Part shown: positions 1-64,000 of the stretch, one piece after another | Layout: each line of letters begins with the position of its first letter | How positions within the stretch are numbered: the first letter of the stretch is position 1 | DNA from: Candidatus Latescibacterota bacterium | GTDB taxonomy: Bacteria > Latescibacterota > UBA2968 > UBA8231 | Direction of reading: 5' to 3' | DNA: 64,000 bases | NCBI GenBank assembly: GCA_965215195.1 | Contig: CBDCDC010000001.1 | Location: 896,001 to 960,000 of the forward strand | Translations under genes and position numbers: made by a program | Notes under the pieces: generated by a model | Databases searched by the model: none | Told to the model about the DNA's origin: nothing | Seen by the model: only the letters and a program-made list of their open reading frames with translations

Positions 1-320
1 CAAAAGCCGCCCGTGGCCAGTAGGGCCAGCCCCACCGCTAGGCGGAAGTCGCGGGCGGTGAGCTTGAAGAGCGCATTGAGCAAGCCGACCAGCACTAAAA
101 ACAGAAAGATGGCCCCCGGGGTATTGAAGTCGAAGGCCATGTTGGTCGCTCGCATTGCCATGTTGGCGTAGGGTGCGCCAATGGACAGGAAGAAGCTGAG
201 GAACGCACCGACCCAAAAGCCGCGCAGCGTCAGATGAGAGCGACCTGCGGCATCGGTGAGTCCATTGTCTTGGCCGCCTTGGAGGTGCCGGCCATACCGG
301 GAAGGGAGCGACCTATTCAC
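1..320 (-). CDS. Integral membrane protein, 5' part only (DUF6785-like putative transporter); runs off window edge
   Basis: Manual translation from GTG at 320, overlapping the upstream stop: MNRSLPSR...HLTLRGFWVGAFLSFFLSIGAPYANMAMRATNMAFDFNTPGAIFLFLVLVGLLNALFK; hydrophobic helices. Confidence 0.65.
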   Translation of the reverse strand, partial: MNRSLPSRYGRHLQGGQDNGLTDAAGRSHLTLRGFWVGAFLSFFLSIGAPYANMAMRATNMAFDFNTPGAIFLFLVLVGLLNALFKLTARDFRLAVGLALLATGGF

Positions 321-2959
321 CGTGCAGTTTGCGGCTTAACCGTGCAGGTGGGACAGACGCGCCGCAGGTGCTCGCGCCGCACCCGCCACAGGTCGTGGGC
401 CTTCACTAATTCGCATTCGGCCTGCCCCACCTTGCCCCGGCGCTGCAACTTCCTCCGGTCGAGTGTTGAGTCCAGCTTGTGGGTTGGGACCGGGCAGGGG
501 CCGCTGCGAAAGGCCAGCCCCAAGACCTCGTCCACGGTCCCGTCCTCGCGCACGATTCGGTCCTCGAGGGCAAAGGACTCAATGCAGCCGCAGGGCACGG
601 ACAGCTCGGCTACGTGATAAGCCGTGCTCGTATCGTGCGTCGTGCCCAGCGCGAGGATGTAGCCGCCGCCGTGGACCAGTTTGCCGATCGGGCTATCTGC
701 GGCCCAGATGCCGGCTTCGAGGTGCCCGCGGCAATAGTCGCTGGCCCGCGGTCCAATCGCCGCCACCGCGTGGGTGGGATGCATGCTGCGCTCGGCCTCG
801 GTGCGCCGCCACAGCGCGTCTGGAATTGCGCCGTTGGTGGTGGGCGTGGTCAGCCGGTTGAAGACTTTGGCCGCGCGGTGATTAAACGAAGGTGCCAGCA
901 GGGTTCCCCGCTTGCCGACCGCCTGCAAGAGCGCATCGACGACGGTTTCGGCGCCGCCCTCGACAAAACCAATGGCCGATAGGGAGCTGTGTACCATCAG
1001 ATCCATGCCCGGGGCGACGCCCAAGCGGCGCAGATCTCTCACCAGTTCCCGGCGGCCGATCATATGGGCTGGGTCGGTCAATTCGGCATAGCCCAATTCG
1101 GCGTGTGCTGCGAAGTACTCGTGGACCCGAGCGACGGCAATGGGCCCTGCCGTCCGGGGCCCGGCCCGATAGTCGGCTTCCTCGCAGGCAATGCGCTCGG
1201 CGATTTCGCCCAAATTCCGGCGGCCGTCGGCCCAAAACAGCGCCCACGGCGCAAGCTTTGCGGCCGCAATGCACGCATTGATCGCGGCCGGCGCGTTCTC
1301 GGCGGTCGGCGAGAGCACGGCCGTGCGCCGCGGCACCAGCCGCGCTTGGGCCGTGCGCCGCGCTCGCTTGCCCGGCAGCGCGTTCTCGGCTGCTGCGGCC
1401 GCCACTTGCCGCTCGCTATCGTCCATGGCCTCCAAGAGCTCGCGCCGACTGCCTCCCCAGAGCCAGCGCGCGAGCCGCCGCACACTGCGGCTGTGCGCCT
1501 CGCGCACGTACTCGGCCTCGGCTCGGGGGCGCTTTTTCTTTTGTAAAACCGAGAGAAAGTACTGGGTTTCGGTGCGGACCAGCTCCCCCACTTCGCGGCT
1601 GCCCATGTCGGCCAAGTAGTACAGATAGGCCGCCATGGAGGCCGCGCAGGTCTCCAGCCCCCGCGGGCTGAGCAGGGCTTCCACGTCGGCCGAAGAGTGG
1701 TACGCGTCAAAGCCGTGCCCGCTCTTGCGGTGGTGCGTGGTGATCCAAGGGCAGGGAAATCCGTATTGGGGATCGCCGATCAAGGTATCAGACGTCGCCA
1801 TGAATCGCGCTAGATGCACTCGATAGCCCGGCTTGTGTTGCCGCACCCCGGCCCGCAAGATGGCCGCGCCGACCCGGTCGACGAAACCAGCCGACATGGG
1901 GATCGTCGCGTGCCACTCCAGTCGGCCATCGCAGATAGCTGGCTGGGAGCCGAGGGTGTCGATACACGCGCCGGCCAAAGGGGTCTGCAAGCGCCGCACC
2001 TTCTCTAGATAGGCGAAGAAACCGTAGCACTCGTACGCATTGAGCAGGCGAATGGTGCGCTTGGGGCGGGCGAGTTTTCCCGCTCGGATAAGCCCTTCGA
2101 TCACGCGGGCGATCTCGAGGGTGGTGGCCACGCCCGAAGCATTGTCTATGGCCCCGGGCTCGGCGCTGTGCGCGATGGCCCACACTTCGTCCTGCGGGTC
2201 CCCTGCTCCCTCGATGACGCCGCTGACCACGTCGTGGCTGCCGACGTATTTGCGGATGTCGGCTCTTGCGTGCAGGGTTAGGGGACCGTGCTCCCGCGCT
2301 AGCTGCCGCAGCCGCTCCCCCTGCTGCTCAGAGATCGCAAAGCCCACCAACCGCGCCGCAGCATGTTCTAGGGGAATTGCGCCCCAGCCGAATTTGGTCC
2401 ACGCCACGGCGCTGGGCAGGTTGGGCACTGGCCGGTCGGTGATGACGGCGGCGGCCCCCTTGGCGGCCAAAAGACCGAGCTGGGCGCGCGGGTCTAGCTT
2501 GGTCAGCACAATCGCACCGGCGAGTCCGTCGGCTGGCTGCTGTTGGATGTCCTCGACTTGGTCGAGAATCACTAGCCGCAGCCGCAAGCCGCTCGCCGGG
2601 GTTGCCGCGCTCCACTGGATGACGTGCCAGGGATTCTCCTGCCAATTTAGCACTCGCTCGGCGAGCGGATGCACCACGTCCACGGTCGCGCCCGCGACAT
2701 CGGCGGCCTCGCGGATGATCCACCGGCCCGACCCAAGCCGCCCTCCGGTCTGGATGGACTCAACCTCCACGCGTGCGCCGGCGGCCTCGTAGCGGCCCGT
2801 TAGGGTAGCTGTCGTGTCGTGGAAGCGGTCAAACGAGTTCCAGCGATCGGTAGTGACCACTTCCCGCACCGCCGCCATCATCTCCTGTCCATTCGCCTGC
2901 TGCAACATTAGCGGCAAGGTTTGGCGACAGAGCTGTTGTAATGATTTTGCGCTAGGCAT
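317..2959 (-). CDS. Fusion of M28/DUF4910-like aminopeptidase domain and C-terminal AAC(3)-family N-acetyltransferase
   Basis: 880 aa; AHSAEPGAIDNASG, ECYG, YHSSAD (M28-like); LMVHSSLSAIGFVEGGA, RSMHPTHAVAAIG, TAYHVAE (Antibiotic_NAT-like). Confidence 0.8.
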   Translation of the reverse strand: MPSAKSLQQLCRQTLPLMLQQANGQEMMAAVREVVTTDRWNSFDRFHDTTATLTGRYEAAGARVEVESIQTGGRLGSGRWIIREAADVAGATVDVVHPLAERVLNWQENPWHVIQWSAATPASGLRLRLVILDQVEDIQQQPADGLAGAIVLTKLDPRAQLGLLAAKGAAAVITDRPVPNLPSAVAWTKFGWGAIPLEHAAARLVGFAISEQQGERLRQLAREHGPLTLHARADIRKYVGSHDVVSGVIEGAGDPQDEVWAIAHSAEPGAIDNASGVATTLEIARVIEGLIRAGKLARPKRTIRLLNAYECYGFFAYLEKVRRLQTPLAGACIDTLGSQPAICDGRLEWHATIPMSAGFVDRVGAAILRAGVRQHKPGYRVHLARFMATSDTLIGDPQYGFPCPWITTHHRKSGHGFDAYHSSADVEALLSPRGLETCAASMAAYLYYLADMGSREVGELVRTETQYFLSVLQKKKRPRAEAEYVREAHSRSVRRLARWLWGGSRRELLEAMDDSERQVAAAAAENALPGKRARRTAQARLVPRRTAVLSPTAENAPAAINACIAAAKLAPWALFWADGRRNLGEIAERIACEEADYRAGPRTAGPIAVARVHEYFAAHAELGYAELTDPAHMIGRRELVRDLRRLGVAPGMDLMVHSSLSAIGFVEGGAETVVDALLQAVGKRGTLLAPSFNHRAAKVFNRLTTPTTNGAIPDALWRRTEAERSMHPTHAVAAIGPRASDYCRGHLEAGIWAADSPIGKLVHGGGYILALGTTHDTSTAYHVAELSVPCGCIESFALEDRIVREDGTVDEVLGLAFRSGPCPVPTHKLDSTLDRRKLQRRGKVGQAECELVKAHDLWRVRREHLRRVCPTCTVKPQTAR

Positions 2960-3044
2960 GATTTCCTCCGTTTATTAATATGTAATATGTAGGGTGACCA
3001 CCCTATGCTGTGCAGGGCGGCTGGCCATTTATTTAACTTTCCAC

Positions 3045-3073
3045 TTGACATCTCGTTTTGAAGGTGATAAAAT
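3045..3073 (+). promoter_or_regulatory. Sigma70-type promoter
   Basis: TTGACA-17 bp-TAAAAT in an AT-rich intergenic region. Confidence 0.7.
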
Positions 3074-3112
3074 AATCAACAGTTATCTTTGCTGATAGAG
3101 GACGAACAGGAC

Positions 3113-3277
3113 ATGGGCACAAATTCAATAAAAAGAATGCCACCGCAGGGAGCGGCGCTTACTGCGATAGCTGTGCCTTGTTCTACGCTTGAAAACCCCG
3201 TTGAATTTTTTTGTCGTAAGTCGTTAAAAAACAACAAGTTACCCCCCCCCCCCCCCCCCCCCTCAAAAATGCTGTAA
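3113..3277 (+). CDS. Short leader ORF spanning a poly-C tract (possibly phase-variable)
   Basis: ATG at 3113 with AGGA-type RBS just after the promoter; reads ...CRKSLKNNKLPPPPPPPSKML*. Confidence 0.4.
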   Translation: MGTNSIKRMPPQGAALTAIAVPCSTLENPVEFFCRKSLKNNKLPPPPPPPSKML

Positions 3278-3299
3278 GTCTTTAAAAAACAGTAAGTTA
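3216..3299 (+). repeat. C21 homopolymer (3242-3262) flanked by 26-bp imperfect direct repeats
   Basis: gtaagtcgttaaaaaacaacaagtta (3216-3241) vs gtaagtctttaaaaaacagtaagtta (3274-3299), 23/26 identical. Confidence 0.9.
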
Positions 3300-3620
3300 T
3301 CCCATCTTCAAGATCTCTCTCGAGCGCTAAGCGCTAAATTCTCTACTTCTCAGCACCGACCGACGGATCCCAAGCGGACGTTTGGTAATCCGGCTGGTCT
3401 AGGCGTCTGTGTTTTCGCCGCACGGTATCAAGGCCCCGGCCGCGCCGTGCGGCATTCGTGTGTACGCCGTGGCTGTCGTCTGCCATGGCCGACGGTTCAT
3501 GCTGCTAATTTTCTATCAACCATCGTTTGTCGCCTGTTTCAGTAATTGAAATGGGCACTCACACCGCCAAAGGGTGGTTACTTGAAAATCACCTTATTGG
3601 CAAATTTAGAGGAGGCCTAT

Positions 3621-4559
3621 ATGCCTACGCTTAACTGGGGCCGAATGGTTGCCCTTTTTCTTTGTGTGCTGTTCGCTCGGAACGTGTCTTTCGCCCAAGA
3701 TGATCAGTGGGAAACGGTTGTTGTCTATATGGTGGATCCTGTTGTTAAGGAGAGCCTCGCACGGGAGGTGGAGGATTATATAGACAAATGGAAGGACCCT
3801 TTAACTTGGGAGACTTTCGAGCGTGATTTTACTCCAGCGAGGAACGCTCAAATGGCTCAGGTGGCTCGGGACAATGATTTTCGGAAACGAGAAGCTGAGG
3901 CTCTCTTAAGGGAAGATCTGAGGGATCGAGGAGATGGTACGAGCTCTTGGTATCCGTCTTGGATTCCTTTAGCTCTTGCTGAAACTACGGAGGACTCGCT
4001 TTTCAAGAACATTCTAAACATTGAGGGGGCTCCATACTTTGACAGGCCTGGCCTCCAGACCCTGAGAGAGTTTTTCGAACAGGACGGAGCCGAGCCTGAC
4101 CGCGCGGCGGAAGCTTTTAGGTTCTGTGATGATGACAGGCCGCGCTGTCGCAAGGAGTTTTATGCTCATTTCAGGGATTTGGTTGATATCCACGACGCGT
4201 CCTTGGTTGCTCCTTCTGAACCAGGCGAAGACCATCACCACCCGGAGACTTCTCTTCGCTCTCCCATTATTTCGTTTACGATTCAGGCGAAGGCTTCTGA
4301 AGATTCGGGCGTCCCCACGACACCTTCTCGTACTCCTTTTGTGGATGAACTAAATGAAGGTTTCAGACAGGCACAGCCGGGGGAGTCTAGAGAATTCGTA
4401 GACTTTCGCTGGGAAAGTATTCAACTTTTGCAGCCGGCGGCTATGGATCCTGATGAGTATGTGATTGATGTATCGCCTTATTGGCAGCCGGCGGCTAAGT
4501 CTGTCGCTTCCACTGAGACTTCCTCTTGGGGCCGTATCAAGGCGACCTTCGCCGATTAA
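3621..4559 (+). CDS. Secreted hypothetical protein, paralog A, with C-terminal SSWGRIKATF motif
   Basis: GAGGAGG RBS before ATG 3621; signal peptide MVALFLCVLFARNVSFA; paralog at 8330-9238. Confidence 0.8.
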   Translation: MPTLNWGRMVALFLCVLFARNVSFAQDDQWETVVVYMVDPVVKESLAREVEDYIDKWKDPLTWETFERDFTPARNAQMAQVARDNDFRKREAEALLREDLRDRGDGTSSWYPSWIPLALAETTEDSLFKNILNIEGAPYFDRPGLQTLREFFEQDGAEPDRAAEAFRFCDDDRPRCRKEFYAHFRDLVDIHDASLVAPSEPGEDHHHPETSLRSPIISFTIQAKASEDSGVPTTPSRTPFVDELNEGFRQAQPGESREFVDFRWESIQLLQPAAMDPDEYVIDVSPYWQPAAKSVASTETSSWGRIKATFAD

Positions 4560-4566
4560 CCTGTGA

Positions 4567-4603
4567 TAAGTCCCGGCCGGGCAATAGGTCTGGCCGGGAC
4601 TTA
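4567..4603 (+). terminator. Stem-loop after paralog A (terminator-like or RNA stability hairpin)
   Basis: taagtcccggcc...ggccgggactta inverted repeat; near-identical copy at 9246-9282; no clear U-tract. Confidence 0.55.
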
Positions 4604-4743
4604 ACGTTCTACAACACCTCATAGCTTCAGCTCCATTCCTCTCCCTCACCATCTCCCTAAAGGGGTTTTGAGACAGCTTCTCAGTTCCACTCCTCCTCAC
4701 CATTTCCCCAAATAAGTAGTGTATTAATAGTATGACATTATAA

Positions 4744-4873
4744 ATAGGTCGGATCGGGATGCCCCTCGGGGCTTACATCCGGCCTTGGTCGCCTCATCCG
4801 GGGCGGCTACCTCGGCCATAGCGATGGCGTACGGTCGGCATATCGTCGATGGACGACTCCAACTAGAAGCCGG
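4744..4873 (+). repeat. Degenerate non-coding copy of the 3' end of the FGE-sulfatase gene (7896-8078)
   Basis: Aligns to 7896-8078 with about 12 substitutions, a 1-bp gap and a 52-bp internal deletion. Confidence 0.85.
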
Positions 4874-4906
4874 TTAACCCAAACTCTTAAATTAGGGAGA
4901 TTTTTT

Positions 4907-7900
4907 ATGAAGTTTCTAATGGTATTTCTGATGGGCTTGATGCTTTCTGTTCAAGCGAATACGACGCCGCAGTTCACTGTTTCCGGGCAGGTGCGGCTGG
5001 CCGATGGGCGGCCAGTGGCCGGGGCCCAAGTGACGCTGTTTGACTTGGCTGATTTGCATCAAGGCGCGGTGGCACGGGCGAGGACCGATGCGTCCGGGTA
5101 TTTCGCGCTGCCGCTGGCGTCGTTGGGCGGGTCGGCATTGCCGCAGGGATTTGTCTTAGGACCGAATTACCCCAACCCCTTCAACCCTTCGACCGTGATC
5201 CCCTATCAGCTTCCTACGGCTACGCATGTGCGGCTCGATGTGTTTAACGTGTTGGGACAGCATGTTGCGACGCTGGTAGATGCGGAGCGGCAGGCCGGTT
5301 TTCACGCGGCGAAGTGGGACGCGACCAATGCGGCGGGACAGGCGATGGCCGCTGGGGTGTATTTCTATCGGTTGACGGTGGGTGGAGGGCAGCAGATCCA
5401 GCGGATGGTGCTCATTGACGGGCAGGCGGGGATAGCGACGGCGGCTTCCTCGACAGCGGCGCCTATGCCCACATCCACGGATGCGGCGGATCGAGAATAT
5501 GGTCTCGTTGTTTCAGGCGAGGGCTTGACGACCTACGCGGATGCAGCTTTTGGCGTGCGAGGGGGGATGGCAGCGGTAGAGTTGGTAGTGGATGCGGCAC
5601 CGTTGACGACAGGCAAAGTGTGGGCAGGGGAGATTTTGGGGGATGTGAATAACGATGGGCAGGTGCTTCTGGAAGACGCGATGCTCGTAGTGATGTACCG
5701 CTCCAATCCGTCTATTGTAATGCCGAACAACGGCAGTATTCGCTTGGGGGATGTCAACTCCGATGGGGAAGTCAATGAGACTGACGTGCTGGTGATGATG
5801 AGGTATATATCGAATCCGTTGGATGGGGCACTGCCTGCGGGGATCGGTCAAAGGATGGCGAGCGGGAAACGGGCTTCGGACGGCTCAGGTGTGAGCCGGC
5901 TAACCCACCATGAAAATAGTCATAATCAAACTCCTATTTGGTCTCCCTATGGCAGCCACATTGCCTTCTCGTCTTATCGCAACGGCATTTTTGATATTTA
6001 CGTGATGAAAGTGAATGGGGACAGCTTAACCAACCTAACTAACAACAGCGATAGCCGGGATGAGACTCCTACTTGGTCTCCCGATGGCGACCACCTCGCC
6101 TTCTCGTCTTATCGCGACGGCAATTTTGATATTTACGTGATGAAAGTGAATGGGGACAGCTTAACCAACCTAACCGACCACGGGAACGAGGATAAGCAGC
6201 CTGCGTGGTCTCCCGATGGCCGCTACATCGCCTTCTCGTCTAACCGCGACGGCGATCCTGATGTTTTTGATATTTACAGGATGGCAGCGGACGGCTCTGA
6301 TGTGCGCCGGCTAACCAACCACAGGCGTCGGAATTGGACTCCTACTTGGTCTCCCGATGGCCGCTACATCGCCTTCTCCTCTGATCGCGACGACGGCGAT
6401 TTTGATATTTACAGGATGGCAGCGGACGGCTCTGATGTGCGCCGGCTAACCAACCACGATGAAGAGGATAAGCAGCCTGCGTGGTCTCCCGATGGCCGCT
6501 ACATCGCCTTCTCGTCTAACCGCGACGGCGATTTGGCGATTTACGTGATGGCGGCAGAGGACGGCTCAGGTGTGCGCCCGCTAACCGTAACCGACAGGTA
6601 CGCGGATTTGCAGCCTGCGTGGTCTCCCGATGGCCGCCACCTCGCCTTCTCGTCTAACCGCGACGACGAGAAGGCGATTTACGTGATGGCGCTTGGGGAG
6701 GGGGAACAAGAAGGGCCCAGCTTCGGCACTCAGGTCGTGGTAGACCAGACGTACACAGCAGGTGATGAGGTGATCTTAGCTCTGCCGGCGGCTTCGGGCG
6801 GTACCGGGGCGTTGACGTATAGCTTGGATGGGGACTTGCCTGCGGGTCTGGCGTTTGATGATGGGAATCGGACGCTTTCGGGTACGCTGCCGGCGGATGC
6901 GTTGTATGCTGCCTATGGGTTGACGTATCGGGTGGCGGATGCGGCTGGCGCTGGGGCTGAGTTGAGCTTCACGATTGTGGTGATGAAGGTGGAGGAAGTG
7001 GACGACTCTGATACGCCTGCGCCTGGGGAGGGGGAACAAGAAGGGCCCAGCTTCGGTGCTCCGGTCGTGGGAGACCAGACGTACACAGCAGGTGATGAGG
7101 TGATCTTAGCTCTGCCGGCGGCTTCGGGCGGTACCGGGGCGTTGACGTATAGCTTGGATGGGGACTTGCCTGCGGGTCTGGCGTTTGATGATGGGAATCG
7201 GACGCTTTCGGGTACGCTGCCGGCGGATGCGTTGTATGCTGCCTATGGGTTGACGTATCGGGTGGCGGATGCGGCTGGCGCTGGGGCTGAGTTGAGCTTC
7301 ACGATTGTGGTGATGAAGGTGGAGGAACAAGAACCGACGCAGGAGGAAGAGGAGACGTTTTCGCTGCTGGGGGGTGCGTCGATGGAGTTTGTGTGGATCG
7401 AGCCGGGGGTGTTTCAGATGGGGTCGGATACGGGTCGGAGAGATGAAAGGCCGATCCATGAGGTGGAGATTAGTCGTGGTTTTTGGTTGGGGAAGTATGA
7501 GATCACGCAGGGTCAGTGGAAGTCGGTGATGGATGAAGAGCCTTGGTCTGGTCGGGACAGAGTTACGTCAGATTCATCTTATCCGGCGGTGATTATTTCT
7601 TGGGATAAAGTGCATGAGTTTATCGATCGTCTGAATGCGGAAGCGGGCGAGGAATTGTACCGTCTTCCGACGGAGGCGGAGTGGGAGTATGCGTGTCGAG
7701 CGGGGACGCAGACGCGGTGGTCGTTTGGGGATGACGAGAGCCAACTGACGGATCATGCGTGGTATTTTGGTAATAATTATCCTACTGAAGGAGCGAAAGC
7801 GGTAGGTGGTAGGTTGCCGAATCCTTGGGGCCTGTATGATATGCACGGGAATGTTTGGGAGTGGGTTCAGGATTGGTATGACGAGGAGTATTATGATAGG

Positions 7901-8071
7901 TCGGGTCGGGTTGACCCTCGGGGGCCTACATCCGGCCTTGGTCGCGTCATCCGGGGCGGCCACTTCGGCCATATCGACGGCGTGCGGTCGGCGTATCGTC
8001 ACTTCCACTCGCCCGACGCCCGCAGCTATACCATTGGCGCACGTCTGCTCAGGATGGACGAGTCCAACTAG
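4907..8071 (+). CDS. Secreted multidomain protein: carboxypeptidase-regulatory-like + FlgD/T9SS-like Ig + dockerin-like + TolB/PD40 propeller + 2 putative Ig + FGE-sulfatase (SUMF1/CLec)
   Basis: NYPNPFNPST; GDVNNDG/GDVNSDG; repeated PAWSPDGRYIAFSSNRDG; two LPAGLAFD...TLSGT modules; RLPTEAEWEYACRAG, NPWGLYDMHGNVWEW. Confidence 0.9.
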   Translation: MKFLMVFLMGLMLSVQANTTPQFTVSGQVRLADGRPVAGAQVTLFDLADLHQGAVARARTDASGYFALPLASLGGSALPQGFVLGPNYPNPFNPSTVIPYQLPTATHVRLDVFNVLGQHVATLVDAERQAGFHAAKWDATNAAGQAMAAGVYFYRLTVGGGQQIQRMVLIDGQAGIATAASSTAAPMPTSTDAADREYGLVVSGEGLTTYADAAFGVRGGMAAVELVVDAAPLTTGKVWAGEILGDVNNDGQVLLEDAMLVVMYRSNPSIVMPNNGSIRLGDVNSDGEVNETDVLVMMRYISNPLDGALPAGIGQRMASGKRASDGSGVSRLTHHENSHNQTPIWSPYGSHIAFSSYRNGIFDIYVMKVNGDSLTNLTNNSDSRDETPTWSPDGDHLAFSSYRDGNFDIYVMKVNGDSLTNLTDHGNEDKQPAWSPDGRYIAFSSNRDGDPDVFDIYRMAADGSDVRRLTNHRRRNWTPTWSPDGRYIAFSSDRDDGDFDIYRMAADGSDVRRLTNHDEEDKQPAWSPDGRYIAFSSNRDGDLAIYVMAAEDGSGVRPLTVTDRYADLQPAWSPDGRHLAFSSNRDDEKAIYVMALGEGEQEGPSFGTQVVVDQTYTAGDEVILALPAASGGTGALTYSLDGDLPAGLAFDDGNRTLSGTLPADALYAAYGLTYRVADAAGAGAELSFTIVVMKVEEVDDSDTPAPGEGEQEGPSFGAPVVGDQTYTAGDEVILALPAASGGTGALTYSLDGDLPAGLAFDDGNRTLSGTLPADALYAAYGLTYRVADAAGAGAELSFTIVVMKVEEQEPTQEEEETFSLLGGASMEFVWIEPGVFQMGSDTGRRDERPIHEVEISRGFWLGKYEITQGQWKSVMDEEPWSGRDRVTSDSSYPAVIISWDKVHEFIDRLNAEAGEELYRLPTEAEWEYACRAGTQTRWSFGDDESQLTDHAWYFGNNYPTEGAKAVGGRLPNPWGLYDMHGNVWEWVQDWYDEEYYDRSGRVDPRGPTSGLGRVIRGGHFGHIDGVRSAYRHFHSPDARSYTIGARLLRMDESN
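6694..7327 (+). repeat. Near-identical tandem duplication of a ~300-bp Ig-like module (period 330 bp)
   Basis: 6694-6997 and 7024-7327 differ at only a few positions near their starts. Confidence 0.9.
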
Positions 8072-8329
8072 AAGCCGGGGAAAAGGGATCATCTCGGAGG
8101 CTTGAGGACGAATTGTATCCGGCGTTCTGCCAGCGGTCAAGTTGGTCGGTCTACCACCCCAAAACAACTCTACGCGCCGGTGCTGCCCGCCTATGGCCAT
8201 GACAGCACCGGTCGCGACCCATTCATACGTTTCACCGTGTAGCACCTGTCTGTTAGGGGAAGGGTCGTTTGGTCAACAACCAATAAACCTAACACGGGGC
8301 TACACGGAAAAGGAAAGGTGGCCTAACGT

Positions 8330-9238
8330 ATGGCTACGTTTAACGGGGGCCGAATGGTTGCCCTTTTGCTTTGCGTGTTGTTCGCTCCGAACGTGTCTTT
8401 CGCTCAGGATGCGTGGGAGACGGTTGTTGTCTATATGGTGGATCCTATTGATGAACAACTTGCGCCGGAAGTGCTGGAGTATATAGACAATTTGAATTTT
8501 TGTGATTTTCCTCTAGCGAGGGAAGGTCAAATGGCTCAGGTGGCTCGGGAAAATGCGGCGCGGATTCAAGCAGCTGAGGATTACTTAAGGGAGGATCGGG
8601 GAAGTCGAGGAGATGGTACAAGCTCTTGGTATCCGTCTTGGATTCCTTTAGCTTTTGCTCCTACTACGGAGGACTCGCTTTTCAAGAATATTCTAAACAT
8701 TGAGGCGGCAAGGTACGATACTGGCCCAAGGGCTGGCCAACCACAGACCCTGAGAGAGTTTTTCGAAATGGACGGAGCAGAGCCTGCTGGACTGAATGCT
8801 GATGGCACTCAAAGATTTAGGTATTGTTCGAGGAACTGTCGCAGGGAGCTTTACCCTCTATTCAGATTTTTGGTTGAAATCCACGACGAGTCCCAATATT
8901 CGGCGACTGCTCCTCGCATTATTTCGTTTACGATTCAGGCGAGGTATTCTCCTTTTGTAGAGCAACTAAATGAAAACGATACGCCTGAGCCGGAGGAAGA
9001 ACCCGATACGCCTGAGCCGCCGGAAGAATCCGATACGCCTGAGCCGCCGGAAGAACCTGGCACAAGTACAGGTATTGTGGAATTTCGCTGGGACAGTATT
9101 CGGCTTTTGCAACCGGCGGCTATGGACCCCAATCCTTATGTGATTGATACTCCGCTTTATTGGCAACCGGCGGCTAAGCCGGTCGCTTCCACTGAGACTT
9201 CCTCTTGGGGCCGTATCAAGGCGACCTTCGCCGATTAA
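8330..9238 (+). CDS. Secreted hypothetical protein, paralog B, with 3x DTPEPxEE repeat and C-terminal SSWGRIKATF motif
   Basis: Shares blocks with 3621-4559 (WETVVVYMVDP, RGDGTSSWYPSWIPLA, TEDSLFKNILNIE, ETSSWGRIKATFAD). Confidence 0.8.
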   Translation: MATFNGGRMVALLLCVLFAPNVSFAQDAWETVVVYMVDPIDEQLAPEVLEYIDNLNFCDFPLAREGQMAQVARENAARIQAAEDYLREDRGSRGDGTSSWYPSWIPLAFAPTTEDSLFKNILNIEAARYDTGPRAGQPQTLREFFEMDGAEPAGLNADGTQRFRYCSRNCRRELYPLFRFLVEIHDESQYSATAPRIISFTIQARYSPFVEQLNENDTPEPEEEPDTPEPPEESDTPEPPEEPGTSTGIVEFRWDSIRLLQPAAMDPNPYVIDTPLYWQPAAKPVASTETSSWGRIKATFAD

Positions 9239-9245
9239 CCTGTGA

Positions 9246-9282
9246 TAAGTCCCGGCTGGGCAATAGGTCTGGCCGGGACTTA
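9246..9282 (+). terminator. Stem-loop after paralog B
   Basis: Second copy of the 4567-4603 hairpin. Confidence 0.55.
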
Positions 9283-9453
9283 ACGTTCTACATCAATCTA
9301 CTAGCACCATCCCATTGGTGTGCGCCTGCTCAGGATTCCGGATTAATTGTCTATTACCCCACCAACCTAAAAAACCGGCCCTAAAAAGCGATGGATGACT
9401 CCAACTATAAGTCGCTTAACCCGAACTCACGTTACATTAAAGGGATTCTTTAT

Positions 9454-12400
9454 ATGAAGTTTCTATATGTATGTCTGATGGGCTTGATGCTTTCTGCTCA
9501 AGCGAATACGGCGCAGCCATCCACTGTTGCCGGGCAGGTGCAGCGGGCCGATGGACGGCCCGTGGCCGGGGCTCAAGTGACGCTGTTTGACTTGGCTGAT
9601 TTGCATCAAGGCGCGGTGGCACGGGCGATGACCAATGCGGCCGGGCATTTTGCGCTGTCTCTGCAATCATTTTCGGCGGGCACGGCCCTGCCGGACGGCT
9701 TTGCACTCGGGCAGAATTACCCCAACCCGTTCAATCCTTCCACCATTATCCCCTATCAAATACCGGCGTCCGCTCACGTGCGGCTGGAAGTGTTCAATAT
9801 GCTGGGGCAGCGGCTGGCGACGTTAGTGGATGCCGAACGGCCGGCGGGAGCGCATACGGCGCAATGGGATGGCACGGATGCGGCGGGGCGGGCTGTGGGA
9901 GCGGGGGTGTATATCTATCGGCTGAGCAGCGGCGAGGTATCGGTGAGTCGGCGGATGGTGCTGGTGGATGGGCAAGCGGGGATGCCAGCGGCGGGAGGTG
10001 CTCCGGGGCCGGTGCGAGCGGTCGAGGGTTTGGTGGAAGCGGATGGGCCGGTTTATGGGTTGACCGTTTCAGGGGAGGGCTTGGTCCCTTACGTGGACCC
10101 GGCCTTTCAGGTTGAAGCAGGCCGGGCGTGGGTGGAGGTGGTGCTGGCCGCGCCGGCTCGCGCCAAGCGGCTGCCGGGGGAGGACCGTCTGTTAGGGGAT
10201 GTCGATGGCAAAGGCCGCGTCGATATAGTTGATGCGCTACTAGTAGCGGCCTCGGTGGGGCCCACGGGGCTGACAACCGGCGGCGATTTAGATGGCGTGG
10301 ACAACGGAGCCCGTCTCGGCCTTATAGACCTCGGCGACGTCAATGGCGATGGGGTTGTCAACCTAGTTGACGCCTATCTAATCGGGGTGTACAGCGTCAA
10401 TCCCTCCGATCCGGTATTGCCGGCGGGGATCGGGAAGCGCGTATCCTTCGCCAGCGACGGCACACCTAATAAGATGTACTGGACGGACCAAAATACGAAT
10501 AAGATTCAGCGGGCTAACCTCGATGGAACCAATGTCGAAGACCTCATCACCAACGGATTGGTTCATCCAGACGGCATCGCGCTGGATGTGGGGCGAGGAA
10601 AGATGTACTGGACCGACGCGACCACGACCGACTCGGACACGCGCAGGATTCAGCGGGCTAACCTCGATGGAACCAATGTCGAAGACCTCATCACCAACGG
10701 ATTGGGTCATCCAGTTGGCCTCGCGCTGGATGTGGGGCAAGGAAAGATGTACTGGACGGACTTGGGCACGGATAAGATTCAGCGGGCTAACCTCGATGGA
10801 ACCAATGTCGAAGACCTCATCACCCACGGATTGGATTTGCCAAAAGGCCTCGCGCTGGATGTGGGGCGAGGAAAGATGTACTGGACCGACCCGAGCAGGC
10901 GCAGGATTCAGCGGGCTAACCTCGATGGAACCAATGTCGAAGACCTCATCACCAACAGATTGAGTCAGATAAAAGGCCTCGCGCTGGATGTGGGGCGAGG
11001 AAAGATGTACTGGACCGACCCGAGCAGGCGCAGGATTCAGCGGGCTAACCTCGATGGAACCAATGTCGAAGACCTCATCACCAACGGATTGGTTCATCCA
11101 GACGGCATCGCGCTGGATGTGGGGCGAGGAAAGATGTACTGGACCGACGCGACCACGGGTAAGATTCAGCGGGCTAACCTCGATGGAACCAATGTCGAAG
11201 ACCTCATCACCAACGGATTGAATAGGCCAGCAGGCCTCGCGCTGGCCGCGCTGGCCGGTAGTGATGTCAGCGGGGAGAACGGCGGCAGTAGTCGTCCCGA
11301 CTTGGTGGTTGAATCGCCTTCGGTCAGCGACAACCCGCTGACGACCGGGCAATCCTTCACTCTGAGTGCCACCGTCCGCAATCGGGGTAATGGTCAGTCA
11401 GCCTCGACGACCTTGCGCTATTACCGCTCGGACGATTCGACGATCTCCACGACCGATGGGCAAGTCGGCACGGATACTGTGAGCGGCCTTTCAGCTTCGG
11501 CGACAAGTGCCGAATCAATCAATCTGACAGCCCCGTCAAGTGCGGGCACGTATTACTACGGCGCGTGCGTGGAAAGCGTCAGCGACGAAAGCGATACCAA
11601 TAACAACTGCTCAACCGGGGTACTCGTCATGGTGGGCAGCCCCGACCCAATCGTTGAATTGCCTAATAAGATGTACTGGGCGGACTCGGGCACGAATAAG
11701 ATTCAGCGGGCTAACCTCGATGGAACCAATGTCGAAGACCTCATCACCGGATTGAGGCTAAGAGGCCTCGCGCTGGATGTGGGGCGAGGAAAGATGTACT
11801 GGACGGCCTCGAGTGCGGACAAGATTCAGCAGGCCAACCTCGATGGAACCAATGTCGAAGACCTCATCACCCACGGATTGAGTCATCCAGTTGGCCTCGC
11901 GCTGGATGTGGGGCGAGGAAAGATGTACTGGATCAACTGGGGCACGCGCAAGATTCAGCGGGCTAACCTCGATGGAACCAATGTCGAAGACCTCATCACC
12001 GGATTGGATGCTCCAGAAGGCCTCGCGCTGGATGTGGGGCGAGGAAAGATGTACTGGGCGGACGCGGGCACGGGCTCTATTCAGCGGGCTAACCTCGATG
12101 GAACCAATGTCGAAGACCTCATCACCAACGGATTGGATGCTCCAATTGGCCTCGCGCTGGATGTGGGGCGAGGAAAGATGTACTGGACGGACGCGGGCAC
12201 GGACAAGATTCAGCGGGCTAACCTTGATGGTTCCAATGTCGAAGACCTCATCACCCACGGATTGAGTAATCGTAATCCAGTTGGCCTCGCGCTGGATGTG
12301 GGGCGAGGAAAGATGTACTGGACGGACTGGGTCACGCACAAGATTCAGCGGGCTAACCTCGATGGAACCAATGTCGAAGACCTCATCACCCACGGATTGA

Positions 12401-15400
12401 GTCATCCAGTTGGCCTCGCGCTGGTCGCGCTGGCCGATAGTGATGTCAGCGGGGGCGACGGCGGCAGTAGTCGTCCCGACTTGGTGGTTGAATCGCCTTC
12501 GGTCAGCGACAACCCGCTGACGACCGGGCAATCCTTCACTCTGAGTGCCACCGTCCGCAATCGGGGTAATGGTCAGTCAGCCTCGACGACCTTGCGCTAT
12601 TACCGCTCGGACGATTCGACGATCTCCACGACCGATGGGCAAGTCGGCACGGATACTGTGAGCGGCCTTTCAGCTTCGGCGACAAGTGCGGAATCAATCA
12701 ATCTGACAGCCCCGTCAAGTGCGGGCACGTATTACTACGGCGCGTGCGTGGAAAGCGTCAGCGACGAAAGCGATACCAATAACAACTGCTCAACCGGGGT
12801 ACTCGTCACGGTGGGCAGCCCCGACCCAATCGTTGAATTGCCTAATAAGATATACTGGACGGACCAAGATACGGGTAAGATTCAGCGGGCTAACCTCGAT
12901 GGTTCCAATGTCGAAGACCTCATCACCGGATTGGTTGTGCCAGACGGCATCGCGCTGGATGGAGGGCGAGGAAAGATGTACTGGACGCAATGGGGCATGG
13001 ATACGGGTAAGATTCAGCGGGCTAACCTCGATGGTTCCAATGTCGAAGACCTCATCACCGGATTGGAGAGACCAAGCGGCATCGCGCTGGATGTGGGGCG
13101 AGGAAAAATGTACTGGACGGACGCGGGCACGGACAAGATTCAGCGGGCTAACCTTGATGGTTCCAATGTCGAAGACCTCATCACCAGCGGGATATCCCCA
13201 ACCCGCATCGCGCTGGATGTGGAGCGAGGAAAGATGTACTGGACGCAGTGGGGTGCGCCGGGTAAGATTCAGCGGGCTAACCTTGATGGTTCCAATGTCG
13301 AAGACCTCATCACCAGCGCCGGTGAACTAAAAGGCAGAGGCATTGCTTTGGATGGGGTCAACGGCAAAATATACTGGTCGGAGACTCCATCCCTCAAGGT
13401 TAGCAGCTCGCGGATACGGCGGGCTAACCTCGACGGCTCCAATGTCGAAGACCTCATCACCAACGGATTGGAGTACCCAATCGCCATCGCGCTGGATGTG
13501 GGGCGAGGAAAGATGTACTGGGCGGACGTGTTAAAGAGTAAGATTCAGCGGGCTAACCTCGATGGTTCCAATGTCGAAGACCGCATCACCCACGGTTTTT
13601 ATTACCCACTCGCCATCGCGCTGGTCGCGCTGGCCGATAGTGCTGTCAGCGGCGGCGGGAGTCGTCCCGGTCCCGACTTGGTGGTTGAAAAGCCTTCGTT
13701 CAGCGACGATAGGCTTCGGACCGGACAATCCTTCACTCTGAGTGCCACCGTCCGCAATCTAGGTAATGGTCGGTCCGCCTCGACGACCTTGCGCTATTAC
13801 CGCTCGGACGATTCGACGATCTCCCCGAACGATAGGCACGTCGGCACGGGTAATGTCAGCGGCCTTTCGGCTTCGGCGACAAGTGCAGAATCAATCAATC
13901 TGACAGCCCCGTCAAGTGTGGGCGAGTATTACTACGGCGCATGCGTCGAAAGCGTCACCGACGAAAGCGATACCAATAACAACTGCTCAATCGGGGTGCG
14001 CGTCACGGTCAGGAGTCGTCCCGACTTGGTGGTTGAAAATCCTTCGGTCCGCGACAACTCGCTGACGACCGGGCAATCCTTCACTCTGAGTGCCACCGTC
14101 CGCAATCGAGGTAACGTTCGGTCCGCCTCGACGACCTTGCGCTATTACCGCTCGGACGATTCGACGATTTCCCCGAACGATAGGCAGGTCGGCACGGATA
14201 CTGTGAGGGGCCTTTCGGCTTCGGCGACGGCTTCGGAATCAATCTATCTGACAGCCCCGTCACGTGCGGGCACGTATTACTACGGCGCGTGCGTCGAAAG
14301 CGTCGCCGACGAAAGCGATACCAGCAACAACTGCTCAACCGGGGTGCGCGTCACAGTGGACAGCGGTGGCGGCGGCAGTAGTCGTCCCGACTTGGTGGTT
14401 GAATCGCCTTCGGTCAGCGACAACACGCTGACGGCCGGACAATCCTTCACCCTGAGGGCCACCGTCCGCAATCGGGGTAATGGTCGGTCCGCTTCTACAA
14501 CGCTACGCTATTACCGCTCGTCCAATTCGTCGATCTCCACGAATGATAGGCAAGTCGGCACGGATAATGTGAGAGGCCTTTCGGCTTCGGCGACGGCTTC
14601 GGAATCAATCCGTCTGACAGCCCCGTCACGTGCGGGCACGTATTACTACGGCGCGTGCGTGGAAAGCGTCACCGACGAAAGCGATACCAATAACAACTGC
14701 TCAACCGGGGTGCGCGTCACAGTTCGCAGCGGTGGCGGTGGTGACCTTGATGATCACAGCGATACCCGATCGGGCGCGACCGACCTTTCTTTGGGAGACG
14801 CACGCTCAGGGCGGATCGAAACCGGCGGGGATGTCGATTACTTCAGGGTGCAAGTCAGCAGCTCTGGGATCTTGACAGTTTACACCACAGGCGACACCGA
14901 TACTTATGGGACCCTGCAAAACAGTTCCGGTTCCGATTTGGAAGACGATGACGAGGCAGGATTAAGTAACAACTTCCGCATCGAACGTTCCGTGAGTGAG
15001 GGTACCTACTACATCCGAGTACGAGGGTATGACTCGTCAACGACTGGAAGCTATACCGTTCGCACACGTTTTCGGAACGGTGGCGGCGGCAGTAGTCGTC
15101 CCGACTTGGTGGTTGAATCGCCTTCGGTCAGCGACAACACGCTGACGGCCGGACAATCCTTCACCCTGAGGGCCACCGTCCGCAATCGGGGTAATGCTCG
15201 GTCCGCCTCAACGACCTTGCTCTACTACTACCGCTCGGACGATTCGACGCTCTCTAGGCCAGTCGGCACGGATAATGTGAGCGGCCTTTCGGCTTCGGCA
15301 ACAAGTGCGGAATCAATCCGTCTGAATGCGCCGTCAAATGCGGGCACGTATTACTACGGCGCGTGCGTCGAAAGCGTCGCCGACGAAAGTGATACCAGCA

Positions 15401-17820
15401 ACAACTGCTCAACCGGGGTGATTTTCACGGTCAGCAGTGGTGGGGGTGGCAGCACACGTCCCGACTTGGTGGTTGAATCGCCTTCGGTCAGCGACAACAC
15501 GCTGACGGCCGGACAATCCTTCACCCTGAGGGCCACCGTCCGCAATCGGGGTAATGCTCGGTCCGCCTCAACGACCTTGCTCTACTACTACCGCTCGGAC
15601 GATTCGTCGATAGTCGGCACGGATACTGTGAGCGGCCTTTCGGCTTCGGCGACGAGTGCGGAATCAATCAGTCTGATAGCCCCGTCACGTGCGGGCACGT
15701 ATTACTACGGCGCGTGTGTGGAAAGCGTCCCCGACGAAAGCGATACCAATAACAACTGCTCAACCGAGGTGCTCGTTACGGTCAGCAGCGATGGCGGCGG
15801 CAGTAGTCGTCCCGACTTGGTGGTTGAATCGCCTTCGGTCAGCGACAACACGCTGGCGGCCGGACAATCCTTCACCCTGAGTGCCACCGTCCACAATCGG
15901 GGTAATGGTCGGTCCGCCTCGACGACCTTGCGCTATTACCGCTCGTCCAATTCGTCGATCTCCACGAACGACAGGCAGGTCGGCACGGATACTGTGAGCG
16001 GCCTTTCGGCTTCGGCGACGAGTGCGGAATCAATCAGTCTGATAGCCCCGTCACGTGCGGGCACGTATTACTACGGCGCGTGCGTCGAAAGCGTCCCCGA
16101 CGAAAGCGATACCAATAACAACTGCTCAACCGAGGTGCGCGTCATGGTGGGCAGCGGTGGCGGTGGCAACGATGATCATAGCAATACCCGATCGGGCGCG
16201 ACCAACCTTCCTTTGGATGACTCACGCTCAGGGCGGATCGAAACCGGCGGGGATATCGATTACTTCCAAGTGCAAGTCAGCAGCTCTGGTACCTTGACCG
16301 TTTACACCACAGGCCGCACCGATACTTGGGGTACCCTGCAAAACAGTTCCGGTTCCGATCTGGCAAACGATGACGATGGAGGAGATGGTAACAATTTCCG
16401 CATCGAACGTACCGTGACTCCGGGCACCTACTACCTCCGAGTACGAGGGTATGACTCGTCAAAGACTGGAAGCTATACCGTTCACGCACGTTTTCAGAGG
16501 AGAGATGAGATCGGTGGCGGTGGCAACGATGATCACAGCGATACCCGATCGGGCGCGACCTTCCTTCCTTTGGGTGGGTCAGTCTTAGGGCGGATCGACA
16601 CCGGCGGGGATGTCGATTACTTCAGGGTGCAAGTCAGCAGCTCTGGGATCTTGACAGTTTACACCACAGGCGACACCGATACTTATGGGACCCTGCAAAA
16701 CAGTTCCGGTTCCGATTTGGCAAGCGATGACGATGGAGGAAGTGATAACAATTTCAGCATAGCACGTTCCGTGAGTGCGGGCACCTACTACATCCGAGTA
16801 CGAGGGTATGACTCGTCAGCGACTGGAAGCTATACCGTTCGCGCAAGTTTTCAGAGCGATGATACAGACTTCAATATCGAACTTGTCTTCCTCAATTCCG
16901 TCCTCACTTCATCTCAGTCGAACTCTGTGAAACAGATCGTCCAACAGGCGGCTACGCGCTGGGAGTCAGTCATTACAGGAGATCTTCCGGAGGTTGACCA
17001 CTCATCTAACCCGTGTGATATAGATATGAGAATAATAACAAGAAAATATACCAACCCCCCTATTCGCGTCGACGATGTCGTGGACGACCTGCGGATATTT
17101 GTTCATGTCGATAGCATTGACGGGTCAAGAAGAACTTTAGCACAGGCAACCCCGCTAGAGCTAAGGGATTCCCTCCTGCTGCCAGCTATCGCAGTGATAA
17201 TACTCGATGAAAGGGATATATCTAGTTCTAGTTCGTCGTATTTTCTGCAACGAATTGTTCTCCACGAGATGGCGCACGCTTTAGGGTTTACCGCCGATGT
17301 TTGGAATGAGAAAAATTTGATGCAGGGCCATGTATGGGATACGCTTTTCGGGCTCTTGCTAAAAGAAGATAGGGACGTGCGTTTCATTGGTCGGCGGGCA
17401 ATTGGGGCGTTCAACAACGCGGGAGGCCGGGATGATAAAGTGCCCGTGGAGAATTATACAACTGACGGGAAACGGAAGCCGGATTGGGGCACAGAATATT
17501 CTCATTGGAGGGAGTCCGTGTTCAGAGAAGGGAACAAGAGCGAGCTTATGGTCGGGAGAGTGGATACATCTTATGAATTTCCACTGAGCGCGATCACGAT
17601 CCAGTCCTTTGCCGATCTTGGCTACCAAGTTGACGCAAGTCAGGCCGACCCGTACACCATTCCCTCACCACCAGCAAGTAAGCCCGTTGCGGGCCATAGC
17701 TTGGAACTCAACTGTAGCTTGGACGTGAGGAGTATTCCTGTGGTTGATGAGAACGGACGCATCGTCCGCACCATCACACCATTTGCTTGGCGTTTGCCAT
17801 TAGGTCGGCGCGTGGATTAA
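9454..17820 (+). CDS. Giant secreted protein (~2788 aa): export/dockerin module, 3 six-bladed YWTD (LDL-receptor class B) propellers, 8 CARDB-like domains, 3 PPC-like domains, C-terminal leishmanolysin-like (M8) Zn-metallopeptidase
   Basis: Start MKFLYVCLMG parallels the 4907 gene; 18x KMYWTD...IQRANLDG; 8x PDLVVE..S; 3x DDHS.TRSGAT...GDVDYF; VLHEMAHALGF...SHW...ELM. Confidence 0.9.
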   Translation: MKFLYVCLMGLMLSAQANTAQPSTVAGQVQRADGRPVAGAQVTLFDLADLHQGAVARAMTNAAGHFALSLQSFSAGTALPDGFALGQNYPNPFNPSTIIPYQIPASAHVRLEVFNMLGQRLATLVDAERPAGAHTAQWDGTDAAGRAVGAGVYIYRLSSGEVSVSRRMVLVDGQAGMPAAGGAPGPVRAVEGLVEADGPVYGLTVSGEGLVPYVDPAFQVEAGRAWVEVVLAAPARAKRLPGEDRLLGDVDGKGRVDIVDALLVAASVGPTGLTTGGDLDGVDNGARLGLIDLGDVNGDGVVNLVDAYLIGVYSVNPSDPVLPAGIGKRVSFASDGTPNKMYWTDQNTNKIQRANLDGTNVEDLITNGLVHPDGIALDVGRGKMYWTDATTTDSDTRRIQRANLDGTNVEDLITNGLGHPVGLALDVGQGKMYWTDLGTDKIQRANLDGTNVEDLITHGLDLPKGLALDVGRGKMYWTDPSRRRIQRANLDGTNVEDLITNRLSQIKGLALDVGRGKMYWTDPSRRRIQRANLDGTNVEDLITNGLVHPDGIALDVGRGKMYWTDATTGKIQRANLDGTNVEDLITNGLNRPAGLALAALAGSDVSGENGGSSRPDLVVESPSVSDNPLTTGQSFTLSATVRNRGNGQSASTTLRYYRSDDSTISTTDGQVGTDTVSGLSASATSAESINLTAPSSAGTYYYGACVESVSDESDTNNNCSTGVLVMVGSPDPIVELPNKMYWADSGTNKIQRANLDGTNVEDLITGLRLRGLALDVGRGKMYWTASSADKIQQANLDGTNVEDLITHGLSHPVGLALDVGRGKMYWINWGTRKIQRANLDGTNVEDLITGLDAPEGLALDVGRGKMYWADAGTGSIQRANLDGTNVEDLITNGLDAPIGLALDVGRGKMYWTDAGTDKIQRANLDGSNVEDLITHGLSNRNPVGLALDVGRGKMYWTDWVTHKIQRANLDGTNVEDLITHGLSHPVGLALVALADSDVSGGDGGSSRPDLVVESPSVSDNPLTTGQSFTLSATVRNRGNGQSASTTLRYYRSDDSTISTTDGQVGTDTVSGLSASATSAESINLTAPSSAGTYYYGACVESVSDESDTNNNCSTGVLVTVGSPDPIVELPNKIYWTDQDTGKIQRANLDGSNVEDLITGLVVPDGIALDGGRGKMYWTQWGMDTGKIQRANLDGSNVEDLITGLERPSGIALDVGRGKMYWTDAGTDKIQRANLDGSNVEDLITSGISPTRIALDVERGKMYWTQWGAPGKIQRANLDGSNVEDLITSAGELKGRGIALDGVNGKIYWSETPSLKVSSSRIRRANLDGSNVEDLITNGLEYPIAIALDVGRGKMYWADVLKSKIQRANLDGSNVEDRITHGFYYPLAIALVALADSAVSGGGSRPGPDLVVEKPSFSDDRLRTGQSFTLSATVRNLGNGRSASTTLRYYRSDDSTISPNDRHVGTGNVSGLSASATSAESINLTAPSSVGEYYYGACVESVTDESDTNNNCSIGVRVTVRSRPDLVVENPSVRDNSLTTGQSFTLSATVRNRGNVRSASTTLRYYRSDDSTISPNDRQVGTDTVRGLSASATASESIYLTAPSRAGTYYYGACVESVADESDTSNNCSTGVRVTVDSGGGGSSRPDLVVESPSVSDNTLTAGQSFTLRATVRNRGNGRSASTTLRYYRSSNSSISTNDRQVGTDNVRGLSASATASESIRLTAPSRAGTYYYGACVESVTDESDTNNNCSTGVRVTVRSGGGGDLDDHSDTRSGATDLSLGDARSGRIETGGDVDYFRVQVSSSGILTVYTTGDTDTYGTLQNSSGSDLEDDDEAGLSNNFRIERSVSEGTYYIRVRGYDSSTTGSYTVRTRFRNGGGGSSRPDLVVESPSVSDNTLTAGQSFTLRATVRNRGNARSASTTLLYYYRSDDSTLSRPVGTDNVSGLSASATSAESIRLNAPSNAGTYYYGACVESVADESDTSNNCSTGVIFTVSSGGGGSTRPDLVVESPSVSDNTLTAGQSFTLRATVRNRGNARSASTTLLYYYRSDDSSIVGTDTVSGLSASATSAESISLIAPSRAGTYYYGACVESVPDESDTNNNCSTEVLVTVSSDGGGSSRPDLVVESPSVSDNTLAAGQSFTLSATVHNRGNGRSASTTLRYYRSSNSSISTNDRQVGTDTVSGLSASATSAESISLIAPSRAGTYYYGACVESVPDESDTNNNCSTEVRVMVGSGGGGNDDHSNTRSGATNLPLDDSRSGRIETGGDIDYFQVQVSSSGTLTVYTTGRTDTWGTLQNSSGSDLANDDDGGDGNNFRIERTVTPGTYYLRVRGYDSSKTGSYTVHARFQRRDEIGGGGNDDHSDTRSGATFLPLGGSVLGRIDTGGDVDYFRVQVSSSGILTVYTTGDTDTYGTLQNSSGSDLASDDDGGSDNNFSIARSVSAGTYYIRVRGYDSSATGSYTVRASFQSDDTDFNIELVFLNSVLTSSQSNSVKQIVQQAATRWESVITGDLPEVDHSSNPCDIDMRIITRKYTNPPIRVDDVVDDLRIFVHVDSIDGSRRTLAQATPLELRDSLLLPAIAVIILDERDISSSSSSYFLQRIVLHEMAHALGFTADVWNEKNLMQGHVWDTLFGLLLKEDRDVRFIGRRAIGAFNNAGGRDDKVPVENYTTDGKRKPDWGTEYSHWRESVFREGNKSELMVGRVDTSYEFPLSAITIQSFADLGYQVDASQADPYTIPSPPASKPVAGHSLELNCSLDVRSIPVVDENGRIVRTITPFAWRLPLGRRVD

Positions 17821-17828
17821 AACAAAAA

Positions 17829-17870
17829 AGCGGGGAGCTAGCGGACGAAAACGTCCACCAACTCCCCGCT
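17829..17870 (-). terminator. Intrinsic terminator between convergent genes
   Basis: agcggggag...ctccccgct stem with an A-run on its left (U-tract for the minus strand). Confidence 0.7.
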
Positions 17871-17895
17871 AGCCGGGCGCGGTATGCGATGCCTG

Positions 17896-18150
17896 TTAGT
17901 TGAGGTCGAGGACCTCCTCTAACGCCTCCATCTCTTGCAGGTCAATGTCGATGTCTAAGAGATCGGCGTCGCGCTGGCGGAAGAACTCCTCGCGCCGTCG
18001 GCGCTTGCGCGCATAGGGGGTCTCGATGTTGTAGAGCCGGCAGAGCCGGCTGAAACTGCCCGGGGCAATACCCAGCGCGCGACTGGCTTCTTGGTTGCTT
18101 GCGTAGATTCGCGCCGCGCGCTTGATGCGTTCTGGCTCGATTTTGCGCAT
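17896..18150 (-). CDS. Small Fis-like helix-turn-helix protein
   Basis: 84 aa; NQEASRALGIAPGSFSRLCRLYNI; GGAG RBS; acidic tail. Confidence 0.65.
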   Translation of the reverse strand: MRKIEPERIKRAARIYASNQEASRALGIAPGSFSRLCRLYNIETPYARKRRRREEFFRQRDADLLDIDIDLQEMEALEEVLDLN

Positions 18151-18788
18151 GGGTTTTTTCTCTCCAGATCTTCAATTGGTGCGAAGTTCGACGAAATTCA
18201 ACGAAAAAAGCCGCAGCATTTTGCGCCGCGGCCATTAAAAAAGCCGCTGGAAAGCGGCTGTATCGAGTTCGATGTATCGCCGGTTTCCGGGACGCAAAAG
18301 TGCCCTCCTTCTCGAAAGCGCTGTCCCGAAAACCCTGTGGGAAAGCCCTTGCACACGCGGTCAATCGCCTGAGACGATTACATTGCAAGTGCGAGGTGAA
18401 TTCCCGATTCGGCTGTGCGTTTTGGCCAGCCGATGCATGCAACCTGAAGAGTCGTGCGTATATCTAGGGCTCGGGACGAACGCGCAACGCGTGGATGCTG
18501 TTCGTAGCCCGCATATTTGGGACCGTATGGCCGCTCCCATCCGGGAGCCGGCTCCTGAAAGTACACGAGGATCGCATTGCGAAGAGAATCATTACTTGAG
18601 GCCCTCCTCTCCATGGTGATGTGCAATTTCTTTGCACGGTTTTTGATTGCTTTTTAGTTTCACTTACAAGGTTGTACAGTGTCAAGGAAAAAATGCCTAA
18701 GAACAGAAAAAAAAGATATTTACGTCATTTTTTGAATATCTCTTGATTAATCCGCATATTTATCAATTCAACGACGAAGGAGACCATT

Positions 18789-19106
18789 ATGTATTCGATT
18801 GGCTTGGCCATGCGGCTGCGTCCCAATGCGTACGCCGAGTACAAACAGGCCCACGACGACCTGTGGCCCGAAATCGCCGACAGCATGACCGACAACGAGG
18901 TCAGCATGGCCATCTATCGCTTGGGCGAACACCTCGTCATCCACGCGGTCGCCCCCACCGAGGAAGACTGGATCAAGAGCCGCCAAGTTCCCATTCTGGA
19001 AAAGTGGTACGCCTACATGGCCCAGTTGCTGGAGACCGACGACGAGGGGCAGATCATCTTCGAGGAGCTAGCCGAAGCCTTTGCCTTTGGTATGTTCAAG
19101 GGCTAG
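18789..19106 (+). CDS. rhaM: L-rhamnose mutarotase family protein
   Basis: MRLRPNAYAEYKQAHDDLWPEI...KWYAYMAQLLE; AAGGAG RBS. Confidence 0.75.
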   Translation: MYSIGLAMRLRPNAYAEYKQAHDDLWPEIADSMTDNEVSMAIYRLGEHLVIHAVAPTEEDWIKSRQVPILEKWYAYMAQLLETDDEGQIIFEELAEAFAFGMFKG

Positions 19107-19906
19107 GCCGCTTGCACCGGGTTTTGCAGCCGGCCGATCGGGTCTATTTCCACGATTACCTCGTCGCCGGCCGCGAGCCACACGGGCGGTTGGCGCGCAA
19201 AACCCACGCCCTGCGGGGTGCCGGTGAGGATGACCGTACCCGGCAGCAAGGTCGTATCTTGGCTGAGGAATTCGATCAGTTCGGCGACCGAGAAGATCAT
19301 GTCGCCGGTGGTGTGGTCCTGCATGGTCGCGCCGTTGAGGATCGTGCGGATGCCGAGGGTTTGCGGGTCCGGGATTTCGTCGGCTGTGACCAGCACCGGC
19401 CCCAAGGGGCAAAAGGTGTCAAAGCCCTTGCCGCGAATCCACTGACCGCCGCCGGCGTGGAGCTGCCACTTGCGGGCCGAGACGTCGTTGGCGCACGTGT
19501 ATCCGAGCACATAGCTGAGGGCGTCGGCCCGCGCCACATTGCGGGCGGCCTTGCCGATCACCACCGCAAGTTCGCACTCGTAGTCAACTTCCGGGCCGCG
19601 GCGACAGCAGGCTGGCAGCAGGATTGGGTCGCCCGGGCCGCAGACCGCGCTCGTGGGCTTGGCAAAGACGACGGGCTGCTCGGGCGGGGCGAGCCCGGAT
19701 TCGGCCGCGTGCTCTCGGTAGTTTAGCCCAATGCAGAAAATGTTGGTCGGAGCGAGCGGGGCGAGCCTCTTTTTGACGGCCACCTGTTCGCCCGTGGGCA
19801 CGAGTCCTCCGAAGAGATCGCCGGTGAGTGCGGAGGCTTGCCCGGCCTCGGCTTCGAGGCCCCAGCGGACGGCGTCGCCAGCGTCGATAAAGCGGATGAT
19901 GCGCAT
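19103..19906 (-). CDS. Fumarylacetoacetate hydrolase family protein
   Basis: CIGLNYREH, VDYECEL, ANDVSAR, GKGFDTFCPLGP, ILTGTPQGVG. Confidence 0.9.
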   Translation of the reverse strand: MRIIRFIDAGDAVRWGLEAEAGQASALTGDLFGGLVPTGEQVAVKKRLAPLAPTNIFCIGLNYREHAAESGLAPPEQPVVFAKPTSAVCGPGDPILLPACCRRGPEVDYECELAVVIGKAARNVARADALSYVLGYTCANDVSARKWQLHAGGGQWIRGKGFDTFCPLGPVLVTADEIPDPQTLGIRTILNGATMQDHTTGDMIFSVAELIEFLSQDTTLLPGTVILTGTPQGVGFARQPPVWLAAGDEVIVEIDPIGRLQNPVQAA

Positions 19907-20041
19907 GTCTTTCTCCTTTGTTTTCCAGCACTTGCACAAACCTTAAGGCAGGGCTGGCAGCTCGTCAAATAACCTTGACGCTTGAGGTGGGGCCGCCTAT
20001 TTTCCCCTTCTCAAAATTAAACCCAACGCGAGGAAAAGAGC

Positions 20042-21454
20042 GTGCCGCAAAACGTCAGCGAAGAACGCGTGCGCAAAATAGTCGAAGAAGTGGTGCAGCG
20101 AATCGTCAGCGGCGAGGGAGACCGCGAGGGCGGGGACACCGGCGTTTTCGCCGCGATCGATGCGGCCGTCCAAGGCGCGACCCGCGCCCAGCAGCAGTTG
20201 GTGGCCTTGTCGCTGGAGGAGCGCAAAAAGATCGTCGAGGCCCTCCGGCAGACGGCGCACGCCCACGCCGAGGAATTTTCGCGGCGGGCCTTGGCCGAGA
20301 CGGGCATGGGGCGGCTAGAAGACAAGATCATCAAGCACCAAGTCGCGGCCGACACAACGCCCGGCGTCGAAGACCTAGAGGCCGTTTCGTGGACCGGCGA
20401 CCACGGGCTGACCGTAGTCGAAATGGCCCCCTACGGGGTCATCGGCGCGGTCACTCCATCGACGCATCCCGTGCCGACGATGGTCAACAACGCCATTTGC
20501 ATTGTCGCCGCGGGCAACTCGGTCGTCTTTAACGTCCATCCGGCGGGCCGCAAGGTCTCCATGTTCGCGGTGGGGTTGATCAATCAAGCCATCGTCGCGG
20601 CCGGCGGGCCGGCCAACCTGGTGACCGCGGTCGAAACGCCGACCATTGAGACGGCCAACGAATTGTTCAACCACCCGGACGTCCGCTTGCTGCTGGTCAC
20701 CGGCGGGCCGGGCGTGGCCAAGGCCGCGCTGGGCAGCCCCAAAAAGGCCATTGTCGCCGGGCCGGGCAATCCGCCCGTGGTCGTCGATGAAACGGCCGAT
20801 CTGGCCAAGGCCGCGCACGACATCATCGACGGGGGGGGCTTCGACAACAACATCCTTTGCATCGGCGAGAAGCAGGTCTTTGCGGTCGCGGCGATTGCCG
20901 ACGAGCTCAAGCGGCTGATGGTCCAGTACAATGCATACGAGCTCGACGTGCGGCAGGTTGAGGCCCTCGCGCAGGTGGCCTTTGTCAAAGGACCGGACGG
21001 GCATGTCGCGGTCAACCGCGAGCTGGTGGGGCGCGACGCGGCCGTGCTGGGCGAGCGCATTGGCCTGCGGCTCGACTCGTCCCTGCGCATGCTCATTGGC
21101 GAGACCGACGCCAACCACGTTTTTGTGCGCGAGGAGCAGATGATGCCCTTTCTGCCAATCGTGCGGGTGCCCAATATCGACCAAGGCATTCGCGAGGCCG
21201 TCATCTCCGAGCACGGCTACGGGCACACGGCCGTGATCCATTCGCGCAACATCGAAAACATGCACAACATGGCCCGCGCGGTGGATACCACCATTTTCGT
21301 CAAGAACGGTCCTTCCTACGCCGGAGTTGGCTTGGGCGGCGAGGGCTTTGGGACGTACTCCATTGCCGGGCCTACGGGCGAGGGCCTGACGTCGCCGCGC
21401 ACTTTTACCCGCCAGCGCCGCTGCGCCCTCGTCGATTACTTCCGCATCACCTGA
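20042..21454 (+). CDS. BMC acylating aldehyde dehydrogenase (EutE/PduP-like) with N-terminal encapsulation peptide
   Basis: FDNNILCIGEK, EQMMPFLP, TGEGLTSPRTFTRQRRC; N-terminal amphipathic SEERVRKIVEEVVQRI. Confidence 0.9.
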   Translation: MPQNVSEERVRKIVEEVVQRIVSGEGDREGGDTGVFAAIDAAVQGATRAQQQLVALSLEERKKIVEALRQTAHAHAEEFSRRALAETGMGRLEDKIIKHQVAADTTPGVEDLEAVSWTGDHGLTVVEMAPYGVIGAVTPSTHPVPTMVNNAICIVAAGNSVVFNVHPAGRKVSMFAVGLINQAIVAAGGPANLVTAVETPTIETANELFNHPDVRLLLVTGGPGVAKAALGSPKKAIVAGPGNPPVVVDETADLAKAAHDIIDGGGFDNNILCIGEKQVFAVAAIADELKRLMVQYNAYELDVRQVEALAQVAFVKGPDGHVAVNRELVGRDAAVLGERIGLRLDSSLRMLIGETDANHVFVREEQMMPFLPIVRVPNIDQGIREAVISEHGYGHTAVIHSRNIENMHNMARAVDTTIFVKNGPSYAGVGLGGEGFGTYSIAGPTGEGLTSPRTFTRQRRCALVDYFRIT

Positions 21455-21768
21455 TGCTCTTGGGCCAAGTCAAAGGGCACTTGGTCGCCACGGCCAAGGT
21501 CCCGAGCCTCAACGGCAAGAAGCTCTTAGTCGTCGAAATCGCGTCGGTGCGCGAGCATGGTCTGGTGCTGACTGGGCGAGATATGGTGTGCATCGACGCA
21601 GTGCAAGCGGGCAAGGGCGAGTTGGTGATTTTGGTGCAGGGCAGCTCGTCGCGGATCGCCCCGAACTTGGCCGACGTGCCAGCCGACGCAGTAATCGTCG
21701 GGATCGTGGATTCGCTACAGGCCATGGGCAAGGACTTCGACTGCCGGCAACTGAGCCGCGGAGAATAG
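21454..21768 (+). CDS. BMC vertex pentamer (EutN/CcmL family)
   Basis: MLLGQVKGHLVATAK...DAVQAGKGELVILVQGSSSR...DAVIVGIVD. Confidence 0.9.
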   Translation: MLLGQVKGHLVATAKVPSLNGKKLLVVEIASVREHGLVLTGRDMVCIDAVQAGKGELVILVQGSSSRIAPNLADVPADAVIVGIVDSLQAMGKDFDCRQLSRGE

Positions 21769-21771
21769 GCG

Positions 21772-22443
21772 ATGGAAGCGGCTGGATTGGATCGCAAGCA
21801 GATTGAGGCACTGGTGCGCCAAGCGGTGTACGGTCACCTGCCCGACGCTCAGCTAGAGCAGGCACCCCCAGCCCCGAGGCTGGTCGTCAATATGTCCGCC
21901 CGCCACGTCCACCTCAATCAAAAGGCGCTGGACGCGCTCTTCGGCGCGAGTGCCGAGCTGACCGTGCAGAAGGCCCTGTACCAAGAGGGTGCTTTCGCCG
22001 CCGAGCAGACGGTGTCGGTTTTCGGCCCGCGCAAGCAGGTGATTCCCAAGGTGCGAATCCTCGGCCCATTGCGCGATTACAACCAAGTGGAACTGGCCTT
22101 TACGGACGCCCGCTTTTTGGGCATTGACGCGCCCGTGCGGCTCAGTGGCAACATCGAGGGGACGCCGGGCTGCTACTTGGTGGGGCCGGCCGGGGGGCTG
22201 GAGCTCGAGCGCGGAGTGATCCGGGCCGCCCGCCACGTACATCTGAATCCGGCTGAAGCCGCGTACTACGGGGTCGGCCCGGGGGACTTGCTGCGACTCA
22301 TAGTAGAAGGCGATCAGGGCGGGGTGCTAAAAGGGCTGATCTGCCGCGTCAGCGAGCGCGAGCGCCTCGAAGTTCACATCGACACGGACGAGGGCAATGC
22401 GATTGATTTGGTACATGCCCGCAAGGTATATTTGGAGCGTTGA
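21772..22443 (+). CDS. pduL: PduL-type phosphotransacylase
   Basis: SARHVHL, VRILGPLR, RLSGNIEGTPG, VIRAARHVHL, HIDTDEGNA; N-terminal encapsulation-like helix. Confidence 0.9.
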   Translation: MEAAGLDRKQIEALVRQAVYGHLPDAQLEQAPPAPRLVVNMSARHVHLNQKALDALFGASAELTVQKALYQEGAFAAEQTVSVFGPRKQVIPKVRILGPLRDYNQVELAFTDARFLGIDAPVRLSGNIEGTPGCYLVGPAGGLELERGVIRAARHVHLNPAEAAYYGVGPGDLLRLIVEGDQGGVLKGLICRVSERERLEVHIDTDEGNAIDLVHARKVYLER

Positions 22444-22480
22444 ACGCAAAAATCCGCACAATTACTTCAGGAGGTAAGGG

Positions 22481-23041
22481 ATGTCGGATGCAGTAGGTAT
22501 GGTAGAAACCGTGGGGCTGGTCGGGGTCGTCGAGGCCGGCGACGCCATGGCCAAGGCCGCCAGCGTACAGCTTTTGGGCTGGGACCGGGTCGGCTCCGGT
22601 TTGGTGACCGTGTTTTGCTCGGGCGATGTGGCGGCCGTCAAGTCGGCCGTGGATGCCGGCTCAACCGCTGCGGCCAAGGTTGGGGAGGTGCATTCGGTGC
22701 ATGTGATTCCCCGCCCGCACAGCGAGTTGACGGCCGTCGTGCCCGAGCGCAGCGACCGCAGCGACAGCGATGGTCGCGTCCGCGCCTTGGGCCTCATTGA
22801 GACGAAGGGGGCCATCGGCGTGATCGAAGCGGCCGACGCCATGAGCAAGGCCGCCGATGTGGAGATCGTCAAGCTCCAAGAAATCGGCGGCGGGTACATC
22901 ACCGCCATGGTCAGCGGCGACGTCGGCTCAGTGCAGGCTTCGGTCAGCGCTGGTGCCGAGGCGGCCGAGCGCGTGGGCGAGCTCGTGTCGCAGCACGTGA
23001 TTCCCCGCCCCCACGACGATCTCGTCGCTCTGTACTTGTAG
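22481..23041 (+). CDS. BMC shell protein with two tandem canonical BMC domains
   Basis: Two G(M/L)(V/I)ET.G...ADAM.KAA...GDV...HVIPRPH units. Confidence 0.9.
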   Translation: MSDAVGMVETVGLVGVVEAGDAMAKAASVQLLGWDRVGSGLVTVFCSGDVAAVKSAVDAGSTAAAKVGEVHSVHVIPRPHSELTAVVPERSDRSDSDGRVRALGLIETKGAIGVIEAADAMSKAADVEIVKLQEIGGGYITAMVSGDVGSVQASVSAGAEAAERVGELVSQHVIPRPHDDLVALYL

Positions 23042-23056
23042 GTAGAGGAGAAAAAA

Positions 23057-23320
23057 ATGAAAGCATTGGGCATGGTCGAGACCCGCGGTTTGGTCTGCGT
23101 CGTCGAAGCCCTCGACGCCATGTTGAAAACCGCCGACGTGAGCTATGCGGGCCAAAAGCGCGTGGGCAGCGGCCTAATCGCCGTGCTGGTCGAAGGCGAC
23201 GTAGCAGCCGTTAAAGCGGCCGTAGATGCAGGGGCGCAAGCCGCCCAGCGCATCGGCGAGCTGCGCAGCGTCCACGTGATTCCCCGCCCGACTGAGGGGC
23301 TGATAGACCACCTTGGTTAG
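23057..23320 (+). CDS. BMC-H hexamer shell protein
   Basis: ALGMVETRG...DAMLKTADV...GDVAAVKAAV...HVIPRP. Confidence 0.92.
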   Translation: MKALGMVETRGLVCVVEALDAMLKTADVSYAGQKRVGSGLIAVLVEGDVAAVKAAVDAGAQAAQRIGELRSVHVIPRPTEGLIDHLG

Positions 23321-23324
23321 CTAG

Positions 23325-23774
23325 GTGACCAAGGCTTTGCACATCGACGCCCCGGTCGTCACCGGCGACTTGCTCGGGCGCGAGCACAAGGGCGAGCGGG
23401 CACTCCGCGTGGCCCCCAGTGCCATCTTGACGCCGACGGCTTGGGATTACATCCGCCAGCACCGCTTGCAGCTAAATCGCGGCGAGCCTGTTGCGGCAGC
23501 CGTTGACGGCGTTGCGGCCGCGGGCCGGTGCGAGCATCCCGACCGCGCCTGCGGCTGCCAGCACGAGGAATTTGGCTCGGGGTACGTCGAGCCGGCGCAC
23601 TGCGGCGATTGCGCCGTCCACCAGCGCAAGAAGGAAGGCGACCCCGAGGCGAGTTGCGCAGGCTGCAACCGCTATAAGACGCTTTTGCAACAAATCGAGC
23701 AGGGCCAAGCCACCGACCCGGAAGCCCTAGTTGAGCAGATCACCGAGCTAGTAATTCACCGGCTGGCAGACTGA
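23325..23774 (+). CDS. Cys-rich BMC-associated hypothetical protein with C-terminal encapsulation-like peptide
   Basis: N-terminal VVT..L...AILTPTAWDYIR motif; 7 Cys including two CxxC; C-terminal DPEALVEQITELVIHRL. Confidence 0.7.
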   Translation: MTKALHIDAPVVTGDLLGREHKGERALRVAPSAILTPTAWDYIRQHRLQLNRGEPVAAAVDGVAAAGRCEHPDRACGCQHEEFGSGYVEPAHCGDCAVHQRKKEGDPEASCAGCNRYKTLLQQIEQGQATDPEALVEQITELVIHRLAD

Positions 23775-23777
23775 GCT

Positions 23778-24362
23778 ATGGCGGGGGCCCCGGCAGTCGG
23801 CATGATCGAGGTGGAGGGCGTAGCCGCCGCCATTGTGGGTGCGGATGCGGCTTGCAAGGCCGCAGACGTGGAGCTTGCGGGTTGGGCGTCAATCGGCGGT
23901 TATACCACGGCCTTTTTCACCGGGTCAATCAGCGATGTGGCCGCTGCGCTGCAAAGCGGCCAAGAAGCGGCCCGCAGGGTGATAGAACACGTGGTGGCCG
24001 TGCCCCTACACCAACCCGCTCCCGCCTGCCTCCATTTCGTCGATTTTCCGGCCCGTGCCCACAGCGACTTGCCCGCCGGTGCCTTGGGGTTGGTCGAGAC
24101 GCGCGGCTACGGGGATCACATTTACACCAACGATCAGATGGTCAAGACGGCTGCCGTTGAGGTAATCAACGTGCTGACGGTCCACGACCGCGTGGTGTGT
24201 TCGCTGGTCTTGGGGGACGTAGGGGCCGTCACCGAAGCCATAGCTGTCGCGCAAAAGTTGCTCGCAGGCTGCGAGCGCTTGCTGGGCACGGCACTGATCC
24301 CCCAGCCGCGGCCAGAGATTTTGGCCGCATACGCCGTGCCGCTGGGAGGTGGCGGTGTCTAG
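23778..24362 (+). CDS. Divergent two-domain BMC shell protein
   Basis: AVGMIEVEG..ADAACKAADV and ALGLVETRG..DQMVKTAAV..GDVGAV..IPQP. Confidence 0.85.
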   Translation: MAGAPAVGMIEVEGVAAAIVGADAACKAADVELAGWASIGGYTTAFFTGSISDVAAALQSGQEAARRVIEHVVAVPLHQPAPACLHFVDFPARAHSDLPAGALGLVETRGYGDHIYTNDQMVKTAAVEVINVLTVHDRVVCSLVLGDVGAVTEAIAVAQKLLAGCERLLGTALIPQPRPEILAAYAVPLGGGGV

Positions 24363-25503
24363 CGGGGCGCTCGGCATGCTGGAGACGCGCGGCATGGCGT
24401 CGCTGATGGCTTCCACCGACGCCATGCTCAAGGCCGCCCAAGTGCAACTCTGCGGTCGGCACGGCATTGGCGCGGGTTGGCTCACCGCAGTAATTGCCGG
24501 CCAAGTGGCTGATGTAGAGGCGGCCATTGGCGTTGGCGAGGTTGAGGCGAACCGCACCGGCGAACTGATTGGCGCACGAGTAGTGCCGCGGCCGGACGCA
24601 CGCGCCATGGACGCCATGCCCCACGCAACCGGGCTCGGTGCCGAACAGGTACAGCCGCGGGCGATAGGCTTGTTGGAAACGCAGGGGCTGACGCCGCTAG
24701 TGGCCGGTGCGGATGCCATGCTCAAGGCCGCCCAAGTGGAGCTAGGGGGTTGGGCTTTCATCGGCGGTGCCCTGTGCCACGCGCCGATCTTTGGCGATGT
24801 GGCGGCCGTGCAGACAGCGCTAGAAGCCGGCCGGCGAGCAGCCGAGCGGATCGGCACCGTGTATGCGACCCTCGTTTTGCCCCAGCCCAGCGAGGGGCTA
24901 GGCCCTCTGTTGCCGCCTGCGCCGGCGGCCGCGCCGCGCTCCACGGGTGCCTTGGGCCTCGTAGAGACCATTGGCTACGCCGCGGTCGTGGGCAGTGCCG
25001 ACGCCATGCTCAAGGCCGCGGATGTCCAAATTGAGCGCTTGAGCATCGGCAGCGGCGGGCGGATTGCCGCGCTGGGCATCGGCCAACTCGACGACGTGCA
25101 GGCCGCGGTGCGCGCCGGTGCCGAGGCCGCCACGGCCTTGGGCCAGCTCGACGCCTCGGCCGTAGTCTCGCGGCCCGATCCCATGCTAGTCGCCCGCTTT
25201 GCCACCGCGGCCGAGGGCCTTGGGCCGGGTGCGCGGCAGGCCATAGGGCTGATTGAGACGCGCAGCACCGTGGCCTTGGTGCGGGCTGTCGATCGGATGC
25301 TCAAGGCCGCGGCCGTCGAATACGAAGGGGCCTATAAGGTGGGGTACTACTTGACGGCCGCTGTCGTGCGCGGCGATGTCGGTGCCGTGCAGGTCGCCAT
25401 AGAGGCGGGTCGGCAGGAGGCTGTCGCACACGGGGAACTGGTCTCGGCCTACGCCATTCCCCAGCTCTACGGCGGGCTCGAAGGCCGCCTGCCGCACGTT
25501 TAG
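24349..25503 (+). CDS. BMC shell protein with four tandem BMC domains
   Basis: Four A(L/I)G(M/L)xET...D(A/R)MLKAA units in 384 aa; start overlaps the previous gene by 14 nt. Confidence 0.88.
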   Translation: MAVSSGALGMLETRGMASLMASTDAMLKAAQVQLCGRHGIGAGWLTAVIAGQVADVEAAIGVGEVEANRTGELIGARVVPRPDARAMDAMPHATGLGAEQVQPRAIGLLETQGLTPLVAGADAMLKAAQVELGGWAFIGGALCHAPIFGDVAAVQTALEAGRRAAERIGTVYATLVLPQPSEGLGPLLPPAPAAAPRSTGALGLVETIGYAAVVGSADAMLKAADVQIERLSIGSGGRIAALGIGQLDDVQAAVRAGAEAATALGQLDASAVVSRPDPMLVARFATAAEGLGPGARQAIGLIETRSTVALVRAVDRMLKAAAVEYEGAYKVGYYLTAAVVRGDVGAVQVAIEAGRQEAVAHGELVSAYAIPQLYGGLEGRLPHV

Positions 25504-25517
25504 GGAGGACGCGAAAA

Positions 25518-26687
25518 ATGATTCGGATTGACGATGCAGTAATTACCGCTCAGACCTTGGAGGGCCGCCTAGCTGGCGAACGGCAGGTTGAGCTCGGCCC
25601 GGGGGCCAAGCTGACGCCCTCGGCGCAGGATTTTTTGCGCGTCCAAGGCGTTGAGGTCGTGCGCCGGGAAGCCGATGGCCAAGCCCCCCCAACGCCAGTG
25701 CCAGCACCAGCGGTTCCTCGCGCCGAAGGTCGCAAGGCATTTGCTGGCATCTTCTGTCCCAATGTCGTCCTTTTCGACAGCCGCAACGAGATCAACCACG
25801 CCGAGATGGAGCGCTACGTCAACTGGCTGATCGAGGTCGGGATCCACGGGCTGTACCCCAACGGCAGCACGGGCGAGTTCGCGCGCCTGTCGCGGGAGGA
25901 GCGCCAAGACGTGGTGCGGCTGGTCTGCGAGGTCAACGCGGGGCGCGTACCCATACTGGCCGGTGCCAGCGAGGCCAACTTGCGCGACGTGCTCGAGATG
26001 GCCGAATACTACGCCTCGCTCGGGGTGGATGCCATTGCCCTGATGCCCCCCTATTACTACGAGATTTCCACCGAGAGCCTCTTCGAGTACTTCGCCGAAA
26101 TCGCCGGAGAATCGCCGCTGGACATCCTGCTGTACAATATCCCGCAATTTACCCAAGAGCTGTCGATAGATTTGATGGAGCGGCTCTTGCCCTACGAGCG
26201 GATCTTCGGCACCAAGGACTCCAGCCGCGACTTGCCGCGACTGCTCAACACCATGCACCGCCTGCGCCAACAACGCCCCGACTACGTGGTGATGACCGGC
26301 TGCGAGGAGATGGCGTTCCCCGCGGTGCTTATGGGTGCCAGTGGGGGCACCATTGCCACCTCGGGCATTGTCCCGGAAGTCATCGTCGAGCTCTACGAAA
26401 AGGCCAAAAGCGGCGACATTGAGCGCGCCCGCGAACTACAGTACCGCATCCTCGACCTAATCAATCTCATGCTCCTCGGGGTCAACTTTCCAGAGGGCTT
26501 CAAGACCGGCGTGGCAGCCCGCGGCTTTGACGTAGGCCCAGCGCGTGCGTTGAGCAGCGCGGCCGAGCAGGAGTATCTGCTCAAGCTAGAGGCGCAAATC
26601 AACTGCGTCCTCGCGGATATGGGCTATCCGGTAAACGGCCCCCGCGCCTGCCCGGCGACCAACCTGCCGCCGATCGTCGGTCGCTAG
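25518..26687 (+). CDS. DHDPS/NAL-family class I aldolase or lyase with an N-terminal BMC-associated extension
   Basis: GLYPNGSTGEF, LLYNIP, GTKDSS (Schiff-base Lys); N-terminal VITAQTL...GAKLTPSAQDFLR. Confidence 0.85.
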   Translation: MIRIDDAVITAQTLEGRLAGERQVELGPGAKLTPSAQDFLRVQGVEVVRREADGQAPPTPVPAPAVPRAEGRKAFAGIFCPNVVLFDSRNEINHAEMERYVNWLIEVGIHGLYPNGSTGEFARLSREERQDVVRLVCEVNAGRVPILAGASEANLRDVLEMAEYYASLGVDAIALMPPYYYEISTESLFEYFAEIAGESPLDILLYNIPQFTQELSIDLMERLLPYERIFGTKDSSRDLPRLLNTMHRLRQQRPDYVVMTGCEEMAFPAVLMGASGGTIATSGIVPEVIVELYEKAKSGDIERARELQYRILDLINLMLLGVNFPEGFKTGVAARGFDVGPARALSSAAEQEYLLKLEAQINCVLADMGYPVNGPRACPATNLPPIVGR

Positions 26688-27764
26688 ATGGCCTTGGCGG
26701 GCACTCGCGCGTTGGTGGTCGGGGCCGGTATCATCGGCCGCTCGACCGCCTATTTCCTCGCCCGGCAAGGCGCGAAGGTCATCCTGCTCGACGAGGGCAG
26801 TGCCGCTGGCTCGCCCACGAGCCGGGCCTCTTTGGGCGTCCTCACCCACTGCAACGGCGGCGACAATCCCTACGCCCAGCTCTTCCGCGACGGCCACGCT
26901 CTGCACGCCCGGCTGGCTTGCGACCTAGCCGAAGAGCTGGGCGCAGACGTGGGCTGGCGTCCCCTCGGCGGCATTGAGCTTTTTGCCGACGCATCCCAGC
27001 TAGAGGAAGTATGGCGTTTCAATCGCGCGCGCGGCTGTCGGGTTGAGCGGCTTGACGAGCGGGCCTTGGGCAGTGCGGAGCCAGCATTGGACAGCGGCTG
27101 CGAGGGCCTGTTTTTTGCCGACGATCACCGGGTGGATCCCCTCAAGTTGGGCGCAGCACTTTGGGCGGCGGCGGCCCAGCGGGGTGCGGTGGCCGCTTGG
27201 GGCGAGCGCGTCTGGCGCATTGCCCAAGCGGGCGCGTCCGTCGAGGTCGCCACCAGCCGCGGAACCCACCGCGCCGACTTTGCGGTCTTGGCGGCTGGGG
27301 CGTGGACCAGCGGCTTGGCCGCCCAGCTCGGTGCCCGAGTCGCGCTGCGTCCGGTGCGGGGCCAACAAGCGCGTTTTGCCGGTGCCCCGCTGCGCCACCT
27401 AGTGAGGATAAACGGACGCCATCTCATTCCAGACGGCGGCGAAACGGTCGTGGGCTCAACGGTGGAGGAGGTCGGCTTTCGGCTGGAAACGACCCGCGCG
27501 GCCGCGGCCGAGTTCGCCGCGCAGGTGCGCTCCGCGCTGGGGAGGGGCTTGCCCCTGTCGCGCCAGCAAGCTGGTCTGCGGCCCAAGCCCCGAGGCGGGC
27601 GTCCGCTCATCGGCCCGCTAACAGATGCGCCGCGAGTCTTCGTGGCCTCCGGGCACTACAAAAACGGCGTCTTGCTAGGCCCGATTACCGGCCAAATCGT
27701 CGCCCGCTGGATCGCCGCGGGAACCCCGGGGCGCGACATGCGCCGCTTCGCGCCCGAGCGTTGA
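26688..27764 (+). CDS. FAD-dependent oxidoreductase, D-amino-acid/glycine oxidase (DAO/ThiO) family
   Basis: VVGAGIIG, AAGAW, PVRGQ, AGLRP, SGHYKNGVLLGP. Confidence 0.85.
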   Translation: MALAGTRALVVGAGIIGRSTAYFLARQGAKVILLDEGSAAGSPTSRASLGVLTHCNGGDNPYAQLFRDGHALHARLACDLAEELGADVGWRPLGGIELFADASQLEEVWRFNRARGCRVERLDERALGSAEPALDSGCEGLFFADDHRVDPLKLGAALWAAAAQRGAVAAWGERVWRIAQAGASVEVATSRGTHRADFAVLAAGAWTSGLAAQLGARVALRPVRGQQARFAGAPLRHLVRINGRHLIPDGGETVVGSTVEEVGFRLETTRAAAAEFAAQVRSALGRGLPLSRQQAGLRPKPRGGRPLIGPLTDAPRVFVASGHYKNGVLLGPITGQIVARWIAAGTPGRDMRRFAPER

Positions 27765-27797
27765 ATTCATTTCCACCTAACACCGTTGAGGTTAAAC

Positions 27798-28739
27798 ATG
27801 CCATTGCAAAAGGAAGCCCTGCTCGCCGCGCTAAACTCGGTCACCTCCATCCCGGTGGTCCCTTTTCGCGGGGGGCAAATCGACTACGAGGCCCACGCCA
27901 AAAACATCAACTACTTGATGGAGAACAACCACTTAGACGGCGACCGCCCCCGGGTGATTGGCATCGCCGGCACCAGCTTGGTCCACCACATTAGCGCGGA
28001 CGAGCAAGTGCGGCTGTTGGGCTTTACCGGCGAGCAGATGGGGGGGCGCGGGGTGCTGATGGCCGGGATTGCCCCCAATCCGGTTGGGGATGCCGAGCGG
28101 TTGATTGAGCGGGAGGCCGCGCTCGAATACCCCCCGGATGTCTATCTCGTCATGCCGCTTACGGGCGTGGCGAGTCCAGAGGGCATTTTCGCGTACTACG
28201 CGGATTTTGCCGAGCGGCTGGGGCGCTCGTGCGGGGCCAAGCTGCTCTACTATCTGCGCAACCAAGCCGAGCGCGACATAGCCGTGCGGCTGATGAACGA
28301 ATCCGAGCACTTCGTGGGGCTGAAGATCGGCACCACGGTCGAGGATGTCGAGCCGATTGTCGCGGGTGTGGAAGAGGGGGCCGCGCTGGTGATCTGGGGC
28401 GTGGGCGACCGTTCGACCGGGCCGGCCGAGCGCGGCACCAAAGGCCACACCTCGGGGATCAACGTGGCCTTTGCCCGCGCCTCAGACGAGATCAACAACG
28501 CCCAGCGCCGGGGCGATTTTGCGACCTCGCAGCAGATTGAAAACCAGCTCGCAGCCCTAGAGGAAATTCGCTTTCGCGACGGCCGCATGTACAACTATTC
28601 AGCCGTGGTTGAGGCCATGCACTTGGGGGGATTCAGCGATGTGGATGGCGGCGAGGGCGGCCCGTTCAATCCGCGGGTGCCAGCGGAAGTGGCCGCGGAA
28701 GTGGCCGCGGCCATAGCCGACATTGTGGACTATCACTAG
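27798..28739 (+). CDS. Second, divergent DHDPS-family protein (KDG-dehydratase-like)
   Basis: SIPVVPF..GQIDY, LLYYLR, VGLKIG, GHTSGI. Confidence 0.7.
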   Translation: MPLQKEALLAALNSVTSIPVVPFRGGQIDYEAHAKNINYLMENNHLDGDRPRVIGIAGTSLVHHISADEQVRLLGFTGEQMGGRGVLMAGIAPNPVGDAERLIEREAALEYPPDVYLVMPLTGVASPEGIFAYYADFAERLGRSCGAKLLYYLRNQAERDIAVRLMNESEHFVGLKIGTTVEDVEPIVAGVEEGAALVIWGVGDRSTGPAERGTKGHTSGINVAFARASDEINNAQRRGDFATSQQIENQLAALEEIRFRDGRMYNYSAVVEAMHLGGFSDVDGGEGGPFNPRVPAEVAAEVAAAIADIVDYH

Positions 28740-29038
28740 CCTTGGCGGCGCAGCCGCTCTAGATAGGCCGCCCATTCGACCGGGAGCAGGTGCTGCTTTT
28801 GGCTGTTGCAGTGCTTGCAGCAAGGCACCACGTTGGACTTGGTGGTGCGGCCGCCGCGGATGAGCGGCACCACGTGATCCATGGTTAGCTCATAGGGCGC
28901 AAACGACTGCTGGCAGTAGTGGCACTGGCCAGCGGCCCGTCTGCGCTTCCACCACTCGGAGCGGCGCAGCACTTTGGCTTTGTTTTTTTCTCGGGCGACG
29001 TGCTCGGCGTCGGCTGGGATGAAGTATGTGCTTTCCAT
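28736..29038 (-). CDS. Stand-alone HNH endonuclease family protein
   Basis: CHYC...LTMDHVVPLIRGG...NVVPCCKHCNSQK. Confidence 0.85.
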   Translation of the reverse strand: MESTYFIPADAEHVAREKNKAKVLRRSEWWKRRRAAGQCHYCQQSFAPYELTMDHVVPLIRGGRTTKSNVVPCCKHCNSQKQHLLPVEWAAYLERLRRQG

Positions 29039-29074
29039 GCGAGAGCAAGATAGCGCAGAACGGGTGCAGCACAA

Positions 29075-29166
29075 ATGAACCTCAGCGAAGCCGATACCAG
29101 AGCCAAGCTCATCGATCCAGCCATTCACAGGCGCGGCTGGACAGAAGACCACATCCGGCGTGAGGA
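29075..29166 (+). pseudogene. hsdR: Remnant of type I restriction subunit N-terminus
   Basis: MNLSEADTRAKLIDPAIHRRGWTEDHIRRE, then unrelated sequence. Confidence 0.7.
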
Positions 29167-29484
29167 CTTGGCATTACCCTCAGTGCCGCGTCAATCAACA
29201 CACACATCCCCGCCCTTAGAGAAGCAGGCGTTACGGTCTTCTGATAATGAAGACCCTCATTCTCATGTCTTTGGACGATCCGGCTGAGAAGCCCATCGGG
29301 TGATCGACGAACACAAATGGATGGTTCATATCGGTAACGGATGTTCCGCATCCCCGGCCTTGGCCGGGGCAGGCTCTTATGCCGCGTCTGCGGCTTGCGG
29401 CCACCGGTCGGGTGTCATTGCCGCGCCTGGCCGGACAAGCGGGCTTCGACGTTGAGTGCCGCTGAAACGGACAGTAGGCAGGAC

Positions 29485-29514
29485 GGTAGGGAATAACGAT
29501 CGTTATTCCCTACC
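29485..29514. repeat. Perfect 30-bp palindrome, GTAG-type REP-like
   Basis: ggtagggaataacga|tcgttattccctacc. Confidence 0.85.
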
Positions 29515-29562
29515 TTGCTAGATGCGCAAGGAGCACCAACGCCTGCATGGCGCGTAACATCA

Positions 29563-29879
29563 GTGAGCAACGACGCTACAGCAGCAGGACGCCTTCCCGA
29601 TGGATGGCGATGGGTCAGGTTGGGGGAGGTGTGCGAGATAAACCCGCGACGTCCTTCTCTTGATCGGTCCGACGAGATGCCAACGACATTCATTCCCATG
29701 GAAGCCGTTGACGCAAAATCCCTCTTCCACTGCTTGCAGAGCAGCGGCGGATTGCGGCAACTCTCAAAAAGCAGATGACGGCGGTGGAGAAGGCGCGAGC
29801 CGCGGCAGAAGAAGAATTGGACGCCATTGATGCTATGCCGTCGGCCCTTCTGAGGAAGGCTTTTGCAGGAAAAGTGTGA
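29563..29879 (+). pseudogene. hsdS: Internally deleted type I R-M specificity subunit
   Basis: N-terminal LPDGWRWVRLGEVCEINP joined out of frame (~29717) to C-terminal IPLPLLAEQRRIAATL...PSALLRKAFAGKV*. Confidence 0.8.
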
Positions 29880-29908
29880 CGGGTAAGTTATCGCCACAAA
29901 CTCGGAAA

Positions 29909-30322
29909 TTACGCTGCTTGGTATCCCAATCCCCACACACGCAGGAGGGCGCGACACCCCTGTTCAAAGGTTTGCGTAAAATCGATGATCTGAAAGGAAG
30001 GCAGTGTCCAAGAAAGTCGCTCATAGTCACAGGGTTGGTATAAAAGGGGGACAATTTCGTTTTCAAAGCGGTTCTGCTGAAGAGCAAACATCAGCTCTCT
30101 CTTTACCCAAGTAGATTCCACGGCACTTGGCGATAAGACAAGCACAAACCAATCGCAGCGGCGAAGTGCCTCCCCAATTTTATCATGCCACTGCTGTCCT
30201 CCAAGTACATTGGTTCGACTGTACCAGACGGGGAGTCCATGCCGCCGCATTACGGCAACCAACTCTTCTACGAACTGCCGATCGCAGTCAGAATGCGAGA
30301 GAAAAATTTCCGTTGGCAACAT
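29909..30322 (-). CDS. Stand-alone TIR domain protein
   Basis: IFLSHS..D, VLVLSPSAVESTWVKREL (catalytic-type Glu), IVPLLY. Confidence 0.88.
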   Translation of the reverse strand: MLPTEIFLSHSDCDRQFVEELVAVMRRHGLPVWYSRTNVLGGQQWHDKIGEALRRCDWFVLVLSPSAVESTWVKRELMFALQQNRFENEIVPLLYQPCDYERLSWTLPSFQIIDFTQTFEQGCRALLRVWGLGYQAA

Positions 30323-30360
30323 AACTCAAGGAATTGATACAGATGTAGAAGGCGAGGTCG

Positions 30361-30768
30361 TTAAGCGGCCTCTAGAAGTGCCTGTGCAATCTGACTAATT
30401 CCTTCTTCCTCGGCGTATTCACCCATATCGATCATATGTAAGCGCCGAAGAATCCATGGAATATCTTCTTTTTTTAACTCCCCTCGATCACTTACAAGGA
30501 CAGGAATCAGACGTTTGCGATAGTTTTGTTCGCCGAGAGCATACTCGATCTCCCGACGTACCCAACTCGAACGTAGAGCGTCAGCGGTCAGGAGGACCAC
30601 CATGGCTTTTGACTCTTTCAACGCCCGCGCTACTTCTTCGGTCCAATTAGCCCCAGGCAGGACGTCACGGGTGGCATCCCATACTTCGAGCCCGGCTCCC
30701 TCTAAGCCAGCCGCAACCTTTTTGACAAGCGGATCATCTGTGTAGGCATGGCTGATAAAAACTTTCAT
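30361..30768 (-). CDS. Stand-alone TIR domain protein
   Basis: MKVFISHA, VVLLTADALRSSWVRREI, LIPVLV. Confidence 0.88.
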   Translation of the reverse strand: MKVFISHAYTDDPLVKKVAAGLEGAGLEVWDATRDVLPGANWTEEVARALKESKAMVVLLTADALRSSWVRREIEYALGEQNYRKRLIPVLVSDRGELKKEDIPWILRRLHMIDMGEYAEEEGISQIAQALLEAA

Positions 30769-30867
30769 AATCCAACTATCCTTTCGTGTCTGCTGCTAAC
30801 GATAAATCTTTAGAAATGGGTACTGAAGCAAAAGTTTCATGCGCTTTCTGCCCGCTAGAGCACTCTA

Positions 30868-31362
30868 CTATCCCTTGAAGTAAAATATACCAGCCAATAA
30901 GATATACAACAGGCCAAAGTATCTCGGCACCCACTTCTCTACGCCCGTAAGCGGCCGGTATAGCTTTCTATTCTTTCCTTCGCCGAGTGCTTTCCATTCA
31001 GCATCGTAAGGAGCAACAGGTAGCATTTGCTCAAGCGCGAGGACGACCTTGTACTTACCCCTGTTTAGCTGCCGGTACGAATTTACTACGCGCTCCCATA
31101 CGTAACAGAGAAGCATCAAGGCGAAAAAAGGCGCAAAGATGATCCAAGCTGGTTTCAGCATGTCCTCTTTGAGCAGCACAGTAAAGGCGATAGTCAGAGT
31201 CGTATGCACACCGACGAAAAACGAGTTTGCGAGCATCCTCCGCGCACTGACTCGATCAGCCATTTTGACGTATAGCTTGTACTGGTCAAAAAGGTGATTC
31301 TCAAATTCAGTGCCGTAAGCATCTTTACTCTGTCTCAGCAAATTTAGGTTGTTTTTGCTCAC
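30868..31362 (-). CDS. Small multi-pass membrane protein (RipA/8xMP-like putative pore effector)
   Basis: DQYKLYVKMADRVSARRMLANSFF, about 3 hydrophobic segments, SYRQLNRGKY..LEQMLP..YDAEW; family name from recall. Confidence 0.65.
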   Translation of the reverse strand: MSKNNLNLLRQSKDAYGTEFENHLFDQYKLYVKMADRVSARRMLANSFFVGVHTTLTIAFTVLLKEDMLKPAWIIFAPFFALMLLCYVWERVVNSYRQLNRGKYKVVLALEQMLPVAPYDAEWKALGEGKNRKLYRPLTGVEKWVPRYFGLLYILLAGIFYFKG

Positions 31363-31422
31363 CTCTTTCCTCCTCGACTTATGACGTAGCAAGAAGCTAT
31401 CGTAGATTTTTCAACGTTTTAT

Positions 31423-31839
31423 TTATAAAGACCATTTCCGAATAGCATCTACGATGCTACTTGTCTGCCAACCAACCATTTCCTTTGCAACATTTTGCAC
31501 TTCAGTCGGTACACGTTCTTGACCCCAAGGAATAACTCCGATAATCGGCTTATTATAGGCTACGGCGATGTTAATTTCTTTCTGAATCCACTTTCTATGA
31601 TTCACGTACATGCCAGAAACCACAAGAAAACAGTTTATCGGGGCAATTTGCAGGTTAAGTGCTTGAAGCAATTCCCCATCTGTCTTTGTCCCCAGCGGGT
31701 CGTGCTCTGGAACTGAGTAATTGCGCCAATAGAAGTACGGTGCTTCGTAGAGCAAATTTTCAAGGCGGTAGTACTCGGAATTATCGACACTGCGCCATAC
31801 ATGGCTTAGAAACAGATCATACATTTTAAGTCTTGGCAT
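31423..31839 (-). CDS. ThsB/MTH538-like TIR domain protein (DUF1863)
   Basis: YDLFLSHVW, NYSVP..DP, WIQKEI, KPIIGVIPWG, VGWQTSSIV. Confidence 0.85.
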   Translation of the reverse strand: MPRLKMYDLFLSHVWRSVDNSEYYRLENLLYEAPYFYWRNYSVPEHDPLGTKTDGELLQALNLQIAPINCFLVVSGMYVNHRKWIQKEINIAVAYNKPIIGVIPWGQERVPTEVQNVAKEMVGWQTSSIVDAIRKWSL

Positions 31840-31937
31840 GTCCGCCCCCTTCTTTGTTTAGTTGAAAATAATGACTAGGACCGGATCAAGCACCTCCGGC
31901 GCTCGCCGACGGAAAACACCAGATTTGCCTACGTCTG

Positions 31938-32243
31938 TCAGACAGGTTCATAGCGCCGGACCCTGATCTCGTTTGCACGGGAGCGCATCTGCGAGGCATC
32001 GTACCAAGCCTGCATCCGCAGCAGCATGTCCATACCCACGCCGAATGCCTTCTCGATGCGCAGCGCCATCTCCGGCGATAGCGCAGCGTTGCCGTTCAAC
32101 AAGTCCGAAAGCGTTGCCCGCCGAACCCCCAGAATCTCGGCCGCCCTTGTCACGTTCAGACCCAGCTCCTCAATGATCTCCGTGCGAATGAAGTCCCCCG
32201 GATGTGAAGGGGTCATGTTCACTTTGATGCCGTCGGTAGCCAT
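31938..32243 (-). CDS. higA: HigA-family antitoxin (orphan)
   Basis: HPGDFIRTEI..LGLNVTRAAEILGVRRATLSDLLNG..LSPEMALRIEKAFG. Confidence 0.88.
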   Translation of the reverse strand: MATDGIKVNMTPSHPGDFIRTEIIEELGLNVTRAAEILGVRRATLSDLLNGNAALSPEMALRIEKAFGVGMDMLLRMQAWYDASQMRSRANEIRVRRYEPV

Positions 32244-32251
32244 TGATCGAC

Positions 32252-33841
32252 TCAGCAGTGCTTGCTGATAAATTCGCGGCTCATCCACTGCCCGAGCACG
32301 TTCTGCGAACGGAGCAGCATCTTTTGGTAAGCGCGTTCTAAGTTCTTTTTATTTTTGGCGTTGGGCAGGGCGTTGTAACGGCCGCGGATTTGGGTGATGG
32401 CGCGGCTGCGCGGATCGACGGCGATGGTGAGGATGCGGTGGCGGTGGCCTTTGCCGTCTTGTACGCCGAGGGACCAGATTGAGGTACTGCCGTTGCGGCA
32501 GCTCTTGGCGTAGGTATAGACGCAGTGGCCCATTTCGCGGCCCTCGGCGCCCAGTTCGCGGTTGGAGAGCAACTCCTTTATGCTCCAAGTGAGGGTCTCG
32601 CCGAGTTGCTTGTCCGCCTGCTTCATCTCGAATTCGCCAATACTCGAAGCTCCCCAAGACATGGGCCGGACGCGGCCCTTTTTGCCACCAGCGCGGCCTC
32701 GCTCGGCCTCTGCATCGGGTAGCAGCACCTGCCGCGCCAGCGCTTCGTGCCACTCGTCAACTTGGCGCAACAGCTTGGGAATGCTGCGGCTGTTCATGGA
32801 AAAGTTCGGCCGCGCCGGCGGCCTCTGCTCGACGCGACCGCCGGGCAGGGCGATTTGCTGGGGCACGTATTTCTGCTCGTGAATAAAATCGACGATGGGG
32901 CCGACGTGGGCCGGGTCAAGCATGGGATTGTTGGCAAAAAACAGGATCGCGGTGGACCAGAAGTCCTCGTTTGCAAACGACTGGCCCAACCGGGTGGCAA
33001 TCACCGCCCGCGCCAACGCCGGACTGCCGCCTTGGCCCAGGACTTGGCCCCAGCGCAGGGCGTGAGCTATGGAGAGGTCGGCGGGGGCGGCGAGGAAGCA
33101 GTGGGCCGACTTCTTGCTCAAAGCGACCGGGAGGTCGGCCGTGCGGATGTTCTGCCCCGAGCCGATGTGTTTGAACCACGCCTGATGCAAACCCGCTTCT
33201 GGCATGGCTGCGGTGAAAAAGGCCGCGTCCATAAAAATGGGCACGTCGTAGCGGGCTAGCAGGTGGCCGGCGAGGTGGTGAAACTGCTTGCGGGGGTTGT
33301 GGCTTGGCGGCACCCACTCGGCCACCGGGCGCACCCAGTCTTCTGAGTGGCGAGCCAAGGCGGCCAAGCCGTCGATGAAGTTGTTGTGCGGGTGGGCAGC
33401 GAAAGCCGGGATGACCGGGTCGAGGCGAAACAGGTCGGCGCGGCGGGCGGCTTGGAGCAGAATATCGAGAAAGGCGCGGCGCGCCGGGCCGTAGGGAAAG
33501 GCGTTGAAGAGGCCGCGAATTTTGTAGAGGTAGTCGGCACCGAGCCGCCCCTTGGGGAGCGTACGGTCGTAGATCTGGCGAATGGTATTGGCTGGGCTGC
33601 GGGTTTGCTGGCGGGTGCGAGTGAGTGCGGCCTCGCCCTGTTGGCGGCGGGCGAGCTGGCGTTCCTTTTGGATTTGGCGATTGCTCTTGTGAAGTCCGTC
33701 GCCCAAACCGCGCTTGCGGCACCAGGCCCGGTACTCATCCTCAGATTGGAGGCCCAAGGCGCGGATGTGGCTTCTGAGGTTGGCGCGGTTGTGGGCTCGC
33801 TCGATCTCGCTGCGGACATTTCTTTTGCGGCGGCGCGCCAT
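32252..33841 (-). CDS. PcfJ-domain protein
   Basis: QVDEWH...ELGAEGREMGHCVYTY...IWSL...TIAV...QIRGRYN; alternative start at 33865. Confidence 0.75.
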   Translation of the reverse strand: MARRRKRNVRSEIERAHNRANLRSHIRALGLQSEDEYRAWCRKRGLGDGLHKSNRQIQKERQLARRQQGEAALTRTRQQTRSPANTIRQIYDRTLPKGRLGADYLYKIRGLFNAFPYGPARRAFLDILLQAARRADLFRLDPVIPAFAAHPHNNFIDGLAALARHSEDWVRPVAEWVPPSHNPRKQFHHLAGHLLARYDVPIFMDAAFFTAAMPEAGLHQAWFKHIGSGQNIRTADLPVALSKKSAHCFLAAPADLSIAHALRWGQVLGQGGSPALARAVIATRLGQSFANEDFWSTAILFFANNPMLDPAHVGPIVDFIHEQKYVPQQIALPGGRVEQRPPARPNFSMNSRSIPKLLRQVDEWHEALARQVLLPDAEAERGRAGGKKGRVRPMSWGASSIGEFEMKQADKQLGETLTWSIKELLSNRELGAEGREMGHCVYTYAKSCRNGSTSIWSLGVQDGKGHRHRILTIAVDPRSRAITQIRGRYNALPNAKNKKNLERAYQKMLLRSQNVLGQWMSREFISKHC

Positions 33842-34007
33842 AGCCAAGTCCCAGTTTGAGGGCACTCCTTAATGAGTCGCACCGCTAGTATAATGTCAAC
33901 AGTCAGCGCAGCCGATAGAGCAAGGCGGCCGCCGCTGCCGCGCCGCTTGCCCGCGCCGGCGGCGGCGGTTTAATTTGCTCTTATCAACAACCCAACGCGA
34001 CGCGCCC

Positions 34008-34655
34008 ATGCTAGATTGCAATCCGATCCCGCTCTTTCCCCTGCCGATAGTCGTCTTCCCCGGCCAAATCGTACCCCTGCACATATTTGAGCCGCGCTAC
34101 AAGCAGATGCTCGCCGATGTGCGGATGGCTGACGAGCGCGGCGAGACCCTGCCCATTGGCATGATTCTGGGGGAAGACCGCGAGGTGCAGGGCGAGGTGG
34201 GCTGCGCGATGCTGTTGGCCAAAGTACTCGACGAGTTCGACGATGGCCGACTCAACGTCATCGTCCGCGGCGTGCGGCGCTTTCGCATCGCTCGCATTGC
34301 CGAGCATAAGCCCTACTTAGAGGCGTGGGTAGAGTACGTAGATGACGCTGAGGAGCCAACGGATCCAGTGCTCTTGGCCAAGGCCATTGCGACCCTAGAG
34401 CACTTGATGAAGCAACTCGAGGAAGTAACCGGCGCGCGAATTGAAATAGGGCCTCTGCAAAACGCCTTTCAAATCGCCCAAGGCCTTGACCTAGGGATCA
34501 AGCAACAACTGCTCGAAATGACGACTGAAAATGGCCGCCTACACGCGCTCTGCGAGTACTTTGAGCAAATAATTCCCCAGCTGGAGACCGAGCGCAAGCT
34601 CCATCGTCTCGCGTCCTCCAACGGGCACACCGAGGGCCATGGAGCAGGCCCTTAG
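34008..34655 (+). CDS. LON peptidase substrate-binding (N-terminal) domain protein
   Basis: IPLFPLPIVVFPGQIVPLHIFEPRYKQM, GVRRFRI, KQQLLEM. Confidence 0.85.
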   Translation: MLDCNPIPLFPLPIVVFPGQIVPLHIFEPRYKQMLADVRMADERGETLPIGMILGEDREVQGEVGCAMLLAKVLDEFDDGRLNVIVRGVRRFRIARIAEHKPYLEAWVEYVDDAEEPTDPVLLAKAIATLEHLMKQLEEVTGARIEIGPLQNAFQIAQGLDLGIKQQLLEMTTENGRLHALCEYFEQIIPQLETERKLHRLASSNGHTEGHGAGP

Positions 34656-35317
34656 TCGGCTTCGACGAAGATACAACCGGCCACTTCCAGCCCCAGCGAC
34701 ACCTCCTTGGCGGCACCGATCTTCAACTGCATCGGGCCGTTAAAGGGCGCTTTGGCAGTGACTTCGACCCGGGTGCCCAAGAGCAATTGCAAATTTTCCA
34801 TATAGCGCAGCATTTGGGGGTTGCGGTCGCTTACCCGGCGGATGACGGCCGACTGACCGTCTTGTAGCTCGGAGAGACGGCGGTACTTCGGGTGCGCGAT
34901 CTGGCCTTGCTTGGTGGGGATTGGCTCGCCGTGGGCGCCGATGGTCGGATAGCCCAAAGCCTCGTCAATGCGATCTTCAAACTCCTCGGAAATGGCGTGC
35001 TCCAAGCGGTCGGCCTCGGCGTCGATCTGGTCCCAAGAATAGCCCAAAGCTTGGCTGAGGTACAGCTCGATCAAGCGGTGATGGCGAATGGTCTCCAAGG
35101 CGATCTTCTCGCCGCTGGCCGTTAGCTCAACCCCTTGGTACGGCGTGTAAATGAGCAGATTCAGCTCGGCGAGTTTCTTGATCATGTTCGTCGCCGAGGC
35201 CGCGGCCACTTCCATGCGGCCGGCAATCACCGAGGTGGTGACGCGCCCGCCAAGCTCGTCGCTGTGCTGCAATTTGTAGATGGTCTTGAGATAATCCTCA
35301 ATAGCCTGAGTAAGCAA
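34652..35317 (-). CDS. mntR: DtxR/MntR metal-dependent transcriptional regulator with FeoA-like C-terminus
   Basis: EDYLKTIY, RHHRLIELYL, EADRLEHAIS, HGEPIP. Confidence 0.9.
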   Translation of the reverse strand: MLTQAIEDYLKTIYKLQHSDELGGRVTTSVIAGRMEVAAASATNMIKKLAELNLLIYTPYQGVELTASGEKIALETIRHHRLIELYLSQALGYSWDQIDAEADRLEHAISEEFEDRIDEALGYPTIGAHGEPIPTKQGQIAHPKYRRLSELQDGQSAVIRRVSDRNPQMLRYMENLQLLLGTRVEVTAKAPFNGPMQLKIGAAKEVSLGLEVAGCIFVEAD

Positions 35318-35384
35318 TCCCCTTACCTCCGAGGTATGTGCCTTGCTTTTTAAGATAGGACCAAAAATAGATTTAGCAATGATC

Positions 35385-35412
35385 TTGACAATTTTTTAGC
35401 CATAACTAAATT
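35385..35412 (+). promoter_or_regulatory. Promoter with overlapping DtxR/MntR-type operator
   Basis: TTGACA (35385) - 16 bp - TAAATT; palindrome TTTAG-ccataa-CTAAA at 35395-35410, between the regulator and the metal ABC operon. Confidence 0.6.
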
Positions 35413-35553
35413 TTTTATTTTGAACCTTAGTACACGACCCCTAAAGTAGGCGACCCTTACTTTGAGTATGCCTTTTCTGCTGTTACCGATGGGTCCGGGA
35501 TCCTTGGCAGGCTGAGGGCTGGTGTCGGGTAGTAAGATTTTGAACTAAAATCA

Positions 35554-35747
35554 CTGACGTTACGCAGCCTTGCGATTTCTTGGTTTGTGTCCAAGCGATC
35601 CTGCCGCTCTGTTCGCGCAGCGGGCGCGAGGCTGGAGGCACACCTAAAAGCCTGCGTACGCGGGAAGGACGAACGCCCTGTCCGGCGCAGGCACTGGATT
35701 TGGACGCGGGAAGCCGCAGACGGTACATAGAGCCTGCGTAACATCAG
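35554..35747. mobile_element. MITE-like element, 194 bp
   Basis: TIRs ctgacgttacgcag / ctgcgtaacatcag (13/14); 8-bp target duplication taaaatca at 35546-35553 and 35748-35755. Confidence 0.75.
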
Positions 35748-35768
35748 TAAAATCATAGGCAAGAAACC

Positions 35769-36665
35769 ATGCCCTATATTCTCATGTTGTTGTGCGCTTT
35801 GGCTTGCGACGCGCCCGAGCGCGGAGACGGGCGGATCGAGGTGGTGTGTACCACCGGGATGGTGGCTGACCTCGCCCGGCATGTCGGCGGCGACCGCATC
35901 GCGGTTGTCGGGATGATGGGCCCGGGCGTTGATCCGCATTACTACAAGGCGTCGCAAGGCGATTTGGCCAAGCTGACGGCGGCGGATTTGATTCTCTTCA
36001 ACGGCCTTTTTCTCGAAGGCAAGATGGAAGACATCTTCGCCAAAATGGCCCGCCGCAAGCAGGTGTTGGCCGTGGCCGAGCAAATACCAGCAGAGCGCTT
36101 GCTGCGCCCCCCGGAATTTGCCGGCAACTTCGATCCCCATATATGGTTCGACGTATCGCTGTGGGCGCAGACGATAGAGCCAGTCGTGGCCCGCCTGAGC
36201 GCACTGGACCCGGACGGGGCGGCGGTCTATCGCCAGAACGGCGCGCGCTACCGGGAGCGCCTCGACGCGCTGCACCAGTGGGTCGTTGAACAGGTCGAGC
36301 TGCTGCCGGAGGCCAGCCGCGTGCTGATTACGGCTCACGACGCCTTTGGCTACTTTGGCCGAGCCTACGGAGTGGAGGTCGTCGGCCTGCAAGGCATTTC
36401 CACGGTGGCCGATTACGGGGTCAACGACGTCACCCAGCTCGTCGATCTGATCGTGGAGCGCGAGGTCAAGGCCATCTTCGTCGAGAGCAGCGTGCCCGTG
36501 CGCTCAATTGAGGCCGTGCGCGAAGGGTGCTTGGACCGCGGCTTCCAAGTGGAAATAGGCGGCACCCTGTACTCGGATGCCATGGGGGCGGCCGGCAGCG
36601 GTGCCGACACGTATGTGGGCATGGTCGAAAGCAATGTCAACACTATTGTGGGAGCCTTGCGGTGA
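35769..36665 (+). CDS. Mn/Fe/Zn ABC transporter substrate-binding lipoprotein (TroA/MntA)
   Basis: Lipobox-like [32 protein letters not shown]. Confidence 0.92.
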
Positions 36666-37432
36666 GCGGTCTCCATCCCATCCAGATCCACGACATGACC
36701 ATTGCCTACCACAAGAAGCCGGTGCTGTGGGACGTGGATCTCGATGTGCCCGAAGGGCAACTCGTGGGCATCATCGGCCCCAACGGCTCGGGCAAAAGCA
36801 CCATGATCAAGGCCATTATGGACCTCGTACCCAAGGCGTCGGGGTGGGTCAAGATCTACGGCGAGGACTACGGCCAGATGCGCAAGATCATCGGCTATGT
36901 GCCGCAGCGCGAGTCCGTGGATTGGGACTTCCCGATCAGCGCGCTTGACGTGGTGCTGATGGGCCGCTACGGCCACGTGGGGTGGATGCGGCGGCCGAGC
37001 AAGGCGGATCGCCGCTTGGCTTGGGCGGCCCTCGACGAGGTGGGCATGGCCCCCTTTGCCGAGCGGCAGATCAGCCAGCTATCGGGCGGTCAGCAGCAGC
37101 GGGTCTTTCTCGCCCGCGCCTTGGCCCAAGAGGCCCGCATCTACATCATGGACGAGCCGTTTGCCGGGGTGGATGCGGCGACCGAGCGCGCGATCATCGC
37201 CAGCCTAGTTGCCCTGCGCCAGCAGGGAAAAACCATCTTGGTCGTGCATCACGACTTGCAGACCGTAACCGAATACTTCGACTGGGTCATCATGCTCAAC
37301 ATGCGGGTCGTGGCCTCCGGCCCCACCCGCGAGGTCTTTACCGACGACAATCTGCAAAAGACCTACGGGGGCCGGCTGACCGTGCTGTCGCAGGCCGCCC
37401 AAGCCATGGCCGAGCAGCGGCGCGAGGGCTGA
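36662..37432 (+). CDS. Metal ABC transporter ATP-binding protein (TroB/MntB)
   Basis: [27 protein letters not shown]. Confidence 0.92.
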
Positions 37433-37434
37433 AG

Positions 37435-38763
37435 ATGCTCGTCGAAAACGCCCTGCGCTTCTTGAGCTTGGCCGACGCCAACGTGCGCTTCGTGCTCTTT
37501 GGCTCCCTGCTGATTGGCGCGACCGGCGGGCTGCTGGGGTCGTTTGCGGTGTTGCGGCGGCGGAGCCTCGTCGGCGATGCGCTAGCGCACGCGGCCCTGC
37601 CCGGGGTGGCGTTGGCCTATCTGTGGACCGGGAGCAAGGCCCTGCCGGTGCTGCTGACGGGCGCGGCCATTTCCGGGGTGCTCGGGGTGTTGGTGATGCA
37701 GTTCATCATCAACTTTACCCGCGTCAAGGCGGATTCGGCCATCGGCATTGTCCTGTCGGTATTTTTCGGGGTGGGGATCGTGCTGTTGACCCACGTCCAG
37801 CGGGTCGGCACGGGCAATCAGAGCGGCTTGGACAAGTTCCTCTTTGGTCAGGCGGCCTCGCTGGTGGATGACGACCTGCGCGTCATGAGCGTACTGGCCG
37901 GCCTCATCATCCTCGCGGTGGCCTTGTTTTTTAAGGAATTCAAGGCCCTGATTTTCGACGCGGACTTTTTGCAGACGCTCGGGTACTCGGCCCGCTGGAT
38001 CGACGCCTTGCTGATGGGGCTGATCGCCCTGACGGTGATCGTGGGCTTGCAGGCCGTAGGCGTGGTGCTGATTGCGGCCATGCTCATCACGCCGGCCGTG
38101 GCGGCTCGCTTTTGGACCGAGCAGTTGCACAAGATGGTGCTGCTCGCCGCTGCTTTTGGGGGCTTGGCCGGGGTCGTCGGCACCTTCATCAGCTCCTTGG
38201 TGCCGCGGGTTCCCACCGGCCCGGTGATGGTGCTCATTGCCACCTTGTGCTTTGTGGTGTCGGCCCTTTGCGCGCCTCGGCGGGGGGTGTTGGCGCGGTG
38301 GCGCCGGCAGCGGCACAACAGCCGCCGCGAGAGCCAGCAGCACTTTTTGCGCGCCTGCGTCGAGCTGCAAGAGAAGCTGGCGACGAGCCGCTCCTTGGCC
38401 GTGGAGGAGCTGGCCATTGAGATGGGCCTGTCGCCGGACCGGGTCAAACGCCTCGGGCAGCGGCTCGCCAACAAGGGGCTGGTCTCCCAGCAGGACGGGC
38501 GTTTCGCCCTGACGGCCCTAGGCGCGGAGGAAGGGCTTTTCGTGGTTAAATCGCACCGCCTGTGGGAACACTATTTGTACTATCGGGCCATACTCGACGC
38601 CGATCACGTGGATCGGCCGGCCGACGAAGTCGAGCACTTGCTGACGCCGGAAATCATCGCCCAGCTAGAGGACATCCTCCAGCGCGAGCAAGGGCTGGAC
38701 CCGGCCCGGATCGTCAATATCCACGGCACCGGCAGTCACTACCGCCGGGGAGGCCGCGAATGA
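37435..38763 (+). CDS. Metal ABC permease with C-terminal DtxR-like domain (TroC/MntC)
   Basis: SLVGDALAHAALPG; C-terminal wHTH-like segment and SHRLWEHYL...ADEVEHLL. Confidence 0.88.
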   Translation: MLVENALRFLSLADANVRFVLFGSLLIGATGGLLGSFAVLRRRSLVGDALAHAALPGVALAYLWTGSKALPVLLTGAAISGVLGVLVMQFIINFTRVKADSAIGIVLSVFFGVGIVLLTHVQRVGTGNQSGLDKFLFGQAASLVDDDLRVMSVLAGLIILAVALFFKEFKALIFDADFLQTLGYSARWIDALLMGLIALTVIVGLQAVGVVLIAAMLITPAVAARFWTEQLHKMVLLAAAFGGLAGVVGTFISSLVPRVPTGPVMVLIATLCFVVSALCAPRRGVLARWRRQRHNSRRESQQHFLRACVELQEKLATSRSLAVEELAIEMGLSPDRVKRLGQRLANKGLVSQQDGRFALTALGAEEGLFVVKSHRLWEHYLYYRAILDADHVDRPADEVEHLLTPEIIAQLEDILQREQGLDPARIVNIHGTGSHYRRGGRE

Positions 38764-40034
38764 TCGAAGGGGCCTTCTGGATCGTGCTCACCGGCGCGTT
38801 GGTCACCGCGTCCTGCGCCCTGTTGGGCACCTTTTTGGTGCTGCGCAAAATGTCGCTGTTGGGCGATGCTCTGAGCCACGCCGTGCTGCCGGGGATTGCC
38901 GTGGCCTTCCTGCTGTCGGGCAGCCGCGCGGTCCTGCCGATGTTTTTGGGTGCGGCCGCCTTCGGCTTGCTGACTGCGCTATTGGTTGAGTCGTTGCACC
39001 GGCGGTGGCGCGTGCAAGAGGACGCGGCCATCGGCATTGTGTTTACCGCGCTTTTCGCGCTGGGCGTGGTGATCATTACCGCGTATGCCGGTCAAGTCGA
39101 TCTCGATCAGGAGTGCGTGCTCTACGGCGAGATCGCCTATACCCCTTGGGATTTGTTGCTGTGGGGCGACGAGTCGCTGGGGCCGCGGCCGGTGTGGATA
39201 TTGGGCGCGGTGCTGGCGATTAATTTGACTGTGATCGCGCTCTTGTACAAGGAGTTCAAGATCGCTGCGTTCGATCCGGCCATGGCCATGTCGGTGGGGA
39301 TCAACGCCGCCCTGATGCACTATCTCTTGATGGGGTTGGTCGCCCTGACGACGGTGGCGTCGTTTGAGTCCGTCGGTGCGATTTTGGTCGTGGCCATGCT
39401 GATCGTGCCCGGGGCCGCCGCCTATTTGTGGAGCGACCGGCTCATCGCGGTACTGGGGTTGGCCGTGGTCTTTGGGGTGGCCTCGGCCGTGGCGGGTTAC
39501 TTTTTGGCCAGCTTCTGGAATAGCTCCATCGCTGGGGCCATGGTAGTGGTCATTGGCGGGATATTTCTCTTTTCCCTGCTTTTTTCGCCCAATCAGGGCG
39601 TGTTGGCGCGGATCTATCAGCGCGTGCGGCTGTCGCTACAAGTGGCGCAAGATCACATGCTGCTCGCGCTGGCGCGGCGCGCGGAGGAGGCCGAGTGCGC
39701 TGGGCTGCGGCCGGCCGAGCTGGTGGCGGCCGCAGCCGTTTGGAGCCTACTGGCGCGGCTGGCGTTTGGCGACCTGCGGCGGCGGCAACTGCTGGTACAG
39801 GCGAATGGCTTGATCGAATTGTCTGCCAAGGGCCAACAAATCGCGCTGCGCCTGTTGCGCCATCACCGGCTTTGGGAGACCTATATGAGCCATCTGGGGC
39901 TGCCCAAAGACCACGTCCACGACCCGGCCGACGCGATTGAGCACTTCATTGGCCGCGAGCTGGCCGCCGAGTTGGGCGCGGAAATCAGCGACGCGCAAGA
40001 CCCGCAGGGCAAGCAAATCCCGCCCTCTAATTGA
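38760..40034 (+). CDS. Metal ABC permease with C-terminal DtxR-like domain (TroD/MntD)
   Basis: SLLGDALSHAVLPG; RHHRLWETYM...ADAIEHFI...DPQGKQIP. Confidence 0.88.
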   Translation: MIEGAFWIVLTGALVTASCALLGTFLVLRKMSLLGDALSHAVLPGIAVAFLLSGSRAVLPMFLGAAAFGLLTALLVESLHRRWRVQEDAAIGIVFTALFALGVVIITAYAGQVDLDQECVLYGEIAYTPWDLLLWGDESLGPRPVWILGAVLAINLTVIALLYKEFKIAAFDPAMAMSVGINAALMHYLLMGLVALTTVASFESVGAILVVAMLIVPGAAAYLWSDRLIAVLGLAVVFGVASAVAGYFLASFWNSSIAGAMVVVIGGIFLFSLLFSPNQGVLARIYQRVRLSLQVAQDHMLLALARRAEEAECAGLRPAELVAAAAVWSLLARLAFGDLRRRQLLVQANGLIELSAKGQQIALRLLRHHRLWETYMSHLGLPKDHVHDPADAIEHFIGRELAAELGAEISDAQDPQGKQIPPSN

Positions 40035-40047
40035 TGCCGAGGCCAGC

Positions 40048-40647
40048 GTGATCCGGCTGAAGAGCAAAGATGCAGATATCAAGCGAACCTATGCGCGGGA
40101 TCTATGGGCTTCGGTGGGGTTTGTGGTTCTGTTACTCGCCGCAGTGGTGGCGCTTGATCCGCAGATTGTGTTCGACGCGAAAAGGCCCGTGCAACGGCCC
40201 GCGACCATTGAGCTGGAACTCGTTCCCGAGACCGAGATGCGGCTGCCCTTGCCGCCGCCGGTCCGGCGCATTGAGCCGGTGGCGTACGCGCCGGCCGTGC
40301 GTGCGCATAAACTGCCGCCGCCCGTGGTGGCGACCGAGTTTCCTTTGGAGGAGGAAGTGGAGGCCGCGGAGTTGTGGATGGTGGAGCAGCCGCCGAAAGT
40401 GCTCAAGAAGGTTCTGCCGGTCTATCCCGACCGTGCGCGGAGTGCATTGGTGGAGGGCAAGGTCTTTGTGCGGGTGTTAGTGAATCGGGAGGGGCGGGTC
40501 GAGCGCATCGACCGCATTGAGGGGCCGCAGGTCTTCCAACGCGCGGTGGCCCAGGCCGCCAAGGCTTGGGAGTTCGCGCCGGCCGTGCAAAACGACCGCG
40601 CCGTCCCGGTGTGGGTCAGCTTGCCGTTTGTGTTCGAGCTGGAGTAA
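40048..40647 (+). CDS. TonB family energy transducer
   Basis: N-terminal TM, Pro-rich linker, YPDRAR...EGKVFVRVLV...WEFAPA; start uncertain. Confidence 0.8.
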   Translation: MIRLKSKDADIKRTYARDLWASVGFVVLLLAAVVALDPQIVFDAKRPVQRPATIELELVPETEMRLPLPPPVRRIEPVAYAPAVRAHKLPPPVVATEFPLEEEVEAAELWMVEQPPKVLKKVLPVYPDRARSALVEGKVFVRVLVNREGRVERIDRIEGPQVFQRAVAQAAKAWEFAPAVQNDRAVPVWVSLPFVFELE

Positions 40648-40971
40648 TCAGCCGCCGGTGCGCTTGGCCTGATAGCCGCGCTTGGCTAGCTCGGCGAGCA
40701 CGACATCCACTTTGTCCCCCTGAATTTCTATTACGCGATCGACGACCGACCCGCCGCTGCCGCACTTGCGCTTGAGTTCGGAGGCGAGGGCCTTGAGTTC
40801 GGCGGCCGACAGCCGCAGGCCCGAGATGGTGGTCGCGGTCTTGCCGGCGCGGCCCTTTTTCTCGCGGCGCACGCGGGCGATGCCGTCGCCAGTGGGGGCG
40901 GCGGCTTGCTGTTTCGGCTGGGGTACGCGGCCGGTATCAGAGGAATACACGAGGCGGCTATTTTTGGCCAT
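40648..40971 (-). CDS. yciH: SUI1/YciH translation initiation factor-like protein
   Basis: RLVYSSD, REKKGRAGK, LKRKCGSGG, IEIQGD. Confidence 0.9.
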   Translation of the reverse strand: MAKNSRLVYSSDTGRVPQPKQQAAAPTGDGIARVRREKKGRAGKTATTISGLRLSAAELKALASELKRKCGSGGSVVDRVIEIQGDKVDVVLAELAKRGYQAKRTGG

Positions 40972-41755
40972 TGGGATTCTCCATGCTGTGTCCCGCCGCT
41001 TGCCGCTCTTGAACTAGGCGCAGGGTCTCGTCGCGCCACCCTGCAAACTCGTCGGTATCTACTGCGTCGTGCAAAGTCGCCCTTTTGGCGTAGGGCACGT
41101 AGTTGCCTAGGTGCCATAGCGTGTTGCGGTAGAGGCAGAAGTCGCCGGCGTCGAGGAAGAGCTGCCGGGCAGCGGGCATACTTTTTGCGTACCCGAGGCA
41201 AGTCCACTCGCGCTCGGTAGCGGATTGTCCTTTGAGATCGGGCGTGGCAATGGGGCGCTCGCACGGCAGGTCGCGGCGCAGGTGGCTGCCGGGGACGACC
41301 CAAGTACACGAGTCTGCGTATAGGGCGCAGTTGACTTGGTTGAAGTAGCGGTCGTCGGCAAAGTGCTCGTCCCAGCGAGTTAGGTCCAAGCCGGGCATAT
41401 TGTCGCGCCAGTCGCGGTGCCAGGGGGTACACCACGGCCAGTCGGCTGGCTCGAAGAGCACACCCATGACCTGCGGTCCACCGACGCGAAAATCCGGCGA
41501 GAGCAGGCGGTGCAGGGCGTCGTTGAGTGCGGGAAGTTCGGCGTAGTCGATAAAGGGCTGCTGGTTGAGCGGGAAGTCGGCCATCGGCTGGAGGCGCTGG
41601 GCTTGGGGGCCGCGCTGTTGGCGAGCCAAGTCCCGCGCCTCGTCGCAGACTCGGCGTAGATCGGCGACTAAGGAAAACGGTAGGATTTGGCGGAAGACCG
41701 CGTAGCCCTGAGTGCGGTACTCGTGGATGTGGCAATCGGAAAAGGCAAAGGCCAT
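40958..41755 (-). CDS. Phytanoyl-CoA dioxygenase (PhyH) family protein
   Basis: EYRTQGY, WHRD, WVVPGSH, AGD...WH.G. Confidence 0.8.
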   Translation of the reverse strand: MAFAFSDCHIHEYRTQGYAVFRQILPFSLVADLRRVCDEARDLARQQRGPQAQRLQPMADFPLNQQPFIDYAELPALNDALHRLLSPDFRVGGPQVMGVLFEPADWPWCTPWHRDWRDNMPGLDLTRWDEHFADDRYFNQVNCALYADSCTWVVPGSHLRRDLPCERPIATPDLKGQSATEREWTCLGYAKSMPAARQLFLDAGDFCLYRNTLWHLGNYVPYAKRATLHDAVDTDEFAGWRDETLRLVQERQAAGHSMENPNGQK

Positions 41756-41764
41756 GGCGTTATC

Positions 41765-41911
41765 TCATACGTGTGCTACGTGAAAGCCTTGGGGCGGCTC
41801 AAAGTGCTCGGCGCGTTTGCCGATATAGTGGCAGATAAAACTGCGCCGCCAGCGGTTGGCGGTCTGGTCTTGGTCGCGGTAGGATTGTACTTGGGCGGCG
41901 TTGAGGTTCAC
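41765..41911 (-). pseudogene. Collapsed PhyH-family gene (N- and C-terminus joined, 48 aa)
   Basis: MNLNAAQVQSYRDQ|DQTANRWRRSFICHYIGKRAEHF...; both halves resemble PhyH termini. Confidence 0.55.
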
Positions 41912-41928
41912 GGTGGGCTACTTTCTAA

Positions 41929-42084
41929 GAAGCGGTCTGCTTCACCGCGCCTTTAGGCGTGACAAACCCCCGGCGGACCGCGTTGAGTAGCGGTTGAGAG
42001 GCCCTCGGAGGGAGCGTTTTTCGAGGGCGAGACGCCCTCGCTCCTAGATTGTTTGGACGGTTCGCGGAATTTTCAGACCGCTTC
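41929..42084. mobile_element. MITE-like element, 156 bp (IS5-like ends)
   Basis: TIR gaagcggtctg / cagaccgcttc flanked by TAA on both sides; internal hairpin gagggcg-aga-cgccctc. Confidence 0.6.
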
Positions 42085-42259
42085 TAAGTGATGAACGGCT
42101 GCGCCGTAACTTAGCGAACATAGTCCCGGGTTTTCAACCGGACCGCGGCTCACTCAACCCTAGCCGGGTATTGCTGGAGGGGGAACTGGTCAATCTTTCC
42201 ATGAATTGACGTTGTATATACGGTCTCTTACCTTGGCTCTATGGATTCTCCAAGACGTC

Positions 42260-42303
42260 CTGTTTGAGTGGGACGCCTCAAAAAGCATCGGGTCTCTTTT
42301 GAA
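42260..42303 (+). pseudogene. Tiny remnant of a BrnT-like toxin gene
   Basis: LFEWDASK joined out of frame to KHRVSFE. Confidence 0.35.
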
Positions 42304-42383
42304 ACTCAAGGCCATTCGATGGGCCTTCGATGAACGGCAAACCCTCAAAACTGCGTAACGTCAGTTAATAAAGGAGAAGATAA

Positions 42384-42722
42384 ATGGTAAAAATTGGCGA
42401 TGGAGATATGTTGGGGTACTACGCGCTTCTCATTCCAGAGAATTCGACAGCCCGTATCCCACTTGATGTCCAAGGATGGAAGTTCGATTTGGACATCAAG
42501 TTCGATAATACATCGGAAGAGCGAGGTGTGGATATTACCAAGACTGACGATGGGGCGACGATTACATTCCGCAAGTGGAACAATTCGCTCGGTACTGCTC
42601 TACTTGAACCCGAACCATTGGCCACCCTGCACGACGGGCAAAAACTCGCCTTCATGGCCAGCAATTATGCGATAGGAGGGACCAACAAACTCGATCTGCA
42701 ACTTCTTTTGCAAGAGGCGTGA
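42384..42722 (+). CDS. Hypothetical beta-rich protein (DUF6864-like)
   Basis: AAGGAG RBS, low GC, TFRKWNNSLGTALLEP. Confidence 0.65.
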   Translation: MVKIGDGDMLGYYALLIPENSTARIPLDVQGWKFDLDIKFDNTSEERGVDITKTDDGATITFRKWNNSLGTALLEPEPLATLHDGQKLAFMASNYAIGGTNKLDLQLLLQEA

Positions 42723-42726
42723 TGAA

Positions 42727-43098
42727 ATGCCGGAAAGAGATGGGAATATTGACGCACATAGTGTACCAATTAAGAAAATCCACAGTAGTGTCGCTCAAGT
42801 AGTTATTATCACCACAGAAGACAAGTTGAAAATCATTCTCAACGAATACAAAGATACTCAGATCGACAGTAAATCTTGGATAGCTCCTTTGGGCATTTTT
42901 CTTACGCTTGTAGGTACTCTTACCACAAGCACACCGAATGATTTTTGGCTGCCAAAGGAGTTTTGGCATCCAGTCTATGGAGGAGCAGCAGTAGCGGCAG
43001 GCATCTGGCTCCTCGTCTCAGGCCATAAGGCTTGGCGAGCATGGCGGAAGCCGTTGTCCGTCGCAGATATAGTGGAACGAATCAAAAACGATCCGTAA
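42727..43098 (+). CDS. Hypothetical two-TM membrane protein
   Basis: TTEDKLKIIL; TMs WIAPLGIFLTLVGTL and VYGGAAVAAGIWLLV; 4 nt after the previous gene. Confidence 0.7.
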   Translation: MPERDGNIDAHSVPIKKIHSSVAQVVIITTEDKLKIILNEYKDTQIDSKSWIAPLGIFLTLVGTLTTSTPNDFWLPKEFWHPVYGGAAVAAGIWLLVSGHKAWRAWRKPLSVADIVERIKNDP

Positions 43099-43110
43099 TT
43101 AAAGACATCC

Positions 43111-44175
43111 CTACTCCCCCAACCACAGCTCTGGTCGCTCGACAAAGACCCGCATCTGGCCCAAAAAGCGGGCGGCCAAGCCGCTGTCTAGCACTCGGTC
43201 GTCGAAGGTCAGGTTTAGGGCCATCAGTGCTCTCGGCACGACCTGACCTTGATAGACGGCCGGCTTGGCTGCGATCCGACCCATTCCCAAAAATGCCCCT
43301 TGCGTCTGATAGGTCATCGGCGCAAAGGCGTCGATTCCATACAACCCCAAGTTGGCAATAGCAAAGGTCGCGCCCTCGGTGGCGGCCGGCGGCAAGGTGC
43401 GGCGACGTGCCCGAAAGGTTAGGTCGCGGGCTTCGGCCGCGAGTTGCGCGAGGCTCTTGGCGTCTGCGTCGCGGAGGACCGGCACCACCAAGCCGTCGGG
43501 GGTATCCACGACCAAGCCGAGATGCACGGCCCGGCCCGGCCCGAGAGGATAGCGGACCAGAGCGACAGCCGTCATTTTGGCGAATAGGTGGTTGTACGTA
43601 GGTGCGGCCGGGCCCCGGGCCGCCTTGAGCCGAGCGCGTAGGGCCACCAGCTCGGTGGCGTCTGCTTCAGTCGTCAGGGTCGCACGGACTAGGGGCCGGG
43701 GCCGTGCAGCCGCCGCGCGGATGTCGCGCTCGACGATCCGGCCCGTGCGCCCGCTGCCTTGGAGTACGCGCCATTCCACCCCAAGCTCCGAGGCCACGCG
43801 CCGAGCGCGGGGGCTAATGGTCGGCCCTGCGGAGCGAGCCGGCGCAGGCGTTGGAGCTGGCTCTGGTTTTGCAGGCGTTGGAACCGACTCTGCGGCGGGC
43901 GTTGGGGGCGGCGCAGTCGGCATCTCCTCGCCGGGCTGCAACAGATAGCCCAACAGGGTGCCCACCGGCACGGTATCGCCGGGTTGGGGGGCGTGCGGGG
44001 GGATGCGCAGGATGCCGCCGGAAAAGGTCTCAATCTCGTTGAGGGCCTTGTCGCTTTCCACCGTAAAGAGGATTTCGCCGGCCTCGACCGCGTCGCCATC
44101 GGCTTTGAGCCACTCGACGAGGGTGCCCTCCTCCATGGTCCACCCCAAGCGGGGCATCGCGATTGCCTCGGCCAT
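43111..44175 (-). CDS. Dihydrolipoamide acyltransferase E2-like protein with degenerate catalytic domain
   Basis: Lipoyl motif VESDKA, E3-binding ISPRARR..GSGRTGRI; DDRVLDS replaces DHRxxDG. Confidence 0.85.
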   Translation of the reverse strand: MAEAIAMPRLGWTMEEGTLVEWLKADGDAVEAGEILFTVESDKALNEIETFSGGILRIPPHAPQPGDTVPVGTLLGYLLQPGEEMPTAPPPTPAAESVPTPAKPEPAPTPAPARSAGPTISPRARRVASELGVEWRVLQGSGRTGRIVERDIRAAAARPRPLVRATLTTEADATELVALRARLKAARGPAAPTYNHLFAKMTAVALVRYPLGPGRAVHLGLVVDTPDGLVVPVLRDADAKSLAQLAAEARDLTFRARRRTLPPAATEGATFAIANLGLYGIDAFAPMTYQTQGAFLGMGRIAAKPAVYQGQVVPRALMALNLTFDDRVLDSGLAARFLGQMRVFVERPELWLGE

Positions 44176-44185
44176 GCGCTTGCTC

Positions 44186-45163
44186 CTACTCGGCCATCAG
44201 GTCGCGGATGGCCCGTTCTATGTCCTTCCTGTTGGGCGCGATGGCGGCCTCTAAGGGTGCGCTGTACGGCGTGGGCACGTGTGCGCCATTGAGGCGGCGC
44301 ACGGGCGCGTCAAGGTCGTCGAAGGCCCGGTCCACTACTGCGGCGGCGATTTCTGCGCCCATGCCGCAGGGGGCAAAGGTCTCATCGACGATCAGCAGGC
44401 GGCCCGTCCGGTGTACGGATTTGAGCACGGCGTCGATGTCGAGGGGGGACGTAGTGCGGGGGTCAATGACTTCGACCGAGATGCCCTCGTCGGCTAGGGC
44501 CGCGGCGACTTGGAGCGTGGCCGGCACCATGGTCGTCAAAGCCACGACGGTCAGGTGCTCGCCGCGGCGGCACACGGCCGCTTGGCCAAAGGGGATGCAG
44601 TACTCCTCTGCCGGAACTTGGCCGCGGGTGTTGAGCAGGGACTTGTGTTCGAGGAAGAGCACCGGGTCGTGGCCGCGCAGGGCTGTCTTGAGCAGGCCCT
44701 TGGCGTCGTACGGATTGGACGGCACTGCGACCTTGAAGCCGGGCAGATGCGCAAAGATCGGATAGTAGTTGCCCGAGTGGTGGGTGGCGGCCGCGCCGCC
44801 GACGCCAATGCAGCCGCGCAGGACGATGGGCATTTTCAGGCGGCCGCTGCTCATGTACTGCATCTTGGCGATCTGGTTGACCAGTTCGCCGAACGCATCG
44901 AGGATGAAGTCCAAGAACATGAAATCCACCACGGGCCGCGTGCCGGTCATGGCCGCTCCAGCGCACAGGCCGACAAAGCCGCGCTCGCATATCGGGGTGT
45001 CGCGCAGGCGCTCCGGGCCGTACAAATTGAAGAGGCCGGTGGTGGTGTTGAAGTTGCCGCCGCGCGGACCAATGCCCTCGCCGACGACGAAAATGGTCTC
45101 GTCGCGCGCCATCTCTTCGGCTAGGGCTTGGCGCGCCGCTTCTACATACGTGAGTTCGGGCAC
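44186..45163 (-). CDS. 2-oxoacid/acetoin dehydrogenase E1 beta subunit
   Basis: DTPICE, DFMFLDF, NQIAK, DAKGLL, FLEHK. Confidence 0.92.
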   Translation of the reverse strand: MPELTYVEAARQALAEEMARDETIFVVGEGIGPRGGNFNTTTGLFNLYGPERLRDTPICERGFVGLCAGAAMTGTRPVVDFMFLDFILDAFGELVNQIAKMQYMSSGRLKMPIVLRGCIGVGGAAATHHSGNYYPIFAHLPGFKVAVPSNPYDAKGLLKTALRGHDPVLFLEHKSLLNTRGQVPAEEYCIPFGQAAVCRRGEHLTVVALTTMVPATLQVAAALADEGISVEVIDPRTTSPLDIDAVLKSVHRTGRLLIVDETFAPCGMGAEIAAAVVDRAFDDLDAPVRRLNGAHVPTPYSAPLEAAIAPNRKDIERAIRDLMAE

Positions 45164-46149
45164 TACGCGCCGTCCCGTTGGCTAAAGATGTGGTCGGCCA
45201 CGGTGGCCGGGTCGGGCCACGGGCTGTCGTGGGCAAATTGCAGGGCCTCGGCGATCAGGGCGGTGACGTCCGCCGCGATCGCGTCGAGTTCTTCTCGGCG
45301 GGTGTGGCCGGCCGCTAGCAGCCGGCGGGCGAAGGCCGGGATGGGATCGCGCTCTTTCCACGCGTCGATTTCCTCGCTGGAGCGATAGCCTCCGTCGCGC
45401 ATTCCCTCGGCGTGGGGCCGGGTGCGGTAGGTCTTGCACTCGATGAGGGTCGGGCCGCCGCCTTGGCGGGCGCGGGTTATTGCTTCGCCGGCTGCCGCGT
45501 ACACCCCAGCTAGGTCGTTGCCGTCAATGGCAATGCCGGGCAATCCGTAGGCGGCGGCGCGGTTGGCCACCTGCGGATTGCGGGTGGTGGCGGCAAAGGC
45601 CACTTCGGTGGCGTAGAGGTTGTTTTCGCAGACGAAGAGCACCGGCAATTGCCAGTTGGTCGCTAGGTTGATGCCCTCGTGGAAGGCGCCGTTGGCGACC
45701 GCCCCGTCGCCAAAAAAGGCCACGCCGACTTTGGGGACGCCCAAGAGCTTAAAGGAGTAGCCGGCACCGGCCGCTTGGAGGATGCAGGGACCGACGATGC
45801 CGCTGGTGCCCATCATCCCCACTTGCGGCGAGAAAAGGTGCATGGAGCCACCGCGCCCCTGCGAGCAACCCGTGGCTTTGCCAAAAAGCTCGGCGATCAG
45901 CTCCTTGGGCGGTACGCCTTTGGCGAGGGCGTGGCCGTGGCCGCGATGCGTACTAAAAACCGCGTCGTCGTCGCTGAGGTGGGCGCAAACGCCGGTGGCG
46001 ATAGCTTCCTCGCCGACGTACGTGTGGCAAGCGCCGGGGATCAGGCCGGCTTGGTAGGAGCGGGCGAGTTGCTCTTCGCAGCGGCGGATGACCAGCATCT
46101 GGCGATAGAGCGCCAGACAGGTATCCTTGTCGGGCAGAGCTGTAGGCAT
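45163..46149 (-). CDS. 2-oxoacid/acetoin dehydrogenase E1 alpha subunit (TPP-dependent)
   Basis: STHRGHGH, GRGGSMH, FFGDGA...ENN. Confidence 0.92.
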   Translation of the reverse strand: MPTALPDKDTCLALYRQMLVIRRCEEQLARSYQAGLIPGACHTYVGEEAIATGVCAHLSDDDAVFSTHRGHGHALAKGVPPKELIAELFGKATGCSQGRGGSMHLFSPQVGMMGTSGIVGPCILQAAGAGYSFKLLGVPKVGVAFFGDGAVANGAFHEGINLATNWQLPVLFVCENNLYATEVAFAATTRNPQVANRAAAYGLPGIAIDGNDLAGVYAAAGEAITRARQGGGPTLIECKTYRTRPHAEGMRDGGYRSSEEIDAWKERDPIPAFARRLLAAGHTRREELDAIAADVTALIAEALQFAHDSPWPDPATVADHIFSQRDGA

Positions 46150-46264
46150 GGCGGCGAATATAGCGATTGTCCGCCGCCCTGCCAAAGACGCCTATCAGGT
46201 CGAATTGGACGGACAGGTGGAAGCTAAAAAGACGACGAAGCTGCCGTGAGGGGATGGAGTAGGG

Positions 46265-46304
46265 AAAAGGCCCCACGGCGATGTTTTTTGCCGTGGGGCC
46301 TTTT
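46265..46304. terminator. Bidirectional-type intrinsic terminator, orphaned between divergent genes
   Basis: aaaaggccccacggc...gccgtggggcctttt. Confidence 0.7.
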
Positions 46305-46417
46305 GTGCGTGGTGATTAGACGCTTTAATTAGGCACTACTCATTGTGGAAAGAGCTGTTTGGCTTCGTAGAGGACTCCCAAGATGGCTATATCACCGAGC
46401 GGATTCAGGAGGAAACC

Positions 46418-48784
46418 ATGATCAATTTTCTCAAGCGGTACTTCCACTGGCTGCATACGCGGTGGCCAGCCGGCGTGGTGGAAAAATTGCCGCGAGTGGA
46501 TGAGCACGGGCAGAGCAACGTCCCTGGGCTGTACATCGTCGGCGACTTGACCGGGATCCCGCTGTTGAAGTTCTCGGCCGACACGGGTGCGCGGGCCGTG
46601 CAGCACATCGCGGCCGACGAGGCATTCCAGCGCGGCAAGGGGCAGGAGGATGTCTTGGACTTGGCGATTGTCGGCGCGGGCGTTTCCGGCATGTCCGCGG
46701 CCTTGGAGGCGCGGGAAGCCGGGTTGTCGTTTGTGCTTTTGGAGGCGACCGAGCCGTTTTCCACGCTGGTCAATTTCCCCAAGGGGAAGCCCATTTACAC
46801 CTATCCCACCGACATGGAGCCGGCCGGGCAGATCCGCTTTGCGGCCGAGGTCAAGGAACCGCTGATCGAGGAACTGCACGCGCAGACGCTCGCCCAAGGC
46901 ATTGAGCCGACTAGGGCGCGCGTCGAGCAGGTAAAGAGGCGGGGAGACCACTTTGAATTGGAGATCCCGCGCCAAGAGAATATCAAGGCCAGCCGCGTGA
47001 TCGTCGGGATCGGGCGCTCGGGCAACTTTCGCAAGCTAGGGGTGCCGGGCGAGAATTTGGACAAGGTCTTCAACCGCTTGCACGACCCGGTCGATTTCAG
47101 CGATAAAGACGTGCTGGTCGTTGGCGGCGGCGACAGCGCCTTAGAGGCGGCCATTGCCATCGCCCAATGCGGAGGGCGCGTGACCGTCTCCTACCGCAAA
47201 CCCGAGTTTTCCCGCCCCAAGCCCGAAAACGTCGAAAAGCTGAACATGCTCGCAGCCGATCCCATGGCCGACGTGGCCGTGGATACCCCTTCTTCCGAGC
47301 GGGTGACGACCAGCAGCGGGGCCTTTATGGAGGAGGGCCGGCAAGCGGGTTCGATCCGCCTGCTAATGGCCAGCCAAGTGCTGAGCATAGCGGAAGACGC
47401 GGTCGCGCTCAAAGACGCCGAGGGCCAACAACTGAGCCTGCCCAACGACGCGGTGTTTTCCATGATTGGGCGTGAGGCCCCGCTCGACTTTTTCAGGCGC
47501 AGCGGGGTAGAGATCAACGGCGAATGGCGACCGAGGCGTTGGCTGTCTTTGGGGCTGATCATGCTGGCGGCGGTCTTCGTCTATCACTGGAAAACCGATG
47601 CGGGCATCCCGGTCAAGAAGTGGTTCGACCAAGCCGATCTCTTCCCCTTCAACTTAGCGGCACCGCCAGCAGCCCATACCTTGTGGGATGCGGTGCATGT
47701 GTCGATGACTCAGCCGAGCTTCTACTACTCATTGGCCTATTGCCTGTGCGTCGTCCTATTCGGCGTACAGCGCATAAAGCGGCGACGCACGCCGTATATC
47801 AAGGTGCAGACGTTGACGCTAATGGCGATCCAGTGCATTCCGCTCTTTCTGCTGCCCTATGTGTTTTTGCCTTGGGCAGGGTACAATGGCTGGTTCGACG
47901 AGGGTGCTTGGCTCAAGCCGCTGGCCGACGCCTTGTTCCCCGAGTCGCAATGGGCTGAACACGGGCGCGAATACTGGCGCTCGCTGGGGCTGATCCTCGC
48001 TTGGCCGCTGTTCTTTTGGAACGTCTTCACCAGCGAGCCGCTGTGGTGGTGGCTGGCGATTAGCCTAGTGCAGACCTTCGTCATCATACCGCTGATCATC
48101 TACTTCTGGGGCAAAGGGGCGTACTGCGGCTGGATCTGCTCGTGCGGCGCACTGGCCGAAACCATGGGCGACGCGCACCGGCACAAGATGCCGCACGGCA
48201 TGGTGTGGAACAAGGTGAACATAGTGGGGCAAGTCGTGCTGCTGCTGGCTGGTGTGCTGCTCGTTTTGCGCCTAGTCGGCTGGGCTTTGCCGCACGATCA
48301 CTGGATCAATGGGTTCTACATGGGGCTATTTCTGGGCAAGGGCACGGACTGGGGCAACCTGCCCTTCCCGTTGACTTTTCTCAACTACGTGTGGTCGGTT
48401 GATCTGCTGCTGGCCGGCATATTAGGCGTCGGTCTGTACTGGCATTTCAGCGGCCGGGTGTGGTGCCGCTTCGCCTGCCCGCTGGCGGCCCTAATGCACA
48501 TCTACGCACGCTTCAGCCGCTTCCGCATCCTCGCCGACAAGAAAAAGTGCATCTCCTGCAATGTCTGCACTTCAGTGTGCCACCAAGGCATCGACATTAT
48601 GAACTTTGCCAACAAGGGGCTGCCCATGGCCGACCCGGAGTGCGTGCGCTGTAGTGCGTGTGTGCAGTCTTGCCCGACGGGTGTGCTGGAGTTTGGTCAG
48701 ATCGACAAAAGCGGCGAGGTGATAAAAACCGATGGGCTGGCGTCGTCGCCGGTGCGGATGCGGGAGGAGGGAACTAACCACTAG
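46418..48784 (+). CDS. Thioredoxin-reductase-like FAD/NAD(P) oxidoreductase fused to membrane polyferredoxin (NapH/RdxA-like)
   Basis: IVGAGVSG, VVGGGDSA, multiple TMs, YCGWICSCG, WCRFACP, two CxxCxxCxxxC motifs. Confidence 0.85.
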   Translation: MINFLKRYFHWLHTRWPAGVVEKLPRVDEHGQSNVPGLYIVGDLTGIPLLKFSADTGARAVQHIAADEAFQRGKGQEDVLDLAIVGAGVSGMSAALEAREAGLSFVLLEATEPFSTLVNFPKGKPIYTYPTDMEPAGQIRFAAEVKEPLIEELHAQTLAQGIEPTRARVEQVKRRGDHFELEIPRQENIKASRVIVGIGRSGNFRKLGVPGENLDKVFNRLHDPVDFSDKDVLVVGGGDSALEAAIAIAQCGGRVTVSYRKPEFSRPKPENVEKLNMLAADPMADVAVDTPSSERVTTSSGAFMEEGRQAGSIRLLMASQVLSIAEDAVALKDAEGQQLSLPNDAVFSMIGREAPLDFFRRSGVEINGEWRPRRWLSLGLIMLAAVFVYHWKTDAGIPVKKWFDQADLFPFNLAAPPAAHTLWDAVHVSMTQPSFYYSLAYCLCVVLFGVQRIKRRRTPYIKVQTLTLMAIQCIPLFLLPYVFLPWAGYNGWFDEGAWLKPLADALFPESQWAEHGREYWRSLGLILAWPLFFWNVFTSEPLWWWLAISLVQTFVIIPLIIYFWGKGAYCGWICSCGALAETMGDAHRHKMPHGMVWNKVNIVGQVVLLLAGVLLVLRLVGWALPHDHWINGFYMGLFLGKGTDWGNLPFPLTFLNYVWSVDLLLAGILGVGLYWHFSGRVWCRFACPLAALMHIYARFSRFRILADKKKCISCNVCTSVCHQGIDIMNFANKGLPMADPECVRCSACVQSCPTGVLEFGQIDKSGEVIKTDGLASSPVRMREEGTNH

Positions 48785-50237
48785 CGAGCACCTGCTCTAG
48801 CCGCTGGCAAAGCGTCTTGATGACCTTGAGGCGGGCGAAGCGCTTGTCGTTGCCCTCCACCAAGGTCCAAGGCGCGGCCGGGGTGTTCGTGCGAGCTACC
48901 ACGTCGTCCACAGCGGCCTCGTACTCGTCCCATTTCTCTCGGTTGCGCCAGTCTTCGTCGGTGATCTTCCAGCGCTTGTGCGGGGTCGCTTGACGCGCCT
49001 TGAAGCGCCGGAGTTGCTCGTCCTTGTCTATGTGAATCCAGTATTTGGCCACCACCGTGCCGTGGTCTGTTAGCTGCTCTTCAAAATCGTTGATCTCGCC
49101 GTACGCCCGCTGCCAAGCCGCTTCGTCGGCAAAGCCCTCGACGCGCTCGACCAGCACCCGGCCATACCAACTGCGGTCGAAAATCGCCATCCGACCTGCG
49201 CGCGGCAGGTGGCGCCAGAAGCGCCAGAGATAGTGTTGGGCGTGTTCCTCGTCCGTGGGGGCGGCGATCGGGATGATCTGATAGGTACAGGCGTTGAGGG
49301 CGGCAGTCAGGCGCTGGATGATTCCGCCCTTGCCCGCTGCATCGGCTCCCTCGAAAACCAAGACGGTCGAAACGCCTTTGCGGCGCGCCTGCTGGGTCAA
49401 GCGATAGAGCCGGCCTTGGTATCGCTCTAGCAGGGCTCGGTACTCCTGCTTGGACGCCCGCTTTTCCATGTCCAACTGGGTCCGCACTTGCGGCGCGGGC
49501 GGCCAGTCCGCAGCAACCAGCTTGGGGCGACTCTTTTGGGCCAAGCGCTGGCGGATGGCGTCGCGCACGGCGCGGCCCAACACCAACGTGTAGTGCGGGT
49601 GGCTGCCCGCGACGACCTGCCAATGAGCGCCGTTGACGTTGGTCTTGTGCAGTAAGCGGTCGGCGGCCCGTTTGAACTCGTCGTAGTACTTCAAGCCCTC
49701 TCTTGCGCCCGCGGTCACCCGCCAGCGGGTCAAGGGGTTTTGCTCCAAGGCCGCAATGCGCTTCTGCCGCACCTCTTTGTCCAAGTGAATCCACAACTTG
49801 ATCAACAGCGCACCATCGACGACGAGCGCGTTTTCAAAGGCCGCGATGCGGTCGCCATCGCAGTCAAAGGCCGCCTCATCGCTGCGCCCATGCGCTAGGT
49901 CGCGCAGCGGGCGGTCGTACCAGCCGTTCAAGTAGATGCCGATTGTTCCCTTCGGCGGCAGGGAGAGCCAATAGCGCCAGTATTCCGGGCGCTCGCGCTC
50001 CTCGGCGGACGGCGGTTCAAAGGCGCAAACCGCGACGCGGCGCGAGTCCATCCACTGCCTGAGCACGTTGCTCGCCTCGCTCGTACCAGTGCCGGCAAAA
50101 CCACCCACGACGATAAGAGTTGGAAACTGAGCTTGCTGCAACCGCTCTTGAGCCGCGAGCAGTTCCGTGCGCAGCTTGGCTTCGAGCTTCTTGTGTCGGC
50201 CGTTTGGAACGCTGCGCTCCAATTCGTTAGTTGCCAT
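48774..50237 (-). CDS. pap: Polyphosphate:AMP phosphotransferase (two-domain PPK2)
   Basis: FEGADAAGKGG, FDRSWYGRVLVERVEG, WKITDEDWRNR; N-terminal domain degenerate. Confidence 0.88.
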   Translation of the reverse strand: MATNELERSVPNGRHKKLEAKLRTELLAAQERLQQAQFPTLIVVGGFAGTGTSEASNVLRQWMDSRRVAVCAFEPPSAEERERPEYWRYWLSLPPKGTIGIYLNGWYDRPLRDLAHGRSDEAAFDCDGDRIAAFENALVVDGALLIKLWIHLDKEVRQKRIAALEQNPLTRWRVTAGAREGLKYYDEFKRAADRLLHKTNVNGAHWQVVAGSHPHYTLVLGRAVRDAIRQRLAQKSRPKLVAADWPPAPQVRTQLDMEKRASKQEYRALLERYQGRLYRLTQQARRKGVSTVLVFEGADAAGKGGIIQRLTAALNACTYQIIPIAAPTDEEHAQHYLWRFWRHLPRAGRMAIFDRSWYGRVLVERVEGFADEAAWQRAYGEINDFEEQLTDHGTVVAKYWIHIDKDEQLRRFKARQATPHKRWKITDEDWRNREKWDEYEAAVDDVVARTNTPAAPWTLVEGNDKRFARLKVIKTLCQRLEQVLASG

Positions 50238-50372
50238 GGAAAGCCTCTCTCCCTTACGAAAAATAGTGAAAAAATCACCGCGGATGTCCAGTCCGCAATC
50301 CGCAACGCACCAATTGCCGACCCCCGGGCAAAGCCGTAGATTTTTGTACCCTTTGGCAAAGGAGCCTTTGGC

Positions 50373-51623
50373 ATGGAAGTACTCGGTGGTCCGCTTTTTG
50401 GCGTTGCCGGAGCAGGAGAATCGCACGGCCCGGCCATTGTCACCACGGTCTTCGGCTGTCCCCCCGGCCTGTGGGTGGAGCGCGCCCAGATCCAGCACTA
50501 TCTCGACCGCCGCCGCCCCGGCGGCAACAAGCTGGGCACTCCCCGGCGAGAAGACGACCGGGTCGCCCTGCTGGCCGGCCTCTACTCAGAAGATCACGAC
50601 CAGCTCCTATCTGGCCCGGCCCTGCACTTGCACCTAGGCGAGGGCGAGACGCCGGTGCGAACCTATGAGGCCGGCTTCACTACGGGCGAGCCTATCGCCG
50701 CGGCCGTGCTCTCGGCCGCCAAGCGCTCGGGCGATTACAGGCAGTTCGCCGGGCCGCAGGGCCACGTCCGCCCCGGGCATACGGACCTCGTCAAGCACTA
50801 CAAATCGCGGGGGTTTGTCGATGGGCGCGGCGGCGGGCGTTCGAGCTATCGCTCGACCATCTCCGATGTCATCGGCGGCACCATCGCCCGCCTCTATCTG
50901 GCCAAACACTTCGGCACGGCCATTTTCTCTTCGATCTGCCAAGTCGGGCCGCTGGAGACGGGCATTTCCCTAGCGGCACGAGTCGCCGAACTAGTCGCCA
51001 AGGCCAACGGGCAGCCCTTGTCTCCCGCAGCGTGTGCCGCGCTCGAAGGCGAGCTGGAGCGCGGGCCGCTCCGCGCGGTGGATGCGGATTTCGCTCGCCA
51101 AGCGGCCGAACTGATTGCCAAGACCCGCAAGGACCAGGACTCCATCGGCGCCGCACTCGAAGTAGTGGCCGTCAACGTGCCCCCCCTCGTCGGCGAACCC
51201 CTGTACCAAAGCCTGAAGTTGCGCCTGATGGGCAGTCTCGGCGGCCTGCACGCCGTGCAAGCCTGCGAAATAGGCACTGGTCGTTCTGCCGCGGCGCACC
51301 GAGGCAGCGAGCACAACGATCCGATCCGCAAAGACGGGTACCAGAGCAACAGCCACGGCGGCCTGCTCGGCGGCGTGACGACCGGTATGCCGCTGGTGTG
51401 CCGCCTGAGTTTCAAGCCCACGGCCACCATCGCCCGGCCGCAAAATTCCGTGCGCAAGGACCTCCGAGAAATTGAGTTCCAGCTCGCCAAGGGCCGCCAC
51501 GATCCCTGTGTGGGAGTGCGCGCTGGTGCGACCCTAGAGTCGCGGCTGGCCATCGAGCTGATGAACGCCGTGCTCGCGCACCAAGCGCGCTGCATGGATG
51601 CGGGGAATTTCAAACTTTTCTAA
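50373..51623 (+). CDS. aroC: Chorismate synthase (divergent)
   Basis: GESHG, RRRPG, RPGH, GGGRSS, FKPT, GRHDPCV. Confidence 0.85.
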   Translation: MEVLGGPLFGVAGAGESHGPAIVTTVFGCPPGLWVERAQIQHYLDRRRPGGNKLGTPRREDDRVALLAGLYSEDHDQLLSGPALHLHLGEGETPVRTYEAGFTTGEPIAAAVLSAAKRSGDYRQFAGPQGHVRPGHTDLVKHYKSRGFVDGRGGGRSSYRSTISDVIGGTIARLYLAKHFGTAIFSSICQVGPLETGISLAARVAELVAKANGQPLSPAACAALEGELERGPLRAVDADFARQAAELIAKTRKDQDSIGAALEVVAVNVPPLVGEPLYQSLKLRLMGSLGGLHAVQACEIGTGRSAAAHRGSEHNDPIRKDGYQSNSHGGLLGGVTTGMPLVCRLSFKPTATIARPQNSVRKDLREIEFQLAKGRHDPCVGVRAGATLESRLAIELMNAVLAHQARCMDAGNFKLF

Positions 51624-52669
51624 TCTAGCGCCGGCATCTCCACGCCCAGTTCCGCCGCCACTGCGCCCATTTCATTCCAAGTGGGGTGGGGCAAATCAAT
51701 GCCTTCGACCAGCAGCCGCGCCCTAGTCTTCTGTTCGAGTTCGCCGGGCGCATAGACTTGCTCAAACCCGGGCAAGGGACGAGCCGAGCACACCCACTTG
51801 GCCATCTCTTCGACTTCGCGCTCGTACGAGTCCAAGTCGATAAAGTCCTCGATATTGATCGCCAGAACCATGATCCCGTTACCGCCGTTGCCGCCTTCTT
51901 TGGTGCAGCCAGCATGAGAGAGCGGCCCCACCAACATTTCCACCATCATCGCCAATCCACAGCCCTTGTGGCCAAACTGTAGGCCGCCCAACGGCAAGAC
52001 GCCCGTGCCCTCGGCGTCGTCTAAATAGCGCTGGGCGTCGGTGACGGGCTGGCCTTCCCGATCTATAACCCAACCTTCGGGCATTGGCTCCTCGCGAATG
52101 TTCTTCTGCACGATTTTGCCGCCGGCCACGACGGTCATGGTCATATCGAGCATGAAAGGCGGACCCTGTTGGCGCGGGGCGGAAAAGGCGATCGGCTCGG
52201 GACGCAGGCGGCGATCGGCCGAGCCAAAGGGCGCGAGGAAGAGGCCACCGCCATTGAGCCAAACCATGCCGATCATGCCCTTTGCGGCAATCCGCGGTGG
52301 ATAGTCGCCGAGGCGGCAGATATGGCTGACGTGGTTGAGGCCGACGAAGCCGAAGGTGGAGTTTTGGGCTTTTTCAACGGCAATGTCGAGGGCGCGATTG
52401 ACGGCGACGATGCCGTTGGCGCCCTTGCCGTTGATGACCCTGAGCACTGGGGTGTCGCGCACGACTTGGGTCTCTTCCCAGCGGACGTAGTTGTTCTGCA
52501 TACTGCGGGCGTAGTTGGGGACTAGCCAAGTGCCGTGGGAGTCGTGGCCGTGGAGGTGGCTTTCGACGACGTGGTCGGCGACGATGCGAGCGTCATCTGC
52601 GGGAATACCAGTAGCGGCAAAAATGCGATAGCAGAGGTCGTTGAGGACGTCGTGTTGGACTACGGGCAT
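51620..52669 (-). CDS. Ldh_2 family (malate/L-lactate/hydroxycarboxylate) dehydrogenase
   Basis: GHDSHG, HICRLG, LDMT, GHKGCGL, PGE. Confidence 0.85.
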   Translation of the reverse strand: MPVVQHDVLNDLCYRIFAATGIPADDARIVADHVVESHLHGHDSHGTWLVPNYARSMQNNYVRWEETQVVRDTPVLRVINGKGANGIVAVNRALDIAVEKAQNSTFGFVGLNHVSHICRLGDYPPRIAAKGMIGMVWLNGGGLFLAPFGSADRRLRPEPIAFSAPRQQGPPFMLDMTMTVVAGGKIVQKNIREEPMPEGWVIDREGQPVTDAQRYLDDAEGTGVLPLGGLQFGHKGCGLAMMVEMLVGPLSHAGCTKEGGNGGNGIMVLAINIEDFIDLDSYEREVEEMAKWVCSARPLPGFEQVYAPGELEQKTRARLLVEGIDLPHPTWNEMGAVAAELGVEMPALD

Positions 52670-52683
52670 GAGGAGTCCTTTTG

Positions 52684-53766
52684 CTAGGAAGTGTGCGCTT
52701 CCATCAGTTCGGCGAAGTAGCTAAATAGGTGGAAGCTATCGTGCGGGCCGGGCGAGGCCTCCGGGTGGCACTGGATAGAAAAAATGGGCAACTCTCGGTG
52801 GTGTAGGCCCTCAACGCAATTGTCGTTGAGGTTGAGGCGAGTGATTTCGAGGCAACTTGGCAACGAGTCGGCTGCAATGCCCCAGCCGTGGTTTTCAGAA
52901 GTGATCAGAATCCGGTCGCTGGCGCGTTCCTTGATCGGCTGATTGGCCCCACGGTGCCCGAATTTGAGGCGGTAGATTTCCGCGCCAAAGGCCAAGCCGA
53001 GAATCTCGTGCCCCAAGCAGATGCCGAAAATTGGCTTTTGGCCGATGAGGCCCTTACAAGTCGCGATCGCGTAGTCGAGGGGCCGGGGGTCGCCCGGGCC
53101 GTTGGAGAGAAAGACGCCGTCCGGCTCCAAGGCCAAGATCTCGTCGGCCGTGGTCTTGGCCGGCACGACCGTCACCTTGCATCCTGCGGCGACCAAGCAG
53201 CGGACGATGTTGCGCTTGATCCCGTAGTCTAGGGCGACGACGTGGAAGCGCGGGGCTTTGGGGCTTGCGACATAGGGCGCAGAGCAGCTAACCGCGGCGA
53301 CCATGTCCACACCAGTGAGCCCGGGCCAAGCGCGCGCCTTTTCGACTAAGCTGTGCGGGTCTAGATCTGTGGTGGAAATGGCGGCGTCCATCACGCCCTT
53401 GATGCGCACTCTGCGGGTCAGCTCGCGGGTGTCAATGCCCTCGATGCCGAGAACGCCGTGCTCTTCGAGGTACGCGGGCAAACTCTGGTGCGCGCGCCAG
53501 CTACTCGGCAGGCGGCAGCACTCCTTCATCAGGAAGCCGCGCACTTGGGGCCTCGCCGATTCATCGTCTTCGGGCGCGACTCCGTAGTTGCCTATAAGGG
53601 GGTACGTCATGGTGACGATCTGGCCGGCATAGGAGGGGTCCGTGAGAATTTCCTGATAGCCGGTCATGCTGGTATTGAAAACCATTTCGCCGAGGCACTC
53701 ACCCCCGCGGCCAAGGGCACGGCCCTCAAAGACGGTGCCGTCCGCGAGCGCAACGAGTGCTTTCAT
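52684..53766 (-). CDS. carA: Carbamoyl-phosphate synthase small subunit
   Basis: FNTSMTGYQEILTDPSY, SNGPGDP, GICLGH, HPEASPGPHD. Confidence 0.95.
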   Translation of the reverse strand: MKALVALADGTVFEGRALGRGGECLGEMVFNTSMTGYQEILTDPSYAGQIVTMTYPLIGNYGVAPEDDESARPQVRGFLMKECCRLPSSWRAHQSLPAYLEEHGVLGIEGIDTRELTRRVRIKGVMDAAISTTDLDPHSLVEKARAWPGLTGVDMVAAVSCSAPYVASPKAPRFHVVALDYGIKRNIVRCLVAAGCKVTVVPAKTTADEILALEPDGVFLSNGPGDPRPLDYAIATCKGLIGQKPIFGICLGHEILGLAFGAEIYRLKFGHRGANQPIKERASDRILITSENHGWGIAADSLPSCLEITRLNLNDNCVEGLHHRELPIFSIQCHPEASPGPHDSFHLFSYFAELMEAHTS

Positions 53767-53845
53767 CGTCCGTAGGTACTCCTTTTGAGAGGGTTTAATA
53801 GCGAGTAAAAATTTAGAAAAAAAAAGACGCGGTGAACAGGCGGCC

Positions 53846-54967
53846 TCATTCCGGTGCTGAGTCGGTCAGATCTTGGCGCTCCTGTCGCGCGTGCTCCTGC
53901 ATGTCGATGGCCGGATCGGATTCGTCGACGATTTCTTGGCCGACGATTTCTTCAATCACGTCCTCTAAGGTGACGATGCCGGCGAAACCGCCGTATTCAT
54001 CGACGACGGCAAAAAGGTGCGCGCGCCGCTGGATGAATTCTTCGAGCAGGCGGCTAGCCCGCGCCGACTCGGGCACCGAATGGATGGAGAGTCCTACCTC
54101 GAAGAGCTTGGCTTGGTCGCGGCCATCGGCCAAGGCGCTGAATACATCGCGCAGCAACACCAAGCCGACGATGTTTTCTCGCTTTCCCCGATAGAGGGGC
54201 ACCCGGCTGTGGGACCAGCTACCGGACTGCTGGCGGGCCTCGGCCAAGGTCAAGTCGCGGTCGAGGCAGTGTACTACTGTGCGCGGGGTCATAATATCGC
54301 GCGCCCGCAACTCGTTGAGCTTGAGGATGTTTTGGATGACGCGCTCTTGGTCGGGCGATATGGCGCCCGAGCGGCGGCTCATCTGAGCGGTAATTTCAAT
54401 CTCTTCCGGTGCCACCAGCGGCACGTCTGGAGCCCCGGCTGTGATGATCCGCACAATGAATTCGTTGAGCCAGATAAAGGGCGTAAACAGCCACACCAGC
54501 CATTGGATCGGGTGGGCGATCAACCGAGCCAAGGACCGGGCGTACACCACGCCCACCGTCTTGGGGAGGATCTCCGTAAAGATGAGTACTGCCAGCGAGA
54601 AGGCGATAGTGAAGTACGTCTCCGGCGTCTGCGGGAACACTCCGACAAAGGCGGCACCCGCGATGGTGGCACCGCCGGTATGAGCCAAGGTGTTCAGCGT
54701 GAGAATGGCCGAGATGGGGCGCTGGATATCCGCGTACAAGCTCTTGAGAATTTTGCCCGAAGTGCGCCCTTGGCTGGCCAGCATTTCGATCTGACTGGCT
54801 GGCAGCGAGTAGAGCGCGGCTTCCAAGAGCGAACAAACACAGGATACGACGAGGACGATGCTGACAGCTAGAATCAGCGCAAAGTAAGAGGAATCGCCCT
54901 CTATGGATGTTGGGTGGGGAAGGTGGCCGACGCTAGTGGCTAAAATCAACTCAAAGTCAGGAGACAT
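53846..54967 (-). CDS. CNNM/DUF21-CBS domain membrane protein
   Basis: CSLLEAA, EILPK, IMTPR, HSRVP, VVDEYGG..GIVTLEDVIEEIVG. Confidence 0.9.
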   Translation of the reverse strand: MSPDFELILATSVGHLPHPTSIEGDSSYFALILAVSIVLVVSCVCSLLEAALYSLPASQIEMLASQGRTSGKILKSLYADIQRPISAILTLNTLAHTGGATIAGAAFVGVFPQTPETYFTIAFSLAVLIFTEILPKTVGVVYARSLARLIAHPIQWLVWLFTPFIWLNEFIVRIITAGAPDVPLVAPEEIEITAQMSRRSGAISPDQERVIQNILKLNELRARDIMTPRTVVHCLDRDLTLAEARQQSGSWSHSRVPLYRGKRENIVGLVLLRDVFSALADGRDQAKLFEVGLSIHSVPESARASRLLEEFIQRRAHLFAVVDEYGGFAGIVTLEDVIEEIVGQEIVDESDPAIDMQEHARQERQDLTDSAPE

Positions 54968-54990
54968 AGACGCGAGGGCAATTTAACAAA

Positions 54991-55020
54991 GAGAGGGACT
55001 CCCCGCCGGGAATCCCTCTC
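54991..55020 (-). terminator. Intrinsic terminator downstream of the SWIB gene
   Basis: gagaggga.tccc...ggga.tccctctc with adjacent A-run. Confidence 0.6.
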
Positions 55021-55057
55021 CAATGGCACTGAGCTATAACGCCTTGCTCAGGAGTAG

Positions 55058-55519
55058 CTATTCCACGTGCTTACTAACCAGTTTGGTCAGCTCAAACATG
55101 CTCACTTGCCCCGCGTCGCCGAAGATGGCTTGGAGCTTGTCGTCGGCATTGATCATGCGCTTGTTTTGCTCGTCTTGCAGGCCATTCTTCTTGATGTACG
55201 CCCAGATTTTCTTGGTGATCTGAGTGCGCGGCAATGGCTTGTTGCCGACTATGGCCCCGAGGGCGTCGTCGGGCTGCAAGGGCCTCATAAAGGCGGGATT
55301 GGGCTTGCGCTTCGCCTTTTTCTTGGCAGCGGGTTTCTTCTTGGCGGCGGGTTTCTTGGCGGCGGGTTTCTTGGCAGCGGCTTTCTTAGGAACGGCCTTC
55401 TTGGCGGTAGCCTTCTTAGGAGCAGCCTTCTTGGCGGCGGCCTTCTTAGGAACGGCCTTCTTGGCGGTAGCCTTCTTAGCGGCGGGTTTCTTCTTGGCAA
55501 CAGGTTTTTTCTTCGCCAT
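55058..55519 (-). CDS. SWIB/MDM2-domain protein with histone H1-like Lys/Ala-rich N-terminus
   Basis: KKxxA pentapeptide repeats, then NPAFM...RTQITKKIWAYIKKNGLQD. Confidence 0.88.
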   Translation of the reverse strand: MAKKKPVAKKKPAAKKATAKKAVPKKAAAKKAAPKKATAKKAVPKKAAAKKPAAKKPAAKKKPAAKKKAKRKPNPAFMRPLQPDDALGAIVGNKPLPRTQITKKIWAYIKKNGLQDEQNKRMINADDKLQAIFGDAGQVSMFELTKLVSKHVE

Positions 55520-55791
55520 GCGAAATTCTCCTTTGGCTGATAGGGGTAACACCCGCAAAAGGGGGTTGAGAATTTGGCTTCTCGGCCTCTTCGGCCTCGT
55601 GCAGGTTAAGGCCGATTCTACCCGCTTTGTAAAACTACAATCAATATAGTACGAGGGCAGTATAAGTCAAGCAAAAATGTAGCTTTTTCATAGGAGAAAA
55701 CGCCTTCACTAAGGGCGTTTGACATAGTTTGCTAAAACGGCCATTTTAATTTTGCGCTTGGGATTTGTCGCATTTCGCAGCCTAAAAATTG

Positions 55792-56598
55792 ATGATCGAA
55801 AAGAGCAAATTGGGGTTTGTGGGCACCGGCAATATGGGGCGGGCGCTGATTGAGGGTTTGGTTGGCCAGCTTCCTGCGGGTCAGATAACCGCGGCCGACA
55901 TTAGGCCGGAAGCTCTCGCAGGCTTGTCGGCGTTGGGCGTCCACACCAGCACCGACGCCGCAGATGCCGTCCGCGGTCAGGACTTGGTAGTGTTGATGCT
56001 CAAGCCGCAAGTGGCCGCTCCGGTATTGCAGGCGCTGGTCGCGCACTTCAGCACCCAGCAGGTCGTCGTCTCGCTCATGGCTGGCATATCGACCGCCCGG
56101 CTCGAAGAGCTACTGCCCGCGCAAATGCCCGTGGTGCGCGTCATGCCGCAGACGCTGGTGAGGATTCGGGATGCGGCTTGCGCCCTTTGCGCCGGGCGCG
56201 CTGCCAGTGCCGAGCAGGTGGCGCAAGTGCGATCTCTCTTCGACTTGGTCGGCGCGACGGTCGAGGTCGCCGAAAACCTCATGGACGCCGTTACCGGGCT
56301 TTCCGGCAGCGGCCCGGCTTGGGCTTACACGGTCGTCGAGGCCCTCGTCGACGGCGGCGTACGCGCCGGCTTGCCGCGCGAAACCGCATTGACACTCGCC
56401 GCGCAAACCCTGCTCGGTGCCGCGCGCCTCGTGCTCGCAAGTGGCGAGCATCCAGCCGTGCTCAGGGACCAAGTTACTTCGCCGGGCGGCACGACGGCCG
56501 CAGGGCTGCACAAGCTAGAAGAAAAGGGCCTGCGCGACGCCCTGATCAGCGCCGTGCTGGCCGCCGCCGAGCGCTCGGCCGAGTTGGGGCAGTCGTGA
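55792..56598 (+). CDS. proC: Pyrroline-5-carboxylate reductase
   Basis: GTGNMG, RVMP, TGLSGSGPA, VTSPGGTT. Confidence 0.93.
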   Translation: MIEKSKLGFVGTGNMGRALIEGLVGQLPAGQITAADIRPEALAGLSALGVHTSTDAADAVRGQDLVVLMLKPQVAAPVLQALVAHFSTQQVVVSLMAGISTARLEELLPAQMPVVRVMPQTLVRIRDAACALCAGRAASAEQVAQVRSLFDLVGATVEVAENLMDAVTGLSGSGPAWAYTVVEALVDGGVRAGLPRETALTLAAQTLLGAARLVLASGEHPAVLRDQVTSPGGTTAAGLHKLEEKGLRDALISAVLAAAERSAELGQS

Positions 56599-57197
56599 TC
56601 GCGGTCATCGACTACGGCATGGGCAATTTGCGCAGCGTGCAGAAAGCCTTCGAATTCCTCGGTTATGAAGCCGAGATCGTCGAAGCCCCCGACCGCCTAT
56701 GTGCGGCCACGCATCTCGTATTGCCCGGGGACGCGGCCTTTGGCGACGCCATGCACAACTTGCAGGCCGCCGGTTGGGATGCGGCCATTGCCGAGGGCCT
56801 CGCGGCCGACAAACCCTTCTTGGGCATCTGCGTGGGGTTACAACTCATGTTCGAGGAAAGCGAGGAAATGGGAAGGCATCGCGGCCTCGGAATCCTGCCG
56901 GGGAAATGCGTGCGCTTCCCCCCTGCCGAGCGGGTGCCACACATCGGCTGGAACCAAATCGCCATCCAGCGCAAGGTCTCGCTCTTAGAGGGCGTACCCG
57001 AAGGGAGTTTTTTTTACTTTGTGCATTCGTACTACGTGGTAAACGAAAACAAAGGCGATTGCGTCGCCACCACCAACTACGGGATTGACTACACCTCAGT
57101 CGCCGGGAACGGCCGCGTCTTTGGCGTGCAATTTCATCCAGAAAAGAGCCAAGTCTATGGCTTGCGCCTCCTCGACAACTTCGCGCACCTGCGCTAG
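56595..57197 (+). CDS. hisH: Imidazole glycerol phosphate synthase glutaminase subunit
   Basis: IDYGMGNLRSV, GICVGLQ, FYFVHSY, QFHPEKS. Confidence 0.95.
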   Translation: MIAVIDYGMGNLRSVQKAFEFLGYEAEIVEAPDRLCAATHLVLPGDAAFGDAMHNLQAAGWDAAIAEGLAADKPFLGICVGLQLMFEESEEMGRHRGLGILPGKCVRFPPAERVPHIGWNQIAIQRKVSLLEGVPEGSFFYFVHSYYVVNENKGDCVATTNYGIDYTSVAGNGRVFGVQFHPEKSQVYGLRLLDNFAHLR

Positions 57198-57203
57198 AGA
57201 AAT

Positions 57204-57977
57204 ATGCTCGCCAAGCGAATCATTCCCTGTCTAGATGTCAAGAATGGCCGCAACGTGCGCGGGGTGCGCTTTTCGGCCGATCGCGACGCCGGCGATCCCG
57301 TCGAGCTAGCTGCGCGCTACGACGCCGAAGGCGCAGACGAGCTCGTCTTCTACGACATCACTGCTTCAGCCGATGGCCGCGCCATTGTCATGGACCTCGT
57401 GCGCCAAGTCTCCGAGCGGGTCTTCATTCCCCTGATGGTCGGCGGCGGCATTCGCACCTTCGCGGACGTGCGCCACATTCTCAAGACCGGTGCCGACAAG
57501 GTCTCGATCAACTCGGCCCATGTGTATTCGCCGGAAATCATCAACCAAAGCGCGGAAAGCTTTGGCTCGCAGTGCATTGTCGCAGCTATCGACGCGCTTA
57601 GGCGTCCGACCGCACCCGGCCAGCCGCTGTCGTGGGAGCTATACATCAACGGGGGGCGCAAAGCCACTGGCATCGACGCCCTAGAGTGGGTGGAGGCCCT
57701 CGTCGATCGCGGGGCGGGCGAGTTGGTGCTCAACAGCATCGACGCCGACGGGACGCGCGCCGGGTACGACCTCGCGCTAAACCAAGCAGTGGCGCGCCGC
57801 GTGGATGTGCCCATCGTCGCCTCGGGCGGTGCCGGCAACCTCGACCACATCCACGAGGTGTTAACCGCCGGCGAGGCCAGCGCCGCGCTGGCGGCCTCCA
57901 TCTTCCACTTCCAGCATTACTCAATTCCCCAAGTTAAGAGCTTTCTGCGCGAGCGCGGGGTAATGGTGCGCCAGTGA
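57204..57977 (+). CDS. hisF: Imidazole glycerol phosphate synthase cyclase subunit
   Basis: MLAKRIIPCLDV, GADELVFYDI, ASGGAG, ALAASIFH. Confidence 0.95.
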   Translation: MLAKRIIPCLDVKNGRNVRGVRFSADRDAGDPVELAARYDAEGADELVFYDITASADGRAIVMDLVRQVSERVFIPLMVGGGIRTFADVRHILKTGADKVSINSAHVYSPEIINQSAESFGSQCIVAAIDALRRPTAPGQPLSWELYINGGRKATGIDALEWVEALVDRGAGELVLNSIDADGTRAGYDLALNQAVARRVDVPIVASGGAGNLDHIHEVLTAGEASAALAASIFHFQHYSIPQVKSFLRERGVMVRQ

Positions 57978-59119
57978 CCGAGGCAAGCGCAGTGCCGCGA
58001 CAGGCCCTGATGAGCCAAGTGCAGCGGCTGGTGGTCAAAATTGGCAGCAGCGCTCTGACCACTCGGTGTCACAAGATCGACGATGAGGTCGTCGCACAGC
58101 TCGTCGAAGACGTGGGAAAACTGCGCTCACAGGGCCTGGAGGTGGCAATCGTCACCTCGGGCGCGGTGGCCGCGGGCATGGGGCGGATGGCGTTGGACAA
58201 ACGCCCGGACAACATCGCCCAACTACAAGCCCTCGCGGCCATTGGCCAAGTCCTGTTGATGGATATCTACAAGGACGAGTTCCACCGCCGCGGCGTGCCC
58301 ATCGGCCAAGTGCTCTTAACCGCCGAGGACATCCTCGGCGACCGCCATCGCTACGTAAATCTCGAAAACACTTTCCTCAACCTCTTTGCCTACGGGGCCG
58401 TGCCCCTAATCAACGAAAACGACAGCGTCGCCGTTGCCGAGCTCCGGCGCCAGCTCGGGGAAAACGACATGCTCGCCGCTTATGTGACCAATCTGATCCG
58501 GGCGGATATGCTGGTCATTTTCTCGGATGTCGAGGGGCTTTACCACGCCTTTGGCCCACGCGGCCCCGAAGGCAAACTAGTGGGGCAAGTGACTCAAAAC
58601 AGCCTCGACTTAGAGGGGATGATTGGTCGCTCGCTCAACGGGCGCGGCCGCGGCGGCATGGCGACTAAGCTGCGAGCCGCGCGGCTCTTGATGGCCTGCG
58701 GCGAAATGGCAGTCATCGCGCACGGGCGCAAACACCGACTGCGCCACATCCTCGCCGGCCGCGAGCAGGGGACGCTCTTTCTGCCGACCGGCCGCAAGCT
58801 CAACAGCCGGCATCGCTGGATCGGCTTTGCCGGCCAGTGCCGCGGCAGCGCGGTGATCGACCGCGGTGCCCAACGCGCCATCGCCGAGCAGGACAAGAGC
58901 CTGCTCCCGGTGGGGGTCGTCTCCTGCGAGGGCGAATTTGCTGCTGGCGACGTGGTGCAGGTGGTCGGCGAGCGCGGCGAGAAGCTGGGGCGGGGCTTGT
59001 GCCGCTACTCGGCCTCTGAGTTGCGCCGCATATTAGGCATGAGCTCGTCCGCGGTCGCAAGCGCGCTGGGCCGCCCCGCCCGCGAAGTCATCCACCGCGA
59101 CGATCTCGTCTTATTCTAA
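57974..59119 (+). CDS. proB: Glutamate 5-kinase with PUA domain
   Basis: VVKIGSS, TSGAV, INEND, GGMATKL, IHRDDL. Confidence 0.93.
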   Translation: MTEASAVPRQALMSQVQRLVVKIGSSALTTRCHKIDDEVVAQLVEDVGKLRSQGLEVAIVTSGAVAAGMGRMALDKRPDNIAQLQALAAIGQVLLMDIYKDEFHRRGVPIGQVLLTAEDILGDRHRYVNLENTFLNLFAYGAVPLINENDSVAVAELRRQLGENDMLAAYVTNLIRADMLVIFSDVEGLYHAFGPRGPEGKLVGQVTQNSLDLEGMIGRSLNGRGRGGMATKLRAARLLMACGEMAVIAHGRKHRLRHILAGREQGTLFLPTGRKLNSRHRWIGFAGQCRGSAVIDRGAQRAIAEQDKSLLPVGVVSCEGEFAAGDVVQVVGERGEKLGRGLCRYSASELRRILGMSSSAVASALGRPAREVIHRDDLVLF

Positions 59120-59126
59120 AATCGAC

Positions 59127-59408
59127 GTGCCTAAAACGGCCAAAATTTTGCTGATCGCCTTCCTCGCCCTGGTGGCTTACGTGGCCTTTGGCAACGGATT
59201 GTTCTACAAAGTGTGGCAGAAAGAGAAAACCCTAACGGAACTCGAAGCGCAGGTGCGACAACTACAGGCCGGGAACGACAGTTTGCGCCAAGTGATAAAA
59301 CTGCTCGAAGGCGACATTGATTTCATCGAAAGGGTCGCACGCGAAGATCTCGGCTTAGTCAAACCGGGCGAAGTGGTCATCCCCCTGCCGGTGGAAGAGG
59401 GCGAGTGA
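59127..59408 (+). CDS. ftsB: FtsB/DivIC septum formation initiator
   Basis: N-terminal TM, coiled coil, IERVAREDLGLVKPGE. Confidence 0.85.
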   Translation: MPKTAKILLIAFLALVAYVAFGNGLFYKVWQKEKTLTELEAQVRQLQAGNDSLRQVIKLLEGDIDFIERVAREDLGLVKPGEVVIPLPVEEGE

Positions 59409-59412
59409 CGCT

Positions 59413-60192
59413 GTGCCGCGCACTATCGTCAAAACGCGCGCCATCGTGCTGCGCGCCATGCGCATGGGCGAGACCAGCAGCCTAGTGACGTTGTACGCTC
59501 AGGAGTGCGGCAAGCTCAAGGCCATGGCCCGGGGTGCCCGCAAGCCCAAGAGCCGGTTCGGTGCCGCGCTCGGCCTGATGACTGAGGTCCAAGCCGTGTG
59601 CTACGTCAAAGAAACTCGCGACTTGCAAACCCTGAGCGAATGCACCCTGCTCAAACCAGCGCCCAACCTAGCGCAGAGCCTAGAGCGACTTTCCTTTGGC
59701 AGCGCGGCCTGCGAGTTGGTCGACCGCCTGACGATCGAGGGCGAGGGCAACCCCCGGCTCTACCAGTGCCTATCCGGGGTGTTGCACGGCCTTGCCGAAG
59801 TAGAGCCAGAGCAGGTCGAATCCCTGTTTTGGTACTTCCAGTTGCGCGCCGCGGCCGCCCTCGGCTACCGCCCGGAGCTGCGCCACTGCATTACCTGCCA
59901 ACGCGAGCTAGTCAGTCCCTCGTCGTGGTTCAGCACGGCCCTAGGAGGCAGCCTGTGTGCCGCCTGTGGACCCGGAAACGGAATGCGCTTAGCCCAGCGC
60001 AGCTTGCGCTTTCTCGCCCTCCTCCAGGGTCTTAGGACCTACAGCAAGGAGGTACTCCCCCAAGCCCCTGCTCAGCGCGGCGAGATCCGCATGGCTTTGC
60101 GCGGCTTTCTAGAGTACCACGGAGGCGAGCACAGCCGGCTCAAATCGCTCGACTTTCTCGATGGCCTCAACCGGGCCGCCTTACCCGCCTAA
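59413..60192 (+). CDS. recO: DNA repair protein RecO
   Basis: AIVLR..GETS, ARGARKPKSRF, CxxC...CxxC. Confidence 0.9.
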   Translation: MPRTIVKTRAIVLRAMRMGETSSLVTLYAQECGKLKAMARGARKPKSRFGAALGLMTEVQAVCYVKETRDLQTLSECTLLKPAPNLAQSLERLSFGSAACELVDRLTIEGEGNPRLYQCLSGVLHGLAEVEPEQVESLFWYFQLRAAAALGYRPELRHCITCQRELVSPSSWFSTALGGSLCAACGPGNGMRLAQRSLRFLALLQGLRTYSKEVLPQAPAQRGEIRMALRGFLEYHGGEHSRLKSLDFLDGLNRAALPA

Positions 60193-60208
60193 CTTATTGG
60201 AGATTTTC

Positions 60209-61582
60209 ATGTCCGACGACGCAATGGAAAAACTAGTATCCCTGTGCAAGCGCAAAGGCTTCATCTTCCAAAGCTCAGAAATCTACGGCGGCCTCAACGG
60301 CTGCTGGGATTACGGCCCTTTGGGCGTTGAGTTGTTGCGCAACATCAAAGATGCCTGGTGGAGAGCCATGACCTACCGAGAGGACCTAGAGGGCATTGAC
60401 GCCAGCATCCTCATGAATCAGCGGGTGTGGGAGGCATCGGGCCACGTCGATAGCTTTACCGACCCCATGGTCGAAGATCGCAAGACCAACGAGCGCTTTC
60501 GGCTCGACCAGCTCCTCGAAGAAAACGGCATTGACGCAGCGGGCCTGAGCGCCGCGGAGATGGGTGCGCTGCTGCGCGAGCGCAACATCAAGAGCCCCAA
60601 GGGCAACGAACTGAGCGACCCGCGGCAATTCAACCTGATGTTCAAGACCTTTGTCGGTCCGCTCGAAGACGACAGTGCGCGGGTCTTTCTCCGCCCGGAG
60701 ACAGCGCAGGGCATTTTCGTCAACTACCTCAACGTGCAGGCGGCCACGCGCCAGAAGCTGCCCTTTGGCATCGCCCAGATCGGCAAGGCATTCCGCAACG
60801 AGATCAACACCAAGAACTTCCTCTTTCGCACTCGGGAATTCGAGCAGATGGAGATGCAGTACTTCGTCGCGCCCGGCACCCAAGACGAGTGGTTCGACTA
60901 TTGGCGCGAGGAACGCTGGAAGTGGTTCGCGCACATCGGCCTGCCCGAGCGCAAGCTGAGCTGGCGCGAACACCAAGGCGACGAACTGGCCCACTATGCT
61001 CGCGCTGCCTTCGACATCCAGTACGAGTTTCCCTTTGGTCCGGGCGAGATCGAGGGCATCCACAATCGCGGCGACTACGACCTGTCGCAGCACGAAAAAT
61101 TCTCGGGCAAACAGCTCAAGTACTTCGACGAGGAGCAACGCACAAAGTTCGTGCCCTACGTAGTAGAGACCTCAATAGGGGCTAGCCGCACGCTAATGGC
61201 CTGCTTAGTCGAGGCATACCACGAGGAAGAGGTCCGCGGCGAGACCCGGGTGGTGATGCGCTTGCACCCGCGCATTGCGCCGATCAAAGCGGCGGTATTG
61301 CCCCTCGTCAAGCGCGACGGCATGCCTGCCATCGCCCGGCAAATTGCCGCGGGTCTCCGGCCTTACATGCGGGTTTTTTACGACGAGGGCGGCGCGATTG
61401 GCCGCCGCTATCGGCGCATGGACGAGGTGGGGACGCCGTTCTGCCTAACGGTCGATTCGGACACCTTAGCGGATCAGACCGTCACCGTGCGCGCTCGCGA
61501 CACCATGGCCCAAGAGCGAGTGCCCATAGCCGAGCTGCGCGCCCACCTCGAGAGCTGCATGGACGCTTGGCAAATCCCTTGA
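60209..61582 (+). CDS. glyQS: Glycine--tRNA ligase (homodimeric alpha2 type)
   Basis: DYGPLG, LRPETAQG, FRNEI, REFEQME, IGRRYRR.DE.GTP. Confidence 0.95.
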   Translation: MSDDAMEKLVSLCKRKGFIFQSSEIYGGLNGCWDYGPLGVELLRNIKDAWWRAMTYREDLEGIDASILMNQRVWEASGHVDSFTDPMVEDRKTNERFRLDQLLEENGIDAAGLSAAEMGALLRERNIKSPKGNELSDPRQFNLMFKTFVGPLEDDSARVFLRPETAQGIFVNYLNVQAATRQKLPFGIAQIGKAFRNEINTKNFLFRTREFEQMEMQYFVAPGTQDEWFDYWREERWKWFAHIGLPERKLSWREHQGDELAHYARAAFDIQYEFPFGPGEIEGIHNRGDYDLSQHEKFSGKQLKYFDEEQRTKFVPYVVETSIGASRTLMACLVEAYHEEEVRGETRVVMRLHPRIAPIKAAVLPLVKRDGMPAIARQIAAGLRPYMRVFYDEGGAIGRRYRRMDEVGTPFCLTVDSDTLADQTVTVRARDTMAQERVPIAELRAHLESCMDAWQIP

Positions 61583-61608
61583 CCCAGTAGCGTAAATCCT
61601 GATATTAT
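61579..61608 (+). promoter_or_regulatory. Probable promoter for tRNA-Leu/tig
   Basis: TTGACC-18 bp-TATTAT. Confidence 0.45.
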
Positions 61609-61654
61609 CCTGCGCGCTTGGGATACAACCTTCCCTAGGCGCAAATTCCAATAT

Positions 61655-61741
61655 GCGAAAGTGGCGGAACTGGTAGACGCGCTAGATTTAGGATCTAGTG
61701 CCCGCAAGGGCATGGGGGTTCGAGTCCCCCCTTTCGCACCA
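61655..61741 (+). tRNA. tRNA-Leu (anticodon TAG)
   Basis: Acceptor stem gcgaaag/ctttcgc, anticodon arm ctaga-tttagga-tctag, long variable arm, GTTCGAG T-loop, encoded CCA. Confidence 0.95.
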
Positions 61742-61804
61742 TGAATAAACGAGCGCACTGCCTGCGATCCGGTGGTACGCCCTAACCTTGTAGAGTTGCG
61801 TTTC

Positions 61805-63040
61805 GTGAAGACTCATGTCACAGAGAAGGGCCAATGGGTACGCGAGCTAGCCGTTGAAGTCGAGGCTGCGCGCATCGACACCGCCTTCAATAAGGCACTG
61901 CGTCGATACCAAAAGCGGCTGGAGATCCCGGGCTTCCGCAAGGGCAAAGTGCCGCTCAGGATCGTGGAGGCGCGCTTTGGCAGTCCCATTCTCAGCGAAG
62001 TCCTCGACGATCTCCTCCCTTCGCTCCTAAAAGAAGCCATGCGCGAAGCGGGCCTGCGGCCGGCCTCGCAGCCCAAAATCTCCCAGCTCAACTACGAGCC
62101 GGGGGGAAACCTGACGTTCACGGCGGATCTTGACATCTGGCCGGAAATCAAAGCCGAGCACTACGAAAAGCTCGCTGCCACCCGCATGGTTCACGAGGTG
62201 GCCGACGAGGAAATCGGCGAACACCTAGAGAACCTGCGCCGCCGCCACGCCACCGAGCGAGTCGTCGAGCGGCCGGTGGCCAAGGGCGACGTGCTCGTGG
62301 CGGATTTGCAGCGGCTCGACGACAGCGGCCTGCCCATCATTGGCGACAAGTACGAGAAGCGCCACATCCTCATCGGCGACGAGGACGCCCTCAGTCCCGA
62401 GTTTGAAGACGCCCTCGTCGGCATGGGGGCCGGCGACGAGCGCAAGGTCCGCTTCGCCTACCGACAGGACCTGCCCGACCAACAGCTCGCCGGCCAGACC
62501 ACGCATTTCGCAGTGGCAGCCCACGAGGTGCGCGAGCGCACCCTGCCCGAGCTCGACGACGAGTTCGCCAAGGACCTCGGCGAACCGTTCCAGACCCTCG
62601 ACGACTTGCGCCGGCACCTCGGCGGGCAGATCCGACAGCACTGGGAATACATGGCCCAGCAGCGCCTGCGCAGCGAACTAATCGACCAGCTCATCGAAAA
62701 AAACGACTTCGAGCTGCCCGAGAGCATGGTCGATAGCTACCTCGACTCGCTCGAGCAGGAGCAGGCCGATCACGACCACGACTACAGCCATAGCGACGAA
62801 GAGCGCGCCCAAGCCACGCGCCAGCTCAAGAGCTATCTGCTGCTCGAAAGTGTGCGCCAACAAGCCGGGGTCGAAGCGACGGACGCGGAGTTTGCCCAAT
62901 TCGCGGCCGAGCGCGCCGCCTTAGCCGGCGTCCCGGTTGCCGACTTGCAGGATGACGAGGAGTTGCGGCGCGAGTTGGAAGACCAAAAGGTCTTTGAGTT
63001 GCTCATTGCCAAAGCCAAAATCAAAGAGGAAAAGGTATAA
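61805..63040 (+). CDS. tig: Trigger factor
   Basis: IPGFRKGKVP, FKBP-like middle domain, LPELDDEFAK. Confidence 0.93.
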   Translation: MKTHVTEKGQWVRELAVEVEAARIDTAFNKALRRYQKRLEIPGFRKGKVPLRIVEARFGSPILSEVLDDLLPSLLKEAMREAGLRPASQPKISQLNYEPGGNLTFTADLDIWPEIKAEHYEKLAATRMVHEVADEEIGEHLENLRRRHATERVVERPVAKGDVLVADLQRLDDSGLPIIGDKYEKRHILIGDEDALSPEFEDALVGMGAGDERKVRFAYRQDLPDQQLAGQTTHFAVAAHEVRERTLPELDDEFAKDLGEPFQTLDDLRRHLGGQIRQHWEYMAQQRLRSELIDQLIEKNDFELPESMVDSYLDSLEQEQADHDHDYSHSDEERAQATRQLKSYLLLESVRQQAGVEATDAEFAQFAAERAALAGVPVADLQDDEELRRELEDQKVFELLIAKAKIKEEKV

Positions 63041-63043
63041 GTC

Positions 63044-63652
63044 ATGTCCCTGATTCCAATGGTCATCGAACAGACGGGCCGCGGAGAACGCTCTTATGAT
63101 ATCTACTCGCGGCTACTCAAGGACCGCATCATTTTCGTGGGCACTCCCATCAACGACTCAATCGCCAACCTCGTCATCGCCCAGATGCTCTTTCTCGCTT
63201 CTGAAGATCCCAAAAAGGACATCGCGCTCTATCTCAATACCCCCGGCGGCCTGATCTCGGCGGGCATGGCTATCTACGACACCATGCAATACGTGGCCTC
63301 CGACATCGCCACAATCTGCATCGGCCAAGCATCCAGCATGGGAGCTGTGCTGTTGGCCGGCGGCACCAAGGGCAAGCGCCAAGCCCTGCCCAATGCCCGC
63401 GTCTTGCTGCACCAGCCCATGGGCGGGATCGGCGGCCAAGCGGCCGACGTGGAGATCCACGCCCGCGAGATCATCGCCATGCGCCAGCAGATCAACGAGG
63501 TCCTAGTCGAGTGTACCGAGCAGCCGCTGGAGCGCATTGAGCGCGACACCGAGCGCGACTTCTTCATGTCGGCCGCAGATGCCGTCGAATACGGCATCAT
63601 CGACGAGATTATCGCTCCATCTCGCGTCGAGGTCGCCCCTTCCTCAAGATAG
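63044..63652 (+). CDS. clpP: ATP-dependent Clp protease proteolytic subunit
   Basis: [29 protein letters not shown]. Confidence 0.96.
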
Positions 63653-63661
63653 GAGCCTGTT

Positions 63662-64000
63662 TTGCGTCGCCGGCCCCCCAAAAGCGATCCGCGCTGCTCG
63701 TTCTGCGGGCGCAGTGACCACCAAGTTGACAAGATCATAACCGGCCCCCAGGTCTATATCTGCAACGAGTGCGTCAAGCTGTGCAACGACGTACTGGCCG
63801 AGGAGCGGCAAAAGACCCTCCCCTGGGAGAGAGCAGAGATGCCCAAGCCGACCCAAATCAAGGATTTTCTCGACGAATACGTGATCGCCCAAGAGCGGGC
63901 CAAGAAAATCCTCGCGGTCGCCGTGTACAACCACTACAAGCGCATTCGCACCAAAGTCGCCTTGGACGAGGTAGCGCTCGAGAAAAGCAACGTAATGCTC
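63662..64000 (+). CDS. clpX: ClpX ATPase, 5' part (runs off window)
   Basis: TTG start after AGGAG; CSFCG...[25 protein letters not shown]. Confidence 0.93.

Follow-up and report, generated by a model that had tools for sequence, protein, structure and literature searches.

A MUF2-type metabolosome operon of Latescibacterota with a putative shell-associated class I pyruvate aldolase

The microcompartment catalogue of Sutter et al. (2021, Nat Commun 12:3809, PMC8217296) contains several systems with which the present locus can be compared. The signature enzyme of the PVM compartments is a class II fuculose/rhamnulose-phosphate aldolase, the 'EUT module' satellites add EutABC together with the EutL shell protein to HO/SPU compartments, and the SPU microcompartments have RpiB (PF02502) among their named signature families. 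MUF2 denotes a metabolosome whose function is unknown and which encodes an aldehyde dehydrogenase; it is listed among the types lacking an obvious signature enzyme, and in the portion of the catalogue available here no function is given for it, and the HMM table in that portion includes no PF00701 model.

Pfam and NCBIfam profile searches of the ORFs in a window of 64,000 nucleotides from a Candidatus Latescibacterota genome delineated an 11-gene operon on the plus strand (20042-28739). It begins with a CoA-acylating aldehyde dehydrogenase (AldDH, 20042-21454; PF00171; NF011927, 649.6 bits against a cut-off of 403), a BMC-P pentamer (vertex) protein (21454-21768; PF03319, 84.1 bits) and a PduL-type phosphotransacylase (21772-22443; PF06130, 218.9 bits, domain at residues 39-212); AldDH starts with an encapsulation-peptide-like amphipathic helix, and PduL also has an encapsulation-peptide-like helix at its N-terminus. 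The following genes encode a two-domain shell protein of the BMC-T type (186 aa, 22481-23041; two PF00936 stretches), a BMC-H hexamer shell protein (87 aa, 23057-23320; PF00936, 91.4 bits), a 149-aa protein matching neither a Pfam nor an NCBIfam family (U149, 23325-23774), a second two-domain BMC-T protein (194 aa, 23778-24362; two PF00936 stretches), and a four-domain BMC protein (384 aa, 24349-25503; four PF00936 stretches, 247.8 bits), which brings the shell genes, that of BMC-P included, to five. The operon ends with DHDPS1 (25518-26687; PF00701, 192.7 bits, residues 75-361, with about 75 extra N-terminal residues), a DAO-family FAD oxidoreductase (DAO, 26688-27764; PF01266, 190.3 bits), and the divergent DHDPS2 (27786-28739; PF00701, 43.1 bits). 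Successive genes are spaced by -14 (an overlap) to +37 bases. A preliminary description of this DNA had reported an AldDH-pentamer-PduL-shell operon followed without gaps by an aldolase, an FAD oxidase and a second DHDPS-like protein, with which both the gene calls and the spacing agree.

That description also correctly placed RhaM and an FAA hydrolase just upstream. The RhaM-family mutarotase (18789-19106, plus strand; PF05336, 55.5 bits, cut-off 23.4) scores 43.3 against TIGR02625, under the cut-off of 99.6. The FAA-hydrolase family protein (19103-19939, minus strand; PF01557, 258.5 bits) is transcribed away from AldDH; its top NCBIfam match is 2,4-didehydro-3-deoxy-L-rhamnonate hydrolase (220.2 bits, under the cut-off of 500), its PDB matches include HpcE (225.9 bits) and the L-2,4-diketo-3-deoxyrhamnonate hydrolase 8gsr (182.8 bits), and it may be a diketo-deoxy-acid hydrolase. 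Downstream, a convergent gene for an HNH-domain protein (28736-29152, minus strand; PF14279 and PF01844) is probably backbone synteny outside the system. Pfam detected no B12 enzyme, glycyl-radical enzyme, class II aldolase, alcohol dehydrogenase or acetate kinase among the ORFs scanned at 17.9-29.9 kb, nor did any of the five appear in 37 further window ORFs. Their reported absence thus holds for the locus; genome-wide it does not, as a class II aldolase and an acetate kinase are encoded elsewhere.

The locus is a real metabolosome operon of the MUF2 type. Its 194-aa shell gene is an orthologue of the 'Ts_hazel' MUF2 proteins of the catalogue: the syntenic homologues in three related loci (L026, L053, and L056) carry or cluster with the tags CME20_01425, CME13_09850, and CME25_02550, which are labelled MUF2 in the catalogue's tree file (PMC8217296), and we base the assignment on these homologues being the catalogue's own entries. 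The type, whose catalogued loci are structurally identical to this one, is thus already described and not new, and the label 'atypical', in the sense of undescribed, had to be given up as far as the type alone is concerned. Proposing DHDPS1 and its N-terminal domain as the MUF2 signature goes beyond the catalogue's text and HMM table in the portion available.

In DHDPS1, a linker rich in Pro and Ala joins an N-terminal domain (residues 1 to about 50, here the N-domain) to a class I pyruvate-aldolase domain. Among solved structures, the protein best matches the KDG/KDPG aldolase 4uxd from Picrophilus (132.3 bits) and YagE from Escherichia coli (2v8z, 128.5 bits), with which it shares YNIPQFT and the lysine in G-x-KDSS; the motif GSTGE, the tyrosine of YN-IP-QFT, and the lysine of G-T-KDSS are all kept. 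Unlike these two enzymes, it possesses the N-domain, the linker, and a Pro-rich tail that is conserved at its C-terminus. The mitochondrial 4-hydroxy-2-oxoglutarate aldolase also matches (101.6 bits), but the keto-deoxy-sugar-acid aldolases score higher. Against NCBIfam models, DHDPS1 reaches 165.2 for NanA (cut-off 281), 153.5 for DapA (206), and 121 for the archaeal KDG aldolase (390). Since DHDPS1, the FAA hydrolase and DAO all remain below equivalog cut-offs, no substrate is assigned by homology, and the closeness of the DapA and NanA scores indicates a separate subfamily. Among 12 paralogues DHDPS1 forms its own clade (support 100/100), and it is not the DapA-like paralogue of the genome. 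Three of the 18 DHDPS1 sequences sampled deviate in the catalytic region, with Met at the Schiff-base lysine in L019, Cys at the tyrosine in L005, and NSRRFT in L018.

The N-domain is conserved in all 73 full-length DHDPS1 N-termini printed, occurs in 123 of 168 genomes of the phylum, and has 1121 database representatives at E<=1e-3; comparison with solved structures gave no match. A profile search of the window's genome returned DHDPS1 and U149 as the sole matches. In U149, the DHDPS1-type N-domain is followed by a variable linker, a Cys-rich segment with conserved C69, C78, C93, C96, C111, and C114 (alignment A3), and a C-terminal encapsulation-peptide-like helix; the AF2 model assigns pLDDT >90 to the N-domain and places the helix at 132-148. 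One guess is that U149 is a metal- or cluster-binding adaptor. In some other proteins the order is an amphipathic N-terminal helix, the N-domain, and RpiB, so that this domain of about 50 aa lies behind an encapsulation-peptide-like helix, recalling the SPU-type RpiB cargo, although the catalytic domain of DHDPS1 is different; a tblastn search with the window's proteins in two genomes found no window-like microcompartment gene within 10 kb of these RpiB genes. DHDPS1 has no classic short amphipathic encapsulation peptide. It does bear the marks of a cargo enzyme, and we propose that it is an encapsulated signature enzyme.

Conservation was assessed across DHDPS1 loci, 48 of them with the window's architecture (class A), and in five sister genomes keeping DHDPS1 and its two shell genes (class B). 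Of the 71 loci whose upstream sequence is long enough, 70 have a four-domain shell-gene homologue that stops less than 200 nt short of DHDPS1 (382-394 aa in the 17 homologues listed out of 70), and all 71 have the 194-aa shell gene within 1.5 kb upstream. In 74 loci, DHDPS1 is followed by DAO 56 times and by DHDPS2 50 times. The adjacency of these genes to shell genes in relatives, on which the preliminary description had staked its reading, is therefore observed. Synteny in relatives also reaches the unrelated HNH gene (47/48 class-A loci) and, beyond it, LON substrate-binding and DtxR genes, so adjacency among close relatives is by itself weak evidence. The FAA hydrolase is present in 35 of the 48 loci; RhaM, found in 18, is a neighbour in the closest relatives only. 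In 15 of 63 loci, the trio of the 194-aa gene, the four-domain gene and DHDPS1 forms a satellite with no AldDH or PduL nearby, and thus the link between DHDPS1 and its shell genes survives rearrangement. AldDH is located elsewhere in five satellite-trio genomes. In the one locus scanned with Pfam, L083, it is accompanied by acetate kinase, a class II aldolase, PduL, BMC-H, and three BMC-P, and L084 gave the same tblastn matches. The main locus of these sister genomes, to which the trio is a satellite, is thus PVM-like and includes a class II aldolase. Like the EUT module, the trio supplements a main compartment with a signature enzyme that is accompanied by dedicated shell proteins; the enzyme family and the shell proteins are different, and in the window's lineage the trio is integrated into the main operon. 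U149 and DHDPS2 were not found in the five class-B genomes, where the best DAO match is only 31-34% identical; DAO, DHDPS2, and U149 are thus an accessory set confined to the window's architecture. The proposal that DHDPS-family lyases and DAO are the signature enzymes is supported for the cargo-like DHDPS1; for DAO and DHDPS2 as general signature enzymes it is not supported.

Elsewhere the genome encodes one class II aldolase, which has a C-terminal encapsulation-peptide-like helix and is 47% identical, helix included, to the sister-lineage microcompartment aldolase, as well as one acetate kinase, a BMC-P triplet, and one more BMC-H. A sugar-acid setting is suggested by 26 paralogous enolase-superfamily acid-sugar dehydratases; no RhaA was found. 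The acetate kinase gene lies directly 3' of one of the dehydratase genes in all 25 genomes of the genus, an adjacency limited to that genus.

We consider it rather probable that this MUF2-type metabolosome of Latescibacterota employs a shell-associated DHDPS1 to cleave a 2-keto-3-deoxy sugar acid and thereby feed the AldDH/PduL core. The core would be PVM-like, with AldDH and PduL held by their N-terminal peptides inside a shell of BMC-P, BMC-H, and several multi-domain BMC proteins, and with additional vertex proteins, another BMC-H, the tagged class II aldolase, and acetate kinase supplied from elsewhere in the genome. DHDPS1, as a putative Schiff-base aldolase of the KDG-aldolase/YagE kind, would be brought to or into the shell by its N-domain, accompanied by two dedicated shell proteins (194-aa BMC-T and four-domain), and would release pyruvate and an aldehyde there; the aldehyde would then be converted to acyl-CoA, acyl-phosphate, and, via acetate kinase, ATP. 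That the locus has no alcohol dehydrogenase to recycle NAD+ counts against this reading. That a keto-deoxy-sugar-acid aldolase yields an aldehyde such as lactaldehyde had been suggested beforehand; it is the best-supported reading, given RhaM and the FAA hydrolase upstream, the 26 dehydratase paralogues, and the lack of RhaA. The likeliest aldehyde, named tentatively and with somewhat less than even confidence, is L-lactaldehyde, derived from 2-keto-3-deoxy-L-fuconate or -rhamnonate; alternatively, other keto-deoxy acids would give glycolaldehyde or glyceraldehyde. The proposed system shares with PVM and PVM-like metabolosomes the aldolase-fed AldDH/PduL core, the BMC-P triplet, the PVM-like main locus of the DHDPS1-module sisters, and the homologous tagged class II aldolase. 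In contrast to PVM, the aldolase of the window locus is of class I (DHDPS fold, Schiff base), presumably acts on non-phosphorylated keto-deoxy acids, and bears a domain of about 50 aa instead of a short C-terminal peptide; moreover, the locus itself contains neither acetate kinase nor the class II aldolase.

The same tagged class II aldolase could be read differently, as the sole cargo aldolase of a fragmented PVM-type fucose/rhamnose compartment, with DHDPS1, DAO and DHDPS2 being cytosolic and merely syntenic. The similarity of that enzyme to its sister-lineage counterpart, the satellite BMC-P triplet, the extension of synteny over unrelated genes, the missing classic peptide of DHDPS1, and the loss of its catalytic lysine in one relative all fit this explanation, which we nevertheless regard as unlikely: DHDPS1 and its two shell genes relocate as a unit, and the N-domain recurs both in U149, which ends in an encapsulation-peptide-like helix, and behind such a helix in RpiB proteins.

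Two further explanations assign the leading role to DAO. DAO-family and DHDPS-family proteins are the enzyme pair of bacterial hydroxyproline catabolism, and alpha-ketoglutaric semialdehyde is the product of keto-deoxy-galactarate dehydratase, which follows 3e96 and 3d0c, together with DapA, among the nearest structures of DHDPS2. As the preliminary description also envisaged, DAO might thus oxidise D-hydroxyproline or a similar compound, DHDPS2 form the semialdehyde, and AldDH oxidise it; in alignment with glycine oxidases DAO retains the G-x-RP segment, and DHDPS2 has an invariant lysine, K180 (alignment A1). This route appears quite improbable, given that the genome, which is 95.2% complete, yielded no epimerase of the Pro_racemase family, neither protein has an evident targeting extension, and both lack close counterparts in the five class-B genomes. 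Moreover, DHDPS2 belongs to a widespread uncharacterised subfamily, and its relatives at 52-62% identity outside microcompartment loci have no DAO neighbour; among nine scanned with Pfam, five are surrounded by unrelated genes and four by sugar or sugar-acid genes, namely sulfatases, UxuA-like and enolase-superfamily dehydratases, GFO/IDH/MocA proteins, aldo-keto reductases, and a lactonase. Alternatively, a ThiO-like DAO could convert glycine to glyoxylate, which would be sequestered, with DHDPS1 acting as a 4-hydroxy-2-oxoglutarate aldolase. Glycine oxidases are indeed the best named relatives of DAO (92.8-106.5 bits against PDB entries), and the mitochondrial oxoglutarate aldolase is among the DHDPS1 matches; however, DAO scores 163.1 against the ThiO model TIGR02352, under the cut-off of 250.8, its matches are weak in genomes keeping the DHDPS1 module, the sugar-acid aldolases outscore the oxoglutarate enzyme, and the surrounding evidence concerns sugars and sugar acids, which makes this the most improbable of the explanations. 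With DHDPS1 retained as the keto-deoxy-acid aldolase, DAO, DHDPS2, and U149 might, as a guess, form a second feeder branch.

In two studies, four RNA-library runs contain contigs, 90-99% alike, that cover the operon; 30 of 30 depth bins are occupied in two runs and 28 and 29 in the others, a weak hint of its transcription.

The 64-kb window (GC about 0.6) contains a tight plus-strand operon at 20042-28739, in which Pfam and NCBIfam scans place, in order, genes for a CoA-acylating aldehyde dehydrogenase (AldDH; NF011927, 649.6 bits against a cut-off of 403), a BMC-P protein, the phosphotransacylase PduL, a two-domain BMC protein of 186 aa, a BMC-H protein of 87 aa, a 149-aa protein without a family (U149, 23325-23774), a two-domain BMC protein of 194 aa (23778-24362), a four-domain BMC protein of 384 aa (24349-25503), the 389-aa protein DHDPS1 (25518-26687), whose PF00701 domain begins at residue 75 (192.7 bits), a DAO-family flavoprotein of 358 aa (DAO, 26688-27764), and a very divergent DHDPS-family protein (DHDPS2, 27786-28739; 43.1 bits). 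This gene order, with intergenic distances of -14 to +37 bases, confirms the gene set given in the preliminary description. Upstream of it are a RhaM-family gene and, in divergent orientation, a gene for an FAA hydrolase; a convergent HNH-domain gene lies at the 3' end. The locus holds the acylating AldDH, phosphotransacylase, BMC-H/T, and BMC-P shell genes that define a metabolosome, and AldDH and PduL carry classic amphipathic helices at their N-termini; no alcohol dehydrogenase for NAD+ recycling was found among the scanned ORFs of the locus and further ORFs of the window. The class II aldolase (PF00596) and acetate kinase that mark PVM compartments are both absent from the locus. The best NCBIfam family of the FAA hydrolase is 2,4-didehydro-3-deoxy-L-rhamnonate hydrolase (NF053535), at 220.2 bits and below the cut-off of 500. 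A promoter-like site at 19975-20003 was discounted as evidence, since the promoter and terminator counts equal chance expectation (2 vs. 1.8 and 10 vs. 9.3). The region 18.7-29.2 kb is covered by RNA-library contigs, 90-99% alike, from four runs in two studies (every one of 30 depth bins in two runs; 28 and 29 bins in the remaining two), and a single contig spans at most 5.3 kb of the operon; the contigs record presence in RNA libraries, which may contain DNA, and are thus only a hint that the operon of a close relative is expressed.

The preliminary description had called the locus an atypical metabolosome and had named assignment to a described type with this gene set as a result that would refute this; as to type, such an assignment can be made. 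In the catalogue of Sutter et al. (2021; PMC8217296), new types take their names from taxa or, where no function is assigned, are called MUF ('metabolosome of unknown function'), MIC or BUF, and the BMC-T tree file includes 187-194-aa proteins from 'Gemmatimonadetes' MAGs (CME04, CME13, CME20, CME25, CME28, and CME10) that are labelled 'bmcType=MUF2 (main or sat)', subclade Ts_hazel. Among the homologous loci in relatives, the syntenic counterpart of the 194-aa shell protein is CME20_01425 itself in L026 (74% identical to that of the window) and CME25_02550 in L056 (54%), and clusters with CME13_09850 in L053 (53%). Judged by these tree-file labels, the locus is of the MUF2 type, and tblastn mapping shows that catalogued MUF2 loci (L026 and others) also contain DHDPS1, DAO, and DHDPS2. 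An Armatimonadetes genome is the source of one MUF2 entry. According to the text of the catalogue, MUF2 is without an assigned function or an obvious aldehyde-generating enzyme; the HMM table lacks a PF00701 model and includes PF01266 for MIC6 only, and neither PF00701 nor a DHDPS term occurs in four of the supplement files. The locus drawings and short descriptions of Supplementary Data 2 may nonetheless include the DHDPS genes. Full-text literature searches returned 'MUF2' in the catalogue paper and its preprint only, and yielded no paper linking microcompartments to DHDPS; the matches for microcompartment with dihydrodipicolinate, and for microcompartment with 2-keto-3-deoxy and lactaldehyde, were unrelated.

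Searching species-representative genomes with DHDPS1 produced 127 pattern matches, 88 of which encode relatives; 77 distinct loci were kept, mostly from Latescibacterota MAGs by source title, the others being Gemmatimonadetes/Gemmatimonadota, one Handelsmanbacteria, and one Planctomycetota. The proteins of the window were mapped on these loci by tblastn. A homologue of the four-domain shell protein ends less than 200 nt before DHDPS1 in 70 of the 71 loci with at least 1.9 kb upstream, and the 194-aa shell gene lies within 1.5 kb upstream in all 71. Downstream, among the 74 loci with at least 2.3 kb, DAO starts less than 400 nt after DHDPS1 in 56, and DHDPS2 follows in 50. Two classes can be told apart among the 63 loci that extend at least 6 kb upstream and 2.3 kb downstream. 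Class A, the window-like arrangement (48/63), has AldDH, PduL, U149, and DAO in every locus, together with DHDPS2 (44/48), the FAA hydrolase (35/48), RhaM (18/48), and the HNH gene (47/48). Class B (15/63) consists of the 194-aa gene, the four-domain gene, and DHDPS1 only, and lacks AldDH, PduL, U149, DAO, and DHDPS2. In five genomes of class B, the AldDH gene (product 58-59% identical) is remote from this module; in L083, the one class-B case scanned with Pfam, it belongs to a PVM-like locus alongside PduL, BMC-H, three BMC-P genes, a class II aldolase, and acetate kinase, and L084 gave the same tblastn matches. The same five genomes have no DHDPS2 match at E≤1e-10, a best DAO match of only 31-34% identity, and DHDPS1 as their sole protein with the N-terminal domain described below.

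Adjacency alone means little in this lineage, since the HNH gene, a gene with a LON substrate-binding domain, and a gene for a DtxR-type repressor are also syntenic downstream of class-A loci. More weight is carried by the fact that DHDPS1 remains beside its two shell genes even where the other genes of the locus are found elsewhere. The region downstream of DHDPS1 in class B encodes a CehA/McbA-like metallohydrolase, PhyH dioxygenases, a Zn-dehydrogenase, DapF, and enolase-superfamily dehydratases, one of them above the galactonate dehydratase cut-off; as these loci are closely related to one another, this context counts for little. Of the signature enzymes proposed in the preliminary description, namely DHDPS-family lyases and a DAO-family oxidase, DHDPS1 stands as the best candidate, travelling as it does with two shell genes, whereas DAO and DHDPS2 are lineage-specific accessories of class A.

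The catalytic domain of DHDPS1 is that of a class I pyruvate aldolase. Among solved structures it matches best the Picrophilus KDG/KDPG aldolase 4uxd (132.3 bits) and YagE of E. coli (128.5 bits), with DapA, NanA, and 4-hydroxy-2-oxoglutarate aldolase close behind. GSTGE, the lysine of G-T-KDSS, and YNIPQFT, which 4uxd has in identical form, are shared in the alignment with 4uxd and YagE, and a TIM-barrel domain with these three catalytic motifs places the protein in the DHDPS/NAL superfamily. Among 18 sampled DHDPS1 sequences, GSTGE is kept in 18, and the lysine and the tyrosine, which we take to be the Schiff-base lysine and the catalytic tyrosine, in 17 each. DHDPS1 reaches no NCBIfam equivalog cut-off, falling short for N-acetylneuraminate lyase (NF003164, 165.2/281), archaeal KDG aldolase (NF040954, 121/390), and KdgD (TIGR03249, 93.8/373.95). 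Both DHDPS proteins also score below the cut-off for DapA (153.5 bits for DHDPS1 and 30.3 for DHDPS2, vs. a TIGR00674 cut-off of 206.15). The genome encodes 12 DHDPS-family paralogues, another of which scores 317 bits on PF00701; in their tree DHDPS1 stands apart as a clade of its own (100/100 support) on a long stem. What counts against the aldolase reading is that three of the 18 sampled copies have deviant catalytic regions (Met for the lysine in L019, Cys for the tyrosine in L005, and NSRRFT in L018); they sit at 10001-11180 of their loci and may reflect either assembly errors or decay or relaxed selection in three close relatives. Beyond the Pfam domain, residues 362-389 of DHDPS1 form a conserved Pro-rich tail with invariant C363, L365, D367, M368, G369, Y370, C378, P379, T381, P384, and I386.

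The N-terminal domain of DHDPS1 (N-domain, residues 1 to about 50) is conserved in all 73 full-length DHDPS1 N-termini compared and is followed by a variable Pro/Ala-rich linker. The same domain opens U149, and a profile search of the window's genome found it in the ORFs of these two proteins only. Pfam gave nothing meaningful for the N-domain or U149 at E≤10. The domain is predicted with confidence as a beta-alpha-beta-alpha-beta unit (pLDDT >90); for the U149 model that contains it, Foldseek found no solved structure at E≤0.001, and the best VIA-align Z was 4.8. Against 1.84 billion representatives, the profile matched 1121 proteins at E≤1e-3 and 104 at 1e-10. Scans of 21 of the 150 listed N-domain proteins gave three with PF00701 (two above the cut-off), six with sub-threshold RpiB, and 12 without a family, and the examples inspected have either the U149 architecture or the order amphipathic helix, linker, N-domain, and RpiB-like part. 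A word-indexed search with residues 1-55 of DHDPS1 returned only DHDPS fusions (51 of 149 candidates), and eight N-domain proteins had no informative names. One Latescibacterota genus has a bona fide RpiB (PF02502, 152.5 bits) behind an amphipathic helix and the N-domain; an example is the 242-aa protein at 9824-10552 (minus strand) of locus L182, with an encapsulation-peptide-like helix, N-domain, and full RpiB domain. In neither of two genomes did tblastn with the proteins of the window detect a shell, AldDH or PduL match less than 10 kb from the RpiB/N-domain gene. The N-domain usually occurs in two copies per genome in the window's family and in one in class-B families. A folded N-terminal domain probably targets DHDPS1, which moves together with its two shell proteins as a cassette. 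The larger of these carries four PF00936 domains in a single ORF, with a length of 382-394 aa in the 17 of 70 homologues listed; the text of the catalogue describes six shell-protein classes, none with four domains (PMC8217296). A trimer of this protein would give two linked pseudohexamers.

DAO, DHDPS2, and U149 are confined to class A, and we read them as an accessory branch. DAO is closest to glycine oxidases (92.8-106.5 bits for PDB matches) and scores below the cut-off of glycine oxidase ThiO (TIGR02352, 163.1 vs. 250.8). DHDPS2 has a mean column identity of 79% in its alignment, an invariant K180, and a confident predicted fold (pLDDT 90.2), whose nearest structures are the structural-genomics 'DHDPS' entries 3e96 and 3d0c, followed by DapA and keto-deoxy-galactarate dehydratase. 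Its family is large, with 946 proteins at E≤1e-20 among 8000 candidates scored. Of 56 loci obtained in a metagenome scan with a Poribacteria-labelled member, 22 have window-like DAO, HNH or microcompartment genes alongside; the other 34 (43-64% identity), many of them short, have no such genes. Nine longer loci of the latter kind were scanned with Pfam: four have sugar or sugar-acid neighbours (sulfatases, UxuA-like and enolase-superfamily dehydratases, GFO/IDH/MocA, aldo-keto reductases, PhyH, and gluconolactonase), and five have secretion-system and housekeeping genes. The pairing of DAO with DHDPS2 had earlier been compared with the bacterial hydroxyproline pathway. The 95.2%-complete genome has no match to the Pro_racemase family of hydroxyproline 2-epimerase (PF05544), and DHDPS2 relatives lie beside sugar-type genes in four of the nine loci scanned; both observations speak against that proposal and for a sugar or sugar-acid role instead. 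In U149, six conserved cysteines, modelled with low confidence, suggest a putative metal or cluster site, and the C-terminal amphipathic helix resembles the C-terminus of the genome's class II aldolase.

The assembly of the window's genome (6.13 Mb in two contigs, 8.5% contamination) encodes, outside the window, one more BMC-H, a triplet of BMC-P genes behind a LytB gene, and its single class II aldolase and single acetate kinase. The class II aldolase, which has housekeeping genes as neighbours on contig 2, shares 47% identity with its counterpart in the class-B PVM-like locus, and in both proteins a variable linker leads to a C-terminal encapsulation-peptide-like helix. It is therefore probable that a fuculose/rhamnulose-phosphate-type aldolase also enters the window's compartment, as it does in PVM compartments. 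Most simply, the DHDPS1 module, as an add-on to compartments of this type, would deliver the same aldehyde or a similar one. PVM compartments handle lactaldehyde, as the catalogue describes (PMC8217296), and the aldehyde here may be lactaldehyde too, an assignment we make tentatively and at somewhat less than an even chance; glycolaldehyde and glyceraldehyde remain open as alternatives. Supporting but indirect evidence for lactaldehyde comes from RhaM, the FAA hydrolase, the failure to find a RhaA isomerase in the genome, its 26 enolase-superfamily dehydratase paralogues, and the pairing of a dehydratase with acetate kinase. In the search for a rhamnonate dehydratase that the preliminary description had suggested, none of the 26 paralogues scored above the cut-off for that enzyme. 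The only acetate kinase lies directly behind an enolase-superfamily acid-sugar dehydratase (contig 2, G000:C2:1414749-1417206) with an HpcH/HpaI aldolase nearby; this adjacency occurs in 25 of 25 genomes of the genus and 0 of 5 other listed genomes, and being conserved within one genus only, it lends little support. Youssef et al. (2015; PMC4454575) describe a phosphorylative fucose/rhamnose compartment in other Latescibacteria, which was of no help in interpreting this locus.

A broader reading, which taken jointly we consider unlikely to hold in every part, is that DHDPS1 and its two private shell proteins form a portable 'substrate-extension cassette' feeding a non-phosphorylative sugar-acid branch into a PVM-type compartment. 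The N-domain would then represent a new and widespread candidate class of targeting domains, unlike the short amphipathic encapsulation peptides, and the four-domain shell protein a covalently linked double tile serving as docking site or substrate gate. In the lineage of the window, the cassette would have taken over the main operon, with the flavoprotein, the second DHDPS-fold enzyme, and the Cys-rich adaptor U149, which bears both targeting devices, as recruits. MUF2 is common in the phylum, the DHDPS1-type N-domain occurring in 123 of the 168 genomes searched (38 of 52 high-quality ones). If DHDPS1 is a cargo aldolase, MUF2 gains a testable function, the non-phosphorylative breakdown of sugar acids with the aldehyde kept sequestered; class I DHDPS-type enzymes join the class II and DeoC-type aldolases as microcompartment signatures, and a folded domain of about 50 residues becomes a candidate targeting device of use in shell engineering.

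Several other features of the window were observed. The HNH gene (28736-29152, minus strand), convergent with the operon in the same 47 of 48 class-A loci, shows unusual conservation for a nuclease gene and has weak NCBIfam matches to the HNH parts of Cas9d and IscB. The adjoining region 29400-32300 is low in GC (0.475) and encodes three TIR/ThsB-like proteins, an 8xMP membrane protein, an HTH protein, and a PcfJ-like protein; it resembles a defence island that was inserted where relatives have the HNH gene and the LON-domain/DtxR genes side by side. On the other side of the operon, a 2809-aa ORF (9391-17820) contains LDL-receptor class B repeats, CARDB, PPC, and a leishmanolysin-like peptidase domain, and adjoins a gene for a 1054-aa protein with PD40 repeats, a dockerin, and an FGE-sulfatase domain.

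What the first reader, a model, noticed from the sequence alone, without database searches (positions are those of the whole stretch)
23778..25503. Four-domain BMC shell protein coupled to a two-domain partner: possible 2+4 asymmetric pseudohexamer
Seen: 24349-25503 encodes four consecutive, mutually divergent BMC domains, and its start overlaps the end of a divergent two-domain BMC gene by 14 nt. Established: shell tiles contain six BMC domains (6x BMC-H or 3x BMC-T), so a four-domain chain cannot close a single homomeric tile. Inference: the two translationally coupled proteins form a 1:1 heterodimer giving a six-domain tile with an asymmetric pore. Alternatively, three copies could form a stacked 12-domain double ring. 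I know of no characterised natural example.
Basis: partly seen in the sequence, partly recalled or inferred. Interest (0 to 1): 0.85.

Follow-up and report, generated by a model that had tools for sequence, protein, structure and literature searches.

The report
Two-plus-four-domain microcompartment shell tile
Two adjacent genes encode a two-domain and a four-domain microcompartment shell protein that are always inherited together and probably join one-to-one into a six-domain tile with no internal symmetry, a building block not yet described for these bacterial organelles.

Summary
Window 23778-24362 encodes a 194-aa protein with two PF00936 (BMC) domains (T2). The next gene encodes a protein with four (Q, 247.8 bits, four stretches). 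One correction: Q probably starts at GTG 24355, not 24349, so the overlap is 8 nt and Q is 382 aa.

It is not an artefact. Q occurs in 83 of 168 genomes of this Latescibacterota-type phylum. T2 orthologues occur in those same 83 plus one. In 61 of 61 fetched loci with a four-domain ORF, a two-domain ORF lies directly upstream. No six-domain fusion was seen.

Each of the six domain positions is its own clade with its own invariant pore-loop residues, and all six keep the edge lysine.

A complex prediction scores 0.84 against 0.00 for the best control. T2 touches only the first and last domains of Q, closing a ring. This may partly reflect solved BMC hexamers. Other partners and Q homo-oligomers could not be modelled.

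Verdict: most likely an obligate 1:1 heterodimeric, fully asymmetric pseudohexamer. It is a new variant of a known kind, supported only in silico. I found nothing in print.

The parts
23778..24362 (+). T2: 194-aa two-domain BMC protein, the proposed partner. Domains at 23793-23996 (T2a, pore loop one residue shorter) and 24081-24308 (T2b, very divergent, invariant R138 and C141).
24345..24349 (+). GGAGG Shine-Dalgarno-like motif inside the end of T2, 5 nt upstream of GTG 24355.
   Evidence: Read from the sequence
24355..25503 (+). Q: four-domain BMC protein, 382 aa from GTG 24355 or 384 aa from GTG 24349. Domains Q1 24367-24594, Q2 24661-24888, Q3 24949-25176, Q4 25240-25464. Linkers are 20-22 aa.
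23325..23774 (+). U149: 149-aa protein with no family match. Its N-terminal ~50 aa are homologous to the N-terminal extension of the downstream aldolase. Its C-terminal half is Cys-rich. It lies directly upstream of T2 in the main-locus form.
25518..26687 (+). DHDPS1: DHDPS/NAL-family class I aldolase-like enzyme with a ~70-aa N-terminal extension. It lies directly downstream of Q in 21 of 23 loci compared, including all 8 satellite loci.
20042..23320 (+). Rest of the shell and core genes upstream: acylating AldDH 20042-21454, BMC-P 21454-21768, PduL/PTAC 21772-22443, ordinary BMC-T (T1, 186 aa) 22481-23041, BMC-H 23057-23320.
26688..28739 (+). Downstream cargo candidates: DAO-family FAD oxidoreductase 26688-27764 and a second, divergent DHDPS-family protein 27786-28739.

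Best explanation
T2 (two BMC domains) and Q (four BMC domains) are made from overlapping, translationally coupled cistrons. They assemble 1:1 into one hexagonal shell tile whose six positions are six different domains, in the cyclic order T2a-T2b-Q1-Q2-Q3-Q4, which is the same as the gene order. The tile would insert into the facets of a metabolosome shell alongside ordinary BMC-H (and, in this genome, an ordinary BMC-T) and BMC-P. Lacking any rotational symmetry, it would offer a single, non-repeated central pore or binding surface and six non-equivalent edges.

Shown: domain content, conservation, co-inheritance, adjacency.
Predicted in silico: ring closure.
Inferred: that the tile sits in the shell, and that its pore or surface serves the aldolase-like enzyme always encoded next to it.
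For: 1. Domain arithmetic. Q has four PF00936 stretches and T2 has two.

2. Co-inheritance. Q occurs in 83 of 168 genomes of the phylum, 17 of 49 genera. T2 orthologues (E <= 1.5e-46) occur in 84 of 168: the same 83 plus G096, where the match lies in a 163-aa open frame of a ~980-contig assembly.

3. Adjacency. 61 of 61 fetched loci with a four-domain ORF have a two-domain ORF upstream on the same strand. The gaps are -8 (41 loci), -1 (7), -4 (3), +3 (1), +5 (3), +8 (3), +12 (1), +14 (1) and +175 nt (1). The relative frame varies, so these are two cistrons and not a recoded single gene.

4. The pair stays together when the locus is rearranged. In 8 loci of two other families, T2-Q-DHDPS1 stands alone as a satellite. 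In L005 about 4.3 kb separate U149 from T2 but nothing separates T2 from Q.

5. No other two-domain partner where the pair is a satellite. Four complete genomes of family f3 hold 8 PF00936 domains in all: T2, Q and two single-domain genes.

6. Six non-equivalent positions under selection. Each domain position is a separate clade. Each has its own invariant pore-loop residues, for example T2b R138/C141, Q1 W44, Q2 W135/H144, Q3 G236-G237-R238 and Q4 G332/T336. The edge lysine is invariant in all six.

7. Uniform geometry. All interdomain linkers are 20-22 aa. T2's C-terminal tail (17 aa) plus Q's N-terminus (6 aa) is about one linker length.

8. Complex prediction. ipSAE was 0.84, 0.85 and 0.83 in three runs, with the best of 3 controls at 0.00. 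The mark was reached by 58 of 80 solved complexes and 2 of 110 mismatched pairs. The runs agree in at least 93% of contacts and partner pLDDT is at least 89. T2b touches Q1, T2a touches Q4, and Q2's pore-loop G139 touches T2. That pattern requires Q to be a four-sixths arc closed by T2.

9. Q monomer. pTM 0.89. Adjacent domains superpose on the synthetic BMC-H tandem fusion in a solved shell (6NER; TM 0.87-0.89 normalised to the target, rmsd 2.4-3.3 A).

10. Similar divergence. Against the window, T2 is 48-63% and Q 47-67% identical in the distant loci, versus T1 64-87% and H 75-88%.
Against: - No experiment exists, and no coordinates were available to me, so ring geometry rests on contact lists.
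- BMC hexamers and trimers are abundant among solved structures. A model may close any six BMC domains into a ring from memory. The controls were unrelated proteins, not competing BMC proteins.
- With only one complex job, Q+T1, Q+2 BMC-H, 3xQ and T2 homotrimer were not modelled.
- The alignments used were shallow: 26 rows each, many from one genus.
- Co-inheritance and adjacency show functional linkage, not physical 1:1 binding. The adjacent aldolase gene is linked almost as tightly (21 of 23 loci).
- No fused six-domain form was found, so there is no Rosetta-stone evidence.
- The domain tree gives no clear origin such as a triplicated BMC-T.
Confidence: 0.7

Rival explanations
1. Q completes its ring with a different or promiscuous partner: two BMC-H protomers, or in this genome the ordinary BMC-T (T1). 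T2 then forms its own conventional homotrimer. The two genes are linked only because both are minor shell components of the same organelle.
For: BMC-H genes are present in every genome examined with Q. T2 has the ordinary two-domain BMC-T architecture. Mixed hexamers of BMC-H paralogues are known for carboxysomal CcmK3/K4 (recalled, not checked here). Modelling did not test specificity against these partners (one search used unrelated controls).
Against: T1 is absent from the four complete f3 genomes that keep T2-Q. T2 co-occurs with all 83 Q-bearing genomes. The overlapping or abutting cistrons fit equimolar synthesis. T2's two domains are the most divergent BMC domains in the locus, with their own invariant residues, which suits fixed unique positions rather than a C3 trimer.
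Confidence: 0.12
2. Q self-associates. Three chains give twelve domains and therefore two rings, either side by side (one chain bridging two neighbouring tiles) or stacked like BMC-T(dp). In either case Q acts as a staple between tiles.
For: The arithmetic allows it (3x4 = 2x6). The D2-D3 linker (about 20 aa, Pro-rich) could in principle span two tiles.
Against: It leaves the strict T2 linkage unexplained. It needs non-native neighbour interfaces (Q4-Q1, Q2-Q1, Q4-Q3). The three Q linkers have the same length as T2's and T1's single-tile linkers. The Q monomer is modelled confidently as one continuous arrangement (pTM 0.89). The domains are not circularly permuted like the stacking BMC-T(dp) class (the class definition is from PMC8217296, passages seen).
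Confidence: 0.08
3. The pair is not a shell tile at all. It would be, for example, a soluble scaffold or regulator built from BMC domains.
For: None directly. The function is untested.
Against: The edge lysine is invariant in all six domains. The genes sit inside a complete metabolosome operon with BMC-P, BMC-H, AldDH and PduL. Satellite copies occur in genomes that carry BMC-H and three BMC-P elsewhere.
Confidence: 0.03

Closest known systems
BMC-T(s), standard tandem-domain trimers (e.g. PduT; HO BMC-T1)
   Same: Several non-permuted PF00936 domains in one chain, with linkers of about 20 aa, giving a six-domain pseudohexagonal tile. T2 by itself has exactly this two-domain architecture.
   Different: BMC-T(s) is a C3 homotrimer of a two-domain chain (definition: PMC8217296, passages seen). 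Here one chain has four domains and cannot close a ring on its own. The proposed tile is a heterodimer with no symmetry. In Foldseek, natural BMC-T chains superpose on only one Q domain (rmsd 15-17 A over ~180 columns). I did not resolve why.
Synthetic BMC-H tandem fusion in a Haliangium ochraceum shell (PDB 6NER)
   Same: Best sequence match (E 2.2e-36) and best structural match (TM 0.87-0.89 normalised to the target, 38-45% identity). Neighbouring ring positions are joined head to tail by a linker.
   Different: It is engineered, consists of two identical domains and forms a homotrimer. Q is natural, with four different domains and an obligate partner.
CcmK3/CcmK4 heterohexamers of beta-carboxysomes (recalled, not looked up here)
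   Same: A shell tile made of more than one gene product, which lowers pore symmetry.
   Different: Those use single-domain protomers with variable stoichiometry. Here covalent linkage would fix both the stoichiometry (1:1) and the cyclic order of all six positions.
Uncharacterised three-domain BMC proteins found here (P0131, P0135, P0136, P0138, P0143, P0155, P0177)
   Same: Natural chains with more than two PF00936 domains (3 stretches each). They are another departure from the 1- or 2-domain rule.
   Different: Three domains can close a ring as a homodimer (2x3) without a second gene. They come from other lineages (source names: Dehalococcoidia, Calescamantes) and are only 25-43% identical to Q.

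Membership tests
PF00936 BMC-domain shell proteins | Match to the PF00936 profile above the gathering score | tested here: met
   Q: 247.8 bits, 4 stretches. T2: 109.8 bits, 2 stretches. Cut-off 24.5 bits. All six domains are over the cut-off in the genome scan.
PF00936 BMC-domain shell proteins | Canonical (non-permuted) order of secondary-structure elements | tested here: met
   Profile positions 1-75 are matched in order. The AF2 model shows E-H-E-E-H-E repeated four times.
PF00936 BMC-domain shell proteins | Encoded with BMC-P (PF03319) and cargo enzymes | tested here: met
   BMC-P, PduL and AldDH lie in the same operon. In satellite-type genomes, three BMC-P genes lie elsewhere.
PF00936 BMC-domain shell proteins | Conserved edge lysine (D-x-x-x-K) used for tile-tile contacts. 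The role of the motif is recalled from PduA/BMC-H literature. | tested here: met
   Invariant K27 and K123 in T2, and K28, K126, K222 and K319 in Q, across 26 sequences each.
Hexagonal shell tile (six BMC domains per tile) | Closed ring of six domains | tested here: inconclusive
   Prediction only. ipSAE 0.84 vs best control 0.00, with T2 contacting Q1 and Q4. No coordinates and no experiment. The pass may come from likeness to solved hexamers.
BMC-T(s) (standard trimer) | Exactly two PF00936 domains per chain | tested here: not met
   Q has four. T2 meets this feature.
BMC-T(s) (standard trimer) | Homotrimeric assembly | not tested
BMC-T(dp) (stacked, permuted trimers) | Circularly permuted domains, with two trimers stacked | tested here: not met
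   The domains are not permuted. Stacking was not testable.

The most novel reading that the evidence does not exclude
The asymmetric T2-Q tile is a one-per-tile docking port. The ~50-aa N-terminal domain occurs only twice in this genome, on the two genes that flank T2-Q: the Cys-rich U149 and the DHDPS-family aldolase. It would bind the unique, non-repeated luminal surface or pore of the tile. That would tether exactly one enzyme, or one metal/redox module, to a dedicated conduit, which amounts to hard-wired substrate channelling through a shell tile. No symmetric hexamer or trimer could specify this.
Probability: 0.2. Interest if true: 0.85.

Novelty: new variant of a known kind. Interest (0 to 1): 0.72.

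Why it matters
The 2021 BMC catalogue describes five hexagonal building blocks: BMC-H, BMC-H(p), BMC-T(s), BMC-T(sp) and BMC-T(dp) (PMC8217296; passages seen). All are built from one- or two-domain chains and all are symmetric.

A natural 4+2 heterodimer would add a tile in which every pore-lining loop and every edge can evolve independently. It would allow a pore or docking site shaped for one asymmetric ligand or one cargo molecule, with a defined orientation in the facet.

For engineering, it is a ready-made scaffold with six individually addressable positions at fixed stoichiometry.

It also shows that domain fusion in shell proteins went beyond two. Three-domain chains turned up as well.

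The family is confined, as far as I saw, to one little-studied phylum of mostly uncultured bacteria. It is tied there to an uncharacterised metabolosome with a DHDPS-family aldolase.

Tried and rejected
Assembly artefact or frameshifted six-domain gene: rejected. The split is conserved in 61 of 61 loci with differing junctions and relative frames, including many single-contig genomes.

Six-domain fused orthologue (Rosetta stone): looked for and not found.
- The long 'open_frame_aa' values (up to 791) are out-of-frame upstream extensions. My ORF and HMM pass found at most 4 domains per ORF.
- No listed homologue exceeded 404 aa among the best 120 of 1302.
- Of the 150 listed representatives, the one over 414 aa (P0157, 569 aa) has 2 Pfam stretches.

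Origin by triplication of a BMC-T (odd/even domain pattern): the FastTree domain tree recovered six positional clades but no odd/even grouping. Deep nodes on ~76 columns are not reliable. No conclusion.

Four-domain proteins outside the phylum: loci L013-L079 are runs of single-domain genes or CcmO-like two-domain genes. None had an ORF with 3 or more domains.

Inter-protein covariation at predicted contacts: considered and not run. Most named contact residues are invariant and the effective number of sequences is small.

Read mapping and RNA runs: not used, because conservation already answers the artefact question.

Literature: searches found no paper describing BMC proteins with three or more domains.
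- 'four BMC domains' with 'bacterial microcompartment': 0 papers.
- 'microcompartment' + 'BMC domain' + 'four-domain': 0 papers.
- The six-phrase search: 3 papers, 2 listed, neither judged relevant from its title or abstract start. The single 'three tandem BMC' occurrence in the preprint was not read.
- I saw only 'find' passages of PMC8217296, PMC4207490, PMC4454575 and PMC3909097.
- Supplements are closed. Supplementary Data 2 of PMC8217296 could list such loci or proteins.
- Subscription-only papers were not searchable.
Full report
**What is there**

The region lies in a tightly packed plus-strand operon.

| Gene | Window coordinates | Assignment |
|---|---|---|
| AldDH | 20042-21454 | Acylating aldehyde dehydrogenase (NF011927, 649.6 bits) |
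| BMC-P | 21454-21768 | PF03319 |
| PduL | 21772-22443 | Phosphotransacylase, PF06130 |
| T1 | 22481-23041 | Ordinary two-domain BMC-T, 186 aa |
| H | 23057-23320 | BMC-H, 87 aa |
| U149 | 23325-23774 | 149-aa protein, no family match |
| T2 | 23778-24362 | 194 aa, two PF00936 domains |
| Q | to 25503 | Four PF00936 domains |
| DHDPS1 | 25518-26687 | DHDPS/NAL-family enzyme with a ~70-aa N-terminal extension |
| DAO | 26688-27764 | DAO-family FAD oxidoreductase |
| DHDPS2 | 27786-28739 | Second, divergent DHDPS-family protein |

Pfam gives Q 247.8 bits in four stretches and T2 109.8 bits in two. The genome-wide PF00936 scan finds ten domains in this genome. Nine are in this operon and six of those are in T2 and Q.

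The six T2/Q domains are 21-47% identical to one another.

However, a GGAGG at 24345-24349 overlaps the GTG at 24349 and sits 5 nt before the GTG at 24355. Most database gene calls are 382 aa. Q therefore more probably starts at 24355 and overlaps T2's stop by 8 nt.

**Not chance, not an artefact**

- Q has 1302 database relatives with E <= 0.001 among 8000 scored candidates. The best 120 are 285-404 aa long and 53-94% identical.
- Named sources call them only 'BMC domain-containing protein', CcmO, EutM or similar. The organisms are labelled Latescibacterota or Gemmatimonadota MAGs.
- Among the 168 genomes held for the window's phylum, 83 (including the window's own) have Q at E <= 1e-40. That covers 17 of 49 genera and three families: f1 64/75, f3 16/22, f4 2/31.
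- In a library of 1.84 billion 50%-identity representatives, only two full-length Q clusters appear. The other strong hits are fragments. The family is narrow.

**Linkage of the two genes**

- T2 searched across the same 168 genomes gives orthologue-level matches (E <= 1.5e-46) in 84. These are the 83 with Q plus G096. There the match covers residues 5-160 in a 163-aa open frame of an 85%-complete assembly of about 980 contigs, probably a contig end, which I did not check.
- I built an HMM from the nine window domains and scanned all ORFs of the fetched loci.
- Among L001-L012 and L080-L129, 61 loci hold a four-domain ORF. They cover 50 distinct genome handles, plus L001-L011, which are named records that may overlap those handles. 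L080 is the window itself.
- All 61 have a two-domain ORF immediately upstream on the same strand.
- L012 was left out because it is cut at a contig end and holds only part of Q.
- With Q starts chosen by a simple rule (nearest start codon before the first domain), the gaps are -8 (41 loci), -1 (7), -4 (3), +3 (1), +5 (3), +8 (3), +12 (1), +14 (1) and +175 nt (1, L127).
- The relative frame differs between lineages. These are therefore two coupled cistrons, not a frameshifted or recoded single gene.
- No ORF had more than four domains.

**The pair behaves as a unit**

A tblastn synteny table compared 23 loci: L001, L005, L007 and L110-L129.

- 15 loci show the full arrangement AldDH, BMC-P, PduL, T1, H, U149, T2, Q, DHDPS1 (DAO, DHDPS2).
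- 8 loci (L111, L112, L117-L121, L126; families f3/f4) hold only T2-Q-DHDPS1 within about 11 kb.
- DHDPS1 directly follows Q in 21 of 23 loci. In L122 and L125 the DAO gene follows instead.
- In L005 about 4.3 kb lie between U149 and T2, but T2 and Q remain joined.
- Four complete f3 genomes each contain 8 PF00936 domains: T2, Q and two single-domain genes. The single-domain genes lie more than 1 Mb away, next to three BMC-P genes.
- These genomes therefore have no ordinary BMC-T. That argues against T1 as Q's partner.

**Six distinct positions**

I aligned 26 orthologues of each protein, down to 46-47% identity.

- Every one of the six domains keeps the lysine of the D-x-x-x-K edge motif: T2 K27 and K123; Q K28, K126, K222 and K319.
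- Each domain has its own invariant pore-loop residues:

| Domain | Invariant pore-loop residues |
|---|---|
| T2a | G35, W36, S38, G40, G41, T43 (loop one residue shorter) |
| T2b | L133, R138, V139, V140, C141 |
| Q1 | G36, G41, W44, T46 |
| Q2 | G134, W135, G139, L142, H144 |
| Q3 | G236, G237, R238 |
| Q4 | G327, G332, T336 |

- The linkers also carry invariant residues (Q P91, H92, P180, P189, P276, F284).
- All linkers are 20-22 aa. T2's C-terminal tail plus Q's N-terminus adds up to about one linker.
- A domain tree (137 domains, FastTree) places each position in its own clade, on branches much longer than those of T1 and H. It shows no odd/even pattern that would reveal the origin.
- T2 and Q diverge at similar rates: 48-63% and 47-67% identity to the window in the distant loci. 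T1 (64-87%) and H (75-88%) diverge less.

**Structure predictions**

- The Q monomer (AF2 with the 26-row alignment) has mean pLDDT 90.5 and pTM 0.89. It shows four canonical BMC folds.
- By Foldseek, two adjacent Q domains superpose on chains of the synthetic BMC-H tandem fusion in a solved shell (6NER). TM normalised to the target is 0.87-0.89 and rmsd is 2.4-3.3 A.
- Natural BMC-T chains (PduT, 3NWG, HO-5812) superpose on one domain only (rmsd 15-17 A). I could not resolve whether this reflects a different direction of chain connectivity.
- By sequence, none of the 52 solved chains with E <= 1e-10 is longer than 213 residues. No structure with three or more BMC domains was matched.

The single complex job gave the following (ESMFold2, Q plus T2 with my alignments):

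- ipSAE was 0.84, 0.85 and 0.83, with the best of three controls at 0.00.
- The tool's mark was reached by 58 of 80 solved complexes and 2 of 110 mismatched pairs. These counts hold only roughly, because my own alignments were used.
- The runs agree in at least 93% of contacts, and partner pLDDT is at least 89.
- The confident interface on Q is confined to Q1 (8-95) and Q4 (305-361), plus G139 of the Q2 pore loop.
- On T2 the interface involves both domains and the C-terminal tail (188-193). T2b pairs with Q1 and T2a pairs with Q4.
- This is what a closed ring T2a-T2b-Q1-Q2-Q3-Q4 requires.

Caveats:
- Solved BMC hexamers may drive this result from memory.
- The controls were unrelated proteins, so partner specificity was not tested.
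- I could not model Q with T1, Q with BMC-H, or Q with itself.

**Mechanism proposed**

Coupled translation yields equimolar T2 and Q. They form a ~62 kDa heterodimer, a pseudohexamer with six different edges and a pore lined by six different loops. These loops include two invariant arginines (T2b R138, Q3 R238), a tryptophan (Q1 W44) and a histidine (Q2 H144).

The tile would be a minor, specialised facet component. Its constant neighbour DHDPS1 suggests that it serves that enzyme, either as a selective conduit or as a docking site. The steps from 'tile' to 'conduit/dock' are inference.

**Comparison with what is known, and novelty**

- The 2021 catalogue describes five hexagonal building blocks, all from one- or two-domain chains (PMC8217296; passages seen).
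- Eight full-text searches found no paper on BMC proteins with three or more domains.
- Supplements and subscription journals could not be searched.
- I therefore rate this a new variant of a known kind. It clearly belongs to the BMC-domain shell family. It fails the two-domain definition of BMC-T and would be the first natural obligate heteromeric, fully asymmetric tile.

**Other things seen**

- U149's first ~50 residues are homologous to DHDPS1's N-terminal extension (36% identity over 50 residues, pairwise E 5e-9). A search of the whole genome finds this domain only in these two genes.
- U149's C-terminal half is Cys-rich. An ESM Atlas lead to EutQ fragments scored only 0.78, below the tool's 0.9 threshold, so it is a lead only.
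- Three-domain BMC proteins exist in other lineages.

Noticed in passing
P0131, P0135, P0136, P0138, P0143, P0155, P0177 (proteins): These are natural three-domain BMC proteins of 286-330 aa, each with 3 PF00936 stretches. They were 7 of the 10 proteins I scanned. They occur on several independent contigs, with source names including Dehalococcoidia and Candidatus Calescamantes. They could close a tile as homodimers (2x3). I found no description of them in the literature searches.
   Followed up: partly
window 23325-23500 and 25518-25670: A ~50-aa N-terminal domain is shared by U149 and the DHDPS-family enzyme (36% identity, E 5e-9). It is found only in these two genes in the whole genome, and they flank T2-Q. 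AldDH and PduL seem to carry ordinary short helical N-terminal peptides instead (by eye, not tested). It may be a shell-binding module specific to this tile.
   Followed up: partly
window 23500-23774: The C-terminal half of U149 holds seven cysteines in C-x6-C-x-C, C-x2-C and C-x2-C spacings. It has no Pfam or NCBIfam match. It may be a metal or Fe-S site next to the shell genes.
   Followed up: no
window 20042-28739: The cargo set is an acylating AldDH, PduL, a DHDPS/NAL-family aldolase-like enzyme, a DAO-family FAD oxidoreductase and a second divergent DHDPS-family protein. All enzyme matches except AldDH are below the NCBIfam cut-offs. This resembles no characterised metabolosome I could name. 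A 4-hydroxy-2-oxoacid or hydroxyproline-type route (amine oxidation, then a DHDPS-family step releasing an aldehyde) is my guess from memory only.
   Followed up: partly
G052, G053, G054, G056 (family f3 genomes); loci L111, L112, L119-L121: In another family of the phylum, T2-Q-DHDPS1 is a three-gene satellite more than 1 Mb from the main shell locus, which holds two single-domain BMC genes and three BMC-P genes. The module has moved as a unit.
   Followed up: partly
model m0c350a68410d vs PDB: Adjacent Q domains superpose on the synthetic BMC-H tandem fusion 6NER (rmsd 2.4-3.3 A). On natural BMC-T chains (PduT, 3NWG, HO-5812) they do not (rmsd 15-17 A, only one domain fits). This may reflect a difference in the direction of chain connectivity around the ring. 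It is unexplained.
   Followed up: no
G000:C2:4346515-4346742 (own genome, outside the window): A tenth PF00936 domain (86.9 bits, 155-aa open frame) lies on the other contig, far from the operon. It is a satellite BMC-H-like gene.
   Followed up: no
window 9391-17820: There is a single 2809-aa ORF on the plus strand just upstream of the operon. It was not examined.
   Followed up: no
window 30001-33865: GC drops to 0.475 at 30001-32000 against about 0.6-0.67 around it. Nearby are an 8xMP-family membrane protein (30868-31392, minus strand) and a PcfJ-like protein (32252-33865, minus strand). This may be a foreign insert bounding the operon.
   Followed up: no
L005 (and L088, L094): In some genomes of the window's own genus, about 4.3 kb are inserted between U149 and T2 (L005). 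Alternatively, no BMC-H lies within the ~0.9 kb of upstream flank held (L088, L094). The inserted content was not examined.
   Followed up: no
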